NCBI GenBank assembly: GCA_016124845.1
Contig: WGMW01000013.1
Location: 46,064 to 110,063 of the forward strand
Origin: Flavobacteriales bacterium
GTDB taxonomy: Bacteria > Bacteroidota > Bacteroidia > UBA10329
Direction of reading: 5' to 3'
Length of the DNA: 64,000 nucleotides
Shown: one piece after another, positions 1-64,000 of the stretch
How positions within the stretch are numbered: the stretch's first letter is position 1
Layout: each line of letters begins with the position of its first letter
The notes under the pieces: generated by a model
Seen by the model: only the letters and a program-made list of their open reading frames with translations
Databases searched by the model: none
What the model was told of the DNA's origin: nothing
Position numbers and translations under genes: made by a program

Positions 1-82
1 GCATCGCATGGAATGGAAAGAACGCATAAAAAAGGAATTGAGGCAACGGTAGAACTGTGCTTGGCGTATTTAGAAGCATAAA

Positions 83-1492
83 CTATTTGCTGGAGAAAAG
101 TTCGCCAACTATTCGTTCAAGCGCATCACCATAAATGTCTTTCGCCACTATTTTTCCTTCCTTATCAATAATGAAAATCTTGGGCGTGGTAGAGATGCCG
201 TAGCGAGGAGCAACAGAGGAGTTCTTTATTGGAACGAGTTCACAGACATTTGGGTAGTTGGCATCAAGCTTTTCAAGCGCAGTAAGCCAGTCTTCTTTGG
301 TCTCGTCCAACGAGATGGCAAACACACCGAGCCCTTTTTTTCTCAATTTCTCGTAAAGCGAAACGATCTTCGGACTCTGACCTTGGCATTTTACGCACCA
401 GCTTATCCAAACATAAACGATTGTGTATCTGTTTTTCGTTGCATAGCGTTTCAGATCCTGAGGTTGATCTTTCGAGTCCAACAAATTCACATTGGGCAAT
501 GATCCGCCCTCCATCAGCGACTGCATTTCCGAAAGACGCTTCAGATCCTGAACACTCAGGCTGAGTGCGCAACCATCAGCGTGTCTGTCTATCAGGTAAC
601 GGGCAAGTGTTTCTGTCTTGAAGTTGATGAAATTCCTGAGAAGCAGGTTATACACGAACGAAGCCACATTGGTGTTTTTTGAAACCGCATTCATGATCAC
701 ATCAATCCCCTTCTCTGCACCATCCGTTGTTTTCAACGTGTAGCGGTCCAAATACAGAACAATTTTATCCTCAAGCGCATAATGATTGAGCAGATTCGGG
801 TCGTTGAGTGGAATGAAATCAAAGAAGTGCTCGTTCATCAGAGACAGGTATCCATCATATTCTTCGGTCCATTTAGAATTGGTTCTTCTTGATGGAATCT
901 GATTGATGCCGACAAGGGTTTTGGCGGTGAATGTGTTCGGAAATTGAAGTTGAAGCGCCTGAAGCTGAATATTGAACTCGAAAATCGTGAACTCGATGGA
1001 GTCTTCATATGCCGCCACCTGATGTTTGTAGTCTTTATCGAACGCAGAAATGGTCTGAAGTCGCATTTCAAGGTCTTCCAGCCGCGCATCAAAAAGGTTT
1101 TTGGCGTTGATGAGAATGGCGTAGGCTTGGTTTTCAGGCGAATTGGCAATCTCCATGAACCCGTTTCTCAACGACCAGTAGTTGCTTTCAACGCGCATGT
1201 CATCGTTGGTTGGTGCCCAAATGAATTCCGCGCGGTTCTTTTCATTCAACACAGTTAGAAAGAACAGCCCGGCAGAGGAATTTTCCAACTGAATTTCTGT
1301 GGTAAAAGGGTACTGATTCACCACAATGGTATCCAAAGAAACCACCTGACCATTAACGTATCTTGACAATAGAATGGAAAACCTCTCAGGGAGATTTGAG
1401 CCGTCCTCGGTGATATGAAGGGTAAACGCGGCCGTCTGCATGCAAATGCAGAACCCGAAACAAAAAAGCAAGAATGATCGAAGAATGACCAA
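83..1492 (-). CDS. TlpA/AhpC-like thiol:disulfide oxidoreductase with N-terminal domain of unknown function (secreted)
   Basis: 469-aa ORF with N-terminal signal/hydrophobic segment and a C-terminal thioredoxin-fold module carrying a WCVKCQ (CxxC) active site. Confidence 0.75.
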   Translation of the reverse strand: MVILRSFLLFCFGFCICMQTAAFTLHITEDGSNLPERFSILLSRYVNGQVVSLDTIVVNQYPFTTEIQLENSSAGLFFLTVLNEKNRAEFIWAPTNDDMRVESNYWSLRNGFMEIANSPENQAYAILINAKNLFDARLEDLEMRLQTISAFDKDYKHQVAAYEDSIEFTIFEFNIQLQALQLQFPNTFTAKTLVGINQIPSRRTNSKWTEEYDGYLSLMNEHFFDFIPLNDPNLLNHYALEDKIVLYLDRYTLKTTDGAEKGIDVIMNAVSKNTNVASFVYNLLLRNFINFKTETLARYLIDRHADGCALSLSVQDLKRLSEMQSLMEGGSLPNVNLLDSKDQPQDLKRYATKNRYTIVYVWISWCVKCQGQSPKIVSLYEKLRKKGLGVFAISLDETKEDWLTALEKLDANYPNVCELVPIKNSSVAPRYGISTTPKIFIIDKEGKIVAKDIYGDALERIVGELFSSK

Positions 1493-1498
1493 TAGAGG

Positions 1499-4009
1499 TT
1501 ATTCGAAATTCATACAGTTGGCCGCGCAGGTCACCCCATTGGTATCTTCATACGCCTCAAGGTACATGCGCCAGCGCCTTCTGGAGTTATAAGCCTCCGT
1601 ATAGGTGGCGGTATAATTGGTCTGCTCTCCATATCCATAACCATCAGGATAGACCGCGCACTGCACATCATCGTCCTCATCCGTAGCGCTCTGGTTGTTC
1701 TTGAAACCGACCTGGGCCACGGCACAGAAATCCCATGTTCCGAGGTCGTAGCTACCACTTCCACAACCGTAGCAACCGCAGTAGCAATAGCGTTGGAAGT
1801 AGTAGTAGCTTTTGCGCATCCTTATACCTCCGTCTTCAATGTCAAGACCCGTACTTCCTGTACTTCCACCAGCGGCACGGTAAGTTGTGTTAATAACCAC
1901 CTTATATCCATTGGGTGGAGAAAGATGAAGGTTCGAATTAGTGGAGAGAACACGACCCTGAATGGTGAGGTCGCCCCAATCAGCCGAACCATCTACCGTA
2001 CTGCTGCTGCCGCAGGAAGGACAGTCGAACAGAACGCCTCCTCTGAAGGTGGTACGGCCATTGTCGCTTCGGATGCTGAGAAGATTGACGTTGGAACTGT
2101 TCTCGAATATGAAACCATTGCTTGAGTTGTCATACGCTCTGAAACGGATGGCATGCGAGGTAAAACCACCACCAGCGGGCGCGGTTCCGCCACTCAGCGA
2201 AAGACCACCGCCCGATTGACCCATGTAAATGCCCCAGTTCGAATCACCAGCAGTCCACATCCAAATACCTCGCGAACCTCCTCCGTTCACCCCGTTCTGA
2301 ACAACAATTTTTCCATCGGGATGAATGTCTCCATTCACGTGAAGTTTGAAGCCAGGTGATGATGTTCCCACACCTATATTGGCGGTGCCATCACTATAGA
2401 GGTAGGCGGAAGTGTTGGTTCCCAGTCGCAGGCCGCCATTGCTGCTGGTCTGCTGACCTGTAATGCCGACCGTATTGGATGCATTAATATCTCCTATCCA
2501 GGCGTCATCGCCCACTTCAAGAACATTGCCGCTACCATGATTTACATAATAGACCGATGCAGAACCAGAACCGCTGATTCTGAAGTTGGCGCTCTGATCG
2601 GACGCGTTCTGGTTTTGGATGTAGTTGGTGCTGCCTGATGGAAGATCAGACCCAGTAGCAATGGATAAGGTGCCTGAGGACGCTTTGACCAACCCAGAGC
2701 CAAGGGAGCTCATGGTGACTGACCCCGCGCTGCTGATGCTCAGACTATTGTTGGGAGCTGCATAATTTACCTTGAAAGGAGAGGTCCAAGTACCAGGCGA
2801 GTTGTTGTTTCCGTAGTCACCGATCACGAAATTGAATGAGGCATCAAAACCCAACCGCATGTGCCTGGTTCCTCCGCCACCATCGTTCTTACCGATCACC
2901 AAAAACCCATCGGAACCTGAAACTGCCGAGTTGCCTACAGAAAGCGGACCGATCGGGCTGGTGTTTCCGACACCCACATTGCCATTGGCCGCTATTCTCA
3001 TACGTTCCTTGGCAGCCGAAGTGCCAGGAGTGCCCGCAGGCTTTGTGAAGAAAGTGAGGTATCCTCCCTTATTGCTATTGCCTTGGTTTTCTGCGGCATG
3101 TCCTCGTATACCTGCACTTGCGTCTGTTGACGAAGGCCCCGTGTCGTCTGTACTATCAAAGAGCAGCGAGCCAAGTACGTCATCAAGTGCAGTAGTGTTG
3201 TCCTCGCGGGTCAGGTAAAGAGTGGCTCCAGAAGGATTACCCACATTCAAGTTTGCATCGGGAGTTGCGGTTCCAATTCCCACATTTCCTCTAAAATATG
3301 CGTTATAGCCACTACCAGAGGATGCAACCTCAAAAGCCGATAGACCGCTTACATTGTCGCCAACGGCAAAACCCTGTCCTGCCCCGGACGCAAAAGTGAG
3401 AAACTGAGTATGACTGGTGACCAAACCTCGGGTAAAACCAGGTGTAGCACTCATACCGATCCTCCAGTTAGCATCCGAAGGGTCCCAGGTATAAATCGCT
3501 TTGTTTCCTGATGAGCTTGGTAGGGAGATGTTTCCGATTACTTCCAGCTTCTGAAGCGGTCCGGTTGTACCAACACCAACATTACCGTTCACCGTTAATC
3601 CACCCGTTCCAGTAATATTTACCGCACCGGCATCTGCTGTGATCGTTCGACCAGCACCAGCACCCCCTTGATCGTATGACTCATCGAGTGTGTTGTGAGC
3701 AAAATTGGAGGTGTTCGGTATTTCGCGCCAAGTATTTGCCGAGCCATCCCAGTACCAATAAGATTGGGTTGTGGTGTCGTAAACGGTCATCCCCGAAATT
3801 CCTGTTGGCACAAAAGCGGTTCGTTGTGAAGAGGACATGCGAGGAAGCAACGCACCTTTGGTGGTACTTGAGACATCCAATATGGCATTGGCATTCGGAG
3901 CTGCACCCGTGCTATTGATAGAGACCCCGGTCTGAGCAGATGCCCAGTGCGTACAGATCAAGAGTAAGAGGGCGATTATTGGATTTGGTTGAATGGAAAA
4001 ACGTTTCAT
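1499..4009 (-). CDS. large secreted Gly/Ser/Thr-rich repeat protein (Bacteroidota-specific family, function unknown)
   Basis: 836 aa with signal peptide MKRFSIQPNPIIALLLLICTHWASAQ. Conserved N-terminal module ...KGALLPRMSSSQRTAF...GMTVYDTTTQSYWYWDGSANTW, and repeated GNVG(I/V)GTxxP...L.V.G motifs. Acidic, Cys/Tyr-rich C-terminus (CYCGCYGCG). Confidence 0.6.
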   Translation of the reverse strand: MKRFSIQPNPIIALLLLICTHWASAQTGVSINSTGAAPNANAILDVSSTTKGALLPRMSSSQRTAFVPTGISGMTVYDTTTQSYWYWDGSANTWREIPNTSNFAHNTLDESYDQGGAGAGRTITADAGAVNITGTGGLTVNGNVGVGTTGPLQKLEVIGNISLPSSSGNKAIYTWDPSDANWRIGMSATPGFTRGLVTSHTQFLTFASGAGQGFAVGDNVSGLSAFEVASSGSGYNAYFRGNVGIGTATPDANLNVGNPSGATLYLTREDNTTALDDVLGSLLFDSTDDTGPSSTDASAGIRGHAAENQGNSNKGGYLTFFTKPAGTPGTSAAKERMRIAANGNVGVGNTSPIGPLSVGNSAVSGSDGFLVIGKNDGGGGTRHMRLGFDASFNFVIGDYGNNNSPGTWTSPFKVNYAAPNNSLSISSAGSVTMSSLGSGLVKASSGTLSIATGSDLPSGSTNYIQNQNASDQSANFRISGSGSASVYYVNHGSGNVLEVGDDAWIGDINASNTVGITGQQTSSNGGLRLGTNTSAYLYSDGTANIGVGTSSPGFKLHVNGDIHPDGKIVVQNGVNGGGSRGIWMWTAGDSNWGIYMGQSGGGLSLSGGTAPAGGGFTSHAIRFRAYDNSSNGFIFENSSNVNLLSIRSDNGRTTFRGGVLFDCPSCGSSSTVDGSADWGDLTIQGRVLSTNSNLHLSPPNGYKVVINTTYRAAGGSTGSTGLDIEDGGIRMRKSYYYFQRYCYCGCYGCGSGSYDLGTWDFCAVAQVGFKNNQSATDEDDDVQCAVYPDGYGYGEQTNYTATYTEAYNSRRRWRMYLEAYEDTNGVTCAANCMNFE

Positions 4010-4260
4010 GATAAGAACATTATGGTTCTGCGTAGAACTCAGTACAAAGGTAATCGCTCAATAGAGCGTTTTCATGTCGCGTCCATGGAGTCTCAGATTA
4101 AAAAAGGGTTAACAGAACGAATTCAGAAATTAAAACCCACGGACATAATTGAACTTTGGAGCCTATCCAATGTACACGAACAGAAGTTTAAAAATAACAG
4201 AATAATCGGAATGTTGACAGATGCCAGCATTGGTTGTAATCATTCCTTAAGTTCGCCATC

Positions 4261-6339
4261 ATGACAAAAACAATACTGAAAGTGGTATTACTGAGCATGT
4301 TGCCGCATGTTCTTCTGGCGCAGTTCGACCCAAGTAAGATCACAATCGCCCGAGACACTTATGGTGTTCCGCACATTTTTGCCGAAACAGATGCAGAAGT
4401 TGCCTATGGCTTGGCATGGGCAAGCGCAGAAGACCTGTTCCCAACGATGCAGGAAATGCTGTATGCGGGAAAGGGTTTTGCAGGACGTTACCAAGGAAAA
4501 GACGGGGCGGGCCGCGATTTCTTAACGCACGCCTTGGGTTTGCAAAAACTGGTTGCGGAACGGTACGAAACCGACATTTCTCCCGAGTTCAAGAAATATT
4601 TGGAAGGATTCTGTGCGGGAATCAACGCGTATGGAAAAGCGCATTGGAAAGATGAGGACTTCATCAAAAAGGCATTTCCGATAACACCACAGGATGTAGT
4701 GACCAGCTATGTGTTCTCCCTGAGTGTCATCTGCAACGCGCATAAACCGATACAACAGATTCTGGCCAACAAGTTCGATAAGGAAGAAGTGCCGATGGGC
4801 TCCAACGCCTTTGCAGTGAACTCAACGTTTACGGAGGATGGGAACACATATTTGGCTGTAAACCCGCACATGCCGTATGATGGTCCGTTTTCGTTCTATG
4901 AGGCGCATTTGAATTCAGAAGAAGGCCTGAACATTCTTGGTGGTCTTTTTCCTGGTGGAGTTTGCATCTTCCTTGGTAGCAACGAGAATCTGGGTTGGTC
5001 GCACACGTGGAACGGCCTTGACCTCGTGGACACCTACAAGCTGAAAATGCATCCGAAGAAAAAACTCTATTACGAGTATGACGGTGAATGGTTGAAACTG
5101 GAGAAACGCCCCATTTGGTTGAAAGTGAAAGTTGGCGGAATCACAATTCCTGTAAGAATGATGAGCTATTGGAGCAAATATGGCCCAACGCTCCGCTCGA
5201 AAAAAGGCAAGAAGTTTTACTCCGTGAAGTGTCCTGCGGCTGAGGATATCCGCGTGGCAGAGCAATGGTTCCGAATGAACAAGGCGAGCAATTTCACCGA
5301 GTTTAAGAAAGCACTGGAAATGATGGCGCTCGGTAGGTTCAATATTGTCTATGCCGACCGTAACGACACCATTTATTACGTGGATTATGGCATGATTCCC
5401 GACAGAAACACGGACTACAATTATGAAGGGTTGGTTGTGGGAAACACCTCGAAAACCAACTGGGACAAAGTGATTCCTTTAGAGCGCTTACCGTACTATT
5501 TGAACCCAGAATGCGGCTACGTTTTCAACACGAATAATGCACCGTTCAACGCCACTTGCGAATACGGAAACTTGGCGTGCGAAGCGTACCATGATCACAT
5601 GGGTTTCCGAAAGAAGGACAACAATCGAAGCGTGGAATTTCAGAACTTGATCGAGGCGGCAGGAGACCGATTGAGTTGGGATGAGTTCAACGCGATAAAG
5701 TGGAATCAGGACCTTCCCGCAAACCATATTTTCATTGAAAGCATGCAGAACGCCTACAACCTCGATGCGACCAAATACCCAGACATTGCCGATGCGATCG
5801 GGGTGATGCACCGTTGGGATTACAACATGGGACCGCAGAACCTACAGGCCGCGTTTGTCTATGCCACCACACAAAAGGTTTTGAAGAAAACAGGGAAGCG
5901 CTCTCAGGCCGTGGAAGAAGGGCTTTTTGTAGATGACAGCGTTTGGGTCGCTGCCATACGCAAGACGAAAGAGGAGTTCATGCGCCATTTCAATAAACTC
6001 GAAATGCCGTTTGCCGATGTGCAAAAATTCACGCGCAGCGGAAAGACCGTAGGAATGGGCGGAATACCCGATGTGCTGGCCGCCTGCGCCAGCGAATGGG
6101 ACGCGGAAAAAGGGACTATGGAGGCAAAAGGTGGCGACACCTACGTGCAGTTGACGCGTTTCTCAAAGGAAGGTCTGCCTTACATCGAATCGCTGATGGC
6201 GGGCGGAAACTCGGATCGGCCAGACAGTCCGCATTTCAATGATCAGATGGACATGTTGGCGGGGTACAAGACCAAGCCGATGACCTTGGACAAAGAGAAG
6301 GTCCTGAAGGATGCTGTTCGGGTTTATCATCCCGAATAG
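4261..6339 (+). CDS. penicillin amidase/acylase family Ntn-hydrolase (AHL-acylase-like), secreted
   Basis: 692 aa with signal peptide. GSNAFAV motif matches the N-terminal Ser nucleophile region of the beta subunit of penicillin/AHL acylases. Size typical of the family. Confidence 0.8.
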   Translation: MTKTILKVVLLSMLPHVLLAQFDPSKITIARDTYGVPHIFAETDAEVAYGLAWASAEDLFPTMQEMLYAGKGFAGRYQGKDGAGRDFLTHALGLQKLVAERYETDISPEFKKYLEGFCAGINAYGKAHWKDEDFIKKAFPITPQDVVTSYVFSLSVICNAHKPIQQILANKFDKEEVPMGSNAFAVNSTFTEDGNTYLAVNPHMPYDGPFSFYEAHLNSEEGLNILGGLFPGGVCIFLGSNENLGWSHTWNGLDLVDTYKLKMHPKKKLYYEYDGEWLKLEKRPIWLKVKVGGITIPVRMMSYWSKYGPTLRSKKGKKFYSVKCPAAEDIRVAEQWFRMNKASNFTEFKKALEMMALGRFNIVYADRNDTIYYVDYGMIPDRNTDYNYEGLVVGNTSKTNWDKVIPLERLPYYLNPECGYVFNTNNAPFNATCEYGNLACEAYHDHMGFRKKDNNRSVEFQNLIEAAGDRLSWDEFNAIKWNQDLPANHIFIESMQNAYNLDATKYPDIADAIGVMHRWDYNMGPQNLQAAFVYATTQKVLKKTGKRSQAVEEGLFVDDSVWVAAIRKTKEEFMRHFNKLEMPFADVQKFTRSGKTVGMGGIPDVLAACASEWDAEKGTMEAKGGDTYVQLTRFSKEGLPYIESLMAGGNSDRPDSPHFNDQMDMLAGYKTKPMTLDKEKVLKDAVRVYHPE

Positions 6340-6372
6340 TCGGAAATCAACACATCCGCCTACTTTTGACCC

Positions 6373-7512
6373 ATGCTCTTTTCGCAGGTTGTAGGACAGC
6401 AGAAACTCAAGGAGAAACTCATTGGCTCGGTGCAGAATGCACGGGTGGCGCACGCACAGATGCTGGTCGGGCCATGTGGTGCGGGCTCGCTACCGATGGC
6501 GCTGGCCTATGCGCAATATCTGGCGTGTAAGAAAAGAACAGCATCGGATTCGTGCGGCAAATGCGATTCGTGCATCCGATATGCGAAATTGGAACATCCC
6601 GACCTACAGCTCATTTTCCCGAAGAATAAGACGCAGAAGGTCGATCACAAGAATTTTTCGAGCAAGGATTTTCTGCCCGATTGGCGAAAAGCGGTTTTGG
6701 CAAACCCGTACCTCAACCTGAATGATTGGCTCAAAGGCCTCGGCATTGACAACAAGCAGGGCGCCATCAACGTGGATGATAGCCGCGAGATCCTTCAGAA
6801 CTTGAGCTACAAAGCATACGAAGCCGATTACCGCGTGGTGCTCATTTGGTTGGCCGAATACATGAATACCGCAGCGGCAAACAAGCTCTTGAAAATTCTG
6901 GAGGAACCACCAGCACGAACGGTTTTCCTACTGGTGGCAGAGAGCACGGAGAACATGCTTCAGACCATCATTTCGCGGGTGCAGATTCATCGGTTGGGAA
7001 GGTTGAGTGAAGAAGAAATTGCAGGTGCGTTGGCTTCGGAAGATGTTGATTCCGATCAGGTGCAACGCTTGGCACATTTGGCAGATGGAAACCTGAACTT
7101 GGCGAAGCAGCTACTTGATGAGCAGGAATCGGTCACTACATCCGTTAACTTCTTCATAAAATGGATGCGGACGTGTTACGCCATGAATTTGGAACAGCTA
7201 ATGGAGCTGACGGATGAATTCAATACCCTTGGAAGAGAACAACAGAAAGCGCTGCTCGAACAGTCGGCCAGCATATTGAGGAAGGTTCTGATGTACAAGA
7301 CCATTCCTGACATGAAGGGCAAATTGCTCCGTGAAGAGATTGATTTCGTACACAAATTCTCACAGTTCATCGGCTTGGAAAATTCAGGACAGATGTTGGA
7401 AGCCTTGAACGAGGCACACTATCACATTGAGCGGAACGCCAACGCGCGCATCGTTTTCACCGACCTTTCCTTCATTCTCGCTGACCAGCTAAGAAGTATG
7501 GCTTTGCGATAA
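6373..7512 (+). CDS. holB: DNA polymerase III subunit delta'
   Basis: AAA+ clamp-loader features: MLVGPCGAGSLPMALAYAQYLAC P-loop-like segment, CGKCDSC zinc module, SRV/SRC-like ISRVQIH. Followed by a PSP1 gene, as in the Bacillus holB-yaaT arrangement. Confidence 0.85.
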   Translation: MLFSQVVGQQKLKEKLIGSVQNARVAHAQMLVGPCGAGSLPMALAYAQYLACKKRTASDSCGKCDSCIRYAKLEHPDLQLIFPKNKTQKVDHKNFSSKDFLPDWRKAVLANPYLNLNDWLKGLGIDNKQGAINVDDSREILQNLSYKAYEADYRVVLIWLAEYMNTAAANKLLKILEEPPARTVFLLVAESTENMLQTIISRVQIHRLGRLSEEEIAGALASEDVDSDQVQRLAHLADGNLNLAKQLLDEQESVTTSVNFFIKWMRTCYAMNLEQLMELTDEFNTLGREQQKALLEQSASILRKVLMYKTIPDMKGKLLREEIDFVHKFSQFIGLENSGQMLEALNEAHYHIERNANARIVFTDLSFILADQLRSMALR

Positions 7513-7689
7513 CGGACCTCTTTGCCTTCGGCATCTCTCCAAACAAGACAATGGAGTTTTGGAAGCATCAACTATCGGCCTCTGTGAAACGCAGAAACGC
7601 CTAATATCTCTGTGTAATAGAACCCCACACGAACATGGAGACATAAACCATTAAATTTGCCCAATTAGTTAGTTCAAGCAACCGAAAAG

Positions 7690-8889
7690 ATGGGATGTAG
7701 CGGATGTAGTAATGGAAAGACCGAGAATGGTCTTCCCCGCGGCTGCAAGAACAATGGAAGTTGCCAAACAGGCAGTTGCGATAAGTTGAGTGTTTTCAAC
7801 TACCTGTCCAACATGGAAGACACCGTAGGTTACACGGTTTCAGATTTCGTGGAGGTCAGGTTCAAGAATACGAGAAAGCAGTTTTTCCGTCAGGAGAACC
7901 TGCGATTGTCAGAAGGTGATGTGGTAGCAGTGGAGGCTTCACCGGGTCACGATATCGGAACAGTTTCTTTGGCGGGCGACCTTGTTCTCTTGCAAATGCG
8001 CAAGCGGAATGTAGATTCCGCCACAGGCGATTTTAAAAAGGTGTACCGAAAGGCCACCGAAGCCGACATTGCCAGTTGGCAAGAAGCAGTAGATCTGGAA
8101 AAGCAAACCAAGACACGGGCTCGCGTCATTGCGCGCGAATTGGGTCTCAATATGAAGATCAGCGATGTTGAGTTTCAAGGAGACAAGAGCAAGGCGATCT
8201 TCTATTACACGGCCGAAGACCGTGTGGATTTCCGTGAGTTGATCCGCAAGTATGCGGATGAGTTCAAGGTGCGGATCGAGATGAAGCAGATCGGTTCGCG
8301 ACAGGAGGCCGCGCGTTTGGGTGGCATCGGTCCGTGTGGACGAGAGTTATGCTGCTCAACGTGGTTGACCGATTTCCGAACCGTAAGTACGAGTGCCGCG
8401 CGTTATCAGCAGCTGTCGCTCAATCCGCAGAAACTGGCGGGGCAATGCGGGAAACTGAAGTGCTGTCTGAACTACGAGCTGGACAGTTACTTGGATGCGT
8501 TGAAGGATTTTCCGAGCGCGAAAACCAAACTTGAGACCGAGCGGGGAGTTGCTTTCACACAGAAAGTGGACATCTTCAAAGGGCTGATGTGGTTCACGCT
8601 GAAGGACGACCCAAGCAAGTTCATTGAAGTTCCTGTGGAGCGTGTGAAGGAAATCCTCAAAATGAACAAGGAAGGAAAGAAACCTGCCGTGCTGGTTGAT
8701 GAGTCTTATGCTGCGCCTGTAAAAGTGAAGCACGACTATGAGAACGTAGTGGGGCAGGACGATCTTACACGGTTTGACCGTCCGAAAGGTCAGGGAAACC
8801 GTAAAAAGAAATCGGGCAACAAGCGTAGGAATAACCGCAATCGCAACCGAAACAACAACAAGGGCAATCAGAACAACAATGCCTCGTAA
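7690..8889 (+). CDS. PSP1 C-terminal domain protein (RicT/YaaT-like) with Cys-rich N-terminal extension and basic N/R/K tail
   Basis: Core ...VGYTVSDFVEVRFKN...GDVVAVE... resembles YaaT/PSP1. Conserved position downstream of holB. Alternative start ATG at 7813 would remove the 41-aa Cys-rich leader. Confidence 0.7.
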   Translation: MGCSGCSNGKTENGLPRGCKNNGSCQTGSCDKLSVFNYLSNMEDTVGYTVSDFVEVRFKNTRKQFFRQENLRLSEGDVVAVEASPGHDIGTVSLAGDLVLLQMRKRNVDSATGDFKKVYRKATEADIASWQEAVDLEKQTKTRARVIARELGLNMKISDVEFQGDKSKAIFYYTAEDRVDFRELIRKYADEFKVRIEMKQIGSRQEAARLGGIGPCGRELCCSTWLTDFRTVSTSAARYQQLSLNPQKLAGQCGKLKCCLNYELDSYLDALKDFPSAKTKLETERGVAFTQKVDIFKGLMWFTLKDDPSKFIEVPVERVKEILKMNKEGKKPAVLVDESYAAPVKVKHDYENVVGQDDLTRFDRPKGQGNRKKKSGNKRRNNRNRNRNNNKGNQNNNAS

Positions 8890-9349
8890 ACCATTCCTGT
8901 TTGCGGGAATGCTGATGCTGACCTTGGCAGGCTGCAAGCAGGTCATGTTTCAGGAAAGCGAACCGATTCCTAACAAAATTTGGGAACTCGACCATAACGT
9001 TCGCTTCGAGGTAGACGTTAAAGACACCACAAACGGGTACGATTTTTACATCGACCTACGCAATGACGCCATGTATCCGAACGCCAACATTTACCTCTTT
9101 GTCAACACGACCTTTCCTTCTGGAAAGACAGCACGAGACACGGTGGAATGCATTTTGGCCGACCGCACAGGAAGATGGTTGGGAAGTGGCCTTGGCGACA
9201 TTCTCGACAATCATATTCTGTTCAAGGAGAATGTCCTTTTCCCCAATTCGGGAACCTACGTTTTCGAGTTTGAGCAAGGCATGCGGAACGAAGCGTTGCC
9301 GTCTATATTAGATGTCGGTATTTCAATAGAAGAACACACACGCAAATAG
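8879..9349 (+). CDS. gldH: small lipoprotein, GldH-like (gliding-motility associated) by context
   Basis: Internal ATG at 8879 gives MPRKPFLFAGMLMLTLAGCKQ lipoprotein signal with lipobox Cys, about 156 aa. Sits between the PSP1 gene and the class A PBP, the position occupied by gldH in flavobacterial genomes as I recall. No sequence-level confirmation possible here. Confidence 0.45.
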   Translation: MPRKPFLFAGMLMLTLAGCKQVMFQESEPIPNKIWELDHNVRFEVDVKDTTNGYDFYIDLRNDAMYPNANIYLFVNTTFPSGKTARDTVECILADRTGRWLGSGLGDILDNHILFKENVLFPNSGTYVFEFEQGMRNEALPSILDVGISIEEHTRK

Positions 9350-11835
9350 TGGCAAAGCAGCAGAAGAAAAAGACCCCCATCAAGCGCAAGTACGTGCTGT
9401 ACTTCTGGCTGCTGTTGTTCTGCGGCCCGTTGTTCATTGTGCTGCATCTGCTTTCCATTTCGGCAGGGCTTTGGGGGCCGTTGCCAACGTTTGAAGAGTT
9501 GGAAAACCCGCGTAGCAATCTTGCTTCGGAGGTTTATTCAGCCGATCAGAAAGTACTCGGAACCTACTTCGTTCAGAACCGCTCCAACATCAAGTACGAA
9601 GACCTTTCTCCGTATGTGCCGCAAGCGTTGGTTTCTACCGAAGATGAGCGCTATTATTGGCACAGCGGAGTGGACCTTTACGGGTTGGCACGGGCCATTA
9701 TGCTTCTTGGAAAGCGTGGCGGAGGAAGTACCGTGACACAGCAGTTGGCAAAGAACCTTTTTGATACACGAACAGGAGAGAATCACTTGCGTGGAGGCCC
9801 GCTTGTGCAGAAACCAGCCGAGTGGATCATTGCCACACGCTTGGAACGCAGATACACCAAGGAAGAGATTATGGCGCTGTATCTGAACACGGTCGATTTC
9901 ATCAACGGTGCCGTGGGAATCAAATCGGCCAGCAAGGTCTATTTCAACACCACGCCCGATTCGCTCAAGATCGAGCAGGCCGCCACATTCGTAGGCATGC
10001 TGAAAAACCCTGCGTTGTTCAATCCGCGCAAACGACCCGACACCACGATGCACAGACGGAATGTGGTCTTTGGGCAGATGTTGCGGAACGAGGTCATCAC
10101 AAAGGCAGAGTTTGACTCGCTTTCCAAGTTGCCGCTTGAACTGGATTACCGAAGCACCGATCACAACGAAGGAACGGCCACCTACTTCCGTGAATACCTT
10201 CGGAATGAGCTGAAAAAGTGGTGTGCAACGCACAAGAAACCCGATGGTTCAAGCTACGACCTCTATCGCGATGGCCTGCGGATCTACACGACCATTGATT
10301 CGCGCTTGCAGGAATACGCGGAGAATGCGGTGACGCAGCACATCAAAGAACATCAGGCCAAATTCTGGAAGGATCAGAAGGGAAACAAAAAGGCACCGTT
10401 CCGAGGAATTGACGATGCGGAGATCGAGAGCATCATGCTGCAATCGATGCGCAGGTCCACGCGTTACAACGCGCGGTTGGATCAGCGCCCAGACATCCGT
10501 GAACGCTACCGCGACTATTACGTGTACAAGCAGGAAAGGGACAAGTACGATTCGGAAATCGATAAACTCTATAAGCAGTTTGAGCGTGCTGAGCGCATGG
10601 AGAAAGAGGATGAGATGGAGGCGATCAAGGAGCAGATCGAGAAGCTCCAGAAGAAGTCGAAAAAACTCCAGCCCGACCTCGACCGCACGTGGGACAAGTA
10701 TCACGTCATCTGGAAACCATTTGATGATTCGCTTCAAGTGGAGTTTAAACAACCCGTTGAAATGTCAATTTTCTCATGGAATGGAGACATCGATACGGTG
10801 CTTACTCCAATGGATTCCATCCGCTATTACAAGCATTTCCTGCAGGCGGGTCTTATGTCGATGGATCCGCGAACAGGATTTGTGAAAGCATGGGTCGGAG
10901 GCATCAATTACAAGCATTTCAAGTACGATAACGTACGGCAGGGAAGCCGACAGGTCGGTTCCACCTTCAAGCCATTTGTATATGCGCTGGCCATTCAAGA
11001 AGGCTGGTCGCCATGTGAGAAAGTGCTGAACATTCCCGTCACATTTGAGAAAGACCGCTGGGGTTTGCCCGAAGATTGGACGCCACACAATTCAGATAAC
11101 AAGCACGAAGGCGAGGAGCTGAGTTTGAAGCAGGCGTTGGCCAATTCGGTCAACACCATCACAGCCTACATCATGAAGAAATTCGGGCCACAGGCCGTAA
11201 TTGATCTTGTGCGAAAAATGGGCATTACTGCTCCGATAGATCCATATCCCGCCATCTGCTTGGGAACGCCAAGTCTTTCGGTGTATGAGATGACGGCAGC
11301 CCATTGCACGTTCACCAACAAAGGTGTTTATACGGAGCCCGTTCTCATTACGCGGATCGAGGATAAGAACGGAAACATATTGGAGGAGTTTGTTCCGAAA
11401 ACACATGAGGTAATGGACGAGCAGACCGCTTACACCATGATCAACCTGATGGAAGGTGTGGTGCAATATGGTTCGGGTGTGCGGTTGCGCTACAGGTATA
11501 AAATGGACGAGGCCATTGCGGGAAAAACGGGAACCACGCAGAACCAATCGGATGGTTGGTTCATGGGGCATACGCCCGACCTTGTAACAGGTATTTGGGT
11601 GGGCTGTGAAGACCGTGCAGCACATTTCCGCACCATTGTGGAAGGGCAAGGCGCAGCCATGGCGCTGCCGATCTGGGCCATTTACATGATGAAGGCTTTT
11701 GATGATAAAGGACTAAACCTCTCCAAAGGCCCATTTGAGAAACCAGAAGGAGAGATGAAAGTGGAGTTGGATTGCAACAAATACGATAAATTGAACACCA
11801 CTAAACGAGGGTCGGACATCCCTGATTTCGAATAG
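9349..11835 (+). CDS. mrcA: class A penicillin-binding protein (PBP1A; transglycosylase + transpeptidase)
   Basis: GTG start overlapping upstream stop. N-terminal TM anchor, GT51 motifs (EDERYYWHSGVD), transpeptidase SxxK (STFKPF), SVN and KTGTT motifs. Confidence 0.9.
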   Translation: MAKQQKKKTPIKRKYVLYFWLLLFCGPLFIVLHLLSISAGLWGPLPTFEELENPRSNLASEVYSADQKVLGTYFVQNRSNIKYEDLSPYVPQALVSTEDERYYWHSGVDLYGLARAIMLLGKRGGGSTVTQQLAKNLFDTRTGENHLRGGPLVQKPAEWIIATRLERRYTKEEIMALYLNTVDFINGAVGIKSASKVYFNTTPDSLKIEQAATFVGMLKNPALFNPRKRPDTTMHRRNVVFGQMLRNEVITKAEFDSLSKLPLELDYRSTDHNEGTATYFREYLRNELKKWCATHKKPDGSSYDLYRDGLRIYTTIDSRLQEYAENAVTQHIKEHQAKFWKDQKGNKKAPFRGIDDAEIESIMLQSMRRSTRYNARLDQRPDIRERYRDYYVYKQERDKYDSEIDKLYKQFERAERMEKEDEMEAIKEQIEKLQKKSKKLQPDLDRTWDKYHVIWKPFDDSLQVEFKQPVEMSIFSWNGDIDTVLTPMDSIRYYKHFLQAGLMSMDPRTGFVKAWVGGINYKHFKYDNVRQGSRQVGSTFKPFVYALAIQEGWSPCEKVLNIPVTFEKDRWGLPEDWTPHNSDNKHEGEELSLKQALANSVNTITAYIMKKFGPQAVIDLVRKMGITAPIDPYPAICLGTPSLSVYEMTAAHCTFTNKGVYTEPVLITRIEDKNGNILEEFVPKTHEVMDEQTAYTMINLMEGVVQYGSGVRLRYRYKMDEAIAGKTGTTQNQSDGWFMGHTPDLVTGIWVGCEDRAAHFRTIVEGQGAAMALPIWAIYMMKAFDDKGLNLSKGPFEKPEGEMKVELDCNKYDKLNTTKRGSDIPDFE

Positions 11836-11838
11836 AAT

Positions 11839-12537
11839 ATGAATAAAGTTGTAGCTGGGCCGCAAGAGGCTCTGAAAGGAATTGAGAACGGAATGACCCT
11901 GATGCTGGGCGGCTTCGGGCTGTGCGGCATTCCAGAGAACAGCATTGCCGAACTGGTGAAAATGGGCGTTTCCGGCCTCACGTGCATTTCAAACAATGCA
12001 GGAGTGGATGATTTTGGATTGGGGCTGCTGCTTCAAAAACGACAGATCAAGAAGATGATCTCTTCTTATGTCGGTGAGAACGACCTGTTCGAAAAACTGA
12101 TGCTGAGCGGAGAACTGGAAGTGGACCTTATCCCGCAAGGCTCGTTGGCTGAGCGATGCCGCGCGGGAGGAGCTGGAATTCCAGCATTCTTTACACCCGC
12201 AGGTTACGGAACCGAAGTGGCAGAAGGAAAAGAAGTTCGCGTTTTCAACGGAAAGCCACACATTCTGGAAAGCGCGCTAACTGCAGATTTCGCCATTGTC
12301 AAAGCGTGGAAAGGAGACCATTTCGGGAACCTCATTTTCAAGGGAACGGCACGGAACTTCAACCCGATGATGGCCATGGCTGGAAAGATCACGGTGGCGG
12401 AAGTGGAAGAACTGGTTGAGCCGGGAGAACTCGACCCGAATTTCATTCACACGCCAGGGATTTTCGTCAACCGAATTTTCCAAGGAGAGAAGTTCGAAAA
12501 GCGGATTGAGCAGCGAACGGTAAGACAACGACCATAA
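11839..12537 (+). CDS. scoA: 3-oxoacid CoA-transferase subunit A
   Basis: 232 aa, N-terminus [33 protein letters not shown] typical of ScoA/AtoD. Paired with subunit B downstream. Confidence 0.88.
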
Positions 12538-12547
12538 GCAGAAAGAG

Positions 12548-13204
12548 ATGGCAATTGATAAGAATGGCATAGCAAAACGAATTGCACAGGAGCTGCGGGA
12601 CGGATATTACGTGAACCTCGGAATCGGGATTCCGACCTTGGTGGCCAATTACATTCCCGAAGGGATAGAAGTGGAATTCCAATCAGAGAACGGAATTCTC
12701 GGAATGGGACCTTTTCCCTACGAAGATGAGGTGGACGCAGACCTGATCAACGCGGGAAAACAGACCATTACAGCCCGTCCGGGAGCCGTGTTCTTTGATT
12801 CGGCCACCAGTTTTGCCATGATCCGTGGCCAACACGTGCAGCTAACGGTTCTGGGGGCCATGGAGGTGGCTGACAATGGCGACATCGCCAACTGGAAAAT
12901 TCCTGGCAGAATGGTGAAGGGAATGGGCGGAGCGATGGATCTTGTCGCTTCGGCAGAGAACATCATCGTGGCCATGATGCATACGAACAAGGCGGGCGAA
13001 TCGAAGCTGTTGAAAAAATGTACGCTTCCGATCACAGGCGTTGGCTGTGTGAAACGCGTGGTAACCAACTTGGCTGTTCTGGATGTAACTCCAGAAGGCT
13101 TCAAACTCATTGAGTGTGCGCCCGGAGTTTCGGTGGAGGAGATTGTGAATGCAACCGAAGGAAGATTGGTGGTAGAAGGCGAAATCCCTGAGATGAAGCT
13201 GTAA
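12548..13204 (+). CDS. scoB: 3-oxoacid CoA-transferase subunit B
   Basis: 218 aa with the conserved SENGxLG(M/I)GP glutamate active-site motif ([10 protein letters not shown]). Confidence 0.88.
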
Positions 13205-14143
13205 GTGTCGCTGTCGGTCATCATACCTGTTTTCAACGAGGAAGCGAACGTTCTTCCGCTGTACGAACGTTTGAAAAAGGTGTGCGAAGCCTTGAGCGAG
13301 CCAAGCACCGAATTTCTTTTTGTGAACGATGGAAGCACCGACCGCACATTGGAGGTGGTCAAGGGGCTTTCGAAAACGGATTCGACCGTAAGTTATATCG
13401 ACCTGAGCCGAAATTTCGGTCATCAGGTAGCTGTTACGGCCGGTCTCGATCATTGCAAAGGCGATCTGGTGGTGATCATCGATGCAGACCTACAGGATCC
13501 GCCAGAGCTGATCCCAGAGATGATCGCCAAGATCAACGAGGGAAATGATGTCGTATACGCTCGTAGGCTGGTGAGGAAAGGTGAAACCTTCATGAAGAAA
13601 CTCACAGCGAAACTCTTTTACCGGTTGCTCCGGAGCATTACCAGCGTGGAAATACCGGTTGACACGGGCGATTTCAGGGTCATCACCCGAAGGGTTGTGA
13701 ATATTTTGAATGAAATGCCAGAACGGGAGAAGTTCCTGAGAGGACAGATCGCATGGATCGGCTTCAGCCAAACGTATGTAGAATACGAACGGGACGAACG
13801 TGTTGCCGGAAAGAGCAACTATACGTGGCGAAAAATGCTGCGTTTGGCGTTGGACGGCATCACCTCATTTTCCAACTTTCCGCTGAAAGTGGCAACGGTT
13901 TCCGGATTCGTGATGGCGTTCATTTCCTTTCTGCTGATGTTGTTTGCGTTATATTCGCGATTCGTTTGGAAGGTGTATGAACCGGGGTGGACGTCTCTCA
14001 TGTTGAGCGTGCTGTTCATAGGGGGAATCCAGTTGGTGGCAATAGGAATAATTGGAGAGTACATCGGAAGAATCAGTACTAACGTCAAACAACGACCGCT
14101 TTACCTTATCAGGGAGAAAAGCCAGCAAAGCTCCGAGAAGTGA
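13205..14143 (+). CDS. GT2 polyprenyl-phosphate glycosyltransferase (GtrB/ArnC-like, two C-terminal TM helices)
   Basis: GTG start. [20 protein letters not shown]-terminus, DxD (IDADLQD), C-terminal hydrophobic helices. Confidence 0.8.
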
Positions 14144-14862
14144 ATTTCAAGAAACTTTCCATTGTCATTCCTGCCTACAACGAGGCGAAAACCATACACC
14201 TGATCCTGAACCGGATCAAGGACGTACAGCTCGTCAACGACATTCAGAAAGAGTTGATCATTGTGAACGATTGTTCCAAGGACAACACAATGGAGGTGCT
14301 GGAACAGTACAAAGTTGAGAATCCGGAAATGGATATCCAATTGTTCTCGCAACCCAAAAATATGGGCAAGGGAGCTGCGCTGCATAAAGGAATAGAACTG
14401 GCAACGGGTGAATATCTGTTGATTCAGGATGCCGACCTGGAATACGACCCACGCGAGTATAATGATCTGCTAAAACCGGTTGTAGAAGGCAACGCAGACG
14501 TGGTTTATGGCTCACGCTTCATGGGCGGAAATCCGCACAGGGTGTTGTTCTTCTGGCACACTATCGGAAACCAATTCCTCACATTTCTATCCAACATGTT
14601 CACCAATCTGAACCTTACGGATATGGAAACCTGCTACAAACTGTTTGACACCAAAATGGTGCAAGGGCTGAAATTGAAGGAAAACCGGTTCGGATTCGAG
14701 CCGGAGGTGACCGCTAAGATTTCGCGCATTCCTAAGATCAGGATATACGAAGTGGGAATATCTTATTATGGACGAACGTATGAGGACGGAAAGAAGATCG
14801 GGGCGAAAGACGGCTTTCGTGCCATCTACTGTATCCTGAAGTACAATATCTTCAGTAAGTAG
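14140..14862 (+). CDS. GT2 glycosyltransferase (dolichol-phosphate mannosyltransferase-like, soluble)
   Basis: GTG start overlapping upstream stop. [14 protein letters not shown]..., DxD (QDADLEYD). Confidence 0.75.
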
Positions 14863-14868
14863 AATCCG

Positions 14869-16656
<1,788 letters not shown>

Positions 16657-16693
16657 GGTGTGCAAAGGTAAGTGGCAACCAATCTGTTGAGCA

Positions 16694-16722
16694 TAAAAAA
16701 AGCACCTCAATTGAAGTGCTTC
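16694..16722 (-). terminator. rho-independent terminator downstream of tRNA-Gln
   Basis: Hairpin AAGCAC-N-GTGCTT followed by a T-run on the minus strand, between the tRNA 3' end and the lepA start. Confidence 0.5.
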
Positions 16723-16734
16723 CGTTTTTGTTTG

Positions 16735-16807
16735 TTGGCCCACTAGGGCTCGAACCTAGACTCTTCTGAACCAAAATCAGACGTGTTGCCAGTTACACCA
16801 TGGGCCA
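16735..16807 (-). tRNA. tRNA-Gln (anticodon UUG)
   Basis: 73-nt cloverleaf folded by hand: acceptor U1-A72...A7-U66, D stem GUGU/ACAC, anticodon stem UCUGA/UCAGA with loop UUUUGGU (UUG), T arm CUAGG-UUCGAGC-CCUAG, discriminator A. CCA not encoded. Confidence 0.85.
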
Positions 16808-16919
16808 AAACGGGCGGCAAAAATAAGAAAGTTTAACATCGGCACAAACAACTTTAGAACGACTTTCACGGTCTTGTGCACGATATATTCCTAAATTCGA
16901 CACCGCATAAAAAAGCCCT

Positions 16920-19900
16920 ATGAGCAAGTACAAATCAGCGAATAACATTACGGGATGGTTGGTGTTCTTCATCGCCTCGTTCGTTTATGTTTCAACCATA
17001 GAACCAACCGCCAGCTGGTGGGATTGTGGCGAGTATATCTCCGCCTCTTACAAACTCATGGTGGGTCACGAACCTGGTGCTCCGATGTTCCAGATGATCG
17101 CGCGGTTCTTCGCCATTTTTGCGGGTGATGATGTGACGCAAGTGGCCAAGTGGGTCAATACCATGTCGGCCATGGCAAGTGCGTTCACTATTCTGTTCCT
17201 GTTCTGGTCCATCACGCATTTTGCCAAGAAATTGGTGATGGGGAAAGATGGAGACGAGAATGACCTCGGTAAGATATTGGCCGTGATGGGAAGTGGTGCT
17301 GTGGGTGCATTGGCGTTCACATTCTCCGATTCGTTCTGGTTCTCGGCTGTGGAAGGCGAGGTTTACGCACTCTCCAGCATGTTCACCGCATTGGTGTTCT
17401 GGGTCATTTTGAAGTGGGAGACGGTGGCCGATGAGCCGCATGCCGACCGTTACATCGTGCTTATCGCGTTGCTTTTCGGGATGTCCATCGGTGTTCACTT
17501 GCTGAACTTGTTGGCCATTCCCGCCATCACATTCGTGTATTATTTCAAGAAGTTCAAACCTTCTACTACGGGTTTTATCGTGGCTGGAATCGTCTCGCTG
17601 GCCATTCTCGTTTTCGTTCAGTACGGAATCATCCCTTACGTGGTGAAATTGGCCTCTTGGTTCGAACTGATCTTTGTGAACAGCATGGGCATGCCGTTCA
17701 ATTCTGGCTTCTTGGTTTATTTGGCGGTGCTGGCAGCTGCGGTTGCTTTCGGTCTATACTACACCAAAAAGAAAGGAATGATCACGGCCAACACGGCCAT
17801 GCTCAGCCTGCTGATGCTTTTGATCGGATATTCGGCCTACACGCTGACGGTGGTCCGTTCCATTGCCAATCCACCGATGGATGAAAGCAACCCGGACAAC
17901 GTTTTTGCCCTGCAATCGTACCTGAACCGCGAGCAGTACGGAGACCGTCCATTGTTCTACGGTCAGTATTTCAATGCTGATTATATCGGCAAGAAAGATG
18001 GCGCGAAGATCTACCACAAAGGAGAAAAGAGCTATGAGGTTATCGGGCGCAAATCGGAGGCCGAATACGACCCGAAAATGAGCGGACTGTTCCCACGCAT
18101 GTACAGCAATCAGCCGCATCATATTGAAGAATACAAGAGTTGGACAGGCGCCAAAGGCGGAAATGTGAAACCGACCTTCGGTCAGAACATGGAGTTCCTG
18201 TTCAAATACCAGATCGGCCACATGTATCTGAGGTATTTCATGTGGAACTTCGCTGGACGTCAAAATGACATTCAGGGACACGGAGAGATCAACAAGGGAA
18301 ACTGGATCTGTGGCATTCCTTTTATTGATGAAATGCGCCTTGGGCCACAGGACGACCTACCGATTTCGATGACCTCGAACAAGGCTCACAACAAGTTTTA
18401 TCTGTTGCCACTTATCCTTGGTCTGATCGGTTTCGTCTTCCAGTATTATCGAGATAAGGAGGGAACATGGCTTGTCGGGCTCATGTTCCTGATGACAGGT
18501 CTGGCCATTGTCATCTACCTGAACCAATATCCGTATCAGCCGCGCGAGCGGGACTACGCCTACGTGGGTTCGTTCTATGCCTTTGCCATGTGGATCGGCC
18601 TTGGCGTAGCCGCGATCTATGATGCATTGAAAGACAAGACACCAAGCGTGGTTGCGGGCGGTGTTGCCAGTATCCTTTCGCTTTCGGCCCCTGCGGTGAT
18701 GGCCAAAGATGGTTGGGACGACCATGATCGTTCAAACCGATACGCGGCACGCGATATTGCGGTCGATTATCTTGAAACCTGCGCACCGAACGCCATTCTT
18801 TTCACGAATGGCGATAACGACACATTCCCGCTTTGGTATGCACAGGAAGTGGAAGGCGTGCGTACCGATGTCCGTGTGGTGAACCTGAGTCTCTTCAACA
18901 CCAACTGGTACATCGATCAGTTGCGTAGAGCAGCCTACGATGCAGCCCCGTTGCCGCTGTCGTTCAGCAAGGATCAACTTTTGGGCGAGAAACGGCTTCA
19001 GATTCCGATCTACGACAGAAAAATCCCTGGTCACGTTGAGTTGAAGGAAGTACTCAACTTTGTGGCGCAAGATGACCCACAATATATGCTGCCAACCCGT
19101 GTGGGCGACTTCAATTACATGCCAACCGCCAATCTGAAAGTGACCATCGATTCACTTCAGGTTCTGAAAACAGGAACCGTTCGTCCCGATCAGGCAGACC
19201 GTATTGTGAAGGAAATGAAGTGGAAGATCAAAGGTTCTTCCATCACCAAAAACCACTTGATGGTACTTGATATCATCGCCCAGACCAACTGGGAACGCCC
19301 GATCTACTTTGCGGTAACCGTGGGCAGCGACAACTACCTTGGTTTGGAGGATTACTTCCAGATCGAAGGACTGGCGTATCGCTTGGTTCCCATCCGTCAA
19401 GAAAGCAAAGATGGACAGACGGGCGAGGTGAACACCGTTGCCATGTATGACAACATGGTGAACAAGTTTGAGTGGGGAAACATGGACCGACCTGATGTTT
19501 ATCACGGAACAGAAACCGAGCGCATGAGCCTCAACTACCGAAGCATGTATGCGCGGTTGGCCAATGCGCTCATCGCGGAAGGAAAGAAGGAAGAGGCCAA
19601 AAAAGCACTGGATCGTTGCATGGAGGCCATTCCTCACGAATCCATTCTGCTCAATTTCTCAGCTGCTGGAATTGTGGAAGGCTACTACAAACTGGGTGAG
19701 TTTGAAACAGGAAACAAAATTGCCAGAGAGCTGATGGAAGTGTATGCGCAGGACATCGAGTATTACACACGACTTTCGCGCGCGCAGGTTACGCGGTTGG
19801 GCAACGAACCAGAGATCGCCATGTCGGTGCTTCAGAAGCTATTGATTTTGGCGCGCGTACACAAGCAGGACGAGTTCTTAAGTGAGATTGAGAACCGATT

Positions 19901-19949
19901 TGACGAGATCGAGGCGAAGTACGCCAACTCGCCATTGTCAAGGAAGTGA
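16920..19949 (+). CDS. large polytopic membrane protein, DUF2723/GT-C (PMT/ArnT-like) fold with C-terminal TPR region
   Basis: 1009 aa. Many N-terminal TM helices followed by a large soluble domain and TPR-like C-terminus. Typical Bacteroidota DUF2723 architecture. Confidence 0.65.
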   Translation: MSKYKSANNITGWLVFFIASFVYVSTIEPTASWWDCGEYISASYKLMVGHEPGAPMFQMIARFFAIFAGDDVTQVAKWVNTMSAMASAFTILFLFWSITHFAKKLVMGKDGDENDLGKILAVMGSGAVGALAFTFSDSFWFSAVEGEVYALSSMFTALVFWVILKWETVADEPHADRYIVLIALLFGMSIGVHLLNLLAIPAITFVYYFKKFKPSTTGFIVAGIVSLAILVFVQYGIIPYVVKLASWFELIFVNSMGMPFNSGFLVYLAVLAAAVAFGLYYTKKKGMITANTAMLSLLMLLIGYSAYTLTVVRSIANPPMDESNPDNVFALQSYLNREQYGDRPLFYGQYFNADYIGKKDGAKIYHKGEKSYEVIGRKSEAEYDPKMSGLFPRMYSNQPHHIEEYKSWTGAKGGNVKPTFGQNMEFLFKYQIGHMYLRYFMWNFAGRQNDIQGHGEINKGNWICGIPFIDEMRLGPQDDLPISMTSNKAHNKFYLLPLILGLIGFVFQYYRDKEGTWLVGLMFLMTGLAIVIYLNQYPYQPRERDYAYVGSFYAFAMWIGLGVAAIYDALKDKTPSVVAGGVASILSLSAPAVMAKDGWDDHDRSNRYAARDIAVDYLETCAPNAILFTNGDNDTFPLWYAQEVEGVRTDVRVVNLSLFNTNWYIDQLRRAAYDAAPLPLSFSKDQLLGEKRLQIPIYDRKIPGHVELKEVLNFVAQDDPQYMLPTRVGDFNYMPTANLKVTIDSLQVLKTGTVRPDQADRIVKEMKWKIKGSSITKNHLMVLDIIAQTNWERPIYFAVTVGSDNYLGLEDYFQIEGLAYRLVPIRQESKDGQTGEVNTVAMYDNMVNKFEWGNMDRPDVYHGTETERMSLNYRSMYARLANALIAEGKKEEAKKALDRCMEAIPHESILLNFSAAGIVEGYYKLGEFETGNKIARELMEVYAQDIEYYTRLSRAQVTRLGNEPEIAMSVLQKLLILARVHKQDEFLSEIENRFDEIEAKYANSPLSRK

Positions 19950-20023
19950 TCGTGCCTCGCAGCGCGTATCTCATCCGCCCACCGAAGGTTTATCGTTGGC
20001 TTTTCAGCGAGGCGCTCTTTCGG

Positions 20024-20590
20024 ATGAGCGAGAACGAGAAAAAGGTCTATCTCACGTTTGATGATGGCCCACATCCAGAGGCAACGAGATTTGTGCTTGA
20101 CGTTCTGAAAAAGCATGATGTGGAGGCCACGTTCTTTCTTCTTGGTAAGAACGCGAAGCAGCATCCAGAATTGGTCGCGGAGATAAAAACACTCGGTCAT
20201 GCCATTGGCAACCACGGAATGGATCATTTGAACGGTTGGAACACCAACTTGGATGAATACGTTTCGGATGTGGAGAAGGGAAAGCAGGTCTTGGATTCAA
20301 AACTGTTCCGACCCGCGTATGGGAAATTGACGCTCTCGCAGTATAGGAGATTGAGGGAAACTGAGCAGATCGTGTTCTGGGATGTTATCTCAGGAGACTT
20401 CGATCAAAAGATCGATGAACGGACAGTTTTGAACAATGTGTTGAAAAATGTGCGCAACGGGAGTATTATTGTGATGCACGACAGTAAAAAAGCGATGAAG
20501 AACCTTTTTGGATCGATGAATGAAATCATCGTGGAATTGAAGCAGAAAGGATTTTGTTTCGGCACACTTTCACCGATCTCAGAACCCTAA
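20024..20590 (+). CDS. polysaccharide deacetylase (NodB-homology, CE4) family protein
   Basis: YLTFDDGPHPE...HGMDH motifs. The track ORF begins at a GTG at 19946 overlapping the upstream stop. ATG at 20024 (MSENEKKVYLTFDDGP) is taken as the likely start. Confidence 0.75.
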   Translation: MSENEKKVYLTFDDGPHPEATRFVLDVLKKHDVEATFFLLGKNAKQHPELVAEIKTLGHAIGNHGMDHLNGWNTNLDEYVSDVEKGKQVLDSKLFRPAYGKLTLSQYRRLRETEQIVFWDVISGDFDQKIDERTVLNNVLKNVRNGSIIVMHDSKKAMKNLFGSMNEIIVELKQKGFCFGTLSPISEP

Positions 20591-20731
20591 TATTCATTAG
20601 TTTAGCACCTCGAAAATCAAGTGGACAGCTGGCATAAGCATAAGAGACGGGAGAAAATCAGGAACAACATTATGATCGTGTTGGCGATCATCCTCGTTAT
20701 CCTGAACATTATCGTTTATTTCTCCCGCTGA

Positions 20732-21511
20732 TCAGCGACCCTTGAACTCCGCCTTTCTTTTCTCTACGAACGCAGAAGCACCTTCTACGAAATCTTCGGT
20801 TTCGCAGCATTCGCCAAATCGGTCAATTTCGTATTCAAGGCCATTCACGCCATCCGTAAAATAGGCATTGCCACAGGCGATCACTTTCGCAATGGCAACA
20901 GGTGCCTTGGTGGCGATCTTCTGAAGAATCTCAGCACTTTTCGTAAGAAGTTCCTCCGAAGCAACAACATGATTCACCAAACCCAAACGTAGGGCTTCAT
21001 CGGCTTTGATCATATCGGCTGTCATCAGCAGTTCCATTGCCTTGCCCTTTCCGATGAGTTGGATCAGCCGCTGCGTGCCGCCATAGCCTGGTATCAGTCC
21101 CAAATTCACTTCCGGCTGACCGAAACGGGCACTTTCGTTTGCCACACGTATGTGGCAAGCCATGGCCAACTCGCAACCACCACCCAATGCAAAACCGTTG
21201 ACAGCGGCAATAAACGGCTTCGGGGCGTTCTCAATGGCGTTGAAAATCTCCTGTCCATTGGTGGCCAATTTTCGTCCCTGTTCGGCATTCAACCCTTGAA
21301 ACTCCGTGATGTCTGCGCCTGCAACAAACGCCTTATCTCCCGCACCCGTAATGATCGCTCCCGTGATCTCCGAGTTCCCGTAGACCTCTTTCACTGCAGC
21401 CCGGAGGTCGCTCAGCACGCCTTGGCTCAGCGCATTCAGTTTTTTCGGTTGATTGATGGTAATGGTGAAGATGCCGTTCTCCAGCGATGTAAGGATGTTC
21501 TCGTAAGCCAT
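20732..21511 (-). CDS. enoyl-CoA hydratase/isomerase (crotonase) family protein
   Basis: Internal start MAYENILTSLENGIFTITINQPKKLNAL. Oxyanion-hole segments (ITGAGDKAFVAGADI..., GGGCELAMACH). The 61-aa upstream extension in the track ORF has no support. Confidence 0.85.
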   Translation of the reverse strand: MAYENILTSLENGIFTITINQPKKLNALSQGVLSDLRAAVKEVYGNSEITGAIITGAGDKAFVAGADITEFQGLNAEQGRKLATNGQEIFNAIENAPKPFIAAVNGFALGGGCELAMACHIRVANESARFGQPEVNLGLIPGYGGTQRLIQLIGKGKAMELLMTADMIKADEALRLGLVNHVVASEELLTKSAEILQKIATKAPVAIAKVIACGNAYFTDGVNGLEYEIDRFGECCETEDFVEGASAFVEKRKAEFKGR

Positions 21512-21626
21512 TTCTGTTCGTTTGTTGAGCCTCAAAAGTATGAAAACAGCCTTGCCGACCACGTTTATTCGGGTGTGAAATCCCAACGAAAATGAGACCT
21601 TTGCCCCACCAAATTCAGAAGCACAG

Positions 21627-22898
21627 ATGAACGTATTATTGATCGGGTCGGGAGGACGCGAGCACGCATTGGCATGGAAGCTCAGCCAAAGCAAGCGGAT
21701 CTCGAAACTTTACATTGCTCCAGGCAACGCAGGGACCAAGAACGTAGGCACCAACGTTGACATCGACCCGCTCAATTTCGAAGCGGTGCGCGATTTTGTG
21801 CGAGGCAACGGCATTCTGATGGTGGTTGTCGGTCCAGAAGCACCGTTGGTAAGCGGCATTGTGGATTATTTCCAGAACGAACCATCTCTCAAGTACATTC
21901 CTGTTATTGGCCCTACCAAGGCGGGTGCGATGCTCGAAGGCAGCAAGGATTTCTCCAAGGAATTCATGGTGCGACACGGTATTCCAACCGCGCGCTATGA
22001 TTCATTTACCTCAGATCGGTTGGAAGACGGTTTTCGCTTTCTGGAAACACTCAATGCACCGTATGTTCTCAAGGCCGATGGTTTGGCAGCGGGCAAAGGC
22101 GTGCTGATCTGTGATGAATTGGTCGAGGCACGGATTGAGCTGACCTCCATGTTGGTGGAGCACAAATTCGGCTCTGCATCAGACAAAGTGGTCATTGAGG
22201 AATTCCTGAAAGGCATTGAGCTGTCTGTTTTTGTGCTGACAGACGGAAAGAATTACAAGATTCTTCCATCTGCAAAGGATTACAAACGCATTGGCGAAGG
22301 AGATACAGGATTGAACACGGGCGGCATGGGCGCGGTTTCGCCCGTTCCATTTGCCGATCAGGAGTTCATGAACAAGGTCGAAGAACGGATTGTAAAACCC
22401 ACGGTGCAAGGATTGGCGAAAGACAACATCGACTATCGCGGTTTCATTTTCATCGGGTTGATGAATGTGGGAGGCGAGCCGTTTGTGATCGAGTACAACG
22501 TGAGAATGGGCGACCCAGAGACCGAAGTGGTCATTCCGCGCATCCAAACCGACCTTATCGATCTCTTTGAAGCAGTAGCAGACCAAAGCTTGGACCGTGT
22601 GCAGCTTCTGGTGGATCCGAGAACGGCCTGCACGGTCATGCTGGTTTCAGATGGATATCCTGGTTCGTACCAGAAAGGATTGAAGATCGGTGGCTTGGAA
22701 AAAGTGAAGGACAGCGTGGTCTTTCATGCAGGAACCAAGGACGAGAACGGAGATGTGCTGACCAATGGCGGTCGCGTGCTTGCAATTACATCCTACGGAG
22801 AAAATATGACAGAGGCGCTGGAGCAGTCTTACGCCAACGCGCATGTAGTAAAATACGAAGGGAAATATTTCCGCTCGGATATCGGATTCGACCTGTAA
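21627..22898 (+). CDS. purD: phosphoribosylamine--glycine ligase
   Basis: MNVLLIGSGGREHALAWKL N-terminus, ATP-grasp core, 423 aa. Confidence 0.92.
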   Translation: MNVLLIGSGGREHALAWKLSQSKRISKLYIAPGNAGTKNVGTNVDIDPLNFEAVRDFVRGNGILMVVVGPEAPLVSGIVDYFQNEPSLKYIPVIGPTKAGAMLEGSKDFSKEFMVRHGIPTARYDSFTSDRLEDGFRFLETLNAPYVLKADGLAAGKGVLICDELVEARIELTSMLVEHKFGSASDKVVIEEFLKGIELSVFVLTDGKNYKILPSAKDYKRIGEGDTGLNTGGMGAVSPVPFADQEFMNKVEERIVKPTVQGLAKDNIDYRGFIFIGLMNVGGEPFVIEYNVRMGDPETEVVIPRIQTDLIDLFEAVADQSLDRVQLLVDPRTACTVMLVSDGYPGSYQKGLKIGGLEKVKDSVVFHAGTKDENGDVLTNGGRVLAITSYGENMTEALEQSYANAHVVKYEGKYFRSDIGFDL

Positions 22899-22904
22899 GG
22901 CGAA

Positions 22905-23081
22905 TTAGCGGTTCGGAACCTCTTCGCTCTGGAAACCAACCAACTTTACGGTCCAGTAAACCAGCGCAAGGGCAAAAATGACGATGAGCAGGTAGTTGAA
23001 GTTGTTTCCACCAGCTTTCAGAATATCAAACGACCACAGAAACAGGTCGCGAATCGGATAAAGAATATCTTGCAGGTTCAT
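22905..23081 (-). CDS. small hypothetical membrane protein (58 aa, below ORF-track cutoff)
   Basis: Reverse-strand ORF MNLQDILYPIRDLFLWSFDILKAGGNNFNYLLIVIFALALVYWTVKLVGFQSEEVPNR. One TM helix. Fills the otherwise empty purD-downstream gap. Confidence 0.35.
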   Translation of the reverse strand: MNLQDILYPIRDLFLWSFDILKAGGNNFNYLLIVIFALALVYWTVKLVGFQSEEVPNR

Positions 23082-23141
23082 GCGTGCTGTATTGATGCGG
23101 CAAATATATCCAATATTTGAAACCGCGTAAGTAAACGGGAC

Positions 23142-24113
23142 ATGCTCACATCCATCCTTCGGTCAAATACCATTTTGGGCTTTTTGCTCGGATACCTGTT
23201 TTCGGCAGCGCTATTGGTTGTCCCATACATTCTCTTAGATCAAAATGCACTTACCAACGACCTGCTCTATTCGCATTGGGCTTTTGCTTGGCTGCATGAA
23301 AATGTTGCGTTCCTGCCTTGGCTCGGCCTGTTGCTGATCGCGCTTGCGGCCATTCTTTCGCGTTTGCGCACGCGCGAAACGAAACCCGTTCTTGGAGACA
23401 GGAACCTGCTCATGGTGTCGTTCGTCAGCATCATCATGGCGCAGCCGAAGATGGCACTTACACGGCCCGATGTGCTGGTTGCGCTCATTCTGATCCTCGG
23501 CCTGTTTCTTTTGCTGATGTATACCTACAAACAGGAATCGGTGCTTTCCGAAGTATTCCATGTCGGTCTGTTCTTGGGCGTAGCTTGCATTTTCGTAGGT
23601 CAATCTGTCTTGTCGTTGTTGGCGGTCGGTTTCGCGTTGGTCATTCTTCGAACGGGAAATTGGCGCGAATGGGCCGTGCTTTTCCTGGGCATTGCCATGG
23701 TGGCGGTATTCATTATGATGGTCACCATTTGGTACGAATCGCCTTTTCTGGCGTTTCAACGCGTGGTTCAATCCGCTTGGTTGGGCTCGCTTACGTTCGG
23801 CAAGGCCAATTCCGGACACATTGCGTTGCTGGTTGCTTCCATGGTTTCACTTTCTGGGCTCTTCGGAAGCCTGACCACAGGAACTGTTGCGGAACGCAAC
23901 GTCTCATTGACCAATGCAGGGTGGCTTTTTGCGGTTGTGTTGATGGTTTTGCTGCTCGGTCTCGGTTGGCAGAACGGAATCATCATGGCAGCGTTTCCGC
24001 TCAGTTCAATGATGGCCAGAACACTTGAAAGCATCACGCGTTGGTGGTTGGCCGACCTGCTGCTCCTGATAATCCTTTCGGCACCGATTCTCAGTAGCCT
24101 ATGGCCGCTTTGA
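23142..24113 (+). CDS. hypothetical polytopic integral membrane protein
   Basis: 323 aa, 8 or more hydrophobic helices, no recognisable catalytic motif. Confidence 0.55.
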   Translation: MLTSILRSNTILGFLLGYLFSAALLVVPYILLDQNALTNDLLYSHWAFAWLHENVAFLPWLGLLLIALAAILSRLRTRETKPVLGDRNLLMVSFVSIIMAQPKMALTRPDVLVALILILGLFLLLMYTYKQESVLSEVFHVGLFLGVACIFVGQSVLSLLAVGFALVILRTGNWREWAVLFLGIAMVAVFIMMVTIWYESPFLAFQRVVQSAWLGSLTFGKANSGHIALLVASMVSLSGLFGSLTTGTVAERNVSLTNAGWLFAVVLMVLLLGLGWQNGIIMAAFPLSSMMARTLESITRWWLADLLLLIILSAPILSSLWPL

Positions 24114-25062
24114 AGCGGTTCAGGACATTATGAGCAACAGGACGCGCTTTCGCGGCTCCTTCAGACAACAGTTTTTCAATGAGTTCGGGGTTTTGCATCA
24201 GCTCGTCAAAACGGACGCGCTCCTCTTTGAATTCTTCCAGAATGAGTTCGAAAAGCGCCTGTTTGGCATGGCCGTAGCCGTAACCACCCTTCAGGTAATT
24301 CTGGCGCATTTCCTCAATTTTTTCAGGCGTAGCCAAGAGCGAATACAACGCAAACGCATTGCATGTGTCAGGATTCTTGGGGTCTTCCAAAGGCGTGCTG
24401 TCGGTAACGATTCCCATCACCTGTTTGCGCAGTTGTTTTTCGGGCAGGAAAACATCGATGAAATTGTTGTACGACTTGCTCATTTTGCGGCCATCCGTGC
24501 CAGGAATTACCATTACGTCCTCGCTGATCTTGGCATCAGGAAGCACAAAAATGTCCTGCTTCAATTGGTGATTGACCGTTCCTGCCATGTCGCGCGTCAT
24601 TTCCAGATGCTGCTTTTGGTCTTTCCCTACGGGAACGATATTGGCATCGTACATCAGAATGTCGCACGCCATCAGCACAGGATAGATGAAAAGTCCCGCG
24701 TTCACATCCGAAAGATTCTCAGATTTATCCTTGAACGAATGCGCATTCGCCAACATCGGAAACGGTGTGAAGCAACTCAGATACCACGTCATCTCGGCCA
24801 CTTCAGGAATATCAGACTGGCGGTAGAAAACGACCTTGTCCGTGTCCAGACCGCAGGCCAACCAAGCGGCAGCCGTTGCCAGCACATTTGCTTTTCGGGT
24901 AGCTGCATCTTTGATGGTGGTGAGCGAGTGCATGTCGGCTATGAACAGATACGCCTCGTTCTTCGGGTCTTTCGAAAGTTCGATGGCAGGACGGATGGCA
25001 CCGAGAATGTTTCCCAAATGCTGCCGCCCCGAACTCTGAATTCCTGTAAGTATTCTTGCCAT
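24091..25062 (-). CDS. trpS: tryptophan--tRNA ligase
   Basis: MARILTGIQSSGRQHLGNILGAI (HIGH-class start) and KMSKS motif. Convergent 23-bp overlap with upstream membrane-protein gene. Confidence 0.9.
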   Translation of the reverse strand: MARILTGIQSSGRQHLGNILGAIRPAIELSKDPKNEAYLFIADMHSLTTIKDAATRKANVLATAAAWLACGLDTDKVVFYRQSDIPEVAEMTWYLSCFTPFPMLANAHSFKDKSENLSDVNAGLFIYPVLMACDILMYDANIVPVGKDQKQHLEMTRDMAGTVNHQLKQDIFVLPDAKISEDVMVIPGTDGRKMSKSYNNFIDVFLPEKQLRKQVMGIVTDSTPLEDPKNPDTCNAFALYSLLATPEKIEEMRQNYLKGGYGYGHAKQALFELILEEFKEERVRFDELMQNPELIEKLLSEGAAKARPVAHNVLNRFKAAIGY

Positions 25063-25191
25063 GTTCGGTCGTTTGAAGACAGTTGCCAAAAGTAGAAATA
25101 GGTGTAGAGTTATTAAGTTACTTGTTATTGGTTATTTGGTGGTTTGCTTTGAATAACCAATAACTCATTAACCGATAACTACATTTATCGC

Positions 25192-25941
25192 ATGTCCAAG
25201 ATCTTTTGGCCGTTCAAAATGCTGTGGAGAGGATGGTTCTTCGTGAGCTGCTTCCTCACGCTGATGCCGTTGTTTCCGTTCTTCTACTATTTCGTTCACA
25301 ACGAAAAGCACTTCAAAAAGGCCATGTTCCTGAAGCGTATCTGGGCACGCATGATCTGTTTCGTGACGGGTGTTTGGAGCACCGTGGAGGTGGAAGAACC
25401 GCTCGTAGATGGCCCGTACATCATCGTTCCCAACCATGTTTCGTTTGTGGATATCGTGCAATCGTACATCGCATTTCCCATCTATTTCCATTACATGGGA
25501 AAGGTACAATTGGGCAAATGGTGGTTCTTCAACATTTTCTTCCACAAGATGAATATCCTGATCGATCGCACGAACCTGCGGGCTTCTTACAACTCGTATC
25601 AGCGCGCGGCCGATGACCTTAAAAAAGGCATTTCCATTGGCGTTTATCCCGAATCGATCATTCCCGATAATCCTCCGAAGATGCTGCCCTTCAAGAACTC
25701 ACCGTTCAAGATCGCCATCGAAGCACAAGTTCCCGTTGTTCCCGTTACTTTTGTGGGCGGCTGGAAAATTCTGCCCGCCAAACCACACGTGTGGGAAGGC
25801 GGTAGACCTGGAGGAACGTTCATCAAAATTCACCGTCCGATTCCTACAAAAGGAATGACCGTGAAAGATGTGGACAGCCTGCGGGACAAGGCACAGGATG
25901 TGATCCGACAAGAACTGAAACGACATGGATATAACGGATAA
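25192..25941 (+). CDS. plsC: 1-acyl-sn-glycerol-3-phosphate acyltransferase (lysophospholipid acyltransferase)
   Basis: HX4D motif (VPNHVSFVDI), N-terminal TM, PlsC-like size. Confidence 0.8.
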   Translation: MSKIFWPFKMLWRGWFFVSCFLTLMPLFPFFYYFVHNEKHFKKAMFLKRIWARMICFVTGVWSTVEVEEPLVDGPYIIVPNHVSFVDIVQSYIAFPIYFHYMGKVQLGKWWFFNIFFHKMNILIDRTNLRASYNSYQRAADDLKKGISIGVYPESIIPDNPPKMLPFKNSPFKIAIEAQVPVVPVTFVGGWKILPAKPHVWEGGRPGGTFIKIHRPIPTKGMTVKDVDSLRDKAQDVIRQELKRHGYNG

Positions 25942-26227
25942 AACGGTTGATGAGCTGGCGCACTTGGCGCGATTGCAGTTTGAAGGCGAGGAAAAAGAGC
26001 GCATCAAGAAGGATCTGAACAAGATCCTCACCTTCATGGAAAAGCTGAATGAGCTTGATACCGATGGCGTGGAACCGCTCATTTACATGTCGGAAGAACT
26101 GAACGTGATGCGCAAGGACGAGAAGAAACAGACCATCACACAAAAGCAAGCACTCAAAAACGCTCCGAAAGCCGATTCAGATTACTTCAAGGTTCCGAAG
26201 GTTCTAAAGAATCCAGATGCTGAATAG
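25925..26227 (+). CDS. gatC: Asp-tRNA(Asn)/Glu-tRNA(Gln) amidotransferase subunit C
   Basis: 100 aa, MDITDKTVDELAHLARLQFEGEEKERIKKDLNKIL... typical GatC. Its last about 55 nt are repeated at 28398..28452. Confidence 0.85.
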   Translation: MDITDKTVDELAHLARLQFEGEEKERIKKDLNKILTFMEKLNELDTDGVEPLIYMSEELNVMRKDEKKQTITQKQALKNAPKADSDYFKVPKVLKNPDAE

Positions 26228-26346
26228 CTCGGATTCGCTTTCGTTCAGAGAAATAATGTTGAAAACGTTTCTTACAAACGGCTGAACGTTTGAAGAAACC
26301 ATCTATTTTTGATAACCATGTTTAAGGTTGCATAACTTGGTTATCC

Positions 26347-27612
26347 ATGAAAGAGTATTATAGCATTTCGGAAGTAGCCGACCTTCTGGGCAAGAGCAAG
26401 GAGACGCTGAGACGTTGGGACAACAACGGAAAGTTGACCGCAGTGCGCGAACCGATGAGCAACTATCGGGTTTACCACAAAGATCAGCTGCGCATTTTCG
26501 ATGAGTTGGCGTTTCTGTTCAATGAGGCTGAAACACAGGACGCGGTCAAAGCAAAACTTGATTATTCGGTTTTAGAATTGTTTGCAGGTGCCGGTGGGCT
26601 TGCCATCGGTCTGGAACAGTCAGGACTGAAATGTGTAGGACTCAACGAGATCGATCATTGGGCAGCTGAAACGCTGAGAAGGAACCGCCCGAACTGGAAC
26701 GTGATGGAAGGGGATGTCCGCAATATGGATTTCTCCGAATTTGAAGGAAAAGTTGATGTGGTCACAGGCGGATTTCCGTGTCAGGCGTTCAGCTACGCTG
26801 GGAAAAAGCTGGGGCTGAAAGACGCTCGCGGAACGCTCTTCTACGAATTTGCGCGCGTGGTACAGCAGACCAGGCCACTGATCTGCATGGGCGAAAATGT
26901 CCGTGGGCTTCTGAACCATGATGGTGGTAGAACGCTTGAAGGTCTGCGCTCCATTTTGGACGAGATCGGGTATCGGGTTCTGGAGCCGAAAATTCTCAAG
27001 GCAATTTTTTATAATGTTCCTCAAAAAAGAGAGCGTTTGATCTTGATCGGCATCAGAAAGGACGTTGATGTCGATTTCCTTTTTCCGAAACCATACAAAA
27101 AGATCTACACCGTAAAGGACGCCCTGAAGGCCGGAGAACTTTACGCCACCGATGTGCCGAAATCTGCTGGTTCCAAATACCCCGAACACAAGAAGAAGGT
27201 CTTAGATCTGGTTCCTCCAGGAGGTTATTGGCGCGACCTTCCAATTGACCTCCAAAAGGAGTATATGCAGAAGAGCTTTTATCTCGGAGGAGGTAAAACA
27301 GGGATGGCACGTAGGATAAGTTGGGATGAACCAAGCCTTACCCTAACATGCAGTCCAGCGCAGAAGCAAACGGAAAGATGCCATCCTGATGAAACCAGGC
27401 CATTTACCGTTAGAGAGTACGCGCGGATACAGACATTTCCGGATGATTGGAAATTTGCGGGCGCTGTTTCACAACAGTACAAACAGATCGGCAATGCCGT
27501 TCCGTGCAACCTTGCCAAAGAGCTCGGTTTTTCATTGGTCCGGTTTCTGAATAGTGCTTATTCTTCCAAGCTCATTGATGCCAGAACACAAAAGACCGTT
27601 GTAAGTGGATGA
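26347..27612 (+). CDS. DNA (cytosine-5)-methyltransferase with N-terminal HTH regulatory domain (type II R-M modification subunit)
   Basis: C5-MTase motifs I (FAGAGGLAIG), IV (GGFPCQAFS), VI (ENVRGL), X (QIGNAVP). First about 55 aa (MKEYYSISEVADLLGKSKETLRRWDNNGKL...) form a MerR/excisionase-like HTH, as in autoregulating M.SsoII/M.MspI-type enzymes. Confidence 0.9.
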   Translation: MKEYYSISEVADLLGKSKETLRRWDNNGKLTAVREPMSNYRVYHKDQLRIFDELAFLFNEAETQDAVKAKLDYSVLELFAGAGGLAIGLEQSGLKCVGLNEIDHWAAETLRRNRPNWNVMEGDVRNMDFSEFEGKVDVVTGGFPCQAFSYAGKKLGLKDARGTLFYEFARVVQQTRPLICMGENVRGLLNHDGGRTLEGLRSILDEIGYRVLEPKILKAIFYNVPQKRERLILIGIRKDVDVDFLFPKPYKKIYTVKDALKAGELYATDVPKSAGSKYPEHKKKVLDLVPPGGYWRDLPIDLQKEYMQKSFYLGGGKTGMARRISWDEPSLTLTCSPAQKQTERCHPDETRPFTVREYARIQTFPDDWKFAGAVSQQYKQIGNAVPCNLAKELGFSLVRFLNSAYSSKLIDARTQKTVVSG

Positions 27613-27647
27613 TGTGACATTGCTTACTTTCACCGTTCATAAACAGC

Positions 27648-28379
27648 TTGAACGGAATGGCAAAACTCAATTGGATCTCTGACGGGAATCTGAACGCAGC
27701 AGTTTCTCACCTGCTTGAAAAGGCGAAAGCTGCAAAATCAGCAGCTGAAAAGGAGTTTGGAAAGAATGTCATAGACCCGTTCTCAGCACTTTTCGAGATT
27801 GCCGCATTCGAATTGAATTATGACGATTGGAAGAAAAGTGAAACCGCGCGTCAGGCACAGAAAACGCTTCAGAATCACGTTGGGGAATTTCATCAACGAA
27901 TATTGGGAAGCGTTGACGGTTGGGAGAACTTGGAAGTTGGAAACGAGGTTGATCTTGCAAATCACAACCGGAAGATCATTGCCGAGATAAAGAACAAGTA
28001 CAATACCATGAAAGGCAGCGACAAGTCTGGTCTTTACCACACGCTCGATGACCTGACAATGAGGAAGTCAAGTAAATTCCGCGGCTATACTGCTTACTAC
28101 GTTACAATTATTCCAAACAGGAAGGCCAAGTTCAATAAGTTGTTTACGCCTTCTGATAAGAGTAAAGGAGCGAAGTGTCCTCCCAATGAATTGATCAGAG
28201 AAATTGATGGGGCAAGTTTTTATGATCTGGCAACTGGTGTCACCAACTCATTGAAAGAACTTTTCGAGGTGTTACCTTCTGTTGTGTCCGAAGTGAGTGA
28301 AGGAAAACTATCCGTTTCTAAAGAAGAGGTGCAACAGTTTTTTGCCGCTGCGTACGGAGTGCTGGAGAAACCAAGATGA
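27648..28379 (+). CDS. type II restriction endonuclease (PD-(D/E)XK fold), cognate to upstream MTase
   Basis: 243 aa directly downstream of MTase. GNEVDL...IIAEIKNK matches the D...(D/E)xK nuclease motif. Sizes (421/243 aa) are reminiscent of Eco47II/Sau96I-type systems, but specificity cannot be established. Confidence 0.65.
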   Translation: MNGMAKLNWISDGNLNAAVSHLLEKAKAAKSAAEKEFGKNVIDPFSALFEIAAFELNYDDWKKSETARQAQKTLQNHVGEFHQRILGSVDGWENLEVGNEVDLANHNRKIIAEIKNKYNTMKGSDKSGLYHTLDDLTMRKSSKFRGYTAYYVTIIPNRKAKFNKLFTPSDKSKGAKCPPNELIREIDGASFYDLATGVTNSLKELFEVLPSVVSEVSEGKLSVSKEEVQQFFAAAYGVLEKPR

Positions 28380-28397
28380 TGAGAAGGGCTCACCGGA

Positions 28398-28452
28398 CCG
28401 ATTCCGATTACTCAAAGCTCCACATGTTCTTAAGAATCCTGATGCTGAATAA
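28398..28452 (+). repeat. degenerate direct repeat of gatC 3' end (remnant KAPHVLKNPDAE* coding segment)
   Basis: Aligns to 26172..26227 with about 80% identity (one 1-nt indel). Immediately followed by the start of the next gene, as expected for the original gatC end. Confidence 0.8.
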
Positions 28453-28458
28453 CTATAT

Positions 28459-28869
28459 ATGACGATCACTATTTCAACCACGGTCGATGCGCCCATTGCC
28501 AAGGCGTGGGAAGTTTGGACCAAACCCGAATTTATTGTTCAATGGAATTTTGCAAGCGATGATTGGTGCTGCCCAAGCGCGGTGAATGACCTTCGACCAA
28601 ATGGAAAATTTTCGTGGAGAATGGAAGCCAAAGACGGAAGTTTTGGGTTTGATTATGGCGGAGATTATGTGGAGGTTCTCGAAAATGAACGCATCGAGAT
28701 GCTATTGGGAGACGGACGAAAGGTGGAGGTTCTGTTTGCACACCAGAACGGCCAGACAATTGTTACCGAGTCGTTTGAGACAGAAGATGTGAACTCGGCC
28801 GAAATGCAAAAACAAGGCTGGTCTGCCATTCTTGGTAATTACAAGAAGTGCGTTGAGGCAAACGCCTGA
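28459..28869 (+). CDS. SRPBCC / AHSA1 (Aha1-like) domain protein
   Basis: 136 aa, ...AKAWEVWTKPEFIVQWNFA... pattern typical of activator-of-Hsp90-ATPase-homolog-like SRPBCC proteins. Confidence 0.65.
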   Translation: MTITISTTVDAPIAKAWEVWTKPEFIVQWNFASDDWCCPSAVNDLRPNGKFSWRMEAKDGSFGFDYGGDYVEVLENERIEMLLGDGRKVEVLFAHQNGQTIVTESFETEDVNSAEMQKQGWSAILGNYKKCVEANA

Positions 28870-28884
28870 CCACGTTCTGAAGCA

Positions 28885-28927
28885 ACAAAAAAGGCCGCTT
28901 CCAACATCTGGAAGCGGCCTTTTCAAT
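28885..28927. terminator. bidirectional rho-independent terminator
   Basis: AAAAAGGCCGCTTCC-aacatct-GGAAGCGGCCTTTT: 12-bp GC-rich stem flanked by A-run and T-run, between convergent genes. Confidence 0.8.
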
Positions 28928-28942
28928 TTCGTAAATCGCTAA

Positions 28943-29353
28943 TCAACAGAACTCATCAAAAGCGGCTGTCAAATTCTCCGCGATCATTTCCGCTGGGCGA
29001 CCTTCAATGTGGTGGCGCTCAATGAAATGAACCAAGTTCCCGTCTTTGAAAAGCGCAATACTCGGACTGCTTGGTGGATAAGGCGCCATGTACTGACGTG
29101 CCTGCGCCACCGCATCTTTATCGAAACCCGCAAAAACCGTAGTTACTCGGTCTGGCGTTTTGCTGTGCTTTACGGCCATTTTCATGGCTGGGCGGGCATT
29201 GCCTGCGGCACAACCACAGACCGAATTGATAAAAACCAACGTGGTTCCATCAGCCTTGATGGCGTTATCAACGTCTTCGGGTGTAAGCAGTTCCTCAACA
29301 CCTGCTGAGGTAATGTCCTGCTTCATCGGTATAACTATTTCTGGAGGATACAT
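28943..29353 (-). CDS. bacilliredoxin (BrxA/BrxB, YphP/YqiW family, DUF1094)
   Basis: Conserved ...GTTLVFINSVCGCAAGNARPA... with the family-defining CGC motif. Confidence 0.8.
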   Translation of the reverse strand: MYPPEIVIPMKQDITSAGVEELLTPEDVDNAIKADGTTLVFINSVCGCAAGNARPAMKMAVKHSKTPDRVTTVFAGFDKDAVAQARQYMAPYPPSSPSIALFKDGNLVHFIERHHIEGRPAEMIAENLTAAFDEFC

Positions 29354-29448
29354 ATCACAAATTTTTAGGTTCAGAAATCAAATTTCGGTGTCCAAAGTTA
29401 CCGTTTATCTAAACCCATTCTAAATAACTTTGTTCTGCTCAAAAGCGA

Positions 29449-30039
29449 ATGCGTATGCGCTACAATCTCAGCGAAATCAAAGCCGTTATCGAGGACAGGC
29501 GGACCATCCATCCAGAAAATTACTCCACCCGTGTGGTGCAAAAGGAAATAATCAAGGAATTGCTCGATGCCGCTAAGTGGGCACCCACGCATCGGTACAC
29601 GCAACCGTGGTTCTTCAAAGTATTTGTTGGAGATGGGTTGAAAAAACTCTCCGAATTCCAGTCTGAACTTTACAAAGAGGTGAAAGGTGATGCGTTTGAG
29701 GAAGAGAAATATCAAAAGTTGAAAGCACGCCCGCTGATGGCAACAGCCATTATCGGTATCGGAATGAAGCGGGATGAAGCAGAACGCGATCCCGTTGAGG
29801 AAGAAATTGCTTCCGTTGCGATGGCTGTTCAGAACATGAAACTGTTGGCAGCCGCACACGGGATTGGAGCATTTTGGGCTTCTGGCGGGGTAACTTATTT
29901 GCCGCAGACCAAAGAATGGATCGGGTTGGGAGAAAAAGACAAATTCCTCGGATTCCTTTATCTTGGTTACCCGAAAGATGGTTGGCCGCGAAAGACGCGC
30001 AGAAAGCCACAGGAATATTACACAGAATGGGTTGAATAA
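29449..30039 (+). CDS. NAD(P)H nitroreductase family protein
   Basis: 196 aa. RRTIHPENYS...ELLDAAKWAPTHRYTQPW... typical nitroreductase fold signature. Confidence 0.8.
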   Translation: MRMRYNLSEIKAVIEDRRTIHPENYSTRVVQKEIIKELLDAAKWAPTHRYTQPWFFKVFVGDGLKKLSEFQSELYKEVKGDAFEEEKYQKLKARPLMATAIIGIGMKRDEAERDPVEEEIASVAMAVQNMKLLAAAHGIGAFWASGGVTYLPQTKEWIGLGEKDKFLGFLYLGYPKDGWPRKTRRKPQEYYTEWVE

Positions 30040-30075
30040 CCCCTCTGCCTTCGGCATTCTCCCCCAAGGGGAGAA
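30040..30075. repeat. REP-like palindromic element (copy 1)
   Basis: CCCCTCTGCCTTCGGCATTCTCCCCCAAGGGGAGAA: two hairpins (GCC-TTCG-GC; TCTCCCC/GGGGAGA). Near-identical copy at 38004..38039. Degenerate copy at 7513..7549. Confidence 0.6.
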
Positions 30076-30080
30076 CGTTT

Positions 30081-30518
30081 TTGGGGCTTTACCTACGTAC
30101 TTACTTTATTCGTTCACATGTATTATTCGTATCAGTTTTGAGTTGGAAAGACTTTTTTAAAGGAAATGGCACGGTTTCAACCTCTAAGGTGCCATGGAAG
30201 AATCTGACAGAGGAGCAACAGATTCAGAATATTGTAGAGCTATCGCACGAAAAACCGCAGCTGATCTTTAAGCACAGCACGCGCTGTTCCATCAGCATAA
30301 TGGCCAAAAGCAGATTGGACTCGGATTGGAACCTGGAAAACGTGGAACCGTGGTACCTCGACCTGCTTTCCTATCGCAATGTTTCCAATGCGGTGGCATC
30401 ACAATTGGGCGTGCAACACGAATCTCCGCAGGCCATTCTGCTGAAAGATGGCGTGGTCGTGCATGACAGTTCGCACAATGCTATTTCACTTCGCGAGTTG
30501 AGGAGGTGGGATAGGTAA
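30081..30518 (+). CDS. ytxJ: bacillithiol-system redox protein YtxJ (monothiol, TCPIS-type motif)
   Basis: ...EEQQIQNIVELSHEKPQLIFKHSTRCSISIMA... matches the YtxJ family (KHSxxCxIS). True start is probably downstream of the track ATG (non-ATG start), since the family is about 110 aa. Confidence 0.7.
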   Translation: MGLYLRTYFIRSHVLFVSVLSWKDFFKGNGTVSTSKVPWKNLTEEQQIQNIVELSHEKPQLIFKHSTRCSISIMAKSRLDSDWNLENVEPWYLDLLSYRNVSNAVASQLGVQHESPQAILLKDGVVVHDSSHNAISLRELRRWDR

Positions 30519-30584
30519 AGAATTTCCCGACAATTTGTCGGCACAATGTCACCAAACGCTATATTTGGGGAAAGCCTCAAATAA

Positions 30585-31181
30585 ATGGTATTGCTTGATA
30601 TTGGGAGTTGGTGGAATGGCCTGATGACGGTAGAAAAGATCTACTGGGGCATCGCCATTCTTGCATCTATTTTCTTTCTCATTCAACTGGTCATCACGTT
30701 CATGGGAGCGGATGCGGATGTCGATATGGAGATGGACCTTTCTACCGATATGGAAGTGGAAATGGACCACGGAATGGGATTTCAGTTCTTCACGCTGAAG
30801 AACCTGCTGGGCTTTTTCACACTCTTCGGCTGGACGGGTCTCGGCTGCCTGGACATGGGACTTTCATTGTTCCCGACCTTGGCCATTTCGAGTGCCAGCG
30901 GACTGGTAATGATGACCATCATGGCCACTATTTTCTACTTTATGAGCCAAATGACAGACAGCGGCACCATCAACATGAAAAACGCCATTGGTCAGACAGG
31001 AACCGTTTATTTGGTCATTCCTGCCAAACGTGCAGCCATTGGCAAGGTGAGTTTGGAAATTCAGGGAAGGAACATGGAGATGAATGCGATTACTGATGAT
31101 GAGACCGAAATCCCGACAGGAGGGGTGGTCGTGGTCTCGCAGGTCATCAACAACGGTCTTCTATTAGTAAAACGTCAATAA
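30585..31181 (+). CDS. NfeD-like membrane protein (YqiJ-like) with C-terminal OB-fold
   Basis: N-terminal TM helices, acidic D/E/M-rich linker, C-terminal beta-rich domain (...GTVYLVIPAKRAAIGKVSLEIQGR...). Located directly upstream of a flotillin gene, as in yqiJK/nfeD-floT pairs. Confidence 0.65.
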   Translation: MVLLDIGSWWNGLMTVEKIYWGIAILASIFFLIQLVITFMGADADVDMEMDLSTDMEVEMDHGMGFQFFTLKNLLGFFTLFGWTGLGCLDMGLSLFPTLAISSASGLVMMTIMATIFYFMSQMTDSGTINMKNAIGQTGTVYLVIPAKRAAIGKVSLEIQGRNMEMNAITDDETEIPTGGVVVVSQVINNGLLLVKRQ

Positions 31182-31190
31182 TCTAAACCT

Positions 31191-32810
31191 ATGAGTTATA
31201 TCATTATCGGAGTAGTTGCGGGAATTCTGTTCCTGTTTGTGCTTATTGTTTCATTGCTGGCGCGATACAAGCGCTGCCCTTCTGACCACATTTTGGTGGT
31301 TTATGGTAAGGTCGGTAGCGATGCCGAAGGCGGCCGTTCGGCCAAGTGTATTCACGGTGGCGCGGCTTTCATTTGGCCGATCTTTCAGGATTACGCCTTT
31401 TTGGATCTGACACCGCTTTCCATTGAGGTGAATCTCACATCTGCATTGAGCCGTCAGAACATCCGTGTGGATGTACCGTCACGCTTTACCGTTGGTATTT
31501 CTACAGAACCAGCCACCATGGTCAATGCGGCCGAGCGTCTCCTTGGTCTTTCCAAGCAGGATATTCACAACCTCGCCATCGACATCATTTTCGGTCAGTT
31601 GCGTCTTGTGGTTGCCACCATGGACATTGAAGAGATAAACAACAACCGCGACAAGTTCCTCTCGAACGTGGCAAGCAACGTGGAGGCGGAATTGCAGAAG
31701 ATCGGCCTCAAGCTCATCAACGTGAACGTAACGGACATCAAGGATGAGTCAGGCTACATCGAAGCACTTGGAAAAGAAGCGGCCGCTAAAGCGGTGAACG
31801 ATGCAAGAAAGACCGTTGCCGAGAAAAACCGTGATGGTTCTATCGGTGAATCGATCGCGCAGAAAGATGAGCGAGTGCAAGTAGCTGCGGCCATTGCTGA
31901 GGCGAAGATCGGGGAAGCGGCAGCGAATCAGAACGAGCGTGTTCAGGTGGCAAGTGCCGATTCGAAAGCAAAAGTGGGCGAGGCTGAGGCCAACGCCAAC
32001 GCGAGAATCGGAGAAGCCGAGGCCCAGAAACAGGAAAGAATGAGTGTTGCCGAGGCGAACGCCCGAGCGGTTGAGGGAGAAAACACATCAAGAATTGCCA
32101 TTGCCGATTCAGACTCAGAGAGAAGGCAGCGGGAAGCAGAGGCGGTGAAAAAAGCGGTGGCGATGGAAAAGGTTTCTCAGGCGAGAGCCTTGGAAGAGGC
32201 CTACGCGGCTGAGGAAAAAGCAGAACGCGCCCGTGCCGAGAAAGAGCGCGCCACGCAAACTGCCAATCAGGTTGTAAGCGCGGAGGTTGATAAGACCAAG
32301 ATCGAGATCGATGCCGAGGCGGAAGCAGAGCGCATCCGAAGAATTGCCAAAGGTGAGGCCGATGCGATCCTGTTCAGAAAACAAGCGGAGGCACAAGGTC
32401 TTTACGAGGTATTGAGCAAGCAGGCGCAAGGTTTCCAACAATTGGTCAGCGCGGCTGGAAACAACTCGAAAGATGCAGCCATGCTGATGATCGCGGACAA
32501 ACTGGAACAGCTTGTAAGACTTCAGGCCGAGGCCATCCAGAATGTGAAGATCGACAAGGTGACGGTTTGGGACAGCGGTTCGAAAGGAAAGGACGGCAAG
32601 ACAAACACGGCCGACTTCATCTCTGGAATGTACGGTTCCGTTCCGCCTTTGCAGGAGATGTTCCAAATGGCAGGGTTGAATCTGCCTGAATACCTGAAAG
32701 GAAAAGAGGGTGGAGATGAGGAAGTTCAGGATGCTGGGGTGGAAGAAAAACCAGCACCGAAATCTGCTCCAAAGGATGACTCCGACAAGAACGAAAAAGA
32801 GGAAAAGTAA
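31191..32810 (+). CDS. flotillin (SPFH/band 7 family) protein
   Basis: N-terminal TM, SPFH domain, long Ala/Glu-rich coiled-coil (flotillin EA repeats), C-terminal acidic tail. 539 aa. Confidence 0.85.
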   Translation: MSYIIIGVVAGILFLFVLIVSLLARYKRCPSDHILVVYGKVGSDAEGGRSAKCIHGGAAFIWPIFQDYAFLDLTPLSIEVNLTSALSRQNIRVDVPSRFTVGISTEPATMVNAAERLLGLSKQDIHNLAIDIIFGQLRLVVATMDIEEINNNRDKFLSNVASNVEAELQKIGLKLINVNVTDIKDESGYIEALGKEAAAKAVNDARKTVAEKNRDGSIGESIAQKDERVQVAAAIAEAKIGEAAANQNERVQVASADSKAKVGEAEANANARIGEAEAQKQERMSVAEANARAVEGENTSRIAIADSDSERRQREAEAVKKAVAMEKVSQARALEEAYAAEEKAERARAEKERATQTANQVVSAEVDKTKIEIDAEAEAERIRRIAKGEADAILFRKQAEAQGLYEVLSKQAQGFQQLVSAAGNNSKDAAMLMIADKLEQLVRLQAEAIQNVKIDKVTVWDSGSKGKDGKTNTADFISGMYGSVPPLQEMFQMAGLNLPEYLKGKEGGDEEVQDAGVEEKPAPKSAPKDDSDKNEKEEK

Positions 32811-33200
32811 ATGACAGCTGACGAAACGAAAACCATGTTGGCCTTGCTGGTGCAACTGGCAAAGGCCGATGGAACGGTCGATCTGAAGGAGGATTTCTTC
32901 ATCAAACTGTTTGCCCACAACAACTCCGTGGACCCAGGTGAATTTGACCGCATCTGTCGTTCGCCCGAAATGTATGCGCGCAATCTCGGTTCGCTTACTG
33001 ATAAGGAAGACGTGTTTGTGCGCCTGTGCAGTTTCGTGTATTTCGACATGAAAGCGGATGATGCCGAGTTGGAATGGTGCCGCAACGTGGGCCGTCAACT
33101 GGATCTTTCCGCCACCAAGGTGGACGAGGTCATCAGCACCATCCAAACCAGCGATGCGCCTTTGTCGGTGCAAGAACTTACCGAACTGGTCAAAGCATAA
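32811..33200 (+). CDS. TerB-like domain protein
   Basis: 129 aa starting at the flotillin stop. ...MLALLVQLAKADGTVDLKEDFFI... and ...ADDAELEWCRNVGRQLDLS... resemble the tandem helical repeats of the TerB fold. Confidence 0.5.
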   Translation: MTADETKTMLALLVQLAKADGTVDLKEDFFIKLFAHNNSVDPGEFDRICRSPEMYARNLGSLTDKEDVFVRLCSFVYFDMKADDAELEWCRNVGRQLDLSATKVDEVISTIQTSDAPLSVQELTELVKA

Positions 33201-33236
33201 AATGAAGGCAATTATCTTAGGGCGAAATTCAACCCG

Positions 33237-34244
33237 ATGAGATACCTTTTCCTGTTGGCCGTTCTTGGCCTTGTAAGCTGTTCGCAACCAAAGCAAGAAG
33301 AAGCGGTTGCCGAAACACCATCTTGCGAATACAATGATTTCAAAACCCCTGGCAATTATCAGGCTGGCGGAGTTCAGATGATCGACCTGAAAGAAGGCTA
33401 CAAGGTTTGGACGAAGCGTTTTGGAAACAGCCCGATGAAAGTGCTGATCCTGCACGGTGGCCCAGCGGGAACGCACGAATACTTGGAGAGCTTCCAGAGC
33501 TTTTTCCCGAAGGCGAATATTGAGTTTTTTGAATACGACCAGCTTGGTTCGTATTACTCCGATCAACCGACTGACACCAGCCTTTACAACATACCACGGT
33601 TTGTAGAGGAGGTAGAGCAGGTGCGCCAGAAATTGGGTTTGAACAAGGACAACTTTATTCTTCTCGGACAAAGTTGGGGCGGTATTCTTGCCATGGAATA
33701 TGCACTCAAGTACCAACAGAACCTGAAAGGATTGGTAATCTGCAACATGACGGCCGATTTCCATAAATACGCGGCTTACAACAACAAACTCCGCGAAGAA
33801 CTCCGCCCGAGTTTGGTGGACACGCTGAAGATGTATGAAGACGCGGGCGATTACTCAAACCCTGTTTACTTGGAATTGGTGGAGAAGGAATTCTACGCCA
33901 AACACATTTGCCGCATTTATCCATTTCCTGAGCCAGTTGCGCGCAGCTTCTCGCACTTCAACATGGATGTTTATACCTATATGCAAGGCCCAAGCGAGTT
34001 TGTTCCAGGCGGTATTCTGAAGGACTGGAGCGTTTGGGACAGATTGCATGAAATTTCTGTTCCCACGTTGATGGTCGGAGCCAAGTACGACAGCATGAAC
34101 CCTGAGGAAATGAAGGAGATGTCAACCCTTGTTCAGAACGGGGAATACCTCTACTGCCCGAATGGCAGCCACCTCGCCCTGTGGGACGACCAGCAGGTTT
34201 TTATGGATGGGGTGATCGGGTTTATTCATCGGGTATTCGAATGA
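33237..34244 (+). CDS. proline iminopeptidase-family alpha/beta hydrolase (lipoprotein)
   Basis: Lipoprotein signal MRYLFLLAVLGLVSCSQ, GQSWGG nucleophile elbow, prolyl aminopeptidase-like size. Last about 40 nt are repeated at 34961..35007. Confidence 0.8.
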   Translation: MRYLFLLAVLGLVSCSQPKQEEAVAETPSCEYNDFKTPGNYQAGGVQMIDLKEGYKVWTKRFGNSPMKVLILHGGPAGTHEYLESFQSFFPKANIEFFEYDQLGSYYSDQPTDTSLYNIPRFVEEVEQVRQKLGLNKDNFILLGQSWGGILAMEYALKYQQNLKGLVICNMTADFHKYAAYNNKLREELRPSLVDTLKMYEDAGDYSNPVYLELVEKEFYAKHICRIYPFPEPVARSFSHFNMDVYTYMQGPSEFVPGGILKDWSVWDRLHEISVPTLMVGAKYDSMNPEEMKEMSTLVQNGEYLYCPNGSHLALWDDQQVFMDGVIGFIHRVFE

Positions 34245-34272
34245 GAGCATTTCTGTAACTTCGTAATCGGAA

Positions 34273-34920
34273 ATGTCTCAAAGACTTAAGGATGAATTAC
34301 GAGCTGTCATTTCAGGAAAGAGCAAGGTTAGGTTCGGAGCAACTATCCAAGCAGTTATCAGTAACCTTGGAACAGGCGCGCCAACAAGCACAACGACTCA
34401 AAGCCTTAAGCAGGTCAAAGGTGAAGAAGCAGAGCGCATAAGTGCTTTTGCTCGCAGATCGGGGCTTTGGCAGGAAAGCATCGATATTTCAAACTATGTG
34501 AGCGAGGGCGCAGAACAGAGGGTTTATCTTAAAGACCAAGACCATGTTCTGAAACTGAATGATGCCATCTATTTTGAAACGTGGCGCGACTATCTGCACA
34601 ATCTGTTGCTGCATAATTACTTTTTTACTGACACGGCCTATGAGCTGGTAGGATTTACACAAATAGACCATGTCTTGCATGCCATGGTAAAACAGCGATT
34701 TGTAATAAGTACGATACTTACAGACCTTTCTGAAGTTCGCAGTTTCTTGGAAACGAATGGTTTTAAGAATACGCGAAACAACGATTATTTACATGCTGGC
34801 GCTGGCGTTATTCTGGAGGATCTGCACGATGAGAATGTTCTTACTCAGAATGGCATGCTCTATTTTATTGACACAGTGTTTTATCTGACCCAAGCGTTTT
34901 GGACCGATGAACATGAATAG
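34273..34920 (+). CDS. hypothetical protein with atypical protein-kinase-like motifs (small stand-alone kinase fold?)
   Basis: 215 aa. Gly-rich NLGTGAP. VYLK (beta3 Lys-like). LEDLHDENVL resembles catalytic-loop HxDxxxxN of RIO/Kdo/Bud32-type kinases. YFIDT resembles the DFG-equivalent. No signal peptide. Confidence 0.45.
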   Translation: MSQRLKDELRAVISGKSKVRFGATIQAVISNLGTGAPTSTTTQSLKQVKGEEAERISAFARRSGLWQESIDISNYVSEGAEQRVYLKDQDHVLKLNDAIYFETWRDYLHNLLLHNYFFTDTAYELVGFTQIDHVLHAMVKQRFVISTILTDLSEVRSFLETNGFKNTRNNDYLHAGAGVILEDLHDENVLTQNGMLYFIDTVFYLTQAFWTDEHE

Positions 34921-34960
34921 TTGAGCTACCTTGCCACCAACGGCAATTAAACGGGTTCTT

Positions 34961-35007
34961 TGGATGATGTGATCGGGTTTATTCACCGAACGTTTGAGGA
35001 GGATTAA
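34961..35007 (+). repeat. degenerate direct repeat of the iminopeptidase gene 3' end (remnant LDDVIGFIHRTFEED* segment)
   Basis: Aligns with 34205..34244 (MDGVIGFIHRVFE*) at about 78% nt identity. 10 of 13 encoded residues identical. Confidence 0.75.
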
Positions 35008-36161
35008 CGCCTTGCTCGGCTGAGCCGATAGGAAACCCCAACGGTTGGTAGGATGTAAGGTTTCCCGACCTTATTGATGAACGTAAACGGTTGGCCCAAG
35101 CTCCATATCAGGTTCATTCCAGCAAAACCCGAAAATCCTTTGTCAAGGTTCACTTTCCCGCGCAGCGTGACATAAGGATCCACACTTGCATTGAACAATG
35201 AGGCGGCAAGCCCCCCACCAACCTGAAACCCTGTGTTGTTCCAAAGAAACGCCATTCCCATATCCAAGTGGCCTTGAAGCAATGGCATGGCGGTTCCCAA
35301 GCCTGTTCGGAAATAGTAGTTGGCCACTTTGCGAGGAGAAAGAGGCACATAAAGCGTGTAGTGAACCGTTACCACAGCAGGGCCGAAAATGCTTAGACCG
35401 AATTCGCTGTTTCGCCAAATTAGCCCTGTATCCTGCTGAGCAACTTCGGCAAGCGTGTTTCGCAAGCGTTCCCGCTCGGTTTTACGGTAAGCGTTTCGTT
35501 CTGGCCGTTCCATCCTTGCGTATGCCACAAACTCCTTGTGCTGTTTCCACGAAGGAATGCGATACCCGATATAAGCACTTGGCCAAATAGAGAAAACGGG
35601 ATAGTTGTTCCGTTTGCTTATCGTTGGCCCATATTCGGACTGGCCACCGATCAAGTAGAGTTTTGTCCCGAACAGGAATCCCGTGGGAGCCTGATACCGA
35701 TACCCGACCGAGCCGAAGAGGTTGAATTCCATGTAGGCAGGGATAGGTTCCCAATATGGGTTTTGAGTTTGCGAGAAGTATACGTTCCATAGGCCACCAC
35801 CAATCGTCAATCGGTTTCTGCGCCTCCCGAATTCGGCTGAAAGCGCGTATATCAGAGAGGCCCTGTATTTGATATATCCAGCGGTATAGGGACCGAGAGC
35901 TCCAGCACCGAAACGAATGTTCAAGGTCATGATGTCGGTCATGATCGGAGAACCCTCAAGGTTCAAGGTCACGCCTGTTCCCAGCCCTAAGAACTCAGTG
36001 TAGGAAGCAACCCTGCCCAAAAACGGGCGGAAGGCCACCTTACGGCCAGCACCATTCACATCATCGATCTTTGGGAGTTGAGCCAGGCCAAACTTCCCAA
36101 CAAGAAGGATTAAAACAAGCGTAGTTGTCCAGCGCATGCGTTGGACAACGAAACGAAACAA
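35004..36161 (-). CDS. hypothetical outer-membrane beta-barrel protein
   Basis: Signal peptide, alternating amphipathic beta-strand pattern, aromatic-rich, C-terminal ...VSYRLSRARR. 385 aa. Confidence 0.55.
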   Translation of the reverse strand: MFRFVVQRMRWTTTLVLILLVGKFGLAQLPKIDDVNGAGRKVAFRPFLGRVASYTEFLGLGTGVTLNLEGSPIMTDIMTLNIRFGAGALGPYTAGYIKYRASLIYALSAEFGRRRNRLTIGGGLWNVYFSQTQNPYWEPIPAYMEFNLFGSVGYRYQAPTGFLFGTKLYLIGGQSEYGPTISKRNNYPVFSIWPSAYIGYRIPSWKQHKEFVAYARMERPERNAYRKTERERLRNTLAEVAQQDTGLIWRNSEFGLSIFGPAVVTVHYTLYVPLSPRKVANYYFRTGLGTAMPLLQGHLDMGMAFLWNNTGFQVGGGLAASLFNASVDPYVTLRGKVNLDKGFSGFAGMNLIWSLGQPFTFINKVGKPYILPTVGVSYRLSRARR

Positions 36162-36191
36162 AGAATAGTATTTGAAGCGTTCGGTTTGGTG

Positions 36192-37901
36192 TTAAACCGC
36201 CTCCACGGTCAACCCAGCATCCGTCTTGGTCACCTTGGCAACGCCCATAGAGGTTAGCCCTTTGATGCTCTTGTCCCACTGCTTTCCGCTGAGAGCAGAT
36301 CGGGTTTTCAGGTCGTTCAGGTCCATGGGCGAGTTCTTGGCAAGAATGTCGAAAACAAGTTTCTCGTTCTCGTTCAGCTCTACTTTCTTCTCTGTCTTTT
36401 TCTCTGGCCGCATCTGAGGGAAGAACAGAATGTCCTGAATAGAATGCTGGTCGGTCAGCATCATGGCCAAGCGATCCATGCCGATGCCCATTCCTGAAGT
36501 TGGCGGCATGCCGTATTCCAATGCGCGCAAGAAATCCTGATCGATCATCATGGCCTCATCATCACCACGGTCGGCCAAACGCATTTGCTCTTCAAAACGC
36601 TCGCGCTGCTCCAACGGATCGTTCAGCTCAGAGTATGCGTTGGCAATCTCCTTTCCGCAGATCATCAGCTCAAAGCGCTCCACCAATCCTTCTTTGCTGC
36701 GGTGCTTTTTGGTCAGTGGCGACATTTCAACGGGATAATCCGTGATGAATGTTGGCTGAACATAATTCGCCTCACATTTCTCACCAAAGATCTCATCGAT
36801 GAGTTTGCCTTTGCCCATGCTTGGGTCAACCTCCACGCCAAGGTCTTTGCACACTTGGCGCAATTCTTCCTCACCCATGCCAGTGATGTCAACACCTGTA
36901 TGCTCCTTGATGGCATCCAGCATCGGTACGCGTGGATAAGGCGCTTTGAAGCTCACCTCCATGTTTCCGTACTTGATCTCGGTCGTGCCATTCAGCGCAA
37001 TACAGGCTTTTTCGAGAAGCTTCTCGGTGAAGTCCATCATCCAATTGTAATCCTTGTAGGCCACGTAGATCTCCATCACCGTGAACTCAGGATTGTGTGT
37101 GCGGTCCATGCCTTCGTTACGGAAATCCTTGGCGAACTCGTACACGCCATCGAAACCGCCCACGATCAATCGCTTCAGGTAAAGCTCGTTCGCAATACGC
37201 AGATAAAGGGGAATGTTCAGCGCGTTATGATGCGTGATGAACGGACGTGCAGCTGCACCACCAGGAATGGCCTGCAGGATAGGCGTTTCCACCTCCAAAA
37301 TATCATGCTCGTTGAAGTAATCGCGGAACACGCTGTAAAGCTTCGTGCGCTTCTTGAAAACCTCTTTGGTTTTCGGGTTCACCACAAGATCCACGTACCG
37401 CTGACGATAGCGGAACTCCGCATCGGTCACCGCATCATGCACCTTTCCGTCTGCATCGGTCTTTACCACAGGCAGCGGCTTCACCGACTTGGCAAGCACG
37501 GTCAATTCCTTCACATGTACTGAAGTTTCGCCAACCTGCGTTCTGAAAACATGCCCTTTAATGCCGATGAAATCACCGAAATCGAGCAGTTTCTTGAACA
37601 CCTCATTATAAAGCGTCTTGTCATCGCCAGGGCAGATCTCGTCTCTCGCGATGTAGATCTGCACACGGCCAGAAGCATCTTGCAGCTCCGCAAACGAGGC
37701 TTTTCCCATCACACGCACGCTCATCAAGCGACCAGCAAGAACCACATCGTTCAACTCTTCGCCACCCTCGAAACGTTTCTTCAGGTCCGTAGCAAGAATG
37801 TTCACGGGGAATTCGGCCGCTGGATACGGGTCAATGCCAAGGTCTTCGAGCTTCTTCAGCGCATCGCGTCTGACAATCTCCTGTTCGCTTAGTTCGTGCA
37901 T
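36192..37901 (-). CDS. lysS: lysine--tRNA ligase (class II) with C-terminal extension
   Basis: Internal start MHELSEQEIVRRDALKKLEDLGIDPYPA.... Anticodon-binding OB domain, class II motifs. The 138-aa upstream extension of the track ORF is Arg/Pro-rich junk overlapping the REP element. Confidence 0.9.
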   Translation of the reverse strand: MHELSEQEIVRRDALKKLEDLGIDPYPAAEFPVNILATDLKKRFEGGEELNDVVLAGRLMSVRVMGKASFAELQDASGRVQIYIARDEICPGDDKTLYNEVFKKLLDFGDFIGIKGHVFRTQVGETSVHVKELTVLAKSVKPLPVVKTDADGKVHDAVTDAEFRYRQRYVDLVVNPKTKEVFKKRTKLYSVFRDYFNEHDILEVETPILQAIPGGAAARPFITHHNALNIPLYLRIANELYLKRLIVGGFDGVYEFAKDFRNEGMDRTHNPEFTVMEIYVAYKDYNWMMDFTEKLLEKACIALNGTTEIKYGNMEVSFKAPYPRVPMLDAIKEHTGVDITGMGEEELRQVCKDLGVEVDPSMGKGKLIDEIFGEKCEANYVQPTFITDYPVEMSPLTKKHRSKEGLVERFELMICGKEIANAYSELNDPLEQRERFEEQMRLADRGDDEAMMIDQDFLRALEYGMPPTSGMGIGMDRLAMMLTDQHSIQDILFFPQMRPEKKTEKKVELNENEKLVFDILAKNSPMDLNDLKTRSALSGKQWDKSIKGLTSMGVAKVTKTDAGLTVEAV

Positions 37902-37984
37902 GCGTAAAATTTTGCGCAAAGATAACAGCCGAGGCCAAGGCTTCCTCGCTTCAAAACTTTGAGACACACTATATTCGCGTTCGC

Positions 37985-39958
37985 ATGAAAAACAACCCCA
38001 CAAGCCCCTCTGCCTTCGGCATCTCCCCAAAGGGGAGAATCCTGCTTGCAAGCAGCCTTCGTCTTTCCTTTGTTCTTGTTCTCTTTTTTCTTTTTTCTCC
38101 CGCCCAAGCGGGTGGAGGCAAGGAAGGCGACAAAACCCTTGGACAAACCCACTACAGCCCCGAACCGCAGTACAAAGCGGCCTTCGATTATTATTCGCGG
38201 TATGTGCCGATGAGCGATGGCGTGAAGCTGGCGGTGGATGTCTTTCTCCCAAAGAATTTGGAGGAAGGAAAGAAGGTGCCGACCGTAGTTTATTTCGTTC
38301 GGTATGTGCGAACATTCGAGCTCAAAGCCTTTTGGCGTGGACTGAAAGACCCAGCTTTCGGAAGTGTTGCCGAGGATGAGGTCAAGTTCTTCAACTCGCA
38401 CGGTTATGCTGTCGCGATTGTTGACTTGCGCGGAACGGGCGCGTCTTATGGTCACCGCGACATGGAATTTTCGCCACAGGAAGTGAACGACATGGGGCAG
38501 ATGCTCGATTGGATCGTGAAAGAACCGTGGTCTGATGGGAAGACCGCCACCACTGGAATCTCCTACACGGGAACAACGGCCGAGTTGGCGCTCATTACGA
38601 AGCACCCATCGCTGAAAGCGTGTGTTCCGCGCAGCAATATCTGGGACCTCTATACCGACATCGTTTTTCCAGGAGGAATCCGTCAGTCACCGTTCATTAA
38701 GGTTTGGAAGTTGACCACCAACTCGCTGGATAACAATAACATGTCGGTTTTCGGGAAGAAGATCGACACGTTTGTGAAACAGCCGCACCCTGTCGATGGC
38801 GACAAAAAGGGAGAGGAGCTGCATGTGGCCATGGAGCAGCACAAGGACAACTACGACATTTTCGATGGCCTTTATCGCATTGAGGCGCGTGATGAACCAG
38901 ACCGTGGCCACGGTGCGGAGCTAACGGCAGACGACTGTAGCATTCACAACCGTAAAGAAGACATTCAGGCGGGTGGTGTTCCGATCTTCCGTATCTCGGG
39001 TTGGTTCGATGGTGCGCTTCCGAACTCGGTTTTCAAAGGTTTTTGGAACACTTCGAACACCAAGCGGGTGATGATCGGTCCTTGGGATCATGGTCCAGGG
39101 CAATACTTCACCAATTTCACAGGAAACAAGGAAAAGGAACTCAACATCAAAATGGAGATACTGCGGTTCCTGGATCAATATGTGAAGGGAATCGACACGG
39201 GATTGGATAAGGAACCGCCAGTTAATTATTTCACCATGGGCGAGCAGGCGTGGAAGGCTTCCAACACGTGGCCCCCAAAAGAGGTGCAATCGACCGAGAT
39301 GTTCTTTTCGCCAGAATTGCTTGAGAACGAAAAACCCGCCAAGGAAGAGATCGTGACGTACAATTGCGATTACAACACCACAACAGGCTACGGGGAAAAA
39401 GGTGGTGGCACACGCTGGAACTCATTGACCACGCTCTACAAATATGAGAAAACGTATTACGGCCCGCGAGGAGGTCAGGATCTGTTGATGGAGGTTTTTG
39501 ATGGGCCCGTTCTGGAAAAGGATGTGGAGATAACGGGTCATCCAGAAGTTCATTTGAATTTGAGCACCAACACAGGAGAAGGCCATGTTTTCGCGTACTT
39601 GGAAGAAGTGCTTCCTGACGGCACCAGCCGCTACATCACCGAAGGGATGCTCGACATCAACCATGTGAACCTGTGCAAGGATGGCGATTATTCGTGCTGT
39701 TTTCCACAGCATTCGTTCAAAGAGAAGGACATGGTGAAACTCAAACCAGATGAGTTTAAGAAGACGGTCATCAACATGATTCCGACCAGTTATACGGTCA
39801 TGGCGGGCAATCGAATCCGAATGGCAATAGGAGTGGCCGATAAGGATCATTTCGACATTCCCGAAGAAAGCATCCGACCAGAAAAACTGAATATCAAAAC
39901 GGGCGGAGATAACGGTAGTTTTGTCCGTCTTCCTATTGTTTACAAAGACGTCAATTGA
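37985..39958 (+). CDS. CocE/NonD family hydrolase (X-Pro dipeptidyl-peptidase S15-like), secreted
   Basis: ...YVPMSDGVKLAVDVFLP... N-terminal catalytic-domain start, GISYTG nucleophile motif, C-terminal beta-sandwich. Start codon uncertain (REP element lies in the 5' end). Confidence 0.8.
   Translation: MKNNPTSPSAFGISPKGRILLASSLRLSFVLVLFFLFSPAQAGGGKEGDKTLGQTHYSPEPQYKAAFDYYSRYVPMSDGVKLAVDVFLPKNLEEGKKVPTVVYFVRYVRTFELKAFWRGLKDPAFGSVAEDEVKFFNSHGYAVAIVDLRGTGASYGHRDMEFSPQEVNDMGQMLDWIVKEPWSDGKTATTGISYTGTTAELALITKHPSLKACVPRSNIWDLYTDIVFPGGIRQSPFIKVWKLTTNSLDNNNMSVFGKKIDTFVKQPHPVDGDKKGEELHVAMEQHKDNYDIFDGLYRIEARDEPDRGHGAELTADDCSIHNRKEDIQAGGVPIFRISGWFDGALPNSVFKGFWNTSNTKRVMIGPWDHGPGQYFTNFTGNKEKELNIKMEILRFLDQYVKGIDTGLDKEPPVNYFTMGEQAWKASNTWPPKEVQSTEMFFSPELLENEKPAKEEIVTYNCDYNTTTGYGEKGGGTRWNSLTTLYKYEKTYYGPRGGQDLLMEVFDGPVLEKDVEITGHPEVHLNLSTNTGEGHVFAYLEEVLPDGTSRYITEGMLDINHVNLCKDGDYSCCFPQHSFKEKDMVKLKPDEFKKTVINMIPTSYTVMAGNRIRMAIGVADKDHFDIPEESIRPEKLNIKTGGDNGSFVRLPIVYKDVN
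38004..38039. repeat. REP-like palindromic element (copy 2)
   Basis: CCCCTCTGCCTTCGGCATCTCCCCAAAGGGGAGAA, followed by a perfect 14-bp palindrome CTGCTTGCAAGCAG (38042..38055). Confidence 0.6.
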
Positions 39959-39959
39959 C

Positions 39960-40943
39960 ATGAAAGAACTTATCAAGGACTTCACGAATCAGGTAGCACA
40001 TGCCATCGTTATCGGCAATGCCTACGAGCCATCTGATTGGAACGCGAACATCTCCAACGTGCTCATTTCTGGGCTCGGGGGCTCAGGAATAGGAGGAACG
40101 ATAGCGGCTGAGGTTGTGGCTTCAGAGGCACGCGTGCCGATTGTCACCAACAACGGCTATTTCATCCCAAATTTTGTGGGCATCAACACGCTTTTCTTGG
40201 CGTGTTCGTATTCAGGAAATACCGAAGAAACCATTAGCGCAGCTAAGTTGGCGCATGAGGAAGGAGCCAAGATCGTGGTCGTTTCCAGCGGTGGAAAACT
40301 GAAGGAAATGGCCGATGAGTTCGGTTGGGATTTCATTGGCATTCCAGGAGGGCAGCCGCCACGTGCAAGTTTCGGGCTTTCATTCCCAGAAGTGCTGTAC
40401 GTGTTGCATGCACACGACATCATTTCTAAAAAGTTTGAGAAAGAACTGGAAGCTGCGATCAAACTGTTGGATGACAACGAAATTGCGATTCAGGACGAAG
40501 CCAAGCAGGTAACGGAAAAGCTGTTCGGTAAAATTCCTGTGATCTATGCGGCAGATGGTTTTGGGGGTGTGGCCACGCGCTTCCGCCAGCAGGTGAACGA
40601 GAATGCTAAGATGCTCTGCTGGCATCACGTTATTCCAGAGATGAACCACAACGAACTGGTTGGGTGGAGAGACAAGAACGAAGACCTGGCAGTTGTCATT
40701 TTTCGCAACGAGACGGATTTCAAGAACATTCAAGCACGGATGGAAATCAACAAAGGCACGCTTTCGGAGTACACGAACACTATTGTTGAGGTTTGGTCGA
40801 AGGGAACATCAGACCTTCAGCGCGCGCTGTATCTGATTCACTTGGGAGATTGGGTTTCATTTTTCCTCGGAGAGAAAAAAGGTGTTGACATCACGGAGGT
40901 TAAGGTGATTGACCATTTGAAGGGCGAATTGGCCAAGTTGTAG
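39960..40943 (+). CDS. bifunctional phosphoglucose/phosphomannose isomerase (SIS domain, PGI/PMI family)
   Basis: Internal ATG at 39960 (MKELIKDF...). SGLGGSGIGG and the family-typical CSYSGNTEET motif. Confidence 0.75.
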   Translation: MKELIKDFTNQVAHAIVIGNAYEPSDWNANISNVLISGLGGSGIGGTIAAEVVASEARVPIVTNNGYFIPNFVGINTLFLACSYSGNTEETISAAKLAHEEGAKIVVVSSGGKLKEMADEFGWDFIGIPGGQPPRASFGLSFPEVLYVLHAHDIISKKFEKELEAAIKLLDDNEIAIQDEAKQVTEKLFGKIPVIYAADGFGGVATRFRQQVNENAKMLCWHHVIPEMNHNELVGWRDKNEDLAVVIFRNETDFKNIQARMEINKGTLSEYTNTIVEVWSKGTSDLQRALYLIHLGDWVSFFLGEKKGVDITEVKVIDHLKGELAKL

Positions 40944-41058
40944 CCCCCTAAATCCCCCAAAGGGGGACACACTCTGCGAACTCCGTGTCCGACTTTGTGT
41001 TCTCTGTAGTTAAATAATCTCTGCGACCTTTGCGCTGACTTTGCGTCTTTGCGGTTCA

Positions 41059-41769
41059 ATGGAAAAGCACAACGTTTATTTCGAAGACAAAGGCCTCGTT
41101 CCGTACAAGGAATGTTGGGATTACCAGTTGGAACTGTTCCACGAAATGGTGGAACGCAAAAAGTGGAACAAGCTCAATCCAGAATACCCGAAGCACACAG
41201 AAAGTAGATTGATCTTCTGTTCGCATCCGCACGTTTACACATTGGGCAAAAGCGGAAAGGAGGAAAATCTCCTGCTAACGCAAAGCGAACTCAAGATACA
41301 TGGCGCGGAGTTCTATCACATCAACCGTGGAGGCGACATCACCTACCACGGCCCAGGCCAAATTGTCGGTTATCCGATCTTCGACCTCGATTTCTTCTTC
41401 CACGACATCCATAAGTTCATCGATAAGCTCGAAGATGCCATCATCGCCACGTTGGCTGAATATGGCATCATTGCAGGTCGTGGACCTAAAGGTTTTACAG
41501 GCGTGTGGATCGATTGGGAAAAACCCGAAAAAGCACGGAAGATCTGCGCCTTCGGTATGCACACCAGCCGCTGGGTAACCATGCATGGCTTTGCACTAAA
41601 TGTGAATACTGACCTGGAGTATTACAAGCACATCATTCCCTGCGGAATTGACGACAAAGCGGTCACTTCCATGCAAGCAGAGTTGAGGAAAGAAGTCAGT
41701 GAGCAAGAGGTGAAAGACAAACTGAAAGCTCAGATTGCCAAAGAACTCGGTATTCAAGAATTCGTGTAG
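41059..41769 (+). CDS. lipB: lipoyl(octanoyl) transferase
   Basis: ...HINRGGDITYHGPGQIVGYPI... (LipB RGG..TYHGPGQ motif). Start chosen at MEKHNVYF. Confidence 0.88.
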   Translation: MEKHNVYFEDKGLVPYKECWDYQLELFHEMVERKKWNKLNPEYPKHTESRLIFCSHPHVYTLGKSGKEENLLLTQSELKIHGAEFYHINRGGDITYHGPGQIVGYPIFDLDFFFHDIHKFIDKLEDAIIATLAEYGIIAGRGPKGFTGVWIDWEKPEKARKICAFGMHTSRWVTMHGFALNVNTDLEYYKHIIPCGIDDKAVTSMQAELRKEVSEQEVKDKLKAQIAKELGIQEFV

Positions 41770-42827
41770 CGCTTGCCGAAGCGGTTCAAATTCACTTCTT
41801 GGTCAATTTCCGCCCCTTCGTAAATATGGTTTATCAGTTGCTCCGCGAAGTAAGGAGCAAGCATCACACCCTTGGAACCCATGCCATTGAACAGAAGCAC
41901 GTTTTCCATTTCAGGGTGACGGCCAATGGTCGGTCTTCTGTCGGCTACGTTGGGGCGAATGGCCGCCTGAGCATCCAAAACCTCAAAGTCGATGTTTAAG
42001 GCCTTTTGTGCGCGTTCAAGCAACTCTTTGGTGGATTTTTGACTTGGTGTCTCATCCAAATTGTGCCATTCGTAAGTTGCGCCAAGGCGGAAGATGTTCT
42101 TCTCTTCCGTTGGGAACAGCAGAAACTGCTGGTTGTAGATTCTGTCGGGTGTTAGATCATCCGAAACGCGAACGGTAAGCATCTGACCTTTGGTTGGCCG
42201 AAACGGCAACCAGTTGAAGAACGGGTTTTCGGAGATGAAGCGACCTTCACAAAAAACAATACGGTCGGCTGAAATATCGTTGTATGTAATCGCTTTCTCA
42301 GTTTTAAGTGCTTGATAGGAGAGCTCATCCTCTACCAAAAGTTCTTTTTCTTTCAGGTAATTTCGATAGGCAGTTACCAATTTTTCAATTCGGACAAAAC
42401 CCGAAATCTTTATTGTAACACTTCCGAGGACACTATTTTGAAACGGGCCTTCAGGAACTTTCTTCTCAACTGAATTGACATACGGAGAAAGTCGGTTTTC
42501 ATCAACGGCCTGTTGCCACTCAGTTAGCTCACCCGCTGAACTTATCGGTTTCAGAATCGGGAAATCGTGCAACAGAAAATCAACGCCAAGTTGCTGTTCG
42601 AGTTCTCGGTAAGTCTGAACCAGAAATGGAAACAGTTCGTCAACCTTCCAGCTTTTCACTTTACGTTTAAGAACAACTGGGTTGTAGATTCCGCCAGCGA
42701 TCAGCGAAGATGAATTTTCGGGGCAACGGTCAATAACCAGAAATGACTTTCCTGCCTTTTCGAGCTGGTGACAGAGATTCAGGCCAGCAATTCCGAGGCC
42801 GATGATCAGGTTCTCCGTCTGTTTCAA
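41754..42827 (-). CDS. FAD-dependent oxidoreductase (DAO/ThiO-like)
   Basis: Rossmann GLGIAGLNLCHQLEKAGKSFLVIDR dinucleotide-binding N-terminus. 357 aa. Confidence 0.7.
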   Translation of the reverse strand: MKQTENLIIGLGIAGLNLCHQLEKAGKSFLVIDRCPENSSSLIAGGIYNPVVLKRKVKSWKVDELFPFLVQTYRELEQQLGVDFLLHDFPILKPISSAGELTEWQQAVDENRLSPYVNSVEKKVPEGPFQNSVLGSVTIKISGFVRIEKLVTAYRNYLKEKELLVEDELSYQALKTEKAITYNDISADRIVFCEGRFISENPFFNWLPFRPTKGQMLTVRVSDDLTPDRIYNQQFLLFPTEEKNIFRLGATYEWHNLDETPSQKSTKELLERAQKALNIDFEVLDAQAAIRPNVADRRPTIGRHPEMENVLLFNGMGSKGVMLAPYFAEQLINHIYEGAEIDQEVNLNRFGKRYTNS

Positions 42828-42830
42828 GTG

Positions 42831-43223
42831 CTATAGTTTGGACGTGTAATTGGCGCCAAACATAGACAAGGGAATGAACACGAAGAAATCCAGATAGAAC
42901 CAATCAGGATAGACATCCGCAATGATCATATTGACCATGCCAAGGACCGTCAAGATGGCCCCAAGTGTCAGTCCAACGTTCATCGTATCTTCCTTCAGAA
43001 TAAACCCGACCGTAACTCCACCTGCCAAGGAGCCGATGGCATGAGAAACAATGACCAGCACCAGCCCAATGACAGAAAGTGCCGAAATGGTCTGCCTGAG
43101 ACCATCAATGGAAAGGCTGAAGACATCTAAGTTTCCAAAGAATTTGATGGAAGCGAACGTACCTGCTGTAACGAGCACAAAAGCTACCAGCAGACCAGCA
43201 ATAACGGCTATGAACTTTTTCAT
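42831..43223 (-). CDS. small hypothetical membrane protein (4 TM)
   Basis: 130 aa, four hydrophobic helices. Confidence 0.5.
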   Translation of the reverse strand: MKKFIAVIAGLLVAFVLVTAGTFASIKFFGNLDVFSLSIDGLRQTISALSVIGLVLVIVSHAIGSLAGGVTVGFILKEDTMNVGLTLGAILTVLGMVNMIIADVYPDWFYLDFFVFIPLSMFGANYTSKL

Positions 43224-43272
43224 GGTAGGGGAGGATTTGGTTACCCCAATTTAATGAAAAAGTAACGGAAGC

Positions 43273-44877
43273 CTACTCAGAATATTTTGTCAACGCCAGT
43301 TTGGCCGCGTTGTAAGCGTTCACGATGCCACCTGTTTTCGACAGTTTTTTGAATTTGGTCAACTTGGTAGGGTCGCGGTCCTCATCGGGCATCAACACTT
43401 TTTCTTTGGAAAAATCTGTGGCCGACTCCATCAGAAGTTCCCGCAACTGAACAGCGGTGATGTTGGGAAAATACGATTTGATGAGCGCGGCAACACCTGT
43501 AACCACAGGAGCGGCCATGCTTGTGCCATCAGCGAACTCGTACGTATCATCTGGCTTTGCCGAATAGATCTGTACGCCAGGCGCGAAAATGTCCAGTTTC
43601 TTCTTGCCATAGTTCGAAAAAACGCCAACCAAGTGGTCATCTTCGGTAGGGCCAGAAGCGCCAACGGCAAGCCACGTGGCGCATGGTTTCTTCTGGAAAG
43701 AGTAATACGGATTGGGATAATTGGCCACTTTGTCGATGTTGGCCGCGTCATTTCCAGCTCCGTGAACCATGAGCACGCCTTTGTCCTCGGCATACTTGAT
43801 CGCCTCGTAAACAGCATCCACCTGCGGAGAATAAGGCTTACCGAAACTCATGTTCATGATCTGCGCGCCATTGTCGGCCGCATAGCGAATGGCGTTGGCC
43901 ACATCCTTGTCGAACTCATCTCCGTTAGGAACGGTGCGAAGGATCATCAGTTCCACATTCTCGCAGATACCGTTCATACCGATATCGTTGTTTCGCACAG
44001 CGCCTACAATTCCTGAAACGTGCGTGCCGTGGTCGTTGTGCGGAGCAGAAACATCATTGTTTCCGTAGAAATGCTCGGATGTGTTCTCGTAATCATCACC
44101 TAAAACAGCACGGTCCACAAACCGTGGGTTATAGTGATATTCCAGTTTGTCCTTCAGGTATTTGTGGTAATCCATCAGCCCTTCGAAACTGAAGGTTTCG
44201 TCCTGCGCCAAACCCGCAAGAACACTTTGATAAAGTTTGAGGTCGTCTGATTCGGGTGCCCAGCTCAGCAGTTGCTCGGTCGTGTAATTCTCACCGAGTT
44301 CTGCCTTGGCGGTGCTGTCGGCAGCCTTGTAAACGGTGACAAACGCATCGATCTGTCCGAATTCGTTGGCAGACTCGTTCAGCTCTTTAAGGATCGTTTC
44401 CTCCGCTTTCTTGAACAGTTTGTAGTCTTCGCGATCGGCCTTGGCAACATCCTTTTCCGATTCAATCTCTCCGAACTTCGGTGCCAGTTTTCGGTAGATG
44501 CGTGTAATCTCCAGATTGGCCTCGTCCAAGTTCACACCAGCGGCATTTCCAAGAAAATTCCAGCCGTGGATGTCATCCACGTAGCCGTTCTTATCGTCAT
44601 CAATTCCGTTTCCTGGAATCTCGTCCTCGTTTGTCCAAATGTGTTCTTTCAGGTCTTCGTGGTCGGTATCAACGCCCGAATCGATAATGGCCACCACGAC
44701 TTTGGTCGGTTTGCGGTCTTTCAGCAGTTCGTAGGCTTTGTCGGTTCCAACGCCAGGTGTTCCTTCTGATGGGTCTTTGTGCTGCCAGCCTTTCAGCGAG
44801 TCGTCTTGCGCGAAACCCGTAAGTGAAATGACCAGCGAAAGGCCGATCGTTAGGAGTGTGCGATAATTGAAATTCAT
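43273..44877 (-). CDS. S8 family serine peptidase (subtilisin-like), secreted
   Basis: Signal peptide. Catalytic triad motifs AIIDSGVD, HGTHVSGIVGA, GTSMAAPVVTG. Confidence 0.88.
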   Translation of the reverse strand: MNFNYRTLLTIGLSLVISLTGFAQDDSLKGWQHKDPSEGTPGVGTDKAYELLKDRKPTKVVVAIIDSGVDTDHEDLKEHIWTNEDEIPGNGIDDDKNGYVDDIHGWNFLGNAAGVNLDEANLEITRIYRKLAPKFGEIESEKDVAKADREDYKLFKKAEETILKELNESANEFGQIDAFVTVYKAADSTAKAELGENYTTEQLLSWAPESDDLKLYQSVLAGLAQDETFSFEGLMDYHKYLKDKLEYHYNPRFVDRAVLGDDYENTSEHFYGNNDVSAPHNDHGTHVSGIVGAVRNNDIGMNGICENVELMILRTVPNGDEFDKDVANAIRYAADNGAQIMNMSFGKPYSPQVDAVYEAIKYAEDKGVLMVHGAGNDAANIDKVANYPNPYYSFQKKPCATWLAVGASGPTEDDHLVGVFSNYGKKKLDIFAPGVQIYSAKPDDTYEFADGTSMAAPVVTGVAALIKSYFPNITAVQLRELLMESATDFSKEKVLMPDEDRDPTKLTKFKKLSKTGGIVNAYNAAKLALTKYSE

Positions 44878-44992
44878 GGAGTTCTATTCTGTTTGGGCGG
44901 TAATGATACCGATGTTTTGCCAATGCGAACGCAAAAATGAGCCAAGTGGTTTTTGACAATCGGACGATCTAACGTCTTTTATGATTTGCGTG

Positions 44993-45628
44993 TTACGCGT
45001 AGCCGTTCTTCAAAGCAAAGCGGATCAATCCTGCAATGTTGTGGATGTCGAGTTTGTTCATCAGGTTGGTGCGGTGGGTGTCAACCGTGCGCGGGCTGAT
45101 GAAGAGCTTCTCTCCGATCTGCTTGCTGCTCAGCCCTTCGGCAATGAGTGTCAGGATCTCAATTTCCCGTTCGGTGAGTTCCACCTCCACGCCATTCGCA
45201 TTCTTTTCCACGGCTTTTCCTGCCAGGCTCATGGTCACTTCTTCAGAGAAGACGCGTTCGCCCGAAACAACTTTCCGTATGGCATTGGCAAGTTCATCCT
45301 GAGCGATATTCTTGAGCAGGTAGCCGTCCGATCCGCATTCGAGCAATTGCTGCACCATGCCGCGCTCGTTGTGCTGCGTAAGTGAAATGACCTTTACGTT
45401 CGGATGATCTTTTTTGATCCTTCGGGTGGCATCCACCCCGTTCATCACAGGCATGTCGAGGTCCATGAGCACAAGGTCGATATCGAAAACCTTTAGAAGG
45501 TCAAGCGCCTTTTGGCCATTATCGGCCGTGGCCACACAATCAAAACCATCGATATCGTCCAAAAGGGCTTTGAGGCCGTCAAGAACGATCTGGTGGTCAT
45601 CAACTAAGATCAATCGGATGTCGCTCAT
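44993..45628 (-). CDS. response regulator transcription factor (NarL/LuxR family)
   Basis: REC domain (LILVDDHQIV...D...), C-terminal LuxR HTH. Overlaps upstream kinase gene by 4 nt. Confidence 0.88.
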   Translation of the reverse strand: MSDIRLILVDDHQIVLDGLKALLDDIDGFDCVATADNGQKALDLLKVFDIDLVLMDLDMPVMNGVDATRRIKKDHPNVKVISLTQHNERGMVQQLLECGSDGYLLKNIAQDELANAIRKVVSGERVFSEEVTMSLAGKAVEKNANGVEVELTEREIEILTLIAEGLSSKQIGEKLFISPRTVDTHRTNLMNKLDIHNIAGLIRFALKNGYA

Positions 45629-47610
45629 GGTAATGGTATTCTAATGGTTGCGACAGTTCCATGTTCGGGGCTTGGCTCGTAATTCACTTCTCCTTTCAGC
45701 GCTTTGGCGCGACTGGAAATATTCATCAATCCGATTCCGTTGCTGTTTTCGGGCGAATCAAATGTAAATCCCTTTCCGTTGTCCTCCACAACCAGAACCA
45801 AGTGCGAAGCGGTTTTTAGCAACTGCACCGAGACAGCTTTTGCGTCCGAATGTTTGATGATGTTGTTCACCAGTTCTTGGCAGATGCGGTAAAGGCTCAC
45901 TTCCAGATTTTCTGGGAATCGTTCCCCTTCCACTTTGTGGTGCTCGAACTCATATTGGATGTCGGTGCTGCCGAGGCTTTTTTCAAGCATGTCCTGCAGC
46001 GCAGGGATCAATCCCATATCGCTCAGCACACGTGGCATCATTTGGTGGCTGATGTTCCGTAGTTCGGCAATCGATTCGTTCAGCATGGTGTTCGATTCGC
46101 GGTAGCGGCTTTTCAACTCCTCGGAGGGTTCTTCTACCATGGAAAATCCCTTCTGCAATCGAAGGCTCAGTCCCGTAAGCGATTGGACAATTCCATCGTG
46201 CAGGTCTTTTGCAATGCGTTTCCGTTCTTCTTCCGTGGCCTGTATCATGGCCTGCAATCCGCGCTCGCGCTCGGCAATAATGGCTGCATCCTTATCGGCC
46301 TGTGTTTTTCTTCGGTAAACCTGAAATAGAGCAAAGGCAAGCAATAGAAAGGAGGCCAGCCCGCCAAGAAGTCCGAATATCCATTTGGTGCGGTTTTCGA
46401 GTTTCAGCCGCGCTTCGGCCAAGGCGGTTTTCTTGTCTGCTATCTCGCGGTCTTTTTGGGCGGTTCGGTATTGCGTTTCCAATTCTTCAACCTGAAGACT
46501 CCGCTCCGCATTCACCAGACTGTCTTTCAGGTTGTCGTAGGCGATCCAGTACGGATAAGCGTCTTCGTGCCGCCCGATTCTTCCAAAAGTTCGGGCCTTG
46601 GTGCGGTAAACTTTCCAAAGTAACGACAGGTCTTTGTTCCGCTCGGCCAGTATCTGGGCCGAGTCCAAATAGGCCAGCTCATTCTTCGGGTCACGCAGCT
46701 TTTTATAGATTCCCGCAATGTTGTAATAGGTGGATGCATACCCTTCCGAGTTCCCCAGACCCACCTGTATGCTCAGCGCTTGGCGGTAGGCAACCAACGC
46801 ATCATTGTAGCGGTCCACGCCCGCATAGTTGTCTGCAAGTTCTCGATACGCCCGCGACAGGCCGTAGAGGTCGTTCACCTCTTTGTAAAGCGGGATGGCC
46901 GAAAGCACATAATGGATGGAAGAATCGCTGTTGTTGAGGTAGTCTTTGGCGTAAAGCTGCGAGATATTGATGTAGGTGGCCGCAATTCCCGTCTTGTGTC
47001 CTGTCTTGAAGCGGATCTTGAGCGCCTGCCGATAGTAGCGCATGCTCTTTTCGATCTGGTTGTCCTCAAAAAGAATGATGCCGATGTTGTTGTAGGTGTT
47101 CCCCAACCCCATCAGGTTTCCGATCTGTTCAAACTTCTGCGCTGCGCGGATGTAGTGGTCAATGGCCTTGTCCAGTTCGCCATTGTTCCAATAGATGAGA
47201 CCGATGTTGTTGAGTGCTCCGCCTTCGGTCTGTAAGTTTCCCCGTTTTCTGGCCTGGTTCAACGCCAGATTGTACCAGTAAAGTGCAGAGTCTGGAATGG
47301 ACTTTACGTCATAGGCCACGCCAATGCGATTGTACAGCGTTCCGAGGAATTTCTCTTTCTCGTGCGCCTTGGCCCAATCAAGCCCTCGGTTGCCGAAATA
47401 AATAGCCGAATCGGGCTGGTTGAACACGTACACCCATATCAGGTCGTTGCACAGCGAATCGCTGAACCCGGAAGAGCTGAGTACGTGGAGCAGGCTGTCC
47501 TTTTTCGATTGCCCGTACACCATGGACGGCAACAGAAAAGCGAGCAGCACAAGCGTGCGCAAAATGCGGATCATGCAAATCATAATGTGGGGTTTGAGGT
47601 TGATCTGCAC
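45625..47610 (-). CDS. sensor histidine kinase with N-terminal TPR array (HisKA_3 + HATPase_c)
   Basis: Signal/TM, multiple TPR repeats, internal TM, coiled coil, H-box DLHDGIVQSL, C-terminal ATPase G-boxes. Confidence 0.85.
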   Translation of the reverse strand: MQINLKPHIMICMIRILRTLVLLAFLLPSMVYGQSKKDSLLHVLSSSGFSDSLCNDLIWVYVFNQPDSAIYFGNRGLDWAKAHEKEKFLGTLYNRIGVAYDVKSIPDSALYWYNLALNQARKRGNLQTEGGALNNIGLIYWNNGELDKAIDHYIRAAQKFEQIGNLMGLGNTYNNIGIILFEDNQIEKSMRYYRQALKIRFKTGHKTGIAATYINISQLYAKDYLNNSDSSIHYVLSAIPLYKEVNDLYGLSRAYRELADNYAGVDRYNDALVAYRQALSIQVGLGNSEGYASTYYNIAGIYKKLRDPKNELAYLDSAQILAERNKDLSLLWKVYRTKARTFGRIGRHEDAYPYWIAYDNLKDSLVNAERSLQVEELETQYRTAQKDREIADKKTALAEARLKLENRTKWIFGLLGGLASFLLLAFALFQVYRRKTQADKDAAIIAERERGLQAMIQATEEERKRIAKDLHDGIVQSLTGLSLRLQKGFSMVEEPSEELKSRYRESNTMLNESIAELRNISHQMMPRVLSDMGLIPALQDMLEKSLGSTDIQYEFEHHKVEGERFPENLEVSLYRICQELVNNIIKHSDAKAVSVQLLKTASHLVLVVEDNGKGFTFDSPENSNGIGLMNISSRAKALKGEVNYEPSPEHGTVATIRIPLP

Positions 47611-47644
47611 CCGTAAAGGAAAGCAATCCTTAAGAATTCCGAAC

Positions 47645-49186
47645 CTACAACGGAATGTTCCCGTGTTTTTTCCGCGGAAGCGTCCGTGCTTTATTCTTCA
47701 GCATGGAGAACGCCTTGATCAGCTTTTCACGGGTTTCTGATGGAATGATCACTTCATCCACGTAGCCGCGTTCGGCCGCACGGTATGGATTGGCAAAATG
47801 CTCCAGATACTCCTGCTCCCTTTCCTTGAGTTTCGTTTCCGGGTCATCAGCCGCCTGTATTTCATGGCGGAAGATGATCTCCGCAGCACCTTTCGCGCCC
47901 ATCACCGCAATTTCGGCCGTAGGCCAAGCATAGTTCATATCCGCACCAATGTGCTTGCTGTTCATTACATCGTAAGCACCACCATACGCTTTTCGCGTGA
48001 TGACGGTAATGCGCGGAACCGTGGCTTCGCTGAACGCGTAAAGCAGTTTGGCCCCGTTGGAGATGATGCCGTTCCACTCCTGATCGGTTCCTGGAAGGAA
48101 GCCTGGAACATCTTCAAACACCAAAAGCGGAATATTGAAACAATCGCAGAAACGCACAAAACGCCCACCTTTCTGCGAAGCATGAATATCCAACACACCC
48201 GCCAGAACGGCCGGTTGATTGGCCACAATGCCGATGCTCTTCCCTGCCAATCGGGCAAAGCCTACCACAATGTTCTCGGCAAAATCCTTGTGAACCTCCA
48301 AGAACGAGCCTTCATCCACCACACCAGCGATCACCTCTTTGATGTCGTAGGGCTGGTTCGGGTTTTCAGGAACAATATCATCAAGTGCAGGTCTCGACTC
48401 TTCGCTCGCTTTGTATGGCAGCTGTGGCGATTCCTCTTCGCAGTTCTGCGGCATGTAACTGAGCAACTTCTTGATGTGTTCGATGCAGGCAAGGTCGTTG
48501 CCGCACGAGAAATGCGTAACACCCGATTTGGCGGAATGCGCACTCGCTCCGCCCAGTTCCTCCGAGGTAACTTCTTCGTGTGTCACTGTTTTTACCACGT
48601 GCGGACCTGTTACGAACATGTAGCTCGAATTCTCCACCATCATTACAAAATCGGTGAGGGCAGGAGAATACACCGCGCCACCTGCGCAAGGCCCCATAAT
48701 GGCCGAGATCTGTGGAATGACGCCAGAGGCCAACGTGTTGCGATAGAATATATCCGCGTAGCCGCCCAACGAGACCACGCCTTCCTGAATCCGTGCTCCA
48801 CCAGAGTCATTCAGGCCGATGACGGGCGCACCATTTTCCATGGCCAGATCCATGATGCGGACGATCTTCTTGGCGTGCATTTCGGCCAGGGAACCACCGA
48901 AAACCGTGAAATCCTGCGCGAAAACATACACCAGTCGTCCGTTGATGGTTCCGTAACCCGTGATGACGCCATCGCCCAAGAACTTCTGTCTGTCCAGCCC
49001 GAACTCTTGCGAACGGTGCGTGACGAACATGCCGATCTCCTCAAAACTGCCTTCATCCATCAACAGCGCAATGCGCTCACGGGCGGTCAACTTGCCTTTG
49101 GCATGTTGCGATTCGATGCGTTTCTCACCACCGCCCAGTTGGGCCAGTTCCTGTTTCTCCTTCAGTTCTTTGATGCGTTCTTTCAT
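47645..49186 (-). CDS. acyl-CoA carboxylase carboxyltransferase beta subunit (propionyl-CoA carboxylase beta / methylmalonyl-CoA carboxyltransferase-like)
   Basis: 513 aa, N-terminal [39 protein letters not shown]..., tandem crotonase-like CT domains. Confidence 0.88.
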
Positions 49187-49234
49187 CTTGCGTTGATTGT
49201 AAAGCCGTCAACTTTTTAAAAGTTGACGGCTTTA

Positions 49235-50257
49235 TTAAAATGCACTTTTGAATTGGTCGAGGAAGCGTTTGTCGTTCTCGAAGAACAACCGCAGATCCTT
49301 TACTTGGTATTTGAGCATGGCTGTACGCTCAATGCCCATTCCGAAAGCAAACCCGGAATATTCCTCCGGGTCGATGCCGCATGATCTCAGCACGTTCGGG
49401 TCCACCATGCCGCAACCCAAAACTTCCAGCCAACCGGTTCCTTTGGTAATGCGATGGTCGGCCTCCGTTTCCAGTCCCCAGTAAACATCCATTTCGGCAC
49501 TTGGTTCCGTAAACGGGAAGTATGATGGCCGCAAGCGGATTTTTGTTTCGGGGCCGTAGAATTCGCGTGCAAAGTAGAGCAGCGTGTCTTTCATATCCGC
49601 AAACGAAACGTTCTTATCAATGTAAAGACCCTCAATTTGATGGAAGATACAATGCGCCCGTGCCGAGATGGCCTCATTTCGGAAAACCCTTCCGGGAGAA
49701 ATTGTCCTTATTGGTGGTTTCTGACCTTCCATTACACGCACCTGTACCGAAGAAGTGTGCGTGCGCAATGCGAAGTCAGGGTCTTTGGCCACAAAGAACG
49801 TGTCCTGCATATCACGTGCGGGATGTTCTGGAGGGAAGTTCAACGCAGAGAAATTATGCCAATCATCCTCGATCTCAGGCCCTTCCGAAACGGTGAATCC
49901 GATGCGTTCGAAAATGCCCACTACCTCTCTACGGACCATATTCACAGGATGCCGCGTTCCCATTTCCATCGGGAATGGCGGAACGGTCAGATCCACATCG
50001 TCAGAAACCCGTTTTGAATTTGATTTCAGTTCTGCCTGAAGTTCCTTGAATTTGGCCTCAGCCAGATTTTTCAGCTCGTTCAGCTTCTGCCCGAACGCCT
50101 TTTTCTGCTCGTTCGGAACGTCTCGAAATGCAGTGAAAAGCTGTGGGATGATTCCCTTCTTGGAAAGGAACTGCAAGCGGAAATTCTCCAGATCGTCTGT
50201 GCTGGCAATAACCAGTTCCCGGATCTGTTTCTCGTACTCTTCGAGTTTCTTAAGCAT
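49235..50257 (-). CDS. pheS: phenylalanine--tRNA ligase alpha subunit
   Basis: Class II motifs including FPFTEPSAEMDV. 340 aa. Confidence 0.9.
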   Translation of the reverse strand: MLKKLEEYEKQIRELVIASTDDLENFRLQFLSKKGIIPQLFTAFRDVPNEQKKAFGQKLNELKNLAEAKFKELQAELKSNSKRVSDDVDLTVPPFPMEMGTRHPVNMVRREVVGIFERIGFTVSEGPEIEDDWHNFSALNFPPEHPARDMQDTFFVAKDPDFALRTHTSSVQVRVMEGQKPPIRTISPGRVFRNEAISARAHCIFHQIEGLYIDKNVSFADMKDTLLYFAREFYGPETKIRLRPSYFPFTEPSAEMDVYWGLETEADHRITKGTGWLEVLGCGMVDPNVLRSCGIDPEEYSGFAFGMGIERTAMLKYQVKDLRLFFENDKRFLDQFKSAF

Positions 50258-50319
50258 GGCCCAAAAGTAAAACAGGCCGCTGAATTGGCGGCCTGCTTCA
50301 TTGGATGTTCTATAAATGG

Positions 50320-51018
50320 TTACTCGCTGATCACGGTCACCTTCATGATGATGTCCTCTACCGGGCGGTCTCCCTGACCCATTAACTCAGGATGGCTGGC
50401 GTAAAGTGCCTGTAGCTCTTCTTGCGACAACGATTTCAATGTCTTCACAGCAGCGATCTTATCAACCACGTCCAATCCTTCGATCACCTCTCCGAAAACG
50501 GTGTATTGCATGTCAAGATGAGGAGCTCCGCCAACTTCAGCATAAGTTTTGCGTTGCTCATCTGTGTAGGTAATACCCATTCGCTGCTCCATGGACTTGA
50601 TCATGTCCTCTGAAAATGATCTTCCGTGAACGATGTAGAATTGAGACCCAGATGATTTTCGTTCGGGGTTGATGTTGTCGCCTGTTCTCGCGGCAGCCAA
50701 AGCCCCTTTTTTATGAATGAACTTCGGGTTGATCTCGGCAGGTATCAACGGTCGGTTGTCAATTGTGCCCAAGTTGGCATTACCACCCCCCTGAATCATG
50801 AATCGATCGATGATGCGATGGAATACCGAGCCATTGTACTTTCCCGAACGGGCCAACTCCAAAAAGTTGTCGCGGTGCAATGGTGTTTCGTTGTAGAGCT
50901 TCAGTTTTATATCTCCGTAAGTGGTGCTGATGAGCACAATGGGCTCTTTCTTCTGCTTCTGCGCGAAAGCGCCAACACTCAATAGTGCAACAGAAAGCGT
51001 TAAGATCAATTGTTTCAT
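50320..51018 (-). CDS. cyclophilin-type peptidyl-prolyl cis-trans isomerase, secreted
   Basis: Signal peptide, FHRIIDRFMIQGG cyclophilin signature. Confidence 0.88.
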   Translation of the reverse strand: MKQLILTLSVALLSVGAFAQKQKKEPIVLISTTYGDIKLKLYNETPLHRDNFLELARSGKYNGSVFHRIIDRFMIQGGGNANLGTIDNRPLIPAEINPKFIHKKGALAAARTGDNINPERKSSGSQFYIVHGRSFSEDMIKSMEQRMGITYTDEQRKTYAEVGGAPHLDMQYTVFGEVIEGLDVVDKIAAVKTLKSLSQEELQALYASHPELMGQGDRPVEDIIMKVTVISE

Positions 51019-51108
51019 AGTGTTACTCTGGTCTTTTGTTTGTACATTTATGTTTCGGCTGCTAAAAGGCCGTTAAGCGAACGCAAGGCTAACCAAAAAA
51101 CATTCCAG

Positions 51109-51477
51109 ATGAATACGAAGTTTTCAAGATCGGGTTTCCTTTTTCTACTATTTGTAACGGCAGTAGGTCTATTCTCGTGCGGAAAGCAGAAAACGGCATC
51201 CACCACCATCAATGTGGTGGAAGAATATACGGCAACTCAGGGAACCGTGCACAGAACCCGACCGATAGAAGGTGCGGAGGTGAGAATCTATGCCAACCCA
51301 CCTTCTCAAGTGGATGAAATTTTGGTTTCGGACGCACAGGGCGTGGTCAATTTCACTTACGAGTACGATGCTGTTCTGCTGTGCGATGTATCGTACGAAG
51401 GACGGGTGTCCAATGGCAATCCAGTACAATTGGAGCAAGGGAAGACCACTACAAAAACGATTGTTCTTCCTCAGTAA
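51109..51477 (+). CDS. small hypothetical lipoprotein (paralog 1)
   Basis: Start MNTKFSRSGFLFLLFVTAVGLFSCGK (lipobox). About 122 aa, ends ...LEQGKTTTKTIVLPQ. Paralogous to next gene. Confidence 0.55.
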   Translation: MNTKFSRSGFLFLLFVTAVGLFSCGKQKTASTTINVVEEYTATQGTVHRTRPIEGAEVRIYANPPSQVDEILVSDAQGVVNFTYEYDAVLLCDVSYEGRVSNGNPVQLEQGKTTTKTIVLPQ

Positions 51478-51515
51478 ACAGTATTCGGTTAATTTTACGG
51501 TTGAAATTGAATACA

Positions 51516-51884
51516 ATGAAACACGCTAAACTTTTACTGCCGCTTATCCTATTGGGTCTGCTCATAGGTTCATCTTCGTGCAAAAAGAACAGAGATGCCA
51601 AAGGAATTGTAACGGTGTTGAAGGACTCTGTGAATTTTATCACGGGAGATACGGTGCAGGTGCCGGTGGTGCTGGCCTCCGTACGTTTTTACTCGGAGCA
51701 GATCGGGTCGAAGATCGATACGATCATCCTTTCGGGAACAGATGGCAAATCCACCTTTGTTTGGTTCGAGGATGTCATCATCAAGTATGATGTGACCACC
51801 TCGCTGGGCAATGCCGATCTTGATAATTACATTATCCTGAAACAGGGAGAAACGGAAGAAAAGACCGTGACCTTCCCTCTCTGA
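51516..51884 (+). CDS. small hypothetical lipoprotein (paralog 2)
   Basis: MKHAKLLLPLILLGLLIGSSSCKK lipobox. Same length and architecture, ends ...LKQGETEEKTVTFPL. Confidence 0.55.
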   Translation: MKHAKLLLPLILLGLLIGSSSCKKNRDAKGIVTVLKDSVNFITGDTVQVPVVLASVRFYSEQIGSKIDTIILSGTDGKSTFVWFEDVIIKYDVTTSLGNADLDNYIILKQGETEEKTVTFPL

Positions 51885-52232
51885 TCAGTTCGGCATATCC
51901 ATTTGTCGGAAATAATCTATCAAAGCCTCTTTCATTAAGAGGCTTTGTTGCGTTGGGTTGAGCCGTGGCAGCTTGGCCAATTCCTTGTAATGCGGCCAGC
52001 CGTCCTCATCCATACCTAAATACTCGTAATAGCCGTATTGCATCAGCAGGCGGCAGATGGCAATGTGCATCAGGTCGGTCTTCTCCTGTTTCTTGAAGAC
52101 GCGATAACCCTGCCCCAGTTCCTGCACGCCTACCAGAAAGATCACCGCGTCAAGGTCAAGCCCATTACCAAAGCGTTCTTCCAAGCGTGTAACCAGTTCG
52201 CGCCAATCGCGTTGTATATCAAGGTCATTCAT
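51885..52232 (-). CDS. hypothetical cytoplasmic protein
   Basis: 115-aa ORF with no TM/signal. Divergent from vWA gene. Confidence 0.4.
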   Translation of the reverse strand: MNDLDIQRDWRELVTRLEERFGNGLDLDAVIFLVGVQELGQGYRVFKKQEKTDLMHIAICRLLMQYGYYEYLGMDEDGWPHYKELAKLPRLNPTQQSLLMKEALIDYFRQMDMPN

Positions 52233-52289
52233 GGCACAAAGTTAGTTAGGGATGCCTCGTATGTTCAAAAAACTATTTTTGCCGAGAGT

Positions 52290-53453
52290 ATGGGGAGGGT
52301 TTTAAGGTATTGGATGTTGGCGCTTCTTTTAGCTGCGTCATATTTTGGCTCGGCCACAGATCTCAACAGGCTTGATTCGAAAGACAAGACTGCGGATGAC
52401 CAGGCAACGATCGATGTTGTATTTGTGATTGACATAAGTGGAAGCACGGGCGGAATCCTTGCATCTGTAAGAAGTAAGTTCTGGGAGATCCAGAACGAGG
52501 TGTCACGGCTCGACCCGACACCGAACTACCGCATCGGCATCGTGTGCATGGGCCGCCCCAGTTTCAAGAAGGAGAACAACTATGTCAGCATCATTTCCGA
52601 CCTCACAGATGATATTGACGCGGCCGCATATCCGTTCTTTCAGATCAAAGATGTAACGGCTCCCGGAAACTACTTCATGGGACACGCGTTGGATGTGGCC
52701 ATCAACGACATCTCGTGGTCGCAGCATCCCAATTCTGCACGGATGCTGTTCTTGGCCGGCAACGGAAAACCATCGGCCGGGCCGGGTTACAAAAAGGCCG
52801 TTCAGGACGCAAAAGACAAGGGCATTGTCATTCATTCCCTATATTTTCTCACCTATTCCAACCAGACCGAACAGGCCGAGTGGAAGTCCATTGCTGAATC
52901 AACCGGAGGCGATTTCAACATCATCGGGCTGAAAGAACCCGCCATCGTTCTGGAAAAACCATACGATGGTGCCATGCTTCGCGAAGCAAGCAATATGATC
53001 AACACCACCTATGTGTATTATGGGAAGAATGGCCTGGCGCGATATGAGATGCAGGCCGATCTGGATGTAGAAGCGGAGTTGCAGGGAGAGAATCAGGTAG
53101 AGGCGCGCACGTTTTTCAAGGCCACGCAACTGTATCAGGGAAAAAATGCGTCTTGGGATCTCATCGATTACATGAACACCGGGGGCGACATCATGAAAGT
53201 GAGCATGAAAACCGTGGATGAATCGTTATCGGCCATGACGGATGATGAATACAAAATGCACTTGGCCGAAGTGAACTACGAACGGAAGGAATACATTTCC
53301 ATCATCAAAATGCTCAGTACACAGCGCGAGGCATTCTTAGAGGAAAAGCGCGAAAAGATGCAGAACTACCGTTTCGGTAAAACATTCTTTGGTGTGGTGA
53401 ACCGCACAATTGTAAAGACCGCAGAGCGTTACGGTCATACATTATCGTACTGA
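52290..53453 (+). CDS. von Willebrand factor type A (vWA) domain protein, secreted, with C-terminal coiled-coil region
   Basis: Internal ATG (MGRVLRYWMLALLLAASYFGSA signal). MIDAS DxSxS (VFVIDISGSTGG). Confidence 0.7.
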   Translation: MGRVLRYWMLALLLAASYFGSATDLNRLDSKDKTADDQATIDVVFVIDISGSTGGILASVRSKFWEIQNEVSRLDPTPNYRIGIVCMGRPSFKKENNYVSIISDLTDDIDAAAYPFFQIKDVTAPGNYFMGHALDVAINDISWSQHPNSARMLFLAGNGKPSAGPGYKKAVQDAKDKGIVIHSLYFLTYSNQTEQAEWKSIAESTGGDFNIIGLKEPAIVLEKPYDGAMLREASNMINTTYVYYGKNGLARYEMQADLDVEAELQGENQVEARTFFKATQLYQGKNASWDLIDYMNTGGDIMKVSMKTVDESLSAMTDDEYKMHLAEVNYERKEYISIIKMLSTQREAFLEEKREKMQNYRFGKTFFGVVNRTIVKTAERYGHTLSY

Positions 53454-54013
53454 TGAGTTGGCTTGACATTGCATTGGCAATTCCATTGTTCTGGGGACTT
53501 TACAAAGGGCTCACCAGCGGCCTCATCATGGAGGTTGCACGGCTTGTTGCACTTATTGCGGGAGTTTATCTCGCAGTTCGTTTTGCACAGGAACTTTCGG
53601 AGTATCTCTACAAGAACACGGATCTGACCAACGAATTCCTTCCGATCATCTCTTTCGCCATCATCTTTATCGGGGTGGTGCTGTTGGTACACATGTTTGC
53701 CAAGGCTATTGAAGGATTGGCAAAAGCGGTTGCGTTGGGATGGGCAAACAAAGCCGCAGGGGCGGCATTCGGAATATTCAGAATGGCCTTTATCCTGAGC
53801 ATCTTCATCATGATGCTTACGCGGTTTGAGCTGCTGGATAAGTTCAATCGGGGCGAAACGGCCGAAAAGTCATTTCTCTATTCACCGGTAACGCAATTGG
53901 CACCGTTCATTCTTCCTGTTCTGGAGGACATTGACAAGGATTCCATTTTGGATAAATTCGACCGAAAGGTTGACAAGGCGCGCGATGCGGTCCGCGACCT
54001 TATCCACGAATAG
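53453..54013 (+). CDS. cvpA: CvpA family membrane protein
   Basis: [34 protein letters not shown]... typical CvpA N-terminus. 4 TM. Confidence 0.8.
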
Positions 54014-55190
54014 CCTTGATACCAGGCAGTTCGGTTCCTTCCATGTACTCCAAAAGCGCGCCACCGCCTGTGGAAACATAGCTTACCTGATCGGCAAGGT
54101 TGAACTTGTTGATGGCCGCAACCGAATCGCCACCACCAATAAGTGAGAATGCACCATTTTTGGTTGCTTCCGCGATGGAAAGCGCCACGGCTTTTGTTCC
54201 ATGCTGGAACGATTCCATTTCAAAAACGCCCATCGGTCCGTTCCAAAGGATGGTTTTGGATGCGTTGATCACTTCTGCATAGGTTTTCTCGGTCGCAGGA
54301 CCGATATCCAATCCTAACCAGCCATCAGGAATGGCATTCGTGTCGCACGTCTGCTTGTTGGCATTGTTGTCAAACGCGTCTCCGGCAACGGTATCTTCTG
54401 GAAGCAGAATCTGGACACCTTTTTCCTTTGCATCGGCCAGAATCTGCTTGGCGGTTTCCAAGTAATCGTCTTCAACCAATGAGTTTCCTACACTTCCACC
54501 CAACGCTTTGGCAAACGTGTAGCTCATACCGCCACCGATAATGATGTTGTCAACGCGACCGATGAGATTGGTGATGATGGAGATCTTTGAAGAAACCTTC
54601 GCACCACCCATAATGGCGGTCAACGGCCTTTCGGCTGAGGTCAGAACCTTATCGATGCTCTCAATTTCCTTCGCCAACAGGTAGCCGAACATCTTGTCTT
54701 CTGGGAAGAACTCGGCCACAATCGTTGTGGAAGCATGCGCGCGGTGAGCGGTTCCGAAGGCATCATTCACATACACATCGCCCAATTTGGCCAATTGGCC
54801 AGCGAAATCCTTATCGCCCGCCTCTTCCTCTTTATGAAAACGGAGGTTTTCCAGCAGCAGCACATCTCCCGCGCTCAAATTAGCAGCAGCAGTTTCGGCA
54901 ACTTCCCCCATGCAATCGGAAGCAAAAGCAACCTCAACGCCTAACAACTCAGAAAGGTGAGGGATCAAGTGCTTCAGCGAGAATTTGTTCTCCGGACCGT
55001 TTTTAGGTCTGCCCAAGTGGCTCATCAGAATAACGGACCCGCCATCTTTCAATATTTTTTTGATGGTTGGCAACGCGGCCACAATGCGTGTGTCATCGGT
55101 AATATTGAAGGCATCATCCAACGGAACGTTGAAATCTACACGGATCAACGCTTTTTTACCGGCAAACGAGAAAGAGTCCATTGTTTTCAT
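54000..55190 (-). CDS. pgk: phosphoglycerate kinase
   Basis: Internal start [23 protein letters not shown]. Conserved PGK motifs. Confidence 0.92.
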
Positions 55191-55261
55191 GGCCGCAAAA
55201 ATAGAAATCGCGAATTGCCATTTGGTAAGGGCCAACGTTACGCGAATCATATTTTTGGAAC

Positions 55262-56287
55262 ATGATACTTGTTACCGGAGGAACGGGGCTTTTAGGGTCG
55301 CATCTACTGCTTAAATTGGTTGAGAACGGGGAGCGCGTGAGGGCGATCTACCGCACGGAGGCCAAGCGCGATTCGGTGATAAGAACCTTTGGCTATTACC
55401 ATGAAAATCCGCAAAGCATCTGGGAAAAGATAGAGTGGGTAAAAGGCGATGTACTTGATGTGCACAGTTTGGAAGATGCGCTGGAAGGCGTGGAGCAAGT
55501 GTATCATTGTGCGGCAGGCGTTACGTTCCTACCTGCCGAGCAGCCGTACATGCACAAGGTGAATGTGGAAGGAACGGCCAATGTCGTGAACCTGTGTTTG
55601 GAGTGTGATGGCGTGCGCCTGTGTCATGTCAGTTCGGTGGCGGCCATTGGCCGAGATGGTTCGGAAGAGGTGATCAGCGAGAAGAACGAGTGGAAGGATT
55701 CCGATCACAATGCAGCCTACGCGGTAAGCAAGTACCACGCAGAGATGGAGGTTTGGCGCGGTATTGTGGAAGGGCTGGACGCGTTCATGGTCAATCCATC
55801 ACTCATTATCGGCCCTGGCGATTGGAACGCCAGCACGGGCGCCATGTTCCGAAGAACGTGGAACGGACTGCCTTTCTACACGCGAGGCGGAAACTGTTTC
55901 GTGGATGTGTTGGATGTGGCCGAGGTGATGATCCGTTTGATGGCATCGGATGTACGTAACGAGCGCTTCATTGTGGGAGCGGAGAACAGGAAGTTCAAGG
56001 AAGTGTTTGAGCGGATTGCAACTCACATGAACAAGAAGTCACCTCGCTTTGAGGCCACGCCTTTGATGACCGAACTCACGTGGCGCGCGGAGAAATTGGT
56101 GAGCGCGGTAACTGGTAAAAAGCCGTTCATCACCAAAGAAGTGGCGCATCATGCCATGCAACTGAACCGCTACGACAACAGCAAATTGCTGAAAGCGTTA
56201 CCGGATTTCAAGTTCAAAGATCTGAATGAAACGCTGGAATTCATTTGCCAGCAGTACGTGAAAGAGGCGACTACTGGTCAGAGTTGA
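55262..56287 (+). CDS. NAD-dependent epimerase/dehydratase (extended SDR) family protein
   Basis: [15 protein letters not shown] Rossmann start, YxxxK (YAVSKYH). Confidence 0.8.
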
Positions 56288-56624
56288 CCTCCGATTCCAG
56301 CTCCGAAAGCTGTTCCAGCACCTTATCGTAGATCACGTTCATCTCTTCCGTGCGGGTAGAATAGTAGTACAGGCTGCTGTCAAACTCGGTTTTGGTAACT
56401 CCGTGAGAAACAAAAATGGACTCGAACATCCGATCATAGTTCAGATTGGCCGAATCGGGTTCGATCACCTTCAGGTTCTGTGCTGTTTCCACCAAGTGCA
56501 TATCCACCATTACCGAAACCATTTTGTCTTCATCCAGCAGATAATCGGGCTTCTTTTCCGCGTTCTCTTGGCACGAGCCAAACCAAAGGCAGCCAATAAC
56601 CAATAACCAATAACGACCGTTCAT
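56271..56624 (-). CDS. hypothetical lipoprotein (DUF4296-like)
   Basis: MNGRYWLLVIGCLWFGSCQE lipobox. 117 aa. Confidence 0.5.
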   Translation of the reverse strand: MNGRYWLLVIGCLWFGSCQENAEKKPDYLLDEDKMVSVMVDMHLVETAQNLKVIEPDSANLNYDRMFESIFVSHGVTKTEFDSSLYYYSTRTEEMNVIYDKVLEQLSELESEVNSDQ

Positions 56625-57958
56625 CTGTCAAAGGTCAATCGTTCTCCAAGTTTCGAATCATCCAGCTTGCCGTTGGCGTAGGCCAAATGCCCGTTCACAA
56701 AGGTGTGTGTGATGGAAGATTGGAAGGTCGTTCCCTCAAAAATGGACCAGCCGCATTTGTAAAGGATGTTCTCCTTAGAAACCGTCCACGCTTGGTTCGG
56801 ATTCACCAGCACGAGGTCGGCAGCATAGCCCTCGCGGATGTAGCCACGATTTTCCAACTGAAAGCAGATGGCAGGTGCGTGGCACATTTTCTCCACCATG
56901 CGTTCAATGCTGATGGCACCGTTCCGTACGTGTTCCATCATGGCGGGGAGCGCATGTTGCACCAATGGCCCGCCAGACGGTGCCTTCAGGTATTTGTTCT
57001 GTTTTTCCTCCCACGTGTGCGGGGCGTGGTCGGTGGCAATAATGTCGATGCGGTCTTCCAGCAGTGCTTTGAAAACACCTTGCCTGTCCGCTTCGGTTTT
57101 CACCGCAGGGTTCCATTTCAGCAACGTTCCCTTCGTTTCATACATCGAATCGTTGAAGGTGAGATGATGGATGCACGCCTCGGCCGTGATGCGTTTCTGC
57201 GCCAACGGCACCGAATTATCAAAAAGGTGCGTTTCCTTTTCGGTGGAGATGTGCAGAATGTGTAGGCGGGTGTTGTGCTTCTTGGCCAACTCAACGGCCT
57301 TGGAAGAGGAAAGGTAACACGCCTCTACGCTTCGGATCTTCGGGTGTTCCGTTATCGGAATATCCTCTCCGAAACGCTCAATGGCCGCTGCCGTGTTGGC
57401 GCGGATGGTCGCTTCGTCTTCGCAATGCGTAGCGATCAATAACGGACATTCGGAGAAAATTCCATCCAGCGTAGCTTCATTGTCCACCAGCATGTTTCCG
57501 GTTGATGAGCCCATGAAGATCTTTACGCCACAAACGTTCCTGTCATCGGTTTTCAGCACCTCATCCAAATTGTCGTTGGATGCCCCCATGAAGAACGAAT
57601 AGTTGGCCAACGAGACCTGCGCGGCCCGGTCGTATTTGTCCTGAAGCAATTCCTGCGTCAACGCGTTCGGAACCGTGTTCGGCATTTCCATGTAGCTGGT
57701 AATGCCGCCCGCAACCGCTGCGCGCGATTCGGTGAAAAGTTCGCCCTTGTGCGTCAGTCCCGGCTCGCGGAAATGCACTTGGTCATCAATTACGCCCGGA
57801 AGGAGAAAAAGCCCGTCTGCGTTGATCTCGGTCACGTTTCCATCTGCAGAGATGTTGTCTCCGATCTTGGCGATCAGTCCGTTCTCAAGAAGCACGTCTT
57901 TGTGCTCCTGTTTTCCTTCGTTGACAATGGTGGCTCCTTTGATCAGAAATCGGCTCAT
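56621..57958 (-). CDS. pyrC: dihydroorotase (cyclic amidohydrolase family)
   Basis: 445 aa. MSRFLIKGATIVNEG..., metal-binding HxH (DDQVHFREPG), amidohydrolase fold. Confidence 0.8.
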   Translation of the reverse strand: MSRFLIKGATIVNEGKQEHKDVLLENGLIAKIGDNISADGNVTEINADGLFLLPGVIDDQVHFREPGLTHKGELFTESRAAVAGGITSYMEMPNTVPNALTQELLQDKYDRAAQVSLANYSFFMGASNDNLDEVLKTDDRNVCGVKIFMGSSTGNMLVDNEATLDGIFSECPLLIATHCEDEATIRANTAAAIERFGEDIPITEHPKIRSVEACYLSSSKAVELAKKHNTRLHILHISTEKETHLFDNSVPLAQKRITAEACIHHLTFNDSMYETKGTLLKWNPAVKTEADRQGVFKALLEDRIDIIATDHAPHTWEEKQNKYLKAPSGGPLVQHALPAMMEHVRNGAISIERMVEKMCHAPAICFQLENRGYIREGYAADLVLVNPNQAWTVSKENILYKCGWSIFEGTTFQSSITHTFVNGHLAYANGKLDDSKLGERLTFDR

Positions 57959-57960
57959 AC

Positions 57961-58695
57961 TTATGCTTTTTTGTAATTCGTGAACAGGCTTTTCCAGCGC
58001 ATTTGCAGCACACCGAAAATGGCTTCTTTGAAGATTCCTGAACTCATTTTCGATTCGCCCGCAGTTCTGTCTGTGAAGATGATGGGCACTTCCAGCAACT
58101 TGAATCCATACTTCCAGGCCAAGAATTTCATTTCGATCTGGAAAGCGTATCCGAAGAACTTCACTTCATCCAACGGAATGGTCTCCAGCACAATTCTGCG
58201 GTAGCACTTGAATCCAGCGGTGGTGTCGCGTATCGGCATGCCGGTAACGAACCGCACGTAGGCCGAAGCGTAGTACGACATCAGTACGCGCCCCATGGGC
58301 CAGTTCACCACATTCACACCTTTTATGTACCGCGAGCCGATGACAAGGTCGGCCGGTCCGTTCACCGCCCCTTCGTAGAGTTTGATGAGGTCTTGCGGAT
58401 TGTGCGAGAAATCGCAGTCCATCTCGAAGATGAACCCATAATCGCGCTGCAGCGCCCATTTGAAGCCGTGGATGTAAGCAGTTCCCAGTCCCAGTTTTCC
58501 CTTCCGTTCCTCAATAAAAAGCCGCCCATCGAACTCGGGCATCATGGCTTTCACCAAATTGGCCGTTCCATCGGGCGAACCATCGTCAATGATCAGCAGG
58601 TGGAAGTCTTTCTGCAACGACATCACCGTTCGGACCATCTTTTCGATGTTCTCCTTTTCGTTGTAGGTCGGTATGATGACGAGGCTGTCGGACAC
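57961..58695 (-). CDS. GT2 polyprenol-phosphate mannosyl/glucosyl transferase (DPM1-like)
   Basis: MSDSLVIIPTYNEKENI, DxD (IIDDGSPDGT ... DCDFSHNP). Confidence 0.8.
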   Translation of the reverse strand: MSDSLVIIPTYNEKENIEKMVRTVMSLQKDFHLLIIDDGSPDGTANLVKAMMPEFDGRLFIEERKGKLGLGTAYIHGFKWALQRDYGFIFEMDCDFSHNPQDLIKLYEGAVNGPADLVIGSRYIKGVNVVNWPMGRVLMSYYASAYVRFVTGMPIRDTTAGFKCYRRIVLETIPLDEVKFFGYAFQIEMKFLAWKYGFKLLEVPIIFTDRTAGESKMSSGIFKEAIFGVLQMRWKSLFTNYKKA

Positions 58696-58713
58696 GGTGG
58701 TCGGCTAAATTAC

Positions 58714-59661
58714 TTAACGGTTACCGCTCTTCATTCGGGCGATCAGACTTTTTAACAGACTTCCACCCGGAAGGTTGTAGAGGAACGTGACCACTTTGGC
58801 CGAATTCCTTGGATTGCCTGGGTATTTCATAAGGAAAGAAAGTATGGCCGTGAGCAGCTTCCCGCGCTGCCCAGAACGTTCGAAATACCGCAACTGTAGC
58901 TCATCCAAACCCCGTTTTCTGTCTTTGATGAAAGGTGGGGAAAGCTGTTTGCGAATCGTAGGATTGTCCAACATCAGTTTAAATGCCTCCATGCGTGGTG
59001 TGATGTTGTCGTTGACCTCCTTGTCGGTATTACCCCCATGCACGCGCAACTTGGCCGTGTGTAGGCCAATGCCAACCACGGGACAATGGGCTGCAATTCG
59101 GACCCAAAGTTCCACATCCTCGTTGATGAAGAGTTTCGGGTTGAATAGGTCTTTCTGCAGGATCTCGCGATGGATGCAAACACAATCGGGCGCAAACTGG
59201 TTGGCGATGACGTACTCAACATCCGAAGAGAACGTGTCTCTTGCCGCGTATTGCACCAAATGTTCGGGCGAGCCATCATCGTAGAACCAAATAAGTCCCG
59301 CATGGAAAAAGGTCGGGTTTTCGTGTTTGGCAGTAGCTTGATGAATGGTTTCCAAGTGCTTCGGCAGCCACACATCATCGCTGTCCAGAAAACAGATGTA
59401 TTCGCCTTTGGCTGCTTCTATCCCCACATTCCGCGCAACGCTTCGGCCTTTGTTTTCCTGTTTGATGTAGAGGATGCGACTGTCGGCTTCAAGTATAGGT
59501 TTCAGCAGTTCTTCCGTACCATCGGTAGAGCCGTCATCTACGATAATGTGTTCGTGATCGGAGAAGGTCTGCGCCTGCACGCTGGCGATCATTTCCTCCA
59601 AGAAATGGGCACGGTTGAAGGTGGGTGTGATGATGCTGAAGAATGGCCGTTCGTGGCTCAT
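58714..59661 (-). CDS. GT2 family glycosyltransferase
   Basis: FSIITPTFNRAHFLEEMIASVQAQTF...IIVDDGSTDGT. Confidence 0.8.
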   Translation of the reverse strand: MSHERPFFSIITPTFNRAHFLEEMIASVQAQTFSDHEHIIVDDGSTDGTEELLKPILEADSRILYIKQENKGRSVARNVGIEAAKGEYICFLDSDDVWLPKHLETIHQATAKHENPTFFHAGLIWFYDDGSPEHLVQYAARDTFSSDVEYVIANQFAPDCVCIHREILQKDLFNPKLFINEDVELWVRIAAHCPVVGIGLHTAKLRVHGGNTDKEVNDNITPRMEAFKLMLDNPTIRKQLSPPFIKDRKRGLDELQLRYFERSGQRGKLLTAILSFLMKYPGNPRNSAKVVTFLYNLPGGSLLKSLIARMKSGNR

Positions 59662-60629
59662 GGCTTCGGTTCGTTGTAAACCACCTGCAGCACCGTTTGT
59701 CCCACGGCTTTCAACGTTTCGCGGTCTATCACCGAAAGGTTGTCATCGTGTGTATGCCAGTACTCCCCGAACCGCGAGGCTGTGCTTGCTTCATGCTGAA
59801 TGATGTCGATGCTCGGGATCTTCGCAAACTGGTTCAGGTTGGCGTGGTCGTCCATGATCTCCCATGTGCGGTTGTACTGAAAATGATGTCCGAAACCGAG
59901 TTGATGCCCCATGTCCCAAACGGTGTAAACCACCTCGGGCGCGTGATGCATCGAATTCGCATCTAACGTGAAAATGGCATCCTTGGCACCCACCATGTCC
60001 AGTAGAATTCCGAAGCGATATTTGGTGCTGTCTGCGCGATTGGACCAATAGTAGGAGCCACGGCAATATCCGTGATCGAGCGGGTCGTCATAGTTGTCGT
60101 TGGAAGGTCTGCCTTGGTCTTCCATGTCGAAGAAAACGATGTCAATGCCCACTTCGGGAGTTTGCTGCGCCATGCAGCGCGCCATTTCCAGAAGAATGGC
60201 AACACCACTCGCGTTATCGTTGGCGCCTTCTATCGGTTGGTCCGAATTCTCATCATCCTGATCGGCAATATGGCGACTGTCCCAATGCGCGCACAGCAGA
60301 ATGCGGTTTCCAAGTTCTGGATTGATCGATCCTTGGATGTTCCGCAGCGGAAGCATTCTGTCTGCATAGACCACAATGGTGTCTTTCTGCTCTGTCACTT
60401 CAAAACCGTAACGCGTCAAGGTGTTCGCCAGAAAATTGCCGCAGCTATCATGGCCTGCCAGCCCTGGAATGCGCGGCCCGAAAGCCAATTGCTGCTCAAT
60501 GAACTGGTAGGCGGAATCTTCGTTGAAGGTTGGAGCAGACTTCAATTCAACAACCGCAGGTGTGCGCCTATTGGGGTTGCAGCCCGCAAAAACGAGAAAC
60601 AGAAGACCGATGGAGGCAAGCCTACGCAT
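59658..60629 (-). CDS. M28 family peptidase (aminopeptidase/glutaminyl-cyclase-like), lipoprotein
   Basis: Start [17 protein letters not shown]. Zn-binding [12 protein letters not shown]..., [16 protein letters not shown] motifs. Confidence 0.8.
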
Positions 60630-62115
60630 CGGCCTGCCAATCGGCTCCGTCCTTGCCGTCCATAATGGTAATACCAACAGCTTTCAGCTTATTGCGGATG
60701 GCATCGGCAGTCGCATAATCCTTATTCTGCTTGGCCGAACCACGCAGATCGAGCAATACGTCCATCACATCATTCAGAACGGAGGCGCTGTTGTCGTTCT
60801 CTGCGCCCGCATCCAGACCGAGCACATCACAGAAATACGACTCATAGATCTGGCCGATAGCCGCAAACTGAGCCACACTCGGAATGTCCTTTTCCTGCTT
60901 GTTCTTCAAGCCGTTCACGTAAGACGCCATGTCAAACAGCGTGGCGATCAACTGGGCCGTGTTCAGGTCATCGTTCATGGAAGACGCGCATGCTTCTTCC
61001 CAATCAGCAATTCGCGAAGCAACAGCTGCATTGTCGTCACCACCATCAAACGTCATCGAATGCAGCGTTTTCAATGCGGCTTTCAATTTCTGATAGCCTT
61101 TCTGCGCGGCAAGCAACGGTTCGTTGCCGAAATCGAGCGTGCTTCGGTAATGCGCCTGTAGAATGAAGAAACGGATGGTCAGCGGGTCATACGCCTGATC
61201 CAATAGTTCATGGTCGCCCGAAAAGAACTGATGCAGCATGATGGTGTTGCCCAACGACTTGGCCATTTTCTGCCCGTTCAGCGTGATCATATTATTGTGC
61301 AGCCAGTAGCGCACGGGCTCCGTTCCATTGGAACCGACCGATTGCGCGATCTCGCACTCGTGGTGCGGAAACAGAAGGTCCAATCCGCCACCGTGAATAT
61401 CGAAGGTCTCGCCCAAGTATTTGCTGCTCATCACCGAGCACTCAATGTGCCAGCCAGGAAAACCATCGCTCCAAGGCGAAGGCCATCGCATAATGTGTTC
61501 TGGCGAAGCCTTTTTCCACAGCGCGAAATCCAACGAACTTCGTTTCTCTTCCTGTCCGTCAAGGTCGCGCGTGTTCGATTGCAGATCCTCGATCTTTCTT
61601 CCCGAAAGCTTCCCGTAGTTGTGCTCCTTGGCGTATTTCTCCACATCAAAATACACCGAACCGTTCGATACGTACGCAAACCCATTGTCAAGTAGCTTCT
61701 GCGTCATGCCTATCTGCTCAATGATGTGTCCAGAGGCCTGCGGTTCAATGCTTGGGTGGAGGTTATTCAGCGCATCCATGTCGCTGTGGTAGCGGTCCTT
61801 GTAATACTGCACCACTTCCATCGGCTCCAATTGCTCCAAGCGAGCCTTCTTAGCCACCTTGTCCTCACCATGGTCGGCATCATTCTCCAAATGGCCTACA
61901 TCGGTAATGTTGCGCACGTAGCGCACCTTGTAACCAAGATGTTTCAGATAGCGGAAAACGATATCGAACGTAATGGCAGAGCGGGCGTGACCCAGATGCG
62001 CATCGCCATAGACGGTGGGCCCACAGACGTACATCCCAACAAACGGAGGGTTTGCAGGAACGAATTCTTCCTTCTTGCGTGTAATGGTATTGTAAAAGTG
62101 AAGCGTGCTACTCAT
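60622..62115 (-). CDS. cysS: cysteine--tRNA ligase
   Basis: HIGH (HLGHARS) and KMSKS-type (KMAKS) motifs. 497 aa. Confidence 0.92.
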
Positions 62116-62152
62116 CGTCTGTTACGTGAGCCGCAAAGATAGGCCAACAGCG

Positions 62153-63022
62153 TTAGTCGATCGCCTCTTCTCCGATCCTTTTGCCGCCCTCGTAAATGAT
62201 GGCCTTCACAACCTTGCCGTTCTCATACACATAGACCTTGCCTTCCACCAGCTTTTTGTCCTTGAAGGTGCCTTCTTTGGAAACGGTTCCGTCAGGATTC
62301 ATCAACTTGTTGTAGCCGTCCACAATTTCACCTCGGCCAAGTTGTCTCGGTTGCGGTTTCCCAGAATACTTCTTGATGTTCTCATCGTATTCCTTGCCTT
62401 CCACCAGATTCACGGTCTTTTCAGGGATCACGCTTCCATCATCAAAATAGCGCTTCGCCTTAATGGAGCCGTCTTCGTAATATTCCACCAGTTCGCCCGC
62501 TTCTTTACCGCCTTTCCATTCGCCTATGTACATCAGCATGCCGTTCTCATGGAAGTAGAGCTGCTGCCCCTCACGCTTGCCCGACTCATTGTAATTCCAA
62601 TCGTACTTCAGCGTGCCATCCTCAAAATAGTATTTGTACTCGCCCGCCCAGCGGTTCATTTTCCAAATGCCCTCTTCCTGTAGCTGGCCGCTACGATAGT
62701 AGATCTTGGCGTAGCCGTTGGCAATGTTGTTGGCAAAGGTCAGTTCGTGCTTCTTATTTCCGTTCGGGTAGTATTTGGTCCAGATGCCTGTTTTTTTGTT
62801 GTTCAGGTATTCGCCCTCCTCCACCAACTGGTTCGCCTCATAGCCCTTATACTTCCCGTCATCGTTATACACCTTCCACCAACCCTGCTTCTGGTTGTTG
62901 GCATCGCGCTGGTTCAGCGTGTCTCCAGAGGTCGTTCCAGACGTCTGCCCGAAGGAGACGAGGAATGTGGTCAGTAGCAATAGATGAGTGAGTAGACTTT
63001 TCGCTGTCATGTTTCTTACCAT
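62153..63022 (-). CDS. secreted MORN-variant repeat protein (YwqK-like family)
   Basis: Signal peptide. Repeated G.Y..Y..NG..K.EG.Y..G.K.G.W MORN-like units. Confidence 0.6.
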   Translation of the reverse strand: MVRNMTAKSLLTHLLLLTTFLVSFGQTSGTTSGDTLNQRDANNQKQGWWKVYNDDGKYKGYEANQLVEEGEYLNNKKTGIWTKYYPNGNKKHELTFANNIANGYAKIYYRSGQLQEEGIWKMNRWAGEYKYYFEDGTLKYDWNYNESGKREGQQLYFHENGMLMYIGEWKGGKEAGELVEYYEDGSIKAKRYFDDGSVIPEKTVNLVEGKEYDENIKKYSGKPQPRQLGRGEIVDGYNKLMNPDGTVSKEGTFKDKKLVEGKVYVYENGKVVKAIIYEGGKRIGEEAID

Positions 63023-63123
63023 GATGGTCGGCTTACGGCAAACACCCGATTTTGTTCCAAGTTGTTGGTCGATTATCGTGACAGAGGTCGTATCATTGGG
63101 CGGATTTGTACCTTTAGTGACAA

Positions 63124-63504
63124 ATGGAGAAGTGGATCATAGAGGCAACTGACCGCACGCCCAGTGTGGTGCTCGATCGTCAGGAATCGACCCTGCGTAT
63201 TGAAGGTCGTTCGTACCCCGAAGAAGGCATGGACTTCTTCGACCCGATCATTCTGCGCTTCAAAACATTGGAGGATTCCCAAACACCAATCCGCATGGTG
63301 CATGTGCGGTTGGAGTACTACAACTCATCCACCACCAAGGCGTTGGCCGAACTTTTTACCGCCCTCGTAAAGGCCAAGGGGCATGGGTTCGATGTAAAGG
63401 TCATTTGGGAGTTTGAGGAGGAGGATGATGGCATTCAGGAAGACATCGACATGTTCATCGACACGTTCGATCTGCCATTCGAGATCCGTTACACGCACTT
63501 CTAA
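63124..63504 (+). CDS. DUF1987/SiaC-family protein
   Basis: 126 aa. MEKWIIEATDRTPSVVLDRQESTLRIEGRSYPEEGMDFFDPI... matches the conserved N-terminal pattern of SiaC-like proteins. Confidence 0.6.
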   Translation: MEKWIIEATDRTPSVVLDRQESTLRIEGRSYPEEGMDFFDPIILRFKTLEDSQTPIRMVHVRLEYYNSSTTKALAELFTALVKAKGHGFDVKVIWEFEEEDDGIQEDIDMFIDTFDLPFEIRYTHF

Positions 63505-64000
63505 CCGATGTGTTCCGCCAAGTGGTGGAGCATGTCCTCGGTCATCATTTCCAACGTGAATTCTGTTTTCCAGCCCCAATCTTCACGTGCGGCCGAATCG
63601 TCAATGGAACTTGGCCAACCATCGGCAATGGCCTGTCTGAAATCGGGTTTGTAGCTAATGCTGAGAGCAGGAACGTGTTTTTGGATCTCCCGCGCCAATT
63701 CCGCAGGAGTAAAATCAAACCCTGATACATTATAGCTCGAACGGATCTTCACCGCCTTGCTGGGCGCTTCCATAATACCGATGGTGGCCTTGATGGCATC
63801 GGGCATGTACATCATCGGCAGCCGCGTATTCTCAGATAAAAAGCACTCGAAAGGTTGCCCCAAAACGGCCTTGTGAAAAATGTCTACCGCATAATCCGTA
63901 GTGCCTCCGCCCGGGTTGCTTTTATAGCCGATAAGCCCCGGATAACGCAAACTGCGAACATCCACCCCGTAACGGTTGTGGTAATACTCACACCAACGCT
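63501..64000 (-). CDS. NAD-dependent epimerase/dehydratase family protein (L-threonine 3-dehydrogenase-like), C-terminal part; gene continues past window end
   Basis: C-terminal region of extended-SDR fold. ORF is open to the window edge. Confidence 0.6.
   Translation of the reverse strand, partial: RWCEYYHNRYGVDVRSLRYPGLIGYKSNPGGGTTDYAVDIFHKAVLGQPFECFLSENTRLPMMYMPDAIKATIGIMEAPSKAVKIRSSYNVSGFDFTPAELAREIQKHVPALSISYKPDFRQAIADGWPSSIDDSAAREDWGWKTEFTLEMMTEDMLHHLAEHIG

What the first reader, a model, noticed from the sequence alone, without database searches (positions are those of the whole stretch)
26172..28452. Type II R-M cassette inserted at the gatC 3' end, bracketed by a degenerate duplication of the gatC terminus
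- gatC ends at 26227 with the coding segment ...SDYFKVPKVLKNPDAE*.
- After a 2.2 kb segment carrying only a C5-MTase (26347..27612) and a PD-(D/E)XK endonuclease (27648..28379), a second copy of this terminus appears at 28398..28452 (...SDYSKAPHVLKNPDAE*, frameshifted by a 1-nt deletion). Identity is about 80% over about 55 nt.
- The second copy is followed at once (6 nt) by the ATG of the SRPBCC gene, so it looks like the original gatC end and native junction.
- The copy now fused to gatC would then have arrived with the cassette.
- This matches either integration with long target duplication (described for mobile R-M units) or a 3'-end-replacing site-specific insertion. No recombinase is present in the island.
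Basis: seen in the sequence. Interest (0 to 1): 0.75.

Follow-up and report, generated by a model that had tools for sequence, protein, structure and literature searches.

The report
Restriction cassette stacked beside gatC relic
A two-gene restriction-modification cassette sits between the gatC gene and a decaying 55-base leftover of another gatC end; comparison with about 25 related genomes suggests two alternative cargoes of one variable spot were stacked by an imperfect recombination, which is a tidy but ordinary example of a known kind.

Summary
gatC ends at 26227. A second, frameshifted copy of its last 55 nt lies at 28398-28452 (46/56 identical; alignment score 35 against 11.7±1.3 in shuffles). 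Between the copies lie only an HTH-fused C5 methyltransferase and an Eco47II-family endonuclease.

Related Flavobacteriales genomes show that the gatC/Brx interval is a cargo hotspot:
- Four lineages have gatC-stop, 5-8 nt, then the SRPBCC gene. This confirms that copy 2 plus SRPBCC is a native-type junction.
- At least five lineages carry the same M-R cassette at the same place, followed directly by the terminator. None has a second gatC end.
- Only this genome has both cargoes.

Six of the nine substitutions between the copies are synonymous-type (P about 0.003-0.017 under neutral decay). Copy 2 also shares rare synonymous variants with SRPBCC-linked gatC alleles. The copies are therefore most likely ends of gatC from two lineages, not an in-situ target duplication.

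Best explanation: cargo alleles are exchanged through homologous flanks (L175 and L004 show a clean exchange). Here one crossover was illegitimate, near the end of R, so the two cargoes were stacked and a relic was left. Which cargo arrived second is unresolved. This is a known kind of event and of modest interest.

The parts
25925..26227 (+). gatC, intact. It overlaps the end of the upstream acyltransferase gene (25192-25941).
   Evidence: PF02686 2.4e-24 and TIGR00135 3.8e-29. It is 92-99% identical in protein to GatC of L003-L015.
26172..26227 (+). Copy 1: the functional gatC terminus (…DSDYFKVPKVLKNPDAE, TAG).
   Evidence: The protein tail DSDYFKVPKVLKNP is invariant in the clade.
26228..26346 (+). 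Leader of the cassette. It has no counterpart in relatives that lack the R-M. It is 96% identical over 98 nt to L085.
26307..26343 (+). Conserved block TTTG-TAACCA-N19-TGGTTA just upstream of the M start codon. Probably the operator/promoter for the HTH domain of M (inferred).
   Evidence: Nearly invariant in all five cassette copies, including two in unrelated genomic contexts, L087 and L088. Reported as inverted repeat I3.
26347..27612 (+). C5 cytosine DNA methyltransferase with an N-terminal MerR-type HTH.
   Evidence: PF00145 1.8e-80, PF00376 4.3e-08, TIGR00675 2.4e-78. 97% protein identity to L085 and 89% to L083.
27657..28379 (+). Eco47II-family restriction endonuclease. The listed ORF starts at TTG 27648; ATG 27657 is the likely start. 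Its C-terminus is extended (AAYGVLEKPR*) compared with AAYN*/AAYG* in relatives.
   Evidence: PF09553 1e-55 covering 1-200 of 202 profile positions. Gene call in L001. C-termini compared.
28358..28397 (+). Junction filler. R homology to relatives stops at about 28357 (28361 against L088). This roughly 40-nt stretch matches neither gatC nor the R-downstream spacers or terminators of relatives. It encodes the novel R tail and its stop codon.
   Evidence: no significant match; 13/39 to gatC, P = 0.22.
28395..28399 (.). GGACC, a GGNCC site (the presumed target of the cassette), exactly on the left edge of copy 2. It is one of only three such sites in 25.9-29.0 kb.
   Evidence: Its significance is unknown and this was a post hoc observation.
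28398..28452 (+). Copy 2: a decaying relic of a gatC terminus (…DSDY[fs]KAPHVLKNPDAE, TAA).
   Evidence: 46/56 identical to copy 1, score 35 against shuffles 11.7±1.3. V>A and K>H fall at residues invariant in all clade GatC proteins, plus a frameshift.
28459..28869 (+). SRPBCC/AHSA1-family gene, intact. It starts 6 nt after the stop of copy 2.
   Evidence: PF08327 3.3e-17. Orthologues 77-87% identical lie directly after gatC in L004, L173, L174 and L175.
28889..28923 (.). Perfect 15-bp-stem bidirectional terminator shared by the convergent gatC-side operon and the Brx-like gene. It is the right-hand fixed point of the hotspot.
   Evidence: (I4). Homologous hairpins stand next to Brx in all relatives.
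28943..29353 (-). Brx-like thiol-disulfide isomerase gene (PF06491). It is the conserved right flank of the hotspot.
   Evidence: 2.3e-64. Found in the same position in most close relatives (L012, L016, L017 and L019 show no Brx within the flank).

Best explanation
What it is:
- The interval between gatC and the convergent Brx-like gene is a cargo hotspot in this group of uncultured Flavobacteriales.
- Different lineages hold nothing, a small membrane ORF, a DUF4160/DUF2442 pair, a 221-230-aa ORF, an SRPBCC gene, or a compact Eco47II-like type II R-M cassette (leader/operator, HTH-M, R).
- The window genome is the only one found that holds two cargoes in series: gatC, leader, M, R, about 40 nt of filler, a 55-nt gatC-end relic, SRPBCC, terminator, Brx.

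How it most likely arose:
- Cargo alleles move between lineages by homologous recombination in the conserved flanks (gatC and upstream on the left, terminator/Brx on the right).
- In this lineage, one exchange between an 'R-M allele' and an 'SRPBCC allele' had only one homologous crossover.
- The other end was joined illegitimately, between the last codons of R and a point 55 nt before the gatC stop. This is the pattern of homology-facilitated illegitimate recombination. A transient merodiploid followed by deletion would give the same result.
- The incoming cargo was therefore added rather than swapped.
- One gatC end stayed functional (copy 1). The other was cut off from its gene and is decaying (copy 2). 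R acquired a new 6-9-aa tail.

Consequences:
- No terminator-like site was found on the + strand between gatC and 28889, so SRPBCC is now probably co-transcribed with M-R.
- Which cargo was resident is unresolved. I lean about 55:45 to the R-M plus copy 1 being the newcomer.

What is shown: the anatomy, the alternative alleles, the absence of the repeat elsewhere, a clean allele exchange in other lineages, and the synonymous bias between the copies. What is inferred: the recombination pathway and the direction.
For: 1. Hotspot with alternative cargoes between the same flanks.
2. SRPBCC allele: gatC-stop, 5-8 nt, ATG in four lineages, L004, L173, L174 and L175.
3. R-M allele: in L083 and L085/86, gatC is followed by a homologous leader, then M, R, terminator and Brx. 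In L169, L170 and L171/172, R is likewise followed by the terminator and Brx. None has a second gatC end or SRPBCC.
4. No relative has a duplicated gatC end; best scores are 8-15 against 35 here.
5. The cassette left junction is shared with the R-M relatives (leader 96% identical to L085). The right junction is unique: R homology stops at the last codons and is followed by unmatched filler.
6. Six of the nine substitutions between the copies are synonymous-type, P = 0.003-0.017 if copy 2 had decayed neutrally from an identical copy. The three non-synonymous changes hit residues invariant in the clade.
7. Copy 2 shares the rare AAA (Lys) and CCA (Pro) codons with SRPBCC-linked gatC alleles: L173 has both, L174 has AAA, L175 has CCA. 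Otherwise only L012 has them.
8. Clean allele exchange by flanking homology occurs in this clade. L175 and L004 are 91-93% identical over SRPBCC-terminator-Brx but 74-76% in acylT and nitroR.
9. R-M and SRPBCC divergence from relatives (M 77% nt to L083; SRPBCC 76-80% nt) equals that of housekeeping flanks (73-82%). GGNCC is depleted across the whole clade: observed/expected 0.54 here, 0.65 in close relatives without the R-M, 0.82-0.86 in distant ones. Both cargoes are therefore old residents of the clade, not foreign arrivals.
10. No recombinase is present.
11. The pathway has precedent: homology-facilitated illegitimate recombination proposed as the route for stacking displaced modules (PMC5361080).
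Against: - No donor or pre-event allele close enough (>95% nt) was found, so neither the crossover points nor the direction can be read directly.
- The synonymous-bias test rests on 9 substitutions. It weakens to P of about 0.1 (a hand calculation, not a tool result) if copy 1 also accumulated synonymous changes after a true duplication.
- Copy 1 and copy 2 share GAT-GCT-GAA and a CTN Leu codon. Most relatives lack these, which would also fit a common in-lineage origin.
- The roughly 40-nt filler is unexplained.
- Natural competence, or any other DNA uptake route, in this organism is unknown.
- All comparators are metagenome assemblies.
Confidence: 0.62

Rival explanations
1. Self-insertion of the R-M unit with a genuine long target duplication (Nobusato/Furuta/Kobayashi class). 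The cassette entered a gatC-SRPBCC locus and duplicated 55 bp of the target. The copies were identical at birth, and the downstream one then decayed.
For: The locus meets the operational criteria of PMC2853133. R and M are both in the insert. The insert is 2.2 kb, below the 20 kb limit, with no other mobile gene. The direct repeat is longer than 30 bp. The repeat is single-copy in empty-site genomes. The copies share GAT-GCT-GAA and a CTN Leu codon that most relatives lack.
Against: - The same cassette sits at the same site in at least five lineages with no downstream repeat.
- In two other contexts, L087 and L088, the gene neighbourhood is different; flanking repeats there were not searched for.
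- There is an excess of synonymous-type differences (6 of 9; P = 0.003-0.017).
- Copy 2 shares variants with SRPBCC-linked alleles.
- Repeat identity is 82%, against at least 93% in the published cases.
Confidence: 0.13
2. The composite arrangement is ancestral to the clade, and the single-cargo loci derive from it. Recombination between copy 1 and copy 2 deleted M-R, giving gatC-SRPBCC. Other deletions removed the relic plus SRPBCC, giving the R-M-only state.
For: The direct repeats would allow precise excision of M-R and restore a clean gatC-SRPBCC junction. R-M and SRPBCC are each about as diverged from relatives as the housekeeping flanks are.
Against: - Only one lineage in about 25 has the composite.
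- Non-coding sequence is already unalignable between these lineages; the spacers after gatC give no hits. A neutral relic as old as the clade should therefore not still be 82% identical.
- R-M-only loci would need several illegitimate deletions ending at the R stop codon.
Confidence: 0.08
3. Site-specific integration into the gatC 3' end by an element that carries a replacement gatC end (like tRNA- or tmRNA-targeting islands), catalysed by a recombinase encoded elsewhere.
For: The architecture fits: an intact target gene end on one side and a displaced end on the other.
Against: - There is no integrase in the island or in 12 kb around it.
- The relic is absent from every other occupied or empty hotspot.
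- The left edge of copy 2 abuts unmatched filler rather than a defined att core.
- The hotspot cargoes are heterogeneous, with no shared ends.
Confidence: 0.04
4. Metagenome mis-assembly that joined two strain variants, one with the R-M allele and one with the SRPBCC allele.
For: The window comes from a MAG, and both alleles circulate in the clade.
Against: - An independent assembly (Logan, SRR10063242) gives the identical 12.3 kb with 0 mismatches.
- The join is not at shared sequence.
- Copy 2 is truncated, frameshifted and mutated, not a strain-variant copy.
- The R ORF reads through the junction to a new stop codon.
Confidence: 0.02

Closest known systems
R-M gene complexes 'inserted with long target duplication' (Nobusato et al. 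2000; Furuta, Abe & Kobayashi 2010, PMC2853133)
   Same: A compact type II R-M pair with no mobility gene, bracketed by direct repeats longer than 30 bp. The sequence is single-copy at the empty site of related genomes, and the repeat overlaps the 3' end of a flanking gene (as in their H. influenzae cases).
   Different: - The repeats here are only 82% identical with an indel.
- Their differences are biased to synonymous sites, pointing to two source lineages rather than a duplication.
- The same cassette occupies the same site in at least five other lineages without any repeat.
Displacement/stacking of modules at polymorphic loci by homology-facilitated illegitimate recombination: V. cholerae T6SS effector-immunity arrays (PMC5361080), and Rhs/CDI orphan tips
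   Same: A conserved upstream gene serves as the homologous anchor. The incoming module is added instead of swapped. The old module is pushed downstream.
   Different: - The anchor here is a housekeeping gene (gatC), not a toxin gene.
- The cargoes are an R-M pair and an SRPBCC gene.
- There was a single stacking event, not an array.
- Rhs/CDI orphan tips keeping a remnant of the conserved gene's 3' end is from my own knowledge, not from a paper read here.
Eco47II/Sau96I-type (GGNCC) type II R-M systems with an HTH-bearing C5 methyltransferase (cf. the autoregulatory N-terminal HTH of M.SsoII-type enzymes; own knowledge)
   Same: A full-length PF09553 endonuclease next to a PF00145 methyltransferase. 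An N-terminal HTH with a conserved palindrome upstream of M. GGNCC is depleted in the host clade.
   Different: - The specificity and the regulatory role were not tested.
- The HTH is of the MerR type.
- No REBASE comparison was possible.
Resistance of chromosomal R-M complexes to allelic replacement (Handa et al. 2001, cited in PMC3031569)
   Same: The outcome expected there: survivors keep the R-M and also carry the incoming homologous allele, with duplicated flanking sequence.
   Different: That is a laboratory result in E. coli with PaeR7I. Here it is only a possible reading of the footprint, and it applies only if the R-M was the resident.

Membership tests
Type II R-M system, Eco47II family | C5 cytosine methyltransferase with the full catalytic domain | tested here: met
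   PF00145 1.8e-80 covering 2-320 of 324 profile positions; TIGR00675 2.4e-78. The PCQ, ENV and QxRxR motifs are visible in the translation.
Type II R-M system, Eco47II family | Adjacent cognate endonuclease of the Eco47II family, intact | tested here: met
   PF09553 1e-55 covering 1-200 of 202 profile positions. 1736 homologues at E <= 1e-20.
Type II R-M system, Eco47II family | Recognition of GGNCC, with cleavage and methylation activity | tested here: inconclusive
   Only indirect evidence: GGNCC observed/expected is 0.54 in the window and 0.65 in close relatives, against 0.82-0.86 in distant ones. CCWGG and CCGG are also depleted. No methylome data and no REBASE comparison.
R-M insertion with long target duplication (PMC2853133 criteria) | Both R and M inside the insert; insert below 20 kb; no other mobile element | tested here: met
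   There are 2,170 nt between the copies, holding only M and R.
R-M insertion with long target duplication (PMC2853133 criteria) | Flanking direct repeat longer than 30 bp that aligns to a single copy at the empty site of a related genome | tested here: met
   A 55-56 bp repeat. It is single-copy in L004, L173, L174 and L175.
R-M insertion with long target duplication (PMC2853133 criteria) | The two repeats derive from duplication of the one target sequence | tested here: inconclusive
   Six of nine differences are synonymous-type (P = 0.003-0.017), and copy 2 carries variants of SRPBCC-linked alleles. This leans against a duplication, but the sample is small.
Integrase-mediated island targeting a gene 3' end | Integrase or recombinase gene in or next to the island | tested here: not met
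   None among the ORFs and Pfam-annotated gene calls within 6 kb on either side.
Integrase-mediated island targeting a gene 3' end | The same att-type repeat recurs at independent insertions | tested here: not met
   No second gatC end in any of 18 relatives checked, including L083; sequence downstream of R in the other R-M-bearing relatives shows no gatC-like stretch.
Product of homology-facilitated illegitimate recombination | One junction lies in sequence homologous between the partners, and the other lies at a site without homology | tested here: met
   The left side is continuous with the R-M alleles and the right side with the SRPBCC alleles. The inner junction at 28358-28397 matches neither partner.
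Product of homology-facilitated illegitimate recombination | Uptake of linear donor DNA (competence or another route), and identified donor and recipient alleles | not testable with these tools
   No relative closer than about 90% nt in any cargo was found.

The most novel reading that the evidence does not exclude
The locus could be a natural footprint of a restriction-modification system resisting allelic replacement. In that reading, an incoming gatC-SRPBCC allele from a relative would normally have swapped out the resident M-R by double homologous crossover. Loss of M-R kills the cell through post-segregational cleavage. Only a rare recombinant that kept M-R and added the new allele through an illegitimate left join survived and became fixed. 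The GGACC site exactly at the relic's edge might then mark processing by the resident enzyme. More broadly, some published 'long target duplications' around R-M systems might be two xenologous target copies produced this way rather than true duplications.
Probability: 0.15. Interest if true: 0.55.

Novelty: new member of a known kind. Interest (0 to 1): 0.3.

Why it matters
The locus gives a well-documented natural example, with many empty-site and single-cargo comparators, of how a small integration hotspot between two core genes gains content without any recombinase. Alleles are swapped through the flanks, and now and then two are stacked by a one-sided illegitimate join.

It also carries a caution for annotation. 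Direct repeats around R-M cassettes need not be target-site duplications or att sites. The synonymous-versus-non-synonymous pattern of a coding repeat can help tell the two apart.

Nothing here changes what is known about R-M biology or gatC.

Tried and rejected
- **Extending the repeat leftwards.** 28359-28397 against the 39 nt upstream of copy 1 in eight genomes gave 10-15/39 matches, P = 0.07-0.66. The repeat starts sharply at 28398.
- **Origin of the filler.** I tested whether 28359-28397 is a remnant of the R-downstream spacer or the terminator left arm, or whether terminator and gatC share a microhomology. MAFFT suggested this, but local scores are not above shuffles, P = 0.09-1.0. Dropped.
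- **SRPBCC scan of metagenome contigs.** It returned only relatives of 60% identity or less, none next to gatC or Brx. The useful SRPBCC comparators came from the protein search plus contig look-ups instead.
- **Recombination breakpoints from sliding identity.** I compared window against L085, L003 and others, and L175. No clean step was seen. gatC is simply more conserved than its neighbours in all comparisons.
- **Direction from the closest relative.** L175 is the nearest on the right flank and has the SRPBCC allele. However, its hotspot segment was itself recently exchanged with an L004-like lineage, so it does not fix the ancestral state.
- **Sigma-70 promoter scan.** Uninformative, with one hit against 4.1 expected. 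These are Bacteroidota, whose promoters the scan does not cover.
- **Rfam.** Nothing in 25-30 kb apart from a sub-threshold hit on the terminator.
- **Mis-assembly.** Rejected.
Full report

Yes. gatC occupies 25925-26227 (PF02686 2.4e-24; TIGR00135 3.8e-29). Its last 56 nt (26172-26227) recur at 28398-28452 with 9 substitutions and a 1-nt deletion.

A local alignment of the last 100 nt of gatC against the 3.8 kb downstream scores 35. In 500 dinucleotide-preserving shuffles the mean was 11.7, the sd 1.3 and the maximum 16. Nothing else in the 64 kb window exceeds 17.

The similarity stops sharply at 28398. The preceding 39 nt match gatC no better than chance.

Between the copies lie only two genes:
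- A C5 methyltransferase with an N-terminal MerR-type HTH, 26347-27612 (PF00145 1.8e-80).
- An Eco47II-family endonuclease (PF09553 1e-55). Its start is best placed at ATG 27657.

Copy 2 ends 6 nt before the ATG of an SRPBCC/AHSA1 gene (28459-28869). A perfect bidirectional terminator follows at 28889-28923, then a convergent Brx-like gene. No recombinase or tRNA is nearby.

An independent assembly of run SRR10063242 reproduces 12.3 kb across the island without a mismatch. Mis-assembly is therefore not the explanation.

**2. What do related genomes show?**

A scan of species-representative genomes with GatC returned a tight group of uncultured Flavobacteriales. GatC is 91-99% identical in this group and the flanking genes are about 73-82% identical in DNA, with the same synteny of trpS, acyltransferase, gatC, [variable], Brx and nitroreductase.

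The variable interval holds one of the following:
- Nothing but about 110 nt with the terminator (L003, L005, L011, L013).
- A 65-aa membrane ORF (an ORF is called only in L007; L006 and L008 have a homologous stretch; L010's contig is too short to tell).
- A 221-230-aa ORF (L009, L015).
- A DUF4160/DUF2442 pair (L014, L015).
- An SRPBCC gene (L004).

Look-ups starting from the endonuclease found the same M-R cassette in this interval in five further lineages: L083/84, L085/86, L169, L170 and L171/172.
- L083 and L085/86 show gatC followed by a homologous leader, then M, R, terminator and Brx.
- In all five lineages R ends AAYN* or AAYG* and the terminator follows within 2-35 nt.
- None has SRPBCC or a second gatC end.

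Two more distant copies of the cassette lie in unrelated contexts (L087, and L088 after a NifU gene). They share only the roughly 40-nt block TTTG-TAACCA-N19-TGGTTA upstream of M, probably the operator for the HTH.

Look-ups starting from SRPBCC found three more lineages (L173, L174, L175/176). In each, the stop of an intact gatC is followed after 5-8 nt by the SRPBCC start, with no R-M.

None of the 18 relatives checked has a second gatC terminus. The window genome alone has both cargoes, with the relic between them.

**3. Where are the junctions?**

The left side is continuous with the R-M alleles. From the gatC stop through the leader into M, the window aligns with L085 (leader 96% over 98 nt, M 90% nt) and with L083. 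The leader has no counterpart in relatives without the R-M.

The right side is continuous with the SRPBCC alleles. This covers copy 2, the short spacer, SRPBCC and the terminator.

The unique junction is internal. Homology of R to its relatives stops at about 28357 (28361 against L088). The window then reads GVLEKPR* where relatives stop. About 40 nt of unmatched sequence lead to copy 2.

**4. Are the two copies a duplication?**

Of the nine substitutions, six are synonymous-type: TCA/TCC, AAG/AAA, CCG/CCA, CTA/CTT, CCA/CCT and TAG/TAA. Three are non-synonymous: V>A and K>H (the latter by two changes).

The non-synonymous changes and the frameshift hit residues that are invariant in every GatC of the clade and well beyond it. 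They are therefore decay that followed inactivation.

If copy 2 had decayed neutrally from an identical copy, only 20-28% of changes should be synonymous. Six or more out of nine has P = 0.003-0.017.

Two of the synonymous variants of copy 2 (AAA, CCA) are those found in SRPBCC-linked gatC alleles: L173 has both, L174 has AAA, L175 has CCA. Otherwise only L012 has them.

Without the decay changes the copies would be about 89% identical, which is the usual distance between gatC ends of different lineages here (82-93%).

The simplest reading is that the two copies were functional gatC ends in two different lineages. The test is small, and the copies also share GAT-GCT-GAA and a CTN Leu codon. 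I therefore treat this as leaning against a true target duplication, not as proof.

**5. How did it happen?**

Cargo alleles are demonstrably exchanged through the flanks. L175 and L004 are 91-93% identical across SRPBCC-terminator-Brx but only 74-76% identical in the acyltransferase and nitroreductase genes.

A normal double crossover between an R-M allele and an SRPBCC allele would swap one cargo for the other. The window structure is what results if only one crossover is homologous and the other end is joined illegitimately, here between the end of R and a point 55 nt before the gatC stop.

This pattern is homology-facilitated illegitimate recombination. It has been proposed to explain the stacking of displaced modules at other polymorphic loci (PMC5361080). 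A transient tandem merodiploid followed by deletion would give the same product.

Both cargoes are old in the clade:
- M is 77% identical in DNA to L083, and SRPBCC is 76-80% identical to its relatives. These values match the flanks.
- GGNCC, the site recognised by the family's type enzyme (PMC10305163), is depleted in the window (observed/expected 0.54) and in close relatives without the R-M (0.65). Depletion is weaker in more distant genomes (0.82-0.86).

The event itself must be younger than the splits between the sampled lineages. Non-coding sequence is already unalignable between them, yet the relic is still 82% identical.

**6. Which cargo came second?**

This is unresolved.

- The nearest relative on the right flank, L175, has the SRPBCC allele. 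Its nitroreductase is 94% and its BrxC 91% identical in protein, and it shares the loss of an O-methyltransferase gene that all the others have.
- The leader and M are more similar to L085 (96% and 90%) than Brx is (83%).

Points against relying on this:
- L175's hotspot segment was itself recently exchanged.
- No breakpoint could be located in the flanks.

The reverse order, in which gatC'-SRPBCC entered a locus with a resident R-M, gives an identical product. It would fit the known resistance of R-M complexes to allelic replacement (Handa et al. 2001, cited in PMC3031569).

**7. Comparison with known kinds**

The locus meets the operational criteria of 'insertion of an R-M with long target duplication' (PMC2853133). 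It differs in three ways: low repeat identity, the synonymous bias, and the recurrence of the same cassette at the same site without repeats. It is not an integrase-type island.

The R-M itself is an ordinary member of the Eco47II family with an HTH-bearing methyltransferase.

**8. Verdict**

- The reading of copy 2 as a displaced native gatC end is supported.
- The proposed insertion mechanisms are not supported.
- The best explanation is a one-off imperfect allele exchange at a cargo hotspot.
- This is a new member of a known kind, of modest interest.

Noticed in passing
window 26228-28942; L003-L015, L083, L085, L169-L175: The gatC/Brx interval is a cargo hotspot with at least six alternative contents among close relatives: empty, a 65-aa membrane ORF, a 221-230-aa ORF with no Pfam match, a DUF4160/DUF2442 pair, SRPBCC (with an extra 150-aa ORF in L174), and the M-R cassette.
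   Followed up: partly
window 28395-28399: A GGACC site (GGNCC, the presumed target of the cassette's own enzyme) sits exactly on the left edge of the gatC relic. None of the gatC alleles has a GGNCC site at the equivalent place (read by eye from those outputs), so the junction or a later mutation created it. There are only three GGNCC sites in 25.9-29.0 kb.
   Followed up: partly
whole window (1-64000): Several short palindromes are strongly depleted relative to a maximal-order Markov expectation: CCGG 0.27, CCWGG 0.46, GGNCC 0.54 and CCNGG 0.58. This suggests long exposure to several restriction systems beyond the one in this island.
   Followed up: partly
L171 448-1175; L172 67-794: In one R-M-bearing lineage the endonuclease gene is split into a 37-aa and a 190-aa ORF while Brx and the terminator are intact. 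This is apparently an inactivated R next to M.
   Followed up: no
window 26307-26343; L083, L085, L087, L088: The block TTTG-TAACCA-N19-TGGTTA directly upstream of the M start codon is almost invariant in all five cassette copies, including two in unrelated genomic contexts. It is probably the operator/promoter for the MerR-type HTH fused to M, and it marks the left end of the minimal cassette.
   Followed up: partly
L175 1145-2015 vs L004 6206-7103: SRPBCC-terminator-Brx is 91-93% identical between two lineages whose neighbouring genes are 74-76% identical. This is a clean, recent exchange of a hotspot allele by flanking homologous recombination.
   Followed up: yes
window 30040-30080 vs L003-L015, L083, L173: The 11 relatives checked whose sequence reaches past nitroR, other than L175, have a roughly 357-aa O-methyltransferase gene between the nitroreductase and the BrxC-like gene. 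The window and L175 lack it and continue with orf198 and a Band_7 gene. This shared character marks L175 as the nearest sampled relative on this side.
   Followed up: partly
window 28398-28452: By hand count from the alignment, the relic is better preserved in its 3' half (2 mismatches in the last 24 nt) than in its 5' half (7 mismatches plus the deletion in 31 nt). This half lies directly upstream of the SRPBCC start, so it may be kept as part of that gene's translation-initiation region.
   Followed up: no

Follow-up and report, generated by a model that had tools for sequence, protein, structure and literature searches.

Displaced gene termini beside two cargo cassettes in an uncultured Flavobacteriales genome: probable scars of recombination between haplotypes

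We analyse a 64,000-nt stretch of an uncultured Flavobacteriales genome (hereafter the window; coordinates count from its first letter), in which a restriction-modification (R-M) cassette follows gatC and a stand-alone Kinase-PolyVal gene follows pip. The features of both sites are collected in Table 1, and the genomes used for comparison are referred to by L numbers. At each site the layout has three parts: a host gene with a terminus of foreign type, the cargo, and the resident terminus retained next to the old neighbour. The initial annotation had described this layout, and both the coordinates and the comparison with cargo-free relatives bear it out. Its remark that the two host 3' ends have no obvious sequence in common also holds.

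Table 1. Features of the gatC site (cassette A) and the pip site (cassette B) in the window.
Feature	Position	Strand	Evidence or remark
gatC, host of cassette A	25925..26227	+	Pfam GatC 2.4e-24
Repeat A, left copy: gatC terminus within the gene (last 56 nt + 2 nt)	26172..26229	+	
R-M unit leader	26230..26346	+	
M, C5 cytosine DNA methyltransferase, cargo A	26347..27612	+	Pfam DNA_methylase 1.8e-80; PADLOC MTase_II
R, Eco47II-family restriction endonuclease, cargo A	27648..28379	+	Pfam RE_Eco47II 1e-55
Repeat A, right copy: displaced gatC terminus	28388..28454 (core 28398-28454)	+	
AHSA1/SRPBCC gene, original downstream neighbour of gatC	28459..28869	+	Pfam AHSA1 3.3e-17
pip, alpha/beta-hydrolase of S33 aminopeptidase-like family, host of cassette B	33237..34244	+	Pfam Abhydrolase_1/Hydrolase_4
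Repeat B, left copy, inside pip	34196..34231	+	
pip-kinase spacer	34245..34272	+	kept in 5/5 kinase-bearing relatives
Stand-alone Kinase-PolyVal gene, cargo B	34273..34920	+	Pfam PF18762 1.9e-63
Cassette-associated arm after the kinase stop	34921..34953	+	kept in L083, L132, L133
Displaced pip terminus (repeat B, right copy, 34954-34988, and native end)	34954..35007	+	
Outer-membrane-like ORF between pip remnant and lysS	35004..36161	-	no Pfam match

Insert A is ~2.2 kb long (26230-28387) and holds the R and M genes. M carries an N-terminal MerR-type HTH (Pfam MerR, 4.3e-8), and the leader of the unit contains a palindromic operator-like site, ATAACCAT...TGGTTAT (26302-26354), that is kept upstream of M in L136, L138, L140 and L141. 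Compared with L143 by sliding identity, gatC is 98% identical over nt 1-101, 93% over nt 102-202 and 83% over its last ~100 nt; sliding identity and a mismatch map place a sequence-type breakpoint near 26125. The left repeat copy bears markers of the R-M-bearing lineage (CCAGA...TAG, like L138) and the displaced terminus bears L143-type markers (CCTGAT...TAA). This displaced copy is frameshifted and ends ...PDAE* at its TAA, after which come CTAT (4 nt) and the AHSA1 start codon at 28459; the gap between remnant and AHSA1 is thus 4 nt, against 5-8 nt for the native gatC-AHSA1 gap in L142, L143 and L145. At the end of the cargo, R terminates in AAYGVLEKPR*, where homologues terminate in AAYN*, AAFG* or AAYGVD*. 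Because this extension is unique, we place an illegitimate junction within the last R codons, at ~28362; the R C-terminus is here joined to gatC at -65 to -90, which is a non-homologous join.

At the second site, pip is colinear with its relatives up to 34231 and of native type to ~34228, and only its last ~16 nt (34229-34244; HRVFE*) belong to a cassette-type terminus that is common, by alignment, to L083, L132, L133 and L146. The initial annotation had the last 40-55 nt of each host replaced by a diverged copy; the replacement itself holds, and its extent has to be revised to these ~16 nt in pip and to about the last 100 nt in gatC. The spacer that follows contains a TAnnTTTG-like element, TAACTTCG, which we take to be a Bacteroidota -7 promoter box. 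A box of this type lies ~20 nt before the start codon in most kinase homologues, and it is preferred to a loxP-like interpretation of GTAACTTCGTAATC, which lies upstream of the kinase; the latter was rejected. The kinase has 3,602 homologues, mostly ~213-aa Bacteroidota proteins; PADLOC matches it to no catalogued defence protein, and no carrier was found in phage records, plasmid records or IMG/VR contigs.

Behind the kinase stop, the first ~19 nt of the ~33-nt arm align with the lysS 3' end of L146 when the BLAST match is extended past the stop. This suggests, with weak statistical support, that the start of the arm may be imported flanking DNA: the best shuffle p for the arm against lysS is 0.004-0.03 before multiple-test correction, lysS and upstream pip are both weak as origins by shuffling, and only the BLAST extension favours lysS. 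The lysS-like 19 nt are joined to pip at about -55, a non-homologous join. In the displaced pip terminus, GTGATCGGGTTTATTCACCGAACGTTTGAG is identical to the cargo-free L006 at 30/30 positions; the remnant encodes ...VIGFIHRTFEED*, and its stop (35005-35007) overlaps that of the convergent gene. That gene, the outer-membrane-like ORF, is missing from L143, L001, L002, L006 and L146, so we regard it as another variable insert at the same spot, and no lysS 3' remnant was found next to it in the window. When pip was examined for mosaicism by comparing the window with L132, L006 and L001, no tract of higher identity adjoined the cassette.

The two copies of repeat A (26172-26229 versus 28398-28454) are 83% identical over 58 columns; the right copy carries one 1-nt deletion that breaks the frame, and a weaker similarity reaches back to ~28388. 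Repeat B (34196-34231 versus 34954-34988) is 86% identical over 36 columns with a 17-nt identical core. When the whole window is compared with itself by BLAST, the gatC pair is the best direct repeat (E = 2.5e-8) and the pip pair the third best (E = 0.007), the second being a REP-like hairpin. Scores of 36 or more occur at 9 of 1,165 control genes, and the gatC pair scores 64. For pip, the last 80 nt compared with the 6 kb downstream score at most 30 in 84 pip loci, kinase-bearing loci excepted; the kinase-bearing loci score 45 and 39. L081 and L082, independent assemblies of the same population from two sequencing runs, show the same structure.

How do these sites look in other genomes? Exact-protein look-ups for cargo-free genomes of the same species gave only the same population, and the single-copy relatives used for comparison are other species, not that of the window. 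At both sites all three states occur: cargo-free, cargo without remnant, and cargo with remnant. The gatC site is cargo-free in L142, L143 and L145, where a single terminus is followed by AHSA1, and the pip site in L143, L006, L001 and L002, where a single terminus ends pip convergent with lysS. The R-M unit follows gatC without a remnant in L136 and L138/L139 (gatC-M-R-terminator-DsbIso), and AHSA1 is missing from these haplotypes in L136 and L138; in L140 and L141 the unit lies at other sites, without repeats. The kinase is remnant-free in L146 (pip-kinase-lysS), its stop abutting the lysS stop and the flank score being at chance level. Four genomes that differ in downstream DNA and in native ends carry the kinase unit together with the same arms, and L132 and L133 have in common a ~370-nt kinase deletion in different contexts.

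Similar scars lie at neighbouring genes. In L132 a DsbIso gene and a 261-aa cargo are followed by a 125-nt remnant at 96% identity, and in L133 there are two lysS remnants of 66 and ~450 nt; across the window and its relatives remnant length spans 36 to 450 nt. Downstream of pip in L086 lies a four-copy array of a 280-nt repeat, interleaved with cassettes (toxin-antitoxin, toxin-antitoxin, kinase); folding z-scores of -1.4 and -2.3 were unconvincing for a structured RNA or attC. Direct repeats flank Kinase-PolyVal homologues in 12 of 46 loci, compared with 4 of 762 control genes. Four intergenic spots among the relatives each hold alternative cargo, and AHSA1, outer-membrane-like proteins, a methyltransferase and the flotillin block also vary in presence. 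The neighbourhood is a compact hotspot of gene turnover, as had been proposed, with the amendment that its cargo is not confined to the defence genes of the original proposal. The flotillin block (30585-33200) has no repeat signature, its score of 16 being at chance level.

A Pfam scan of the window found no integrase, transposase or prophage gene in 53 of the 56 called ORFs (all except 56271-56624, 63124-63504 and 63501-63965) or in further ORFs between 25 and 36 kb, among them pip and the nitroreductase; flotillin (31191-32810), o198 (30585-31181) and o129 (32811-33200) were covered by PADLOC only. With this coverage, the earlier observation that no recombinase accompanies the cassettes extends from the region to the 64 kb. 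No tyrosine or serine recombinase flanks the kinase loci for which called genes were listed. Neither terminal inverted repeats nor a common motif occurs at the cassette ends, and the search for inverted repeats there, rather than an attC model, gave no attC-type palindrome. A DNA transposon or IS would be marked by a transposase, by terminal inverted repeats and by a target-site duplication of short, fixed length, none of which is seen here. A tRNA or ncRNA target in the kinase-locus repeats was rejected by Rfam and ARAGORN; the sole RNA exception is a tRNA-Met near one distant kinase locus.

We think it probable, with room for doubt, that both layouts are scars of homology-facilitated illegitimate recombination (HFIR) between cargo-plus and cargo-minus haplotypes of a compact core region. 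We infer the sequence of events, their direction and the enzymology to be as follows. Within gatC or pip (or, in the mirror image, within the downstream neighbour), homologous pairing would anchor just one side of the DNA of one haplotype. Illegitimate joining would fix its other end to the resident host gene, some tens of bases before that gene's 3' end. Since the incoming DNA would carry an intact terminus of its own, the host gene would remain functional, and the resident terminus would be shifted downstream while still attached to its old neighbour, AHSA1 or the convergent gene. For HFIR in this broad sense, host recombination and end joining would be enough, and neither a recombinase encoded by the element nor a site-specific one would be required; the kinase unit with its flanking arms could later be inherited, or passed among related lineages by ordinary homologous recombination.

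At gatC one junction looks homologous because the sequence type switches inside the gene, and the left copy and the remnant bear the markers of separate lineages. At pip one looks homologous because cassette-type sequence is confined to the last 16 nt of the gene and the remnant has a native end. The other junction looks illegitimate because a unique extension of R lies at the join and the kinase side runs into the lysS-like 19 nt. The nearest candidates found for the parental haplotypes are only ~80-90% identical in nucleotide sequence, so the junction microhomologies and the direction of transfer are unreadable. Counting against the HFIR reading, three cargos stop ~5-30 nt from the remnant, gaps that are unexpected for random HFIR joints unless compactness or selection is invoked, and the excess of repeats flanking the kinase (12/46 versus 4/762) and the L086 array could point to a more specific process.

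Such a process might be the cassette's own. In a virus-like life cycle of R-M units hypothesised by Kobayashi's group (PMC2853133), here that of a self-propagating, RecA-dependent cassette, a mimic of the host terminus would let the cassette loop out through its flanking repeats and enter a homologous gene terminus of another genome by one Campbell-type crossover that regenerates the repeats. Besides being a published hypothesis (PMC2853133), this would fit the chimeric look of both pip copies (the gene passing from native to cassette type, the remnant from cassette type to native), the same-armed kinase unit in four genomes whose downstream DNA and native ends differ, the kinase deletion of L132 and L133, the compactness of the cassettes and the tandem array in L086. 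We nevertheless hold it to be unlikely. For the crossover there would be only ~17-36 nt of diverged homology, the two sites also have cargo haplotypes that lack a remnant, and both pip copies in the window are native-like across the core, where a single reciprocal crossover needs donor and recipient to be the same; no circular or tandem forms were seen.

Alternatively, a recombinase encoded elsewhere could integrate the cassettes site-specifically, in the manner of CIMEs or integrons, with the host termini as attB and the remnants as attR. Direct repeats around compact cargo by gene 3' ends, the 17-nt identical core at pip, the enrichment of flanking repeats around kinase homologues and the repeat-separated L086 array with its toxin-antitoxin cassettes would all agree with this. 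It is nonetheless improbable, and the suggestion of the initial annotation that a trans-acting system targets gene 3' ends is not supported. Both cargos occur at the same sites without repeats (L136 and L138; L146), and the R-M unit also lies elsewhere without them (L140, L141). The lysS remnants at one site differ from 66 to ~450 nt, the gatC and pip sites have no sequence in common, and the ends lack a common motif, inverted repeats and attC-like palindromes; one joint, inside the R C-terminus, is illegitimate, and no recombinase was found in the 64 kb. Put more generally, a dedicated, cargo-independent mobilising process, whether such a recombinase or a loop-out/Campbell cycle with terminus mimics, seems quite unlikely to us. 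If it were true, it would insert single-gene cassettes with their own promoters beside the 3' ends of core genes, and it would explain the kinase-repeat excess, the tight stop-remnant junctions and the 280-nt array of L086. Very improbable, finally, is that the terminus was tandem-duplicated before cargo landed between the copies, or that chance similarity or an assembly artefact is at work. "Chance insertion between repeated sequences" is one class recognised by Furuta et al. (PMC2853133), but cargo-free relatives have a single terminus, and the lineage markers differ between the two copies. The empirical null lies far below the repeat scores, and independent assemblies (L081, L082) give the same structure. 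What had been offered as the alternative to a trans-acting system, homology on one side with illegitimate recombination on the other, thus fits best.

The layouts in the window correspond to two known patterns, "insertion with long target duplication" and "C-terminal displacement". The former was reportedly described for R-M units by Nobusato et al. in 2000. The cassettes resemble it in that the insert is an R-M pair to which no transposase, integrase or prophage is linked, in that the repeats exceed 30 bp (58 nt at gatC, 36-54 nt at pip) and are single-copy in insert-free genomes, and in that they overlap the 3' end of a gene. Furuta, Abe and Kobayashi (2010) left the mechanism open, found the pattern mostly in competent species, and defined it by R and M genes, an insert <20 kb, direct repeats >30 bp and no linked mobility gene (PMC2853133); in H. 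influenzae, 46-bp repeats overlap the 3' ends of HI0105 and HI1589 (PMC2853133). Our case differs in several respects: the copies in the window are no more than 83-86% identical and their markers point to different lineages, the phylum (Bacteroidota) is not among the reported cases, non-R-M cargo (the kinase, the outer-membrane-like gene) takes part as well, and we compare species or genera with one another rather than members of one species. The left gatC copy, with its donor-lineage markers, looks imported, so that the repeat may fall short of a true duplication in the recipient.

HFIR integrates foreign DNA by combining one homologous anchor with one illegitimate joint, and no element-encoded recombinase takes part, as we propose here. 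In HFIR the illegitimate junction typically lies at 3-10 nt of microhomology, and the DNA is delivered by natural transformation or another route for linear DNA. Experimental events of this kind are usually reported to come with deletion of recipient DNA, whereas here recipient (or donor) sequence is kept as a short repeat. HFIR (de Vries and Wackernagel, 2002; Prudhomme et al., 2002; Meier and Wackernagel, 2003, as cited in PMC5361080) is also the mechanism proposed for C-terminal displacement and the orphan arrays of Rhs, CDI and T6SS effector-immunity loci (Jackson et al., 2009; Kirchberger et al., 2017; PMC5361080), so that neither the pattern nor the mechanism that we propose is without precedent (PMC2853133, PMC5361080). 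As in those loci, a conserved gene body gains a new 3' end with cargo and the old end is kept downstream, and successive events lead to arrays of orphan termini, to which the two lysS remnants of L133 may be compared. Unlike them, the hosts here are housekeeping genes (gatC, the hydrolase, DsbIso-like, lysS) rather than polymorphic toxins, and the displaced stubs are short and non-functional (36-450 nt), with no cognate immunity gene. With CIMEs and integron cassettes the loci have in common compact cargo without its own recombinase, repeats by a gene 3' end and the possibility of arrays; they differ in that no integrase and no attC-type palindrome was found, repeat length and crossover point are not fixed, the two sites are unrelated in sequence, and the same cargo occurs at the same site without repeats.

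The finding reveals no new machinery. Its interest is that a pattern known since 2000 and never explained is met here in an unusually complete natural series, from cargo-free through cargo without a scar to cargo with a scar at two sites, and relatives add three more scars at neighbouring genes. Without comparative support, short direct repeats around defence genes should not be taken for att sites, and displaced gene termini can mark recombination events of this kind in metagenome-assembled genomes. For uncultured Bacteroidota with compact genomes, host recombination alone would then be able to account for gene gain at a hotspot of the core genome.

Both gatC and pip, the alpha/beta-hydrolase gene, are followed in the window by a cargo cassette and then by a displaced copy of their own 3' end. 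A second copy of the gatC terminus (26172-26229) lies at 28398-28454, behind a restriction-modification (R-M) unit, with 83% identity over 58 columns and a single frameshifting deletion. For the pip terminus (34196-34231) the second copy is at 34954-34988, behind a Kinase-PolyVal gene, with 86% identity, and the frame of this remnant stays open until a stop at 35005-35007. When the 64 kb are compared with themselves, these pairs are the direct repeats ranked first and third (E = 2.5e-8 and 0.007), the second rank being taken by a REP-like hairpin. Among 84 pip loci, the pip end recurs downstream only where the kinase is present (scores 45 and 39; the rest score at most 30), and the gatC pair scores 64 where only 9 of 1,165 genes from the fetched Bacteroidota loci (1.5 Mb in all) reach 36. 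The self-comparison ranks and the two empirical nulls agree that both repeat layouts described in the initial annotation are real.

Gene order around the two cassettes
Feature	Position	Strand	Basis
Acyltransferase	directly before gatC		ORF and Pfam analysis, 25-36 kb
gatC	25925-26227		ORF and Pfam analysis
C5 methylase with MerR-type HTH (M)	26347-27612		ORF and Pfam analysis
Eco47II-family endonuclease (R)	27648-28379		ORF and Pfam analysis
AHSA1	28459-28869		ORF and Pfam analysis
DsbIso-like	28943-29353	minus	ORF and Pfam analysis
Nitroreductase, then bacilliredoxin BrxC	between DsbIso-like and flotillin block		ORF and Pfam analysis
Flotillin block, three genes	30585-33200		labels from L082 Pfam hits
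pip, alpha/beta-hydrolase	33237-34244		ORF and Pfam analysis
Kinase-PolyVal	34273-34920		ORF and Pfam analysis
Outer-membrane-like ORF	35004-36161	minus	no Pfam hit
lysS	beyond outer-membrane-like ORF		end of 25-36 kb gene order

At the gatC site, comparison with fetched relatives (L-numbers) reveals three states. In the cargo-free loci (L142, L143/L144 and L145) gatC is followed after a gap of 5-8 nt by AHSA1 and then DsbIso. The window's remnant stops 4 nt short of the AHSA1 start codon, a gap comparable to the native ones, which makes the remnant a gatC terminus still joined to its natural neighbour. A second group (L136 and L138/L139) carries the cargo without a scar, in the order gatC-M-R-terminator-DsbIso, lacking both remnant and AHSA1, with an R 84-90% identical to that of the window; L140 and L141 have the R-M unit elsewhere, with no repeats on either side of it. 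The third state, cargo plus remnant, is that of the window, whose gatC-M leader is common to L138. Of the two gatC termini, the one inside the gene carries markers of the L138 type (CCAGA...TAG) and the remnant those of the L143 type (CCTGAT...TAA), and the identity of the window's gatC to L143 declines from 98% (nt 1-101) through 93% (nt 102-202) to 83% (nt 203-303). The window's R ends in AAYGVLEKPR, whereas its homologues end in AAYN, AAFG or AAYGVD, which places an illegitimate joint in the last R codons.

The first ~200 nt of gatC (25925-26125) reach 97% identity to L143 in 80-nt windows, with only ~80% in the flanking acyltransferase and AHSA1-DsbIso regions; this stretch is a short recombination patch, and it suggests that homologous exchange is frequent in this group. 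The gatC-M leader also contains a palindromic, operator-like site (ATAACCAT...TGGTTAT, 26302-26354), upstream of the methylase with its N-terminal MerR-type HTH. Its conservation at every occurrence of the R-M unit suggests a putative operator, probably for autoregulation.

The pip site shows the same three states: cargo-free, scar-free cargo and scarred cargo. In the cargo-free loci (L143, L006, L001, L002) pip ends in ...HRTF(E/Q)xx and converges directly with lysS. In the window, L083, L132 and L133 the kinase follows pip, and these loci have in common a pip terminus of the cassette type (HR[VTI]F[ER]), a promoter-like spacer of 28 nt and, behind the kinase stop, an arm of ~33 nt, spacer and arm both being conserved. 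After the arm comes the pip remnant, the last part of which varies among them; in the window a stretch of the remnant is identical to the native L006 end at 30/30 positions. L146, fully syntenic and with a kinase 88% identical, is scar-free: its pip has the cassette-type terminus, there is no remnant, and the stops of kinase and lysS adjoin. Its alignment with the window extends 19 nt beyond the kinase stop, into the L146 lysS 3' end; the arm therefore probably begins with lysS flank that was imported and joined to pip at about -55, an assignment for which shuffle statistics are weak. Within pip itself no mosaic tract could be detected. The kinase pseudogenes of L132 and L133 (6001-6186 in each) have an identical ~370-nt internal deletion in different genomic contexts.

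The same layout recurs at neighbouring genes of these relatives. In L132 (1316-2750) a 261-aa cargo comes after DsbIso, which is on the minus strand, and then a 125-nt DsbIso remnant (96% identity) that retains its own 3' UTR and terminator. The differences in the remnant are synonymous and restricted to its two ends; this is the most recent-looking scar. In L133 (4124-11606) lysS has two remnants of its own 3' end behind it, one of 66 nt and one of about 450 nt, and the DNA between them holds an IS4-type transposase, a DUF2971 gene, a kinase pseudogene cassette and AAA_14/DUF4143 ATPases. On that contig pip is broken into fragments. The layout is therefore seen at four host genes within a 12-kb stretch, with remnants of 36 to 450 nt.

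Other blocks of the window vary as well. The flotillin block comprises flotillin/Band_7 and a TerB-like protein, both named after the precomputed Pfam hits of their identical counterparts in L082 (an independent assembly of the same population), and a third gene that we take to be an NfeD-like membrane protein; it is present in L143, missing from L001, L002, L006, L142 and L146, and no flanking repeat was found around it. The outer-membrane-like ORF between the pip remnant and lysS, absent in L143, L001, L002, L006 and L146 and with a distant homologue in L004, is one more variable insert at the pip-lysS spot. A REP-like hairpin (CCCCTCTGCCTTCGGCATCTCCCCAAAGGGGAGAA) lies at 30040-30075, 38005-38039 and 7517-7543, and at L006:12821-12854. 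Its copy at 30040 sits inside a ~95-nt insert in the gap between nitroreductase and BrxC, genes that overlap in L143; L142, L136 and L146 have an O-methyltransferase gene there.

At gatC and pip alike, the window has the appearance of a recombinant of cargo-plus and cargo-minus haplotypes. Such an event would involve one homologous and one illegitimate junction per site, with the same product whichever way the DNA was transferred. Because the genome is compact, the indel always lies next to the 3' end of the host gene, and a one-sided event therefore leaves just this kind of stub; selection would prefer joints that leave cargo and host gene intact, together with the signals of the neighbour. 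Homology-facilitated illegitimate recombination (HFIR), one alternative in the initial annotation, matches this junction pattern at both sites. A trans-acting system targeting gene 3' ends, its other proposal, is unsupported given the scar-free cargo haplotypes, the repeat-free R-M units elsewhere, the variation in remnant length and the lack of inverted repeats or a common motif: no terminal inverted repeats were found at either cassette, no sequence common to the gatC and pip sites, and no tRNA or Rfam family within the repeats. Pfam searches of 53 of the 56 called ORFs (flotillin-block genes excluded) found no integrase, transposase or resolvase, and no copy of the kinase (locus tag GC178_06690, from a Flavobacteriales MAG) was found on a phage, plasmid or viral contig.

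A Campbell-type or recombinase-based model stays alive, at low probability, on account of the cargo stops lying very near the remnants, an excess of flanking repeats around kinase genes, and a repeat array in L086. Significant direct repeats flank Kinase-PolyVal homologues at 12 of 46 testable loci in other Bacteroidota (4 of 762 for control genes), where the duplicated targets are often terminator regions; none flank the more distant kinases L147-L149. In L086 (3749-7075) four copies of a ~280-nt repeat downstream of a pip homologue (2726-3748) alternate with a ParE toxin-antitoxin pair, a pair similar to DUF2283/PBECR2 and a Kinase-PolyVal gene. The cassettes thus form an integron-like array, but no recombinase lies within about 6 kb of it, and the repeat neither matches an Rfam family nor folds convincingly; L085 has such an array too, and L128/L129 are related. 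Within a freshwater clade (L112, L116, L122, L124, L098/L099/L101/L113) a conserved hairpin motif (AAACCGAAATCAA...CGATTTCAGGGGGTGTTTTCCTC) makes up or adjoins the direct repeats around kinase genes, and some loci end in tRNA 3'-end-like sequence (TGTAGCGAGACCGGGATTTGAAC), with a full tRNA-Met call in L117 only.

The window's scars match both the pattern described for R-M units as "insertion with long target duplication" (PMC2853133) and the C-terminal displacement known from Rhs and T6SS loci, where HFIR has been suggested as the cause (PMC5361080). We regard one-sided recombination by the host at a gene-turnover hotspot as their best explanation; this kind of scar is already known, and what is new here is the phylum and the cargo.

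Follow-up and report, generated by a model that had tools for sequence, protein, structure and literature searches.

The window, by which we mean the whole 64-kb stretch of Bacteroidota DNA analyzed here, carries a restriction-modification (R-M) cassette behind the chromosomal gene gatC, laid out as follows.

25925-26227, forward strand: gatC, a chromosomal gene with the cassette inserted directly behind it (Pfam GatC, E=2.4e-24).
26228-26346: leader of 119 nt between gatC and the methyltransferase gene.
26347-27612, forward strand: gene (M) for a helix-turn-helix (HTH)-fused C5 cytosine methyltransferase (MTase) of 421 aa (Pfam, AlphaFold2 model, invariant HTH residues).
27657-28379, forward strand: gene (R) for an Eco47II-family restriction endonuclease, 44 nt after M (Pfam RE_Eco47II, E=1e-55).
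28398-28454, forward strand: degenerate second copy of the gatC 3' end, 81-85% identical to 26172-26229, marking the right edge of the cassette.

Because the last 57 nt of gatC recur at this identity directly after R, the 2.2-kb M-R unit is an insertion at the gatC end. M and R are the sole genes between 26228 and 28397, so that the cassette is without a separate C-protein gene, as had been claimed from the sequence alone. One related cassette (L206) likewise lies after gatC but has no duplication scar, and another (L207-L209) sits after a NifU gene.

The specificity of the cassette is probably of the GGNCC type, as indicated indirectly by the families of the partner endonucleases and by the depletion of GGNCC in the surrounding DNA. 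The endonucleases that accompany relatives of the methyltransferase include the Eco47II, EcoO109I, TdeIII, and SinI families, which cut GGNCC-type sites. The partner belongs to the Eco47II family in 42 loci (9 tandem, 33 convergent), to the EcoO109I family in 24, and to the TdeIII family in 3, and is DpnII-like in 1; gene order among the relatives is tandem or convergent, with R convergent in most. Within the 64-kb window GGNCC occurs 123 times against 227 expected under a third-order Markov model (ratio 0.54), and the depletion is alike for all four central bases, as would fit a long history of exposure to a restriction system specific for GGNCC.

The catalytic domain of the M product spans aa 74-395 (Pfam DNA_methylase, E=1.8e-80) and its GGFPCQ motif is invariant. 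The N-terminal domain matches MerR-type Pfam models only, with MerR (PF00376), MerR_1 (PF13411), and HTH_17 all above their curated cut-offs at aa 4-60, so that the MerR-type HTH on a C5-MTase that the sequence-only reading had described is real. In the full-length AlphaFold2 model the order beta-alpha-alpha-beta-beta-alpha-alpha is followed by coil and then by the MTase fold, giving the protein two features ahead of its catalytic domain.

aa 4-57 (nt 26356-26517), forward strand: winged HTH (Pfam and AlphaFold2).
aa 58-73: linker, a coil of about 16 residues (AlphaFold2).

The MerR dimerization helix is absent from this model, in which a helix at residues 52-57 gives way to the coil linker and then to the MTase domain. 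The nearest solved sequences to the HTH are MerR-like regulators, the N-domains of CarA/CarH, BldC, and phage Xis, through PDB matches that are weak but consistent (3qao, 2jml, 4ua1, 6amk/6ama, 5c8d, and 4j2n; E 0.01-1). Invariance, or something close to it, is seen in the recognition helix E19-T-L-R-R-W-D25, at G28, and at the wing residues A32, R34, P36, Y40, R41, and Y43. At E<=1e-20 the methyltransferase matches more than 8000 database proteins, and the best 120 of these are 74-100% identical to it, nearly all with the same HTH and MTase architecture. A search of a representative library with the HTH only returned mostly short gene fragments and multi-HTH proteins; two proteins in that library, P0121 (623 aa) and P0122 (1015 aa), carry 8-10 tandem copies of the HTH domain.

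Operator palindromes had been proposed in the leader, namely a perfect 8-bp inverted repeat overlapping the ribosome-binding site (RBS) and start, and two copies of AACGTTT. The repeat lies exactly where it had been placed, with GATAACCA (26311-26318) and TGGTTATC (26338-26345) separated by 19 nt, but a single base separates its end from the ATG at 26347, and this Bacteroidota genome offers no Shine-Dalgarno RBS for it to overlap. Taken alone the repeat is unremarkable, given that perfect 8-bp inverted repeats whose arms stand <=40 nt apart turn up in 6.8% of leader shuffles and in 36 of 537 nonoverlapping 119-nt windows across the 64 kb; its core is rescued by comparison with relatives, being the local version of a TAACCA/TGGTTA pair that is conserved family-wide. 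The AACGTTT copies fared differently. The first, AAACGTTT, is at 26263-26270 as described, while the second is at 26285-26291 and not, one base off, at 26286-26292, and only the AACGTT part of the motif is palindromic. Two AACGTT in the 119-nt leader do constitute a local enrichment (0.043 expected per 119 nt), and the copies form the two arms of a separate hairpin between the gatC stop and the cassette promoter.

26267-26299, forward strand: 13-bp bulged hairpin GTTTCTT(A)CAAACG / CGTTTGAAGAAAC with a 6-nt loop, then a T-run (RNA fold of the leader).

Neither the copies nor the hairpin are conserved in the two closest cassettes, L206 and L207 (89% protein identity). AACGTTT was rejected as an operator on these grounds, the copies being hairpin arms that are absent from the closest cassettes and from an alignment of 81 leaders. 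The hairpin, which is specific to the window, is possibly a terminator or insulator for gatC.

The aligned set consists of the window and 80 genomic loci from Flavobacteriales, Cytophagales, Sphingobacteriales, Bacteroidales, Saprospirales, and Calditrichaceae, whose MTases are 69-82% identical; 158 leaders were examined in all. A single conserved block stands upstream of the HTH-MTase gene in 81 of 81 leaders, and also in the four closest metagenomic cassettes. In the window it has the following parts.

26304-26343, forward strand: whole conserved candidate promoter/operator block of 40 nt, about -12 to +28 (81 aligned leaders).
26304-26311, forward strand: sigma-A type -7 box TATTTTTG, consensus TAnnTTTG, the sole perfect TAnnTTTG inside the cassette.
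26313-26318, forward strand: site E1, TAACCA, about -3 to +3, with 1.9-2.0 bits per position; exact in 79/81 leaders.
26323-26329, forward strand: site E2, TAAGGTT, with 0.9-2.0 bits in the 81-leader alignment.
26333-26343, forward strand: conserved TAA and site E3, TGGTTA (26338-26343), with 1.1-2.0 bits; TGGTTA exact in 67/81 leaders.

Across the family the block reads tatATTTG-TAACCA-(a/t)TGTaTAAGGTT-gtgTAAyaTGGTTA, a pattern of TAnnTTTG followed by TAACCA-N6/7-AAGGTT-N8/9-TGGTTA, in which the TA and TTTG of the -7 box are near-invariant. E1 and E3 are the left-arm and right-arm cores of the 8-bp repeat, and both arms are exact in 65/81 leaders, with spacers of 19 or 20 nt. The GGTT of E2 starts 12 nt after the AACC of E1 in the window (12 or 13 nt across the family), and the GGTT of E3 follows that of E2 by 13 nt in 73/81 leaders, the window included, so that the array consists of three GGTT-containing sites, one inverted and the other two direct, spaced by about 13 bp. 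What had been read as a simple palindrome at the RBS therefore keeps its TAACCA/TGGTTA core, but belongs to a tripartite element joined to a sigma-A -7 box. An E. coli-type promoter scan of the leader gave no match; this type of scan does not apply to Bacteroidota, a phylum in which promoters and translation signals are unlike those of model organisms. The Flavobacterium sigma-A box spans -12 to -5 (PMC9723704), which would place the transcription start near 26316, inside TAACCA, with a 5' UTR of 31 nt, a typical length; the putative operator would then cover roughly -3 to +28, or nearly the whole 5' UTR.

That leaders of such cassettes resemble one another could be a passive consequence of recent horizontal transfer, with the 8-bp repeat in the window arising by chance. 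The cassettes are clearly mobile, with differing insertion sites, and the repeat alone is not significant, but this explanation is refuted by the neutral-site control and we hold it to be very improbable. Mean pairwise identity is 81.5% within the block, 35.9% in the 40 nt upstream (random expectation 33%), and 31.1% at the four-fold degenerate sites shared within codons 1-57; synonymous positions, like the upstream DNA, are thus saturated. Core positions of the block hold 1.5-2.0 bits, compared to 0.1-0.25 bits at four-fold sites, and conservation sets in abruptly at the -7 box, with an information content of 0.1-0.7 bits upstream of it in the 81-leader alignment. Since the block was kept while neutral positions became saturated, it is under strong purifying selection and is not hitch-hiking on recent transfer.

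The block is also specific to its gene. A metagenome scan that started from the motif and was blind to the gene matched at least 120 stretches, 80 of which were read: 77 have an open reading frame (ORF) with the HTH, 2 run off the contig end, and 1 is an apparent chance match. Accordingly, 77 of the 78 informative matches are followed within 0-41 nt by a same-strand ORF with this HTH, and among the 80 stretches read the MTase domain is also visible in 69 and the ETLRRWD helix in 77. The full tripartite pattern has one match in the 64-kb window against 0 expected, and a scan of 1.07 Mb of related loci found only one good site per locus. The HTH-MTase is the only gene that always accompanies the element; the R partner varies and vsr is optional. 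More distant homologs lack the element. The MerR-HTH MTases of Vibrio, Psychrobacter, Bacteroides thetaiotaomicron plasmids, and Treponema, which are 34-58% identical and have other helix and wing residues, show no element at their loci even under relaxed matching. Nor was it found at an ortholog from a Clostridium perfringens plasmid (L211, 802-2121), which bears a different N-terminal HTH, Xre-type by eye, or at one from a Lactococcus garvieae plasmid (L212, 1117-2226), which is without any HTH. As the element is missing where the HTH differs or is absent, it co-occurs with one particular reading head. The comparisons thus show a real element that is strongly constrained by purifying selection, belongs to this HTH clade alone, and is tied to a promoter. 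At one locus (L149, 2715-3306) a decayed cassette has an intact element, a 92-aa HTH-only ORF, and a truncated EcoO109I-like endonuclease gene.

The restriction of the element to one HTH clade bears on whether the block might instead be read by host machinery, as an extended promoter or initial-transcribed region or as the site of a Bacteroidota host factor, serving expression in many hosts. The block is joined to a near-perfect -7 box, and the cassettes occur in many Bacteroidota classes and in Calditrichota, where portable expression signals would be selectable. Against this, no TAACCA or GGTT motif follows the other TAnnTTTG boxes of the window, the sites at +8 to +28 lie beyond the normal promoter contacts of RNA polymerase, and orthologs whose HTH is different or missing, one of them plasmid-borne in Bacteroides, manage without the block, which has been seen only with the one HTH clade. 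We therefore regard a host reader as unlikely.

Action of the block in the mRNA, either as a 5'-UTR hairpin (TAACCA/UGGUUA) masking the start region or as a leader peptide tuning translation, is a further explanation and one that we judge quite unlikely. The window hairpin folds at -12 kcal/mol, and in most loci the right arm abuts or includes the start codon; yet the fold has a z of -1.3 and is equaled by 22 of 200 shuffles, and with the -7 box placing the start near 26316 (box at -12 to -5, PMC9723704) the left arm would lie mostly outside the transcript. RNAalifold found no pairs, and hence no consensus structure, across the 81 sequences, Rfam gave no match, and single-sequence z scores were -1.3 and -2.1, so that a conserved RNA structure was rejected. 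A candidate leader peptide is present in the window (AUG-UUU-AAG-GUU-GCA-UAA), and 50/81 leaders have an ATG with an in-frame TAA 4-6 codons on. It was likewise rejected, given that an ATG is present in only 56/81 leaders and missing in 25/81 and that invariant third and varying second positions are not codon-like. The element moreover keeps with the promoter and not with the start codon: six loci have about 50-230 nt inserted between it and the ATG, and there it is still joined to the -7 box.

The inserts in three Saprospiraceae loci (L013, 2793-3000; L023, 2785-3000; L026, 2768-3000), about 200 nt long and lying before the methyltransferase start, are MITE-like, with inverted repeats of about 27 bp at their ends (CACGTGGTGGTCTGCTTTAGCTGACCT), and site E3 is degenerate in these loci (GGGGTA). 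A methylation-sensitive promoter of the CfrBI kind was also considered and rejected: none of the 81 leaders contains GGNCC, which excludes control by promoter methylation.

We consider it probable, from the arrangement and conservation of the sequence, that the leader holds a promoter and an operator that is bound by the HTH of the methyltransferase itself, which would thereby repress its own transcription. In this mechanism the leader would serve as the cassette's own promoter, with the tripartite operator joined to the -7 box TATTTTTG. The N-terminal winged helix of MerR/HTH_17 type, held on its linker of about 16 residues, would bind the TAACCA, TAAGGTT, and TGGTTA sites, and accumulated enzyme would block the binding or escape of RNA polymerase, resulting in negative autoregulation. 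We infer that the HTH is the binder and repression the effect, as we do the start near 26316 and the co-transcription of M and R. The arms and the HTH are both invariant, and base-by-residue covariation is therefore unreadable; the bases next to the two arms (G/A versus C/T) showed no association with each other, and compensatory change there was rejected as a signal. The sites are spaced at 12/13 and 13 bp, their arms stand about 2.5 turns apart, and the E1-E2 distance varies by 1 nt. Such spacing and the 1-nt E1-E2 indel do not fit classical dimer operators.

Whether the endonuclease is subject to the same feedback would depend on gene order. No perfect TAnnTTTG box precedes R in the window, including the last 200 nt of M, and none precedes it in 11 tandem relatives, which have weak near-matches only; an internal R promoter was accordingly rejected. 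No terminator-like site was found in the M-R gap of the window. Lacking its own -7 box and standing 44 nt after M, R is probably co-transcribed and co-limited with M, and with the two genes in tandem and no recognizable promoter between them one feedback would cap both M and the Eco47II-like endonuclease. In relatives with a convergent R only M would be controlled, so that the coupling of M and R expression proposed by the sequence-only reading could hold at best in tandem cassettes like that of the window, as R is convergent in most relatives. If R is co-transcribed with M, simple autorepression alone leaves the delayed expression of R in a new host unexplained. The three closest cassettes share GCTTACWTTCA...GAACGGA in the M-R spacer (window, 27613-27656; L206, 1868-1909; L207, 4267-4308), which might be a weak internal promoter or a signal for translation of R.

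To our knowledge, detailed accounts of R-M genes controlled by their own methyltransferase are limited to a few enzymes from enterobacteria and lactococci. HTH-fused C5-MTases of this kind repress their own promoters through a site other than the methylation site (PMC3978073, PMC2760811, PMC3874152): M.Ecl18kI/M.SsoII does so by steric exclusion at the M promoter, and autoregulation is likewise known for M.EcoRII, M.MspI, and M.ScrFIA (PMC2760811, PMC3978073, PMC3874152). The methyltransferase described here looks functionally like these enzymes, and with M.SsoII/M.Ecl18kI it shares the layout of a C5-MTase preceded by a flexibly linked HTH domain of about 55-70 residues, and also a regulatory DNA site, here a candidate one, at its own promoter and distinct from the methylation site. 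The likeness to the SsoII/MspI type drawn by the sequence-only reading nevertheless has limits. The SsoII regulatory domain is a predicted HTH like those of Xre-family C proteins and other regulators (PMC3978073), in contrast to the MerR/HTH_17-type winged helix found here, so that the HTH-fused architecture is analogous and not the same. The suggested comparison with SsoII operators bears out a candidate site at the own promoter but little of its form: a single quasi-palindrome of 15 bp between divergent R and M genes makes up the SsoII operator, which indirectly activates R, whereas the element here is tripartite, spans 31 bp, is joined to a Bacteroidota -7 box, and serves genes that are tandem or convergent. 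Specificity differs as well (CCNGG for SsoII/Ecl18kI, predicted GGNCC type here). The methyltransferase is therefore not of the SsoII family, as HTH type, operator form, and gene order all differ. M.EcoRII, M.MspI, M.ScrFIA, and M1.LlaJI repress only their own genes and leave R unaffected (PMC3978073), which is the M-only autoregulation to be expected for the convergent-R majority here, but their N-terminal regions and operators are unrelated to those of our cassettes, and the literature searched reports none of them as MerR-type.

Closer parallels for the reading head lie outside R-M systems. BldC, phage Xis, and the CarA/CarH N-domains have the same fold order, beta-alpha-alpha-wing-alpha-alpha, and no canonical dimerization helix, and BldC and CarH bind arrays of several repeats and not a single palindrome; the domain here differs in being fused to an enzyme, and its sequence matches to these proteins are weak (E 0.01-1). 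With MerR regulators it shares the N-terminal winged HTH, but the long coiled-coil dimerization helix and the effector domain are absent, and where the MerR operator is a palindrome in an over-long promoter spacer that permits activation by DNA distortion, the element here overlaps and follows the -7 box, from -3 to +28. In C-protein systems (PvuII, AhdI, Esp1396I) a dedicated HTH protein reads an operator at the R-M promoter, timing and limiting expression, whereas here there are no C gene and no C-boxes, and the putative regulator is part of the methyltransferase. Eco47II/Sau96I-type GGNCC systems likewise have an Eco47II-family endonuclease adjoining a C5-MTase. The literature searched gave no description of a MerR-type HTH-MTase fusion, of its operator, or of regulation in Eco47II/Sau96I systems.

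Retention of the block almost unchanged in more than 150 cassettes suggests that the HTH-MTase likely shuts off its own gene. The control principle is already known and no conceptual surprise; what sets these cassettes apart from the known cases is the MerR-type head and the tripartite element. A more specific proposal, which in our estimate stands about evenly balanced, is that a monomeric BldC/Xis-like MerR winged helix, as part of a GGNCC methyltransferase, forms an assembly over three GGTT sites (one inverted, two direct) spaced by about 13 bp, and that this array, laid over the transcription start and the whole 5' UTR, is an undescribed self-contained promoter-operator-repressor module of thousands of Bacteroidota R-M cassettes, with heads and operators swapped as modules in R-M evolution. 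The same core with another HTH in Clostridium and with none in Lactococcus would make heads and operators such swapped modules, and suggests that regulatory HTH heads have been exchanged on one GGNCC-type catalytic core. The cassettes would thus illustrate how regulatory HTH heads can be exchanged as modules while the catalytic scaffold stays the same. They also provide, in Bacteroidota, a natural collection of great size, with more than 8000 database proteins, in which the candidate operator is single and sharply delimited, a directly testable candidate operator/repressor pair, and possibly a compact autoregulated promoter for genetics in this phylum.

A further gene may fall under the same promoter region in some relatives. 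Nineteen of the loci L001-L080 (e.g., L001, L006, and L016) carry a divergent vsr gene for a very-short-patch repair endonuclease, which starts 26-66 nt upstream of the methyltransferase -7 box. At this distance the vsr promoter must overlap the promoter/operator region of M, and vsr might be co-regulated with M through this overlap.

Follow-up and report, generated by a model that had tools for sequence, protein, structure and literature searches.

The short sequence that recurs four times in the 64,000-nucleotide (nt) stretch of DNA analyzed here (the window) very probably belongs to an inserted, widespread family of three-tract repeats. Overall, we favor the explanation that the family is a REP-like, non-autonomous selfish element whose single strand has a triplex-compatible fold. 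The unit is GC-rich and about 24 to 36 bp long. On one strand it consists of a pyrimidine tract, H (CCCC(C)TCT); a linker; a second pyrimidine tract, W (TCT(C)CCCC); a loop; and a purine tract, R (GGGG(G)AGA), which is complementary to W. H is the mirror image of W and is thus matched in parallel to R (C for G, T for A). A sequence-only reading of the window had described a double-hairpin element but overlooked the third, mirror tract, which is the key feature of the element.

The four copies, their parts, and their neighboring genes, which were assigned with Pfam, are given in Table 1. Copies 1 and 2 are present as that reading quoted them and are nearly identical, differing by one indel (an extra T) and one C/A substitution. 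Copy 3 is identical to copy 2 at 28 of 35 positions, and its hairpin 2 is destroyed; it had been placed immediately after the holB stop codon (7510-7512) but begins 4 nt past it. Copy 4 is the related palindrome, TCCCCCAAAGGGGGA, that was reported directly 3' of the PGI stop; it has the H-W-R order of copies 1 to 3, but its linker is only 3 nt long, as in BoxC. Copies 1 and 2 contain no stop codon in any of the six frames, and the element plus two flanking bases makes 12 codons.

Table 1. Positions of the element copies and of neighboring features in the window
Feature	Position	Strand	Sequence or context
holB	6373-7512		Followed by a PSP1-domain gene
Copy 3, decayed	7517..7550	+	CCTCTTT GCCTTCGGC A TCTCTCC AAA CAAGACA
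Nitroreductase gene	29449-30039		Followed by a BrxC-like gene, probable TTG start 30138
Site 1 spacer	30040..30137	+	98 bp between the nitroreductase and BrxC-like genes
Copy 1	30040..30075	+	CCCCTCTGCCTTCGGCATTCTCCCCCAAGGGGAGAA; begins directly 3' of the nitroreductase stop
Copy 1, H	30040-30046		CCCCTCT
Copy 1, mini-hairpin	30047-30055		GCC-TTC-GGC, followed by AT
Copy 1, W	30058-30064		TCTCCCC, followed by loop CAA
Copy 1, R (purine tract)	30068-30074		GGGGAGA
Copy 1, hairpin 2 plus CGTTTTTGGGG	30057..30086	+	8 bp; terminator-like, in this copy only
lysS	36192..37899	-	Divergent from the peptidase gene; true start MHELSEQ(EIV...) at 37899
S15/CocE-NonD peptidase gene	37985..39958	+	Signal-peptide n-region hosts copy 2 in frame
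Copy 2	38005..38039	+	CCCCTCTGCCTTCGGCATCTCCCCAAAGGGGAGAA
Copy 2, H	38005-38011		
Copy 2, mini-hairpin	38012-38020		Followed by A
Copy 2, W	38022-38028		Followed by loop AAA
Copy 2, R	38032-38038		
Bacterial PGI gene	ends 40943		Followed by a lipoate-protein ligase gene
Copy 4, short-linker member	40944..40967	+	CCCCCT aaa TCCCCC aaa GGGGGA

Both of the hairpins that the earlier reading recognized are predicted to fold by ViennaRNA, which models secondary structure only: hairpin 1 as UGCC-UUC-GGCA, with a 4-bp stem and a UUC triloop, and hairpin 2 as (U)UCUCCCC-NNN-GGGGAGA(A). The UUCG tetraloop proposed for hairpin 1 is wrong because that register (cUUCGg) leaves a C-C mismatch; the loop is the triloop TTC. 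CCCCTCT, the tract located 5' of hairpin 1, mirrors TCTCCCC.

The tracts have a simple composition, and they could be taken for a chance or low-complexity likeness of C and G runs. The probability of this is negligible, and the reading is refuted by counts in the window and in other genomes. A Hamming scan of the window (GC content, 49.7%) with the 18-nt left half found two exact matches and one with 2 mismatches, at 7517-7534. With a 16-mer and up to 3 mismatches there were five matches versus 0.53 expected, and none of 100 shuffled sequences reached five. (Two of these five, at 31321 and 43778, resemble chance matches.) Perfect H-linker-W-loop-R motifs numbered three versus 0.11 expected (maximum of 1 in 100 simulations), and the same three are the sole GC-rich homopyrimidine/homopurine hairpins of at least 6 bp within the 64 kb. 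A degenerate 24-nt pattern that fits each of the three window forms, for which about 0.5 chance matches would be expected in 596 Gb of genome contigs, matched more than 120 loci, all from genomes other than the source, and an arbitrary linker, GCCTTCGGCA, is common to the copies.

Among the matches listed, most were in metagenome-assembled genomes of Dehalococcoidia/Chloroflexota, with many copies per genome. The others listed included Pedobacter, Aequorivita, Dokdonia, Confluentibacter, Saprospiraceae, Lentimicrobiaceae, and Paludibacteraceae (Bacteroidota among them), as well as Dialister, Abditibacteriales, and Chitinivibrionales; the Bacteroidota copies were singletons. The exact window-type 34-mer occurred on 25 metagenome contigs with GC contents of 25 to 49%. 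The family is thus clearly not confined to the window, and the outcome named as refuting the earlier reading, no copies but these, does not hold. Plasmid pAQ5 of Picosynechococcus PCC 7002 and its relatives carry a 94% identical copy, CCCCCTCT-GCCTATCGGCA-TCTCCCC-AGA-GGGGAGA, 2 nt past a stop codon. Phages practically lack the element: their records gave no match, and 2 of 2.9 million viral contigs matched, both with an extended hairpin 2. A text search of the open literature (subscription papers were outside its scope) for the element sequence and the peptide motif returned only unrelated primer matches.

Across the family the linker is usually a mini-hairpin of 3 to 5 bp with a TNC triloop, and its stem shows compensatory changes (GCC-TTC-GGC, GTCAC-TCC-GTGAC, GTCCC-TAC-GGGAC, GTCGC-TAC-GCGAC, GCCCC-TTC-GGGGC, and GCCC-GTT-GGGC). 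The loop of hairpin 2 varies freely, from 2 to 14 nt, sometimes with a nested stem. For the analysis of H, elements were defined without its sequence: a pyrimidine tract was required, then a linker containing a hairpin, then a second pyrimidine tract able to pair for at least 6 bp with a purine tract farther downstream. By this definition, which is blind to H, H was the exact mirror of W in 180 of 192 elements. The lengths of the C-runs in H and W were equal in 120 of the 192 (Spearman coefficient, 0.64).

Five subfamilies change H, W, and R together, several of them with different linkers and in different genomes. Most copies belong to the main subfamily (H ending in TCT, W beginning with TCT, and R ending in AGA). 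The TCTCT subfamily (H, CCCTCTCT; W, TCTCTCCC; R, GGGAGAGA) occurs in Pedobacter, Dokdonia, and other Bacteroidota, and the CTC subfamily (CCCCCTC, CTCCCCC, and GGGGGAG, respectively) occurs in several genomes. The CTTC subfamily (CCCCCTTC, CTTCCCCC, and GGGGGAAG) was found at four loci with four different linkers, and the CCTC subfamily (CCCCCTCC, CCTCCCCC, and GGGGGAGG) was found at four to five loci with four to five linkers. The type of H was the type of W in 163 of 192 elements, versus a maximum of 122 among permutations; when the elements were collapsed to classes of type and linker, 28 of 44 matched, whereas permutations averaged 7.0 and never exceeded 16. Because many copies come from a few amplified subfamilies, these numbers represent about five independent covariation events, not hundreds.

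Formal covariation was counted over 13 distinct (H8, W8, R8) rows, which are concatenated tract extracts and not native sequence. Watson-Crick pairing of W with R held at 98.1% of positions, with 13 double-change cells. When H was aligned in parallel to R, 98.1% of the four linker-proximal positions were matched, with 9 double-change cells; none of 500 shuffles was as high, and the value fell when the tracts were slid against each other. At the four distal positions 96.2% were matched, a level reached by 26 of 500 shuffles. The antiparallel control for H and R gave 76.9%, no better than shuffles. Most of the T-containing motifs (TCT, CTC, CTTC, and TCTCT) are their own mirrors, so that mirror repetition is strictly separated from direct repetition only by the CCT/TCC subfamily and by the position of the C-run. 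Many Dehalococcoidia copies end in GGGGGGAGAGGGGA, and in these a three-way junction could form instead, with the 3' GGGG as the partner of the C-run of H; this does not apply to copy 2 and most Bacteroidota copies because they have no 3' G-run.

The window belongs to a Flavobacteriales metagenome-assembled genome: its holB product is 100% identical to P0121, and locus L150 matches it without a difference over 16.8 kb. We compared the syntenic loci of relatives at all four window sites. At each site relatives had an empty site or other content, except that one of them (L123) carries the element at site 2. Because close relatives lack the element at these sites, the window copies are inserted DNA. 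At site 1, relatives L121 and L124 have a gene for a 357-amino-acid (aa) O-methyltransferase between nitroreductase and BrxC; the window has the element and 62 bp. At site 2, L121 is empty (...ATGAAAAACAACCCC|TTTACTTACAG...), L123 has the identical 35-mer, and L124 has different GC hairpins, among them an opposite-strand relative of the element, CCCCCTC-GACCTACGGCCA-CTCCCCC-TTTCCG-GGGGGAG; further orthologous loci have decayed versions, PFAFGISPKERE and LSDFGIFPKGRE. At site 3, relatives L152 to L154, whose HolB proteins are 91 to 93% identical, have a 62-bp spacer, and the window has about 115 bp more, which begin right past the TAA with decayed copy 3 at their 5' edge. At site 4, the stop and start codons overlap in the relatives (TGATG/TAATG), and the window has a 115-bp spacer (40944-41058) with copy 4 at its 5' edge, directly past the PGI TAG.

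At site 2, the flanking genes of the window and L123 have 78% nucleotide identity and the DNA just downstream has only 53%, but the element is identical at 35 of 35 positions. Such a pattern suggests that the element is strongly constrained, evolves in concert, or was inserted repeatedly at a hot spot. The segments inserted at the four window sites share nothing beyond the element that would indicate a longer mobile unit, and no target-site duplication was visible when filled and empty sites were compared. Because close relatives differ in carriage, the element can serve as a lineage marker, a use that had been suggested for it.

Copy 2 illustrates insertion into a gene. It lies between the divergent lysS and peptidase genes, in codons 7 to 18 of the peptidase ORF (ATG at 37985), which opens with MKNNPTSPSAFGISPKGR followed by a signal-peptide-like segment. 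The copy encodes SPSAFGISPKGR, and the N terminus with the insert reads MKNNPTSPSAFGISPKGRILLASSLRLSFVLVLFFLFSPAQA-GGGK. Orthologues begin MKNNP or MKNP and run straight into the hydrophobic core; orthologue P0002, without the insert, begins MKNNPFTYSVRPFFFLVLFFLISSAQA. Since the MKNNP start is shared with this insert-less orthologue, and since no further in-frame ATG, GTG, or TTG precedes the hydrophobic core, copy 2 is most likely read through by the ribosome and contributes to the n-region of the signal peptide. On the other strand, a 707-aa ORF was rejected as the extent of lysS; it is an over-extension, and the conserved LysS N terminus begins at 37899. Elsewhere in the window, the nitroreductase product had no record in an exact-protein look-up, and the window-specific ORFs encode a Kinase-PolyVal protein and an unknown protein; none is a transposase.

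Placement across the family was assessed with crude longest-ORF calls in the fetched loci. By these calls, 52% of 225 motifs were intergenic, versus 13% of bases, and they fell between convergent genes (40), tandem genes (47, of which 22 were sense and 25 antisense), and divergent genes (13). The expected bias toward gene ends was thus found: copies are enriched between convergent and co-directional genes, and many in the AT-richer Bacteroidota and metagenome loci lie 0 to 33 nt past a stop (0 nt in L143, 2 in L048, 3 in L133, 4 in L072, and 7 in L146). Placement right after stop codons, which the sequence-only reading had taken to be the rule, describes copies 1, 3, and 4 (0, 4, and 0 nt) but not copy 2, nor the substantial minority of copies that lie in frame inside genuine genes. 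Examples of the latter are MnmE, with the element at one shared site in two Flavobacteriaceae (DAPSAFGISPQGGEF; Dokdonia has two copies); a GT9 glycosyltransferase (GPSAFGISPKGRK); a C39-ABC exporter in genomes of 28 to 30% GC (VPSAFGISPKGRV); the linker of an E2 acyltransferase (TPLPSASPQRGE); and, in antisense orientation, an epimerase (SPLWGDAEGRGE). A methyltransferase, an AMP-binding enzyme, and the N-terminal regions of secreted proteins also have in-frame copies.

Repeats with the potential to form intrastrand triplexes (BoxC/PIT/TMECO) have been known since the 1990s to 2000s, and the motif is reportedly also to be credited to Hoyne et al. in 2000. We know of no function assigned to these repeats and of no in vivo evidence that the triplex matters. 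They are the closest described class, of which our element is a variant with a hairpin linker. Both have, on one strand, three G/C-rich homopurine/homopyrimidine tracts in a triplex-compatible order and register, and both are tens of base pairs long, multi-copy, and mostly intergenic, with no association with a class of genes. In E. coli, BoxC/TMECO was shown in vitro to have the class II purine-motif layout (Holder et al. 2015, PMC4666352, where the class II and class IV strand orders are defined), but the TMECO triplex was seen only in isolated single strands and not in duplex DNA or, by DMS footprinting, in vivo. In E. coli K-12 MG1655 every TMECO copy lies between genes, and TMECO loci are more rearranged among strains (PMC4666352); the four variable window sites parallel this variation between close relatives.

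The element differs from BoxC/PIT/TMECO in several respects. Nothing in the window matches the consensus CCCTCNCCC N3-6 GGGNGAGGG N3 GGGNGAGGG. A covarying mini-hairpin of 10 to 14 nt, not a 3-nt loop, connects the third strand; in the window, copies 1 to 3 have a hairpin linker of 10 to 11 nt, and only the copy at 40944-40967 has 3-nt loops. The CCT/TCC tracts and the placement of the C-run are not self-symmetric, and the element is found in Bacteroidota, Chloroflexota, and Cyanobacteria and also in frame inside ORFs. Because the ITxF search accepted only loops of 1 to 6 nt (PMC4666352), its catalogue would miss an element with a 10- to 14-nt linker.

If the copies were intrinsic terminators or mRNA 3'-end stabilizers that had evolved in the host, their hairpins would stop RNA polymerase or block 3' exonucleases. 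The sequence-only reading had raised this idea, and it suits copy 1, in which the GC-rich 8-bp hairpin 2 is followed by the T-run CGTTTTTGGG; this is the best terminator-like site in the 12 kb from 29300 to 41300. Copies 1, 3, and 4 are also sense, and the positions of these and many other copies shortly past stops fit termination as well. For the family at large, however, the explanation is improbable. The T-run is missing from copies 2 and 4 and, as a rule, from the wider family; copy 2 lies in a 5' coding region between divergent genes, and other copies lie inside ORFs. Orientation is mixed between tandem genes not only by the crude ORF calls but also in a hand tally of the listed gene contexts together with the window copies (11 sense, 7 antisense). 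Termination makes no use of the conserved H tract, and the same sequence at unrelated loci and in different phyla argues for insertion rather than local evolution. PIT elements, moreover, had neither promoter nor terminator activity (PMC4666352).

An equally improbable explanation acts at the RNA level: the C-rich strand would act within a transcript, whose protection or regulation would depend on the hairpin and pyrimidine-motif RNA triple helix into which this strand folds, as with an ENE. All four window copies are sense, pyrimidine-motif intrastrand triplexes can form in RNA (PMC4666352), and the orientation of the GCCTTCGGC subtype tracks local GC skew (47 versus 18 loci). ORF direction, however, did not reproduce the skew signal, and the local 8-kb skew is no proxy for replichore because it lacks coherence along chromosome OZ242281.1. 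Between genes as well as inside them, antisense copies are common (L148, L023, L065, L097, L127, and pAQ5), and a run of C+ triads is weak at neutral pH. Membership in an Rfam RNA family was rejected: at the gathering score, the window and 18 loci gave no covariance-model match at the elements, the matches elsewhere being to tRNA, tmRNA, and the S16 leader. In the window, tRNA-Gln (16734-16807) was the only match with Rfam or ARAGORN.

The element was previously called REP- or MITE-like. It is indeed a small, palindromic, mostly intergenic REP-like repeat, 20 to 40 bp long, lying between convergent or co-directional ORFs near 3' ends, with some copies in frame inside genes and inverted dimers in some genomes. 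MITE was rejected: filled and empty sites showed no target-site duplication, and the unit combines a hairpin with a third tract instead of placing terminal inverted repeats around a core. An ordinary REP or REPIN mobilized by a RAYT (Y1/HUH) transposase, with the first tract serving as the recognition sequence and no triplex involved, is unlikely, although its size, palindromy, 3'-end placement, and intragenic in-frame copies match described REPs, which sit between convergent or unidirectional genes, less than 20 bp from 3' ends, and have some intragenic copies (Di Nocera et al. 2013, PMC3733652). Dehalococcoidia also have two subtypes in inverted pairs, spaced about 100 bp, that resemble BIME/REPIN dimers. 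But the two described REP superfamilies are defined by an unpaired GTAG or CGTC tag at the end of the palindrome (PMC3733652), and neither end of the element has one; instead, it has the extra mirror tract and the linker hairpin. The Bacteroidota copies, as noted, are singletons, and no transposase, of the Y1 type or any other, was found beside any copy examined in the 64 kb of the source genome and the fetched loci. The ORFs beside composite repeats in Dialister and Paludibacteraceae are housekeeping genes, with no autonomous partner. Finally, recognition by a protein leaves unexplained why H mirrors W in five subfamilies. Rickettsia palindromic elements are likewise selfish palindromes that survive in frame in unrelated housekeeping genes, but they are about 100 to 150 bp long and confined to Rickettsia (PMC10969869); our element adds just 12 codons and spans several phyla.

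We therefore return to the selfish element with a triplex-compatible fold. To our knowledge, mirror symmetry is the product of no known copying process and cannot be read by a two-fold symmetric protein, and for this reason we infer that the triplex-compatible fold is the most economical reading; judging from the covariation, it is probably what selection maintains. In the proposed structure, W and R would form a hairpin, and H would lie alongside R in the parallel orientation, its C residues facing G and its T residues facing A. This matching allows H to occupy the major groove as the third strand. The C-rich strand would then have the class IV (Hoogsteen-Y-R) order of a pyrimidine-motif intrastrand triplex, and the complementary strand would have the class II (Y-R-reverse-Hoogsteen) purine-motif order. 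Four to six successive C+·G-C triads are unfavorable at neutral pH for the pyrimidine-motif strand.

The fold most likely would serve the propagation or retention of the element itself, and it probably has no function for the host. For example, it might be recognized by a trans-acting enzyme on transiently single-stranded DNA; that this is an HUH-type enzyme acting on single-stranded DNA is conceivable but rather doubtful. Alternatively, the fold might stall replication and so provoke template switching. Effects on the host would be incidental: a terminator-like 3' hairpin (copy 1), 12 extra signal-peptide residues (copy 2), and local indel hot spots.

The finding concerns a 36-bp GC-rich element that is able to spread across phyla and among genomes of 25 to 50% GC. 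Tentatively, and at somewhat less than even odds, the family may be a cross-phylum, hitherto undescribed class of hairpin-clamped intrastrand-triplex elements that are the substrate of a new route of single-strand-DNA mobilization. If so, the coordinated three-way changes would be comparative evidence of selection on triplex formation in living bacteria, and the route would be one able to put 36-bp insertions into essential genes such as mnmE. Tracts that are not self-symmetric, the covarying linker hairpin, and the several subfamilies offer a natural covariation test for the third strand, and so short and defined an element suits biophysical and genetic tests. Its persistence in conserved proteins bears on gene annotation, through spurious or extended N termini and 12-residue inserts of the PSAFGISPKGR type, and also on strain typing.

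Copies of the element were found as parts of longer conserved units as well as on their own. In Dialister and Paludibacteraceae, the module is embedded in the unit aaaaccatacaa-hairpin-ggaaatRcacc-[module]-gtcctacggac-ctatcatt, which occurs as inverted arms and as tandem repeats of ∼190 bp, adjoined by ORFs of housekeeping genes; in one arm, TTTTAT(T) replaces the GCCTTCGGCA linker. Several marine Bacteroidota contigs carry the exact window-type sequence (34-mer) with further conserved sequence on both sides; the whole unit reads cacaccccRa-[element]-aYAGCCCTCTCAAGAGGGGA and has a third small hairpin 3′ of the element. In Pedobacter superstes (L106:2500-4300), a stretch of 1.7 kb contains six elements, which belong to two linker subtypes and form pairs with a spacing of 148 bp; the pairs appear to sit within a tandem duplication of ∼1131 bp.

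An element with 94% identity and the linker GCC-TATC-GGC is carried by the Picosynechococcus sp. PCC 7002 plasmid pAQ5 and by four related plasmids. This cyanobacterial copy is 2 nt past a stop codon, antisense to the gene that ends there. Viral contigs gave only two matches. In both, hairpin 2 (the W tract paired with the R tract) is lengthened by a nested stem, TCTCCCCcAAATTGC...GCAATTTaGGGGAGA, which shows that its loop can accommodate added structure.

We compared element orientation with local 8-kb GC skew among 120 genome loci (L001 to L120). Orientation of the GCCTTCGGC-linker subtype followed the sign of the skew (47 concordant versus 18 discordant loci; P ∼4e-4), and there was no correlation with the direction of crudely called ORFs in these loci. 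The GTCAC-linker subtype had no orientation bias with local skew in the same set.

Positions of window genes and of genes or segments that contain element copies (L numbers are loci of other genomes or contigs)
Feature	Locus	Positions	Strand
Kinase-PolyVal domain protein	Window	34273-34920	+
385-aa protein, no Pfam match	Window	35004-36161	-
In-frame, intragenic	L018	1983-3407	-
In-frame, intragenic	L114	4688-6205	+
In-frame, intragenic	L128	557-1819	+
In-frame, intragenic	L131	10783-13020	+
In-frame, intragenic	L140	4470-6713	-
In-frame, intragenic	L137	3149-4447	+
In-frame, intragenic	L148	6725-7792	-
Dialister/Paludibacteraceae unit	L050	6900-7600	
Dialister/Paludibacteraceae unit	L052	1-300, 6700-6944	
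Dialister/Paludibacteraceae unit	L075		
Dialister/Paludibacteraceae unit	L008	3600-3900	
Dialister/Paludibacteraceae unit	L085		
Marine Bacteroidota unit	L134, L136, L139, L141, L142, L145, L149, L099, L079		
pAQ5 copy	L155	1501-1536	
Viral copy	L156	2740-2840	-
Viral copy	L157	5115-5215	-

Between lysS and the alpha/beta hydrolase gene, the window has two genes (34273-36161) that the syntenic relative L121 lacks; in L121, a 106-aa ORF takes their place. The two genes form a small accessory insertion that has no relation to the repeat. The true starts of the BrxC-like and lipoate-protein ligase genes likely differ from those of the longest ORFs. For the BrxC-like gene, the probable start is TTG 30138, which aligns with ATGAGCTGG in relatives. 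The ligase start is probably ATG 41059, which gives 236 aa, the length found in relatives.

At seven loci in other organisms, the element is an in-frame insertion within a conserved gene. In mnmE of two Flavobacteriaceae the insertion site is the same; the other hosts encode a GT9 glycosyltransferase, a C39-ABC exporter, an E2 acyltransferase, and an epimerase. Each insertion adds 12 residues (e.g., PSAFGISPKGR or PLPSASPQRGE; antisense, e.g., SPLWGDAEGRG). At the peptidase N-terminal site, the syntenic relative L124 has two GC hairpins (L124:10000-10130) other than the window's copy: CCCCTCCCC-atca-GGGGAGGGG and a class IV element (Hoogsteen-Y-R triplex order) on the opposite strand. Thus, this site is a recurrent insertion hot spot at which the reading frame is kept, as in the N terminus of P0001.
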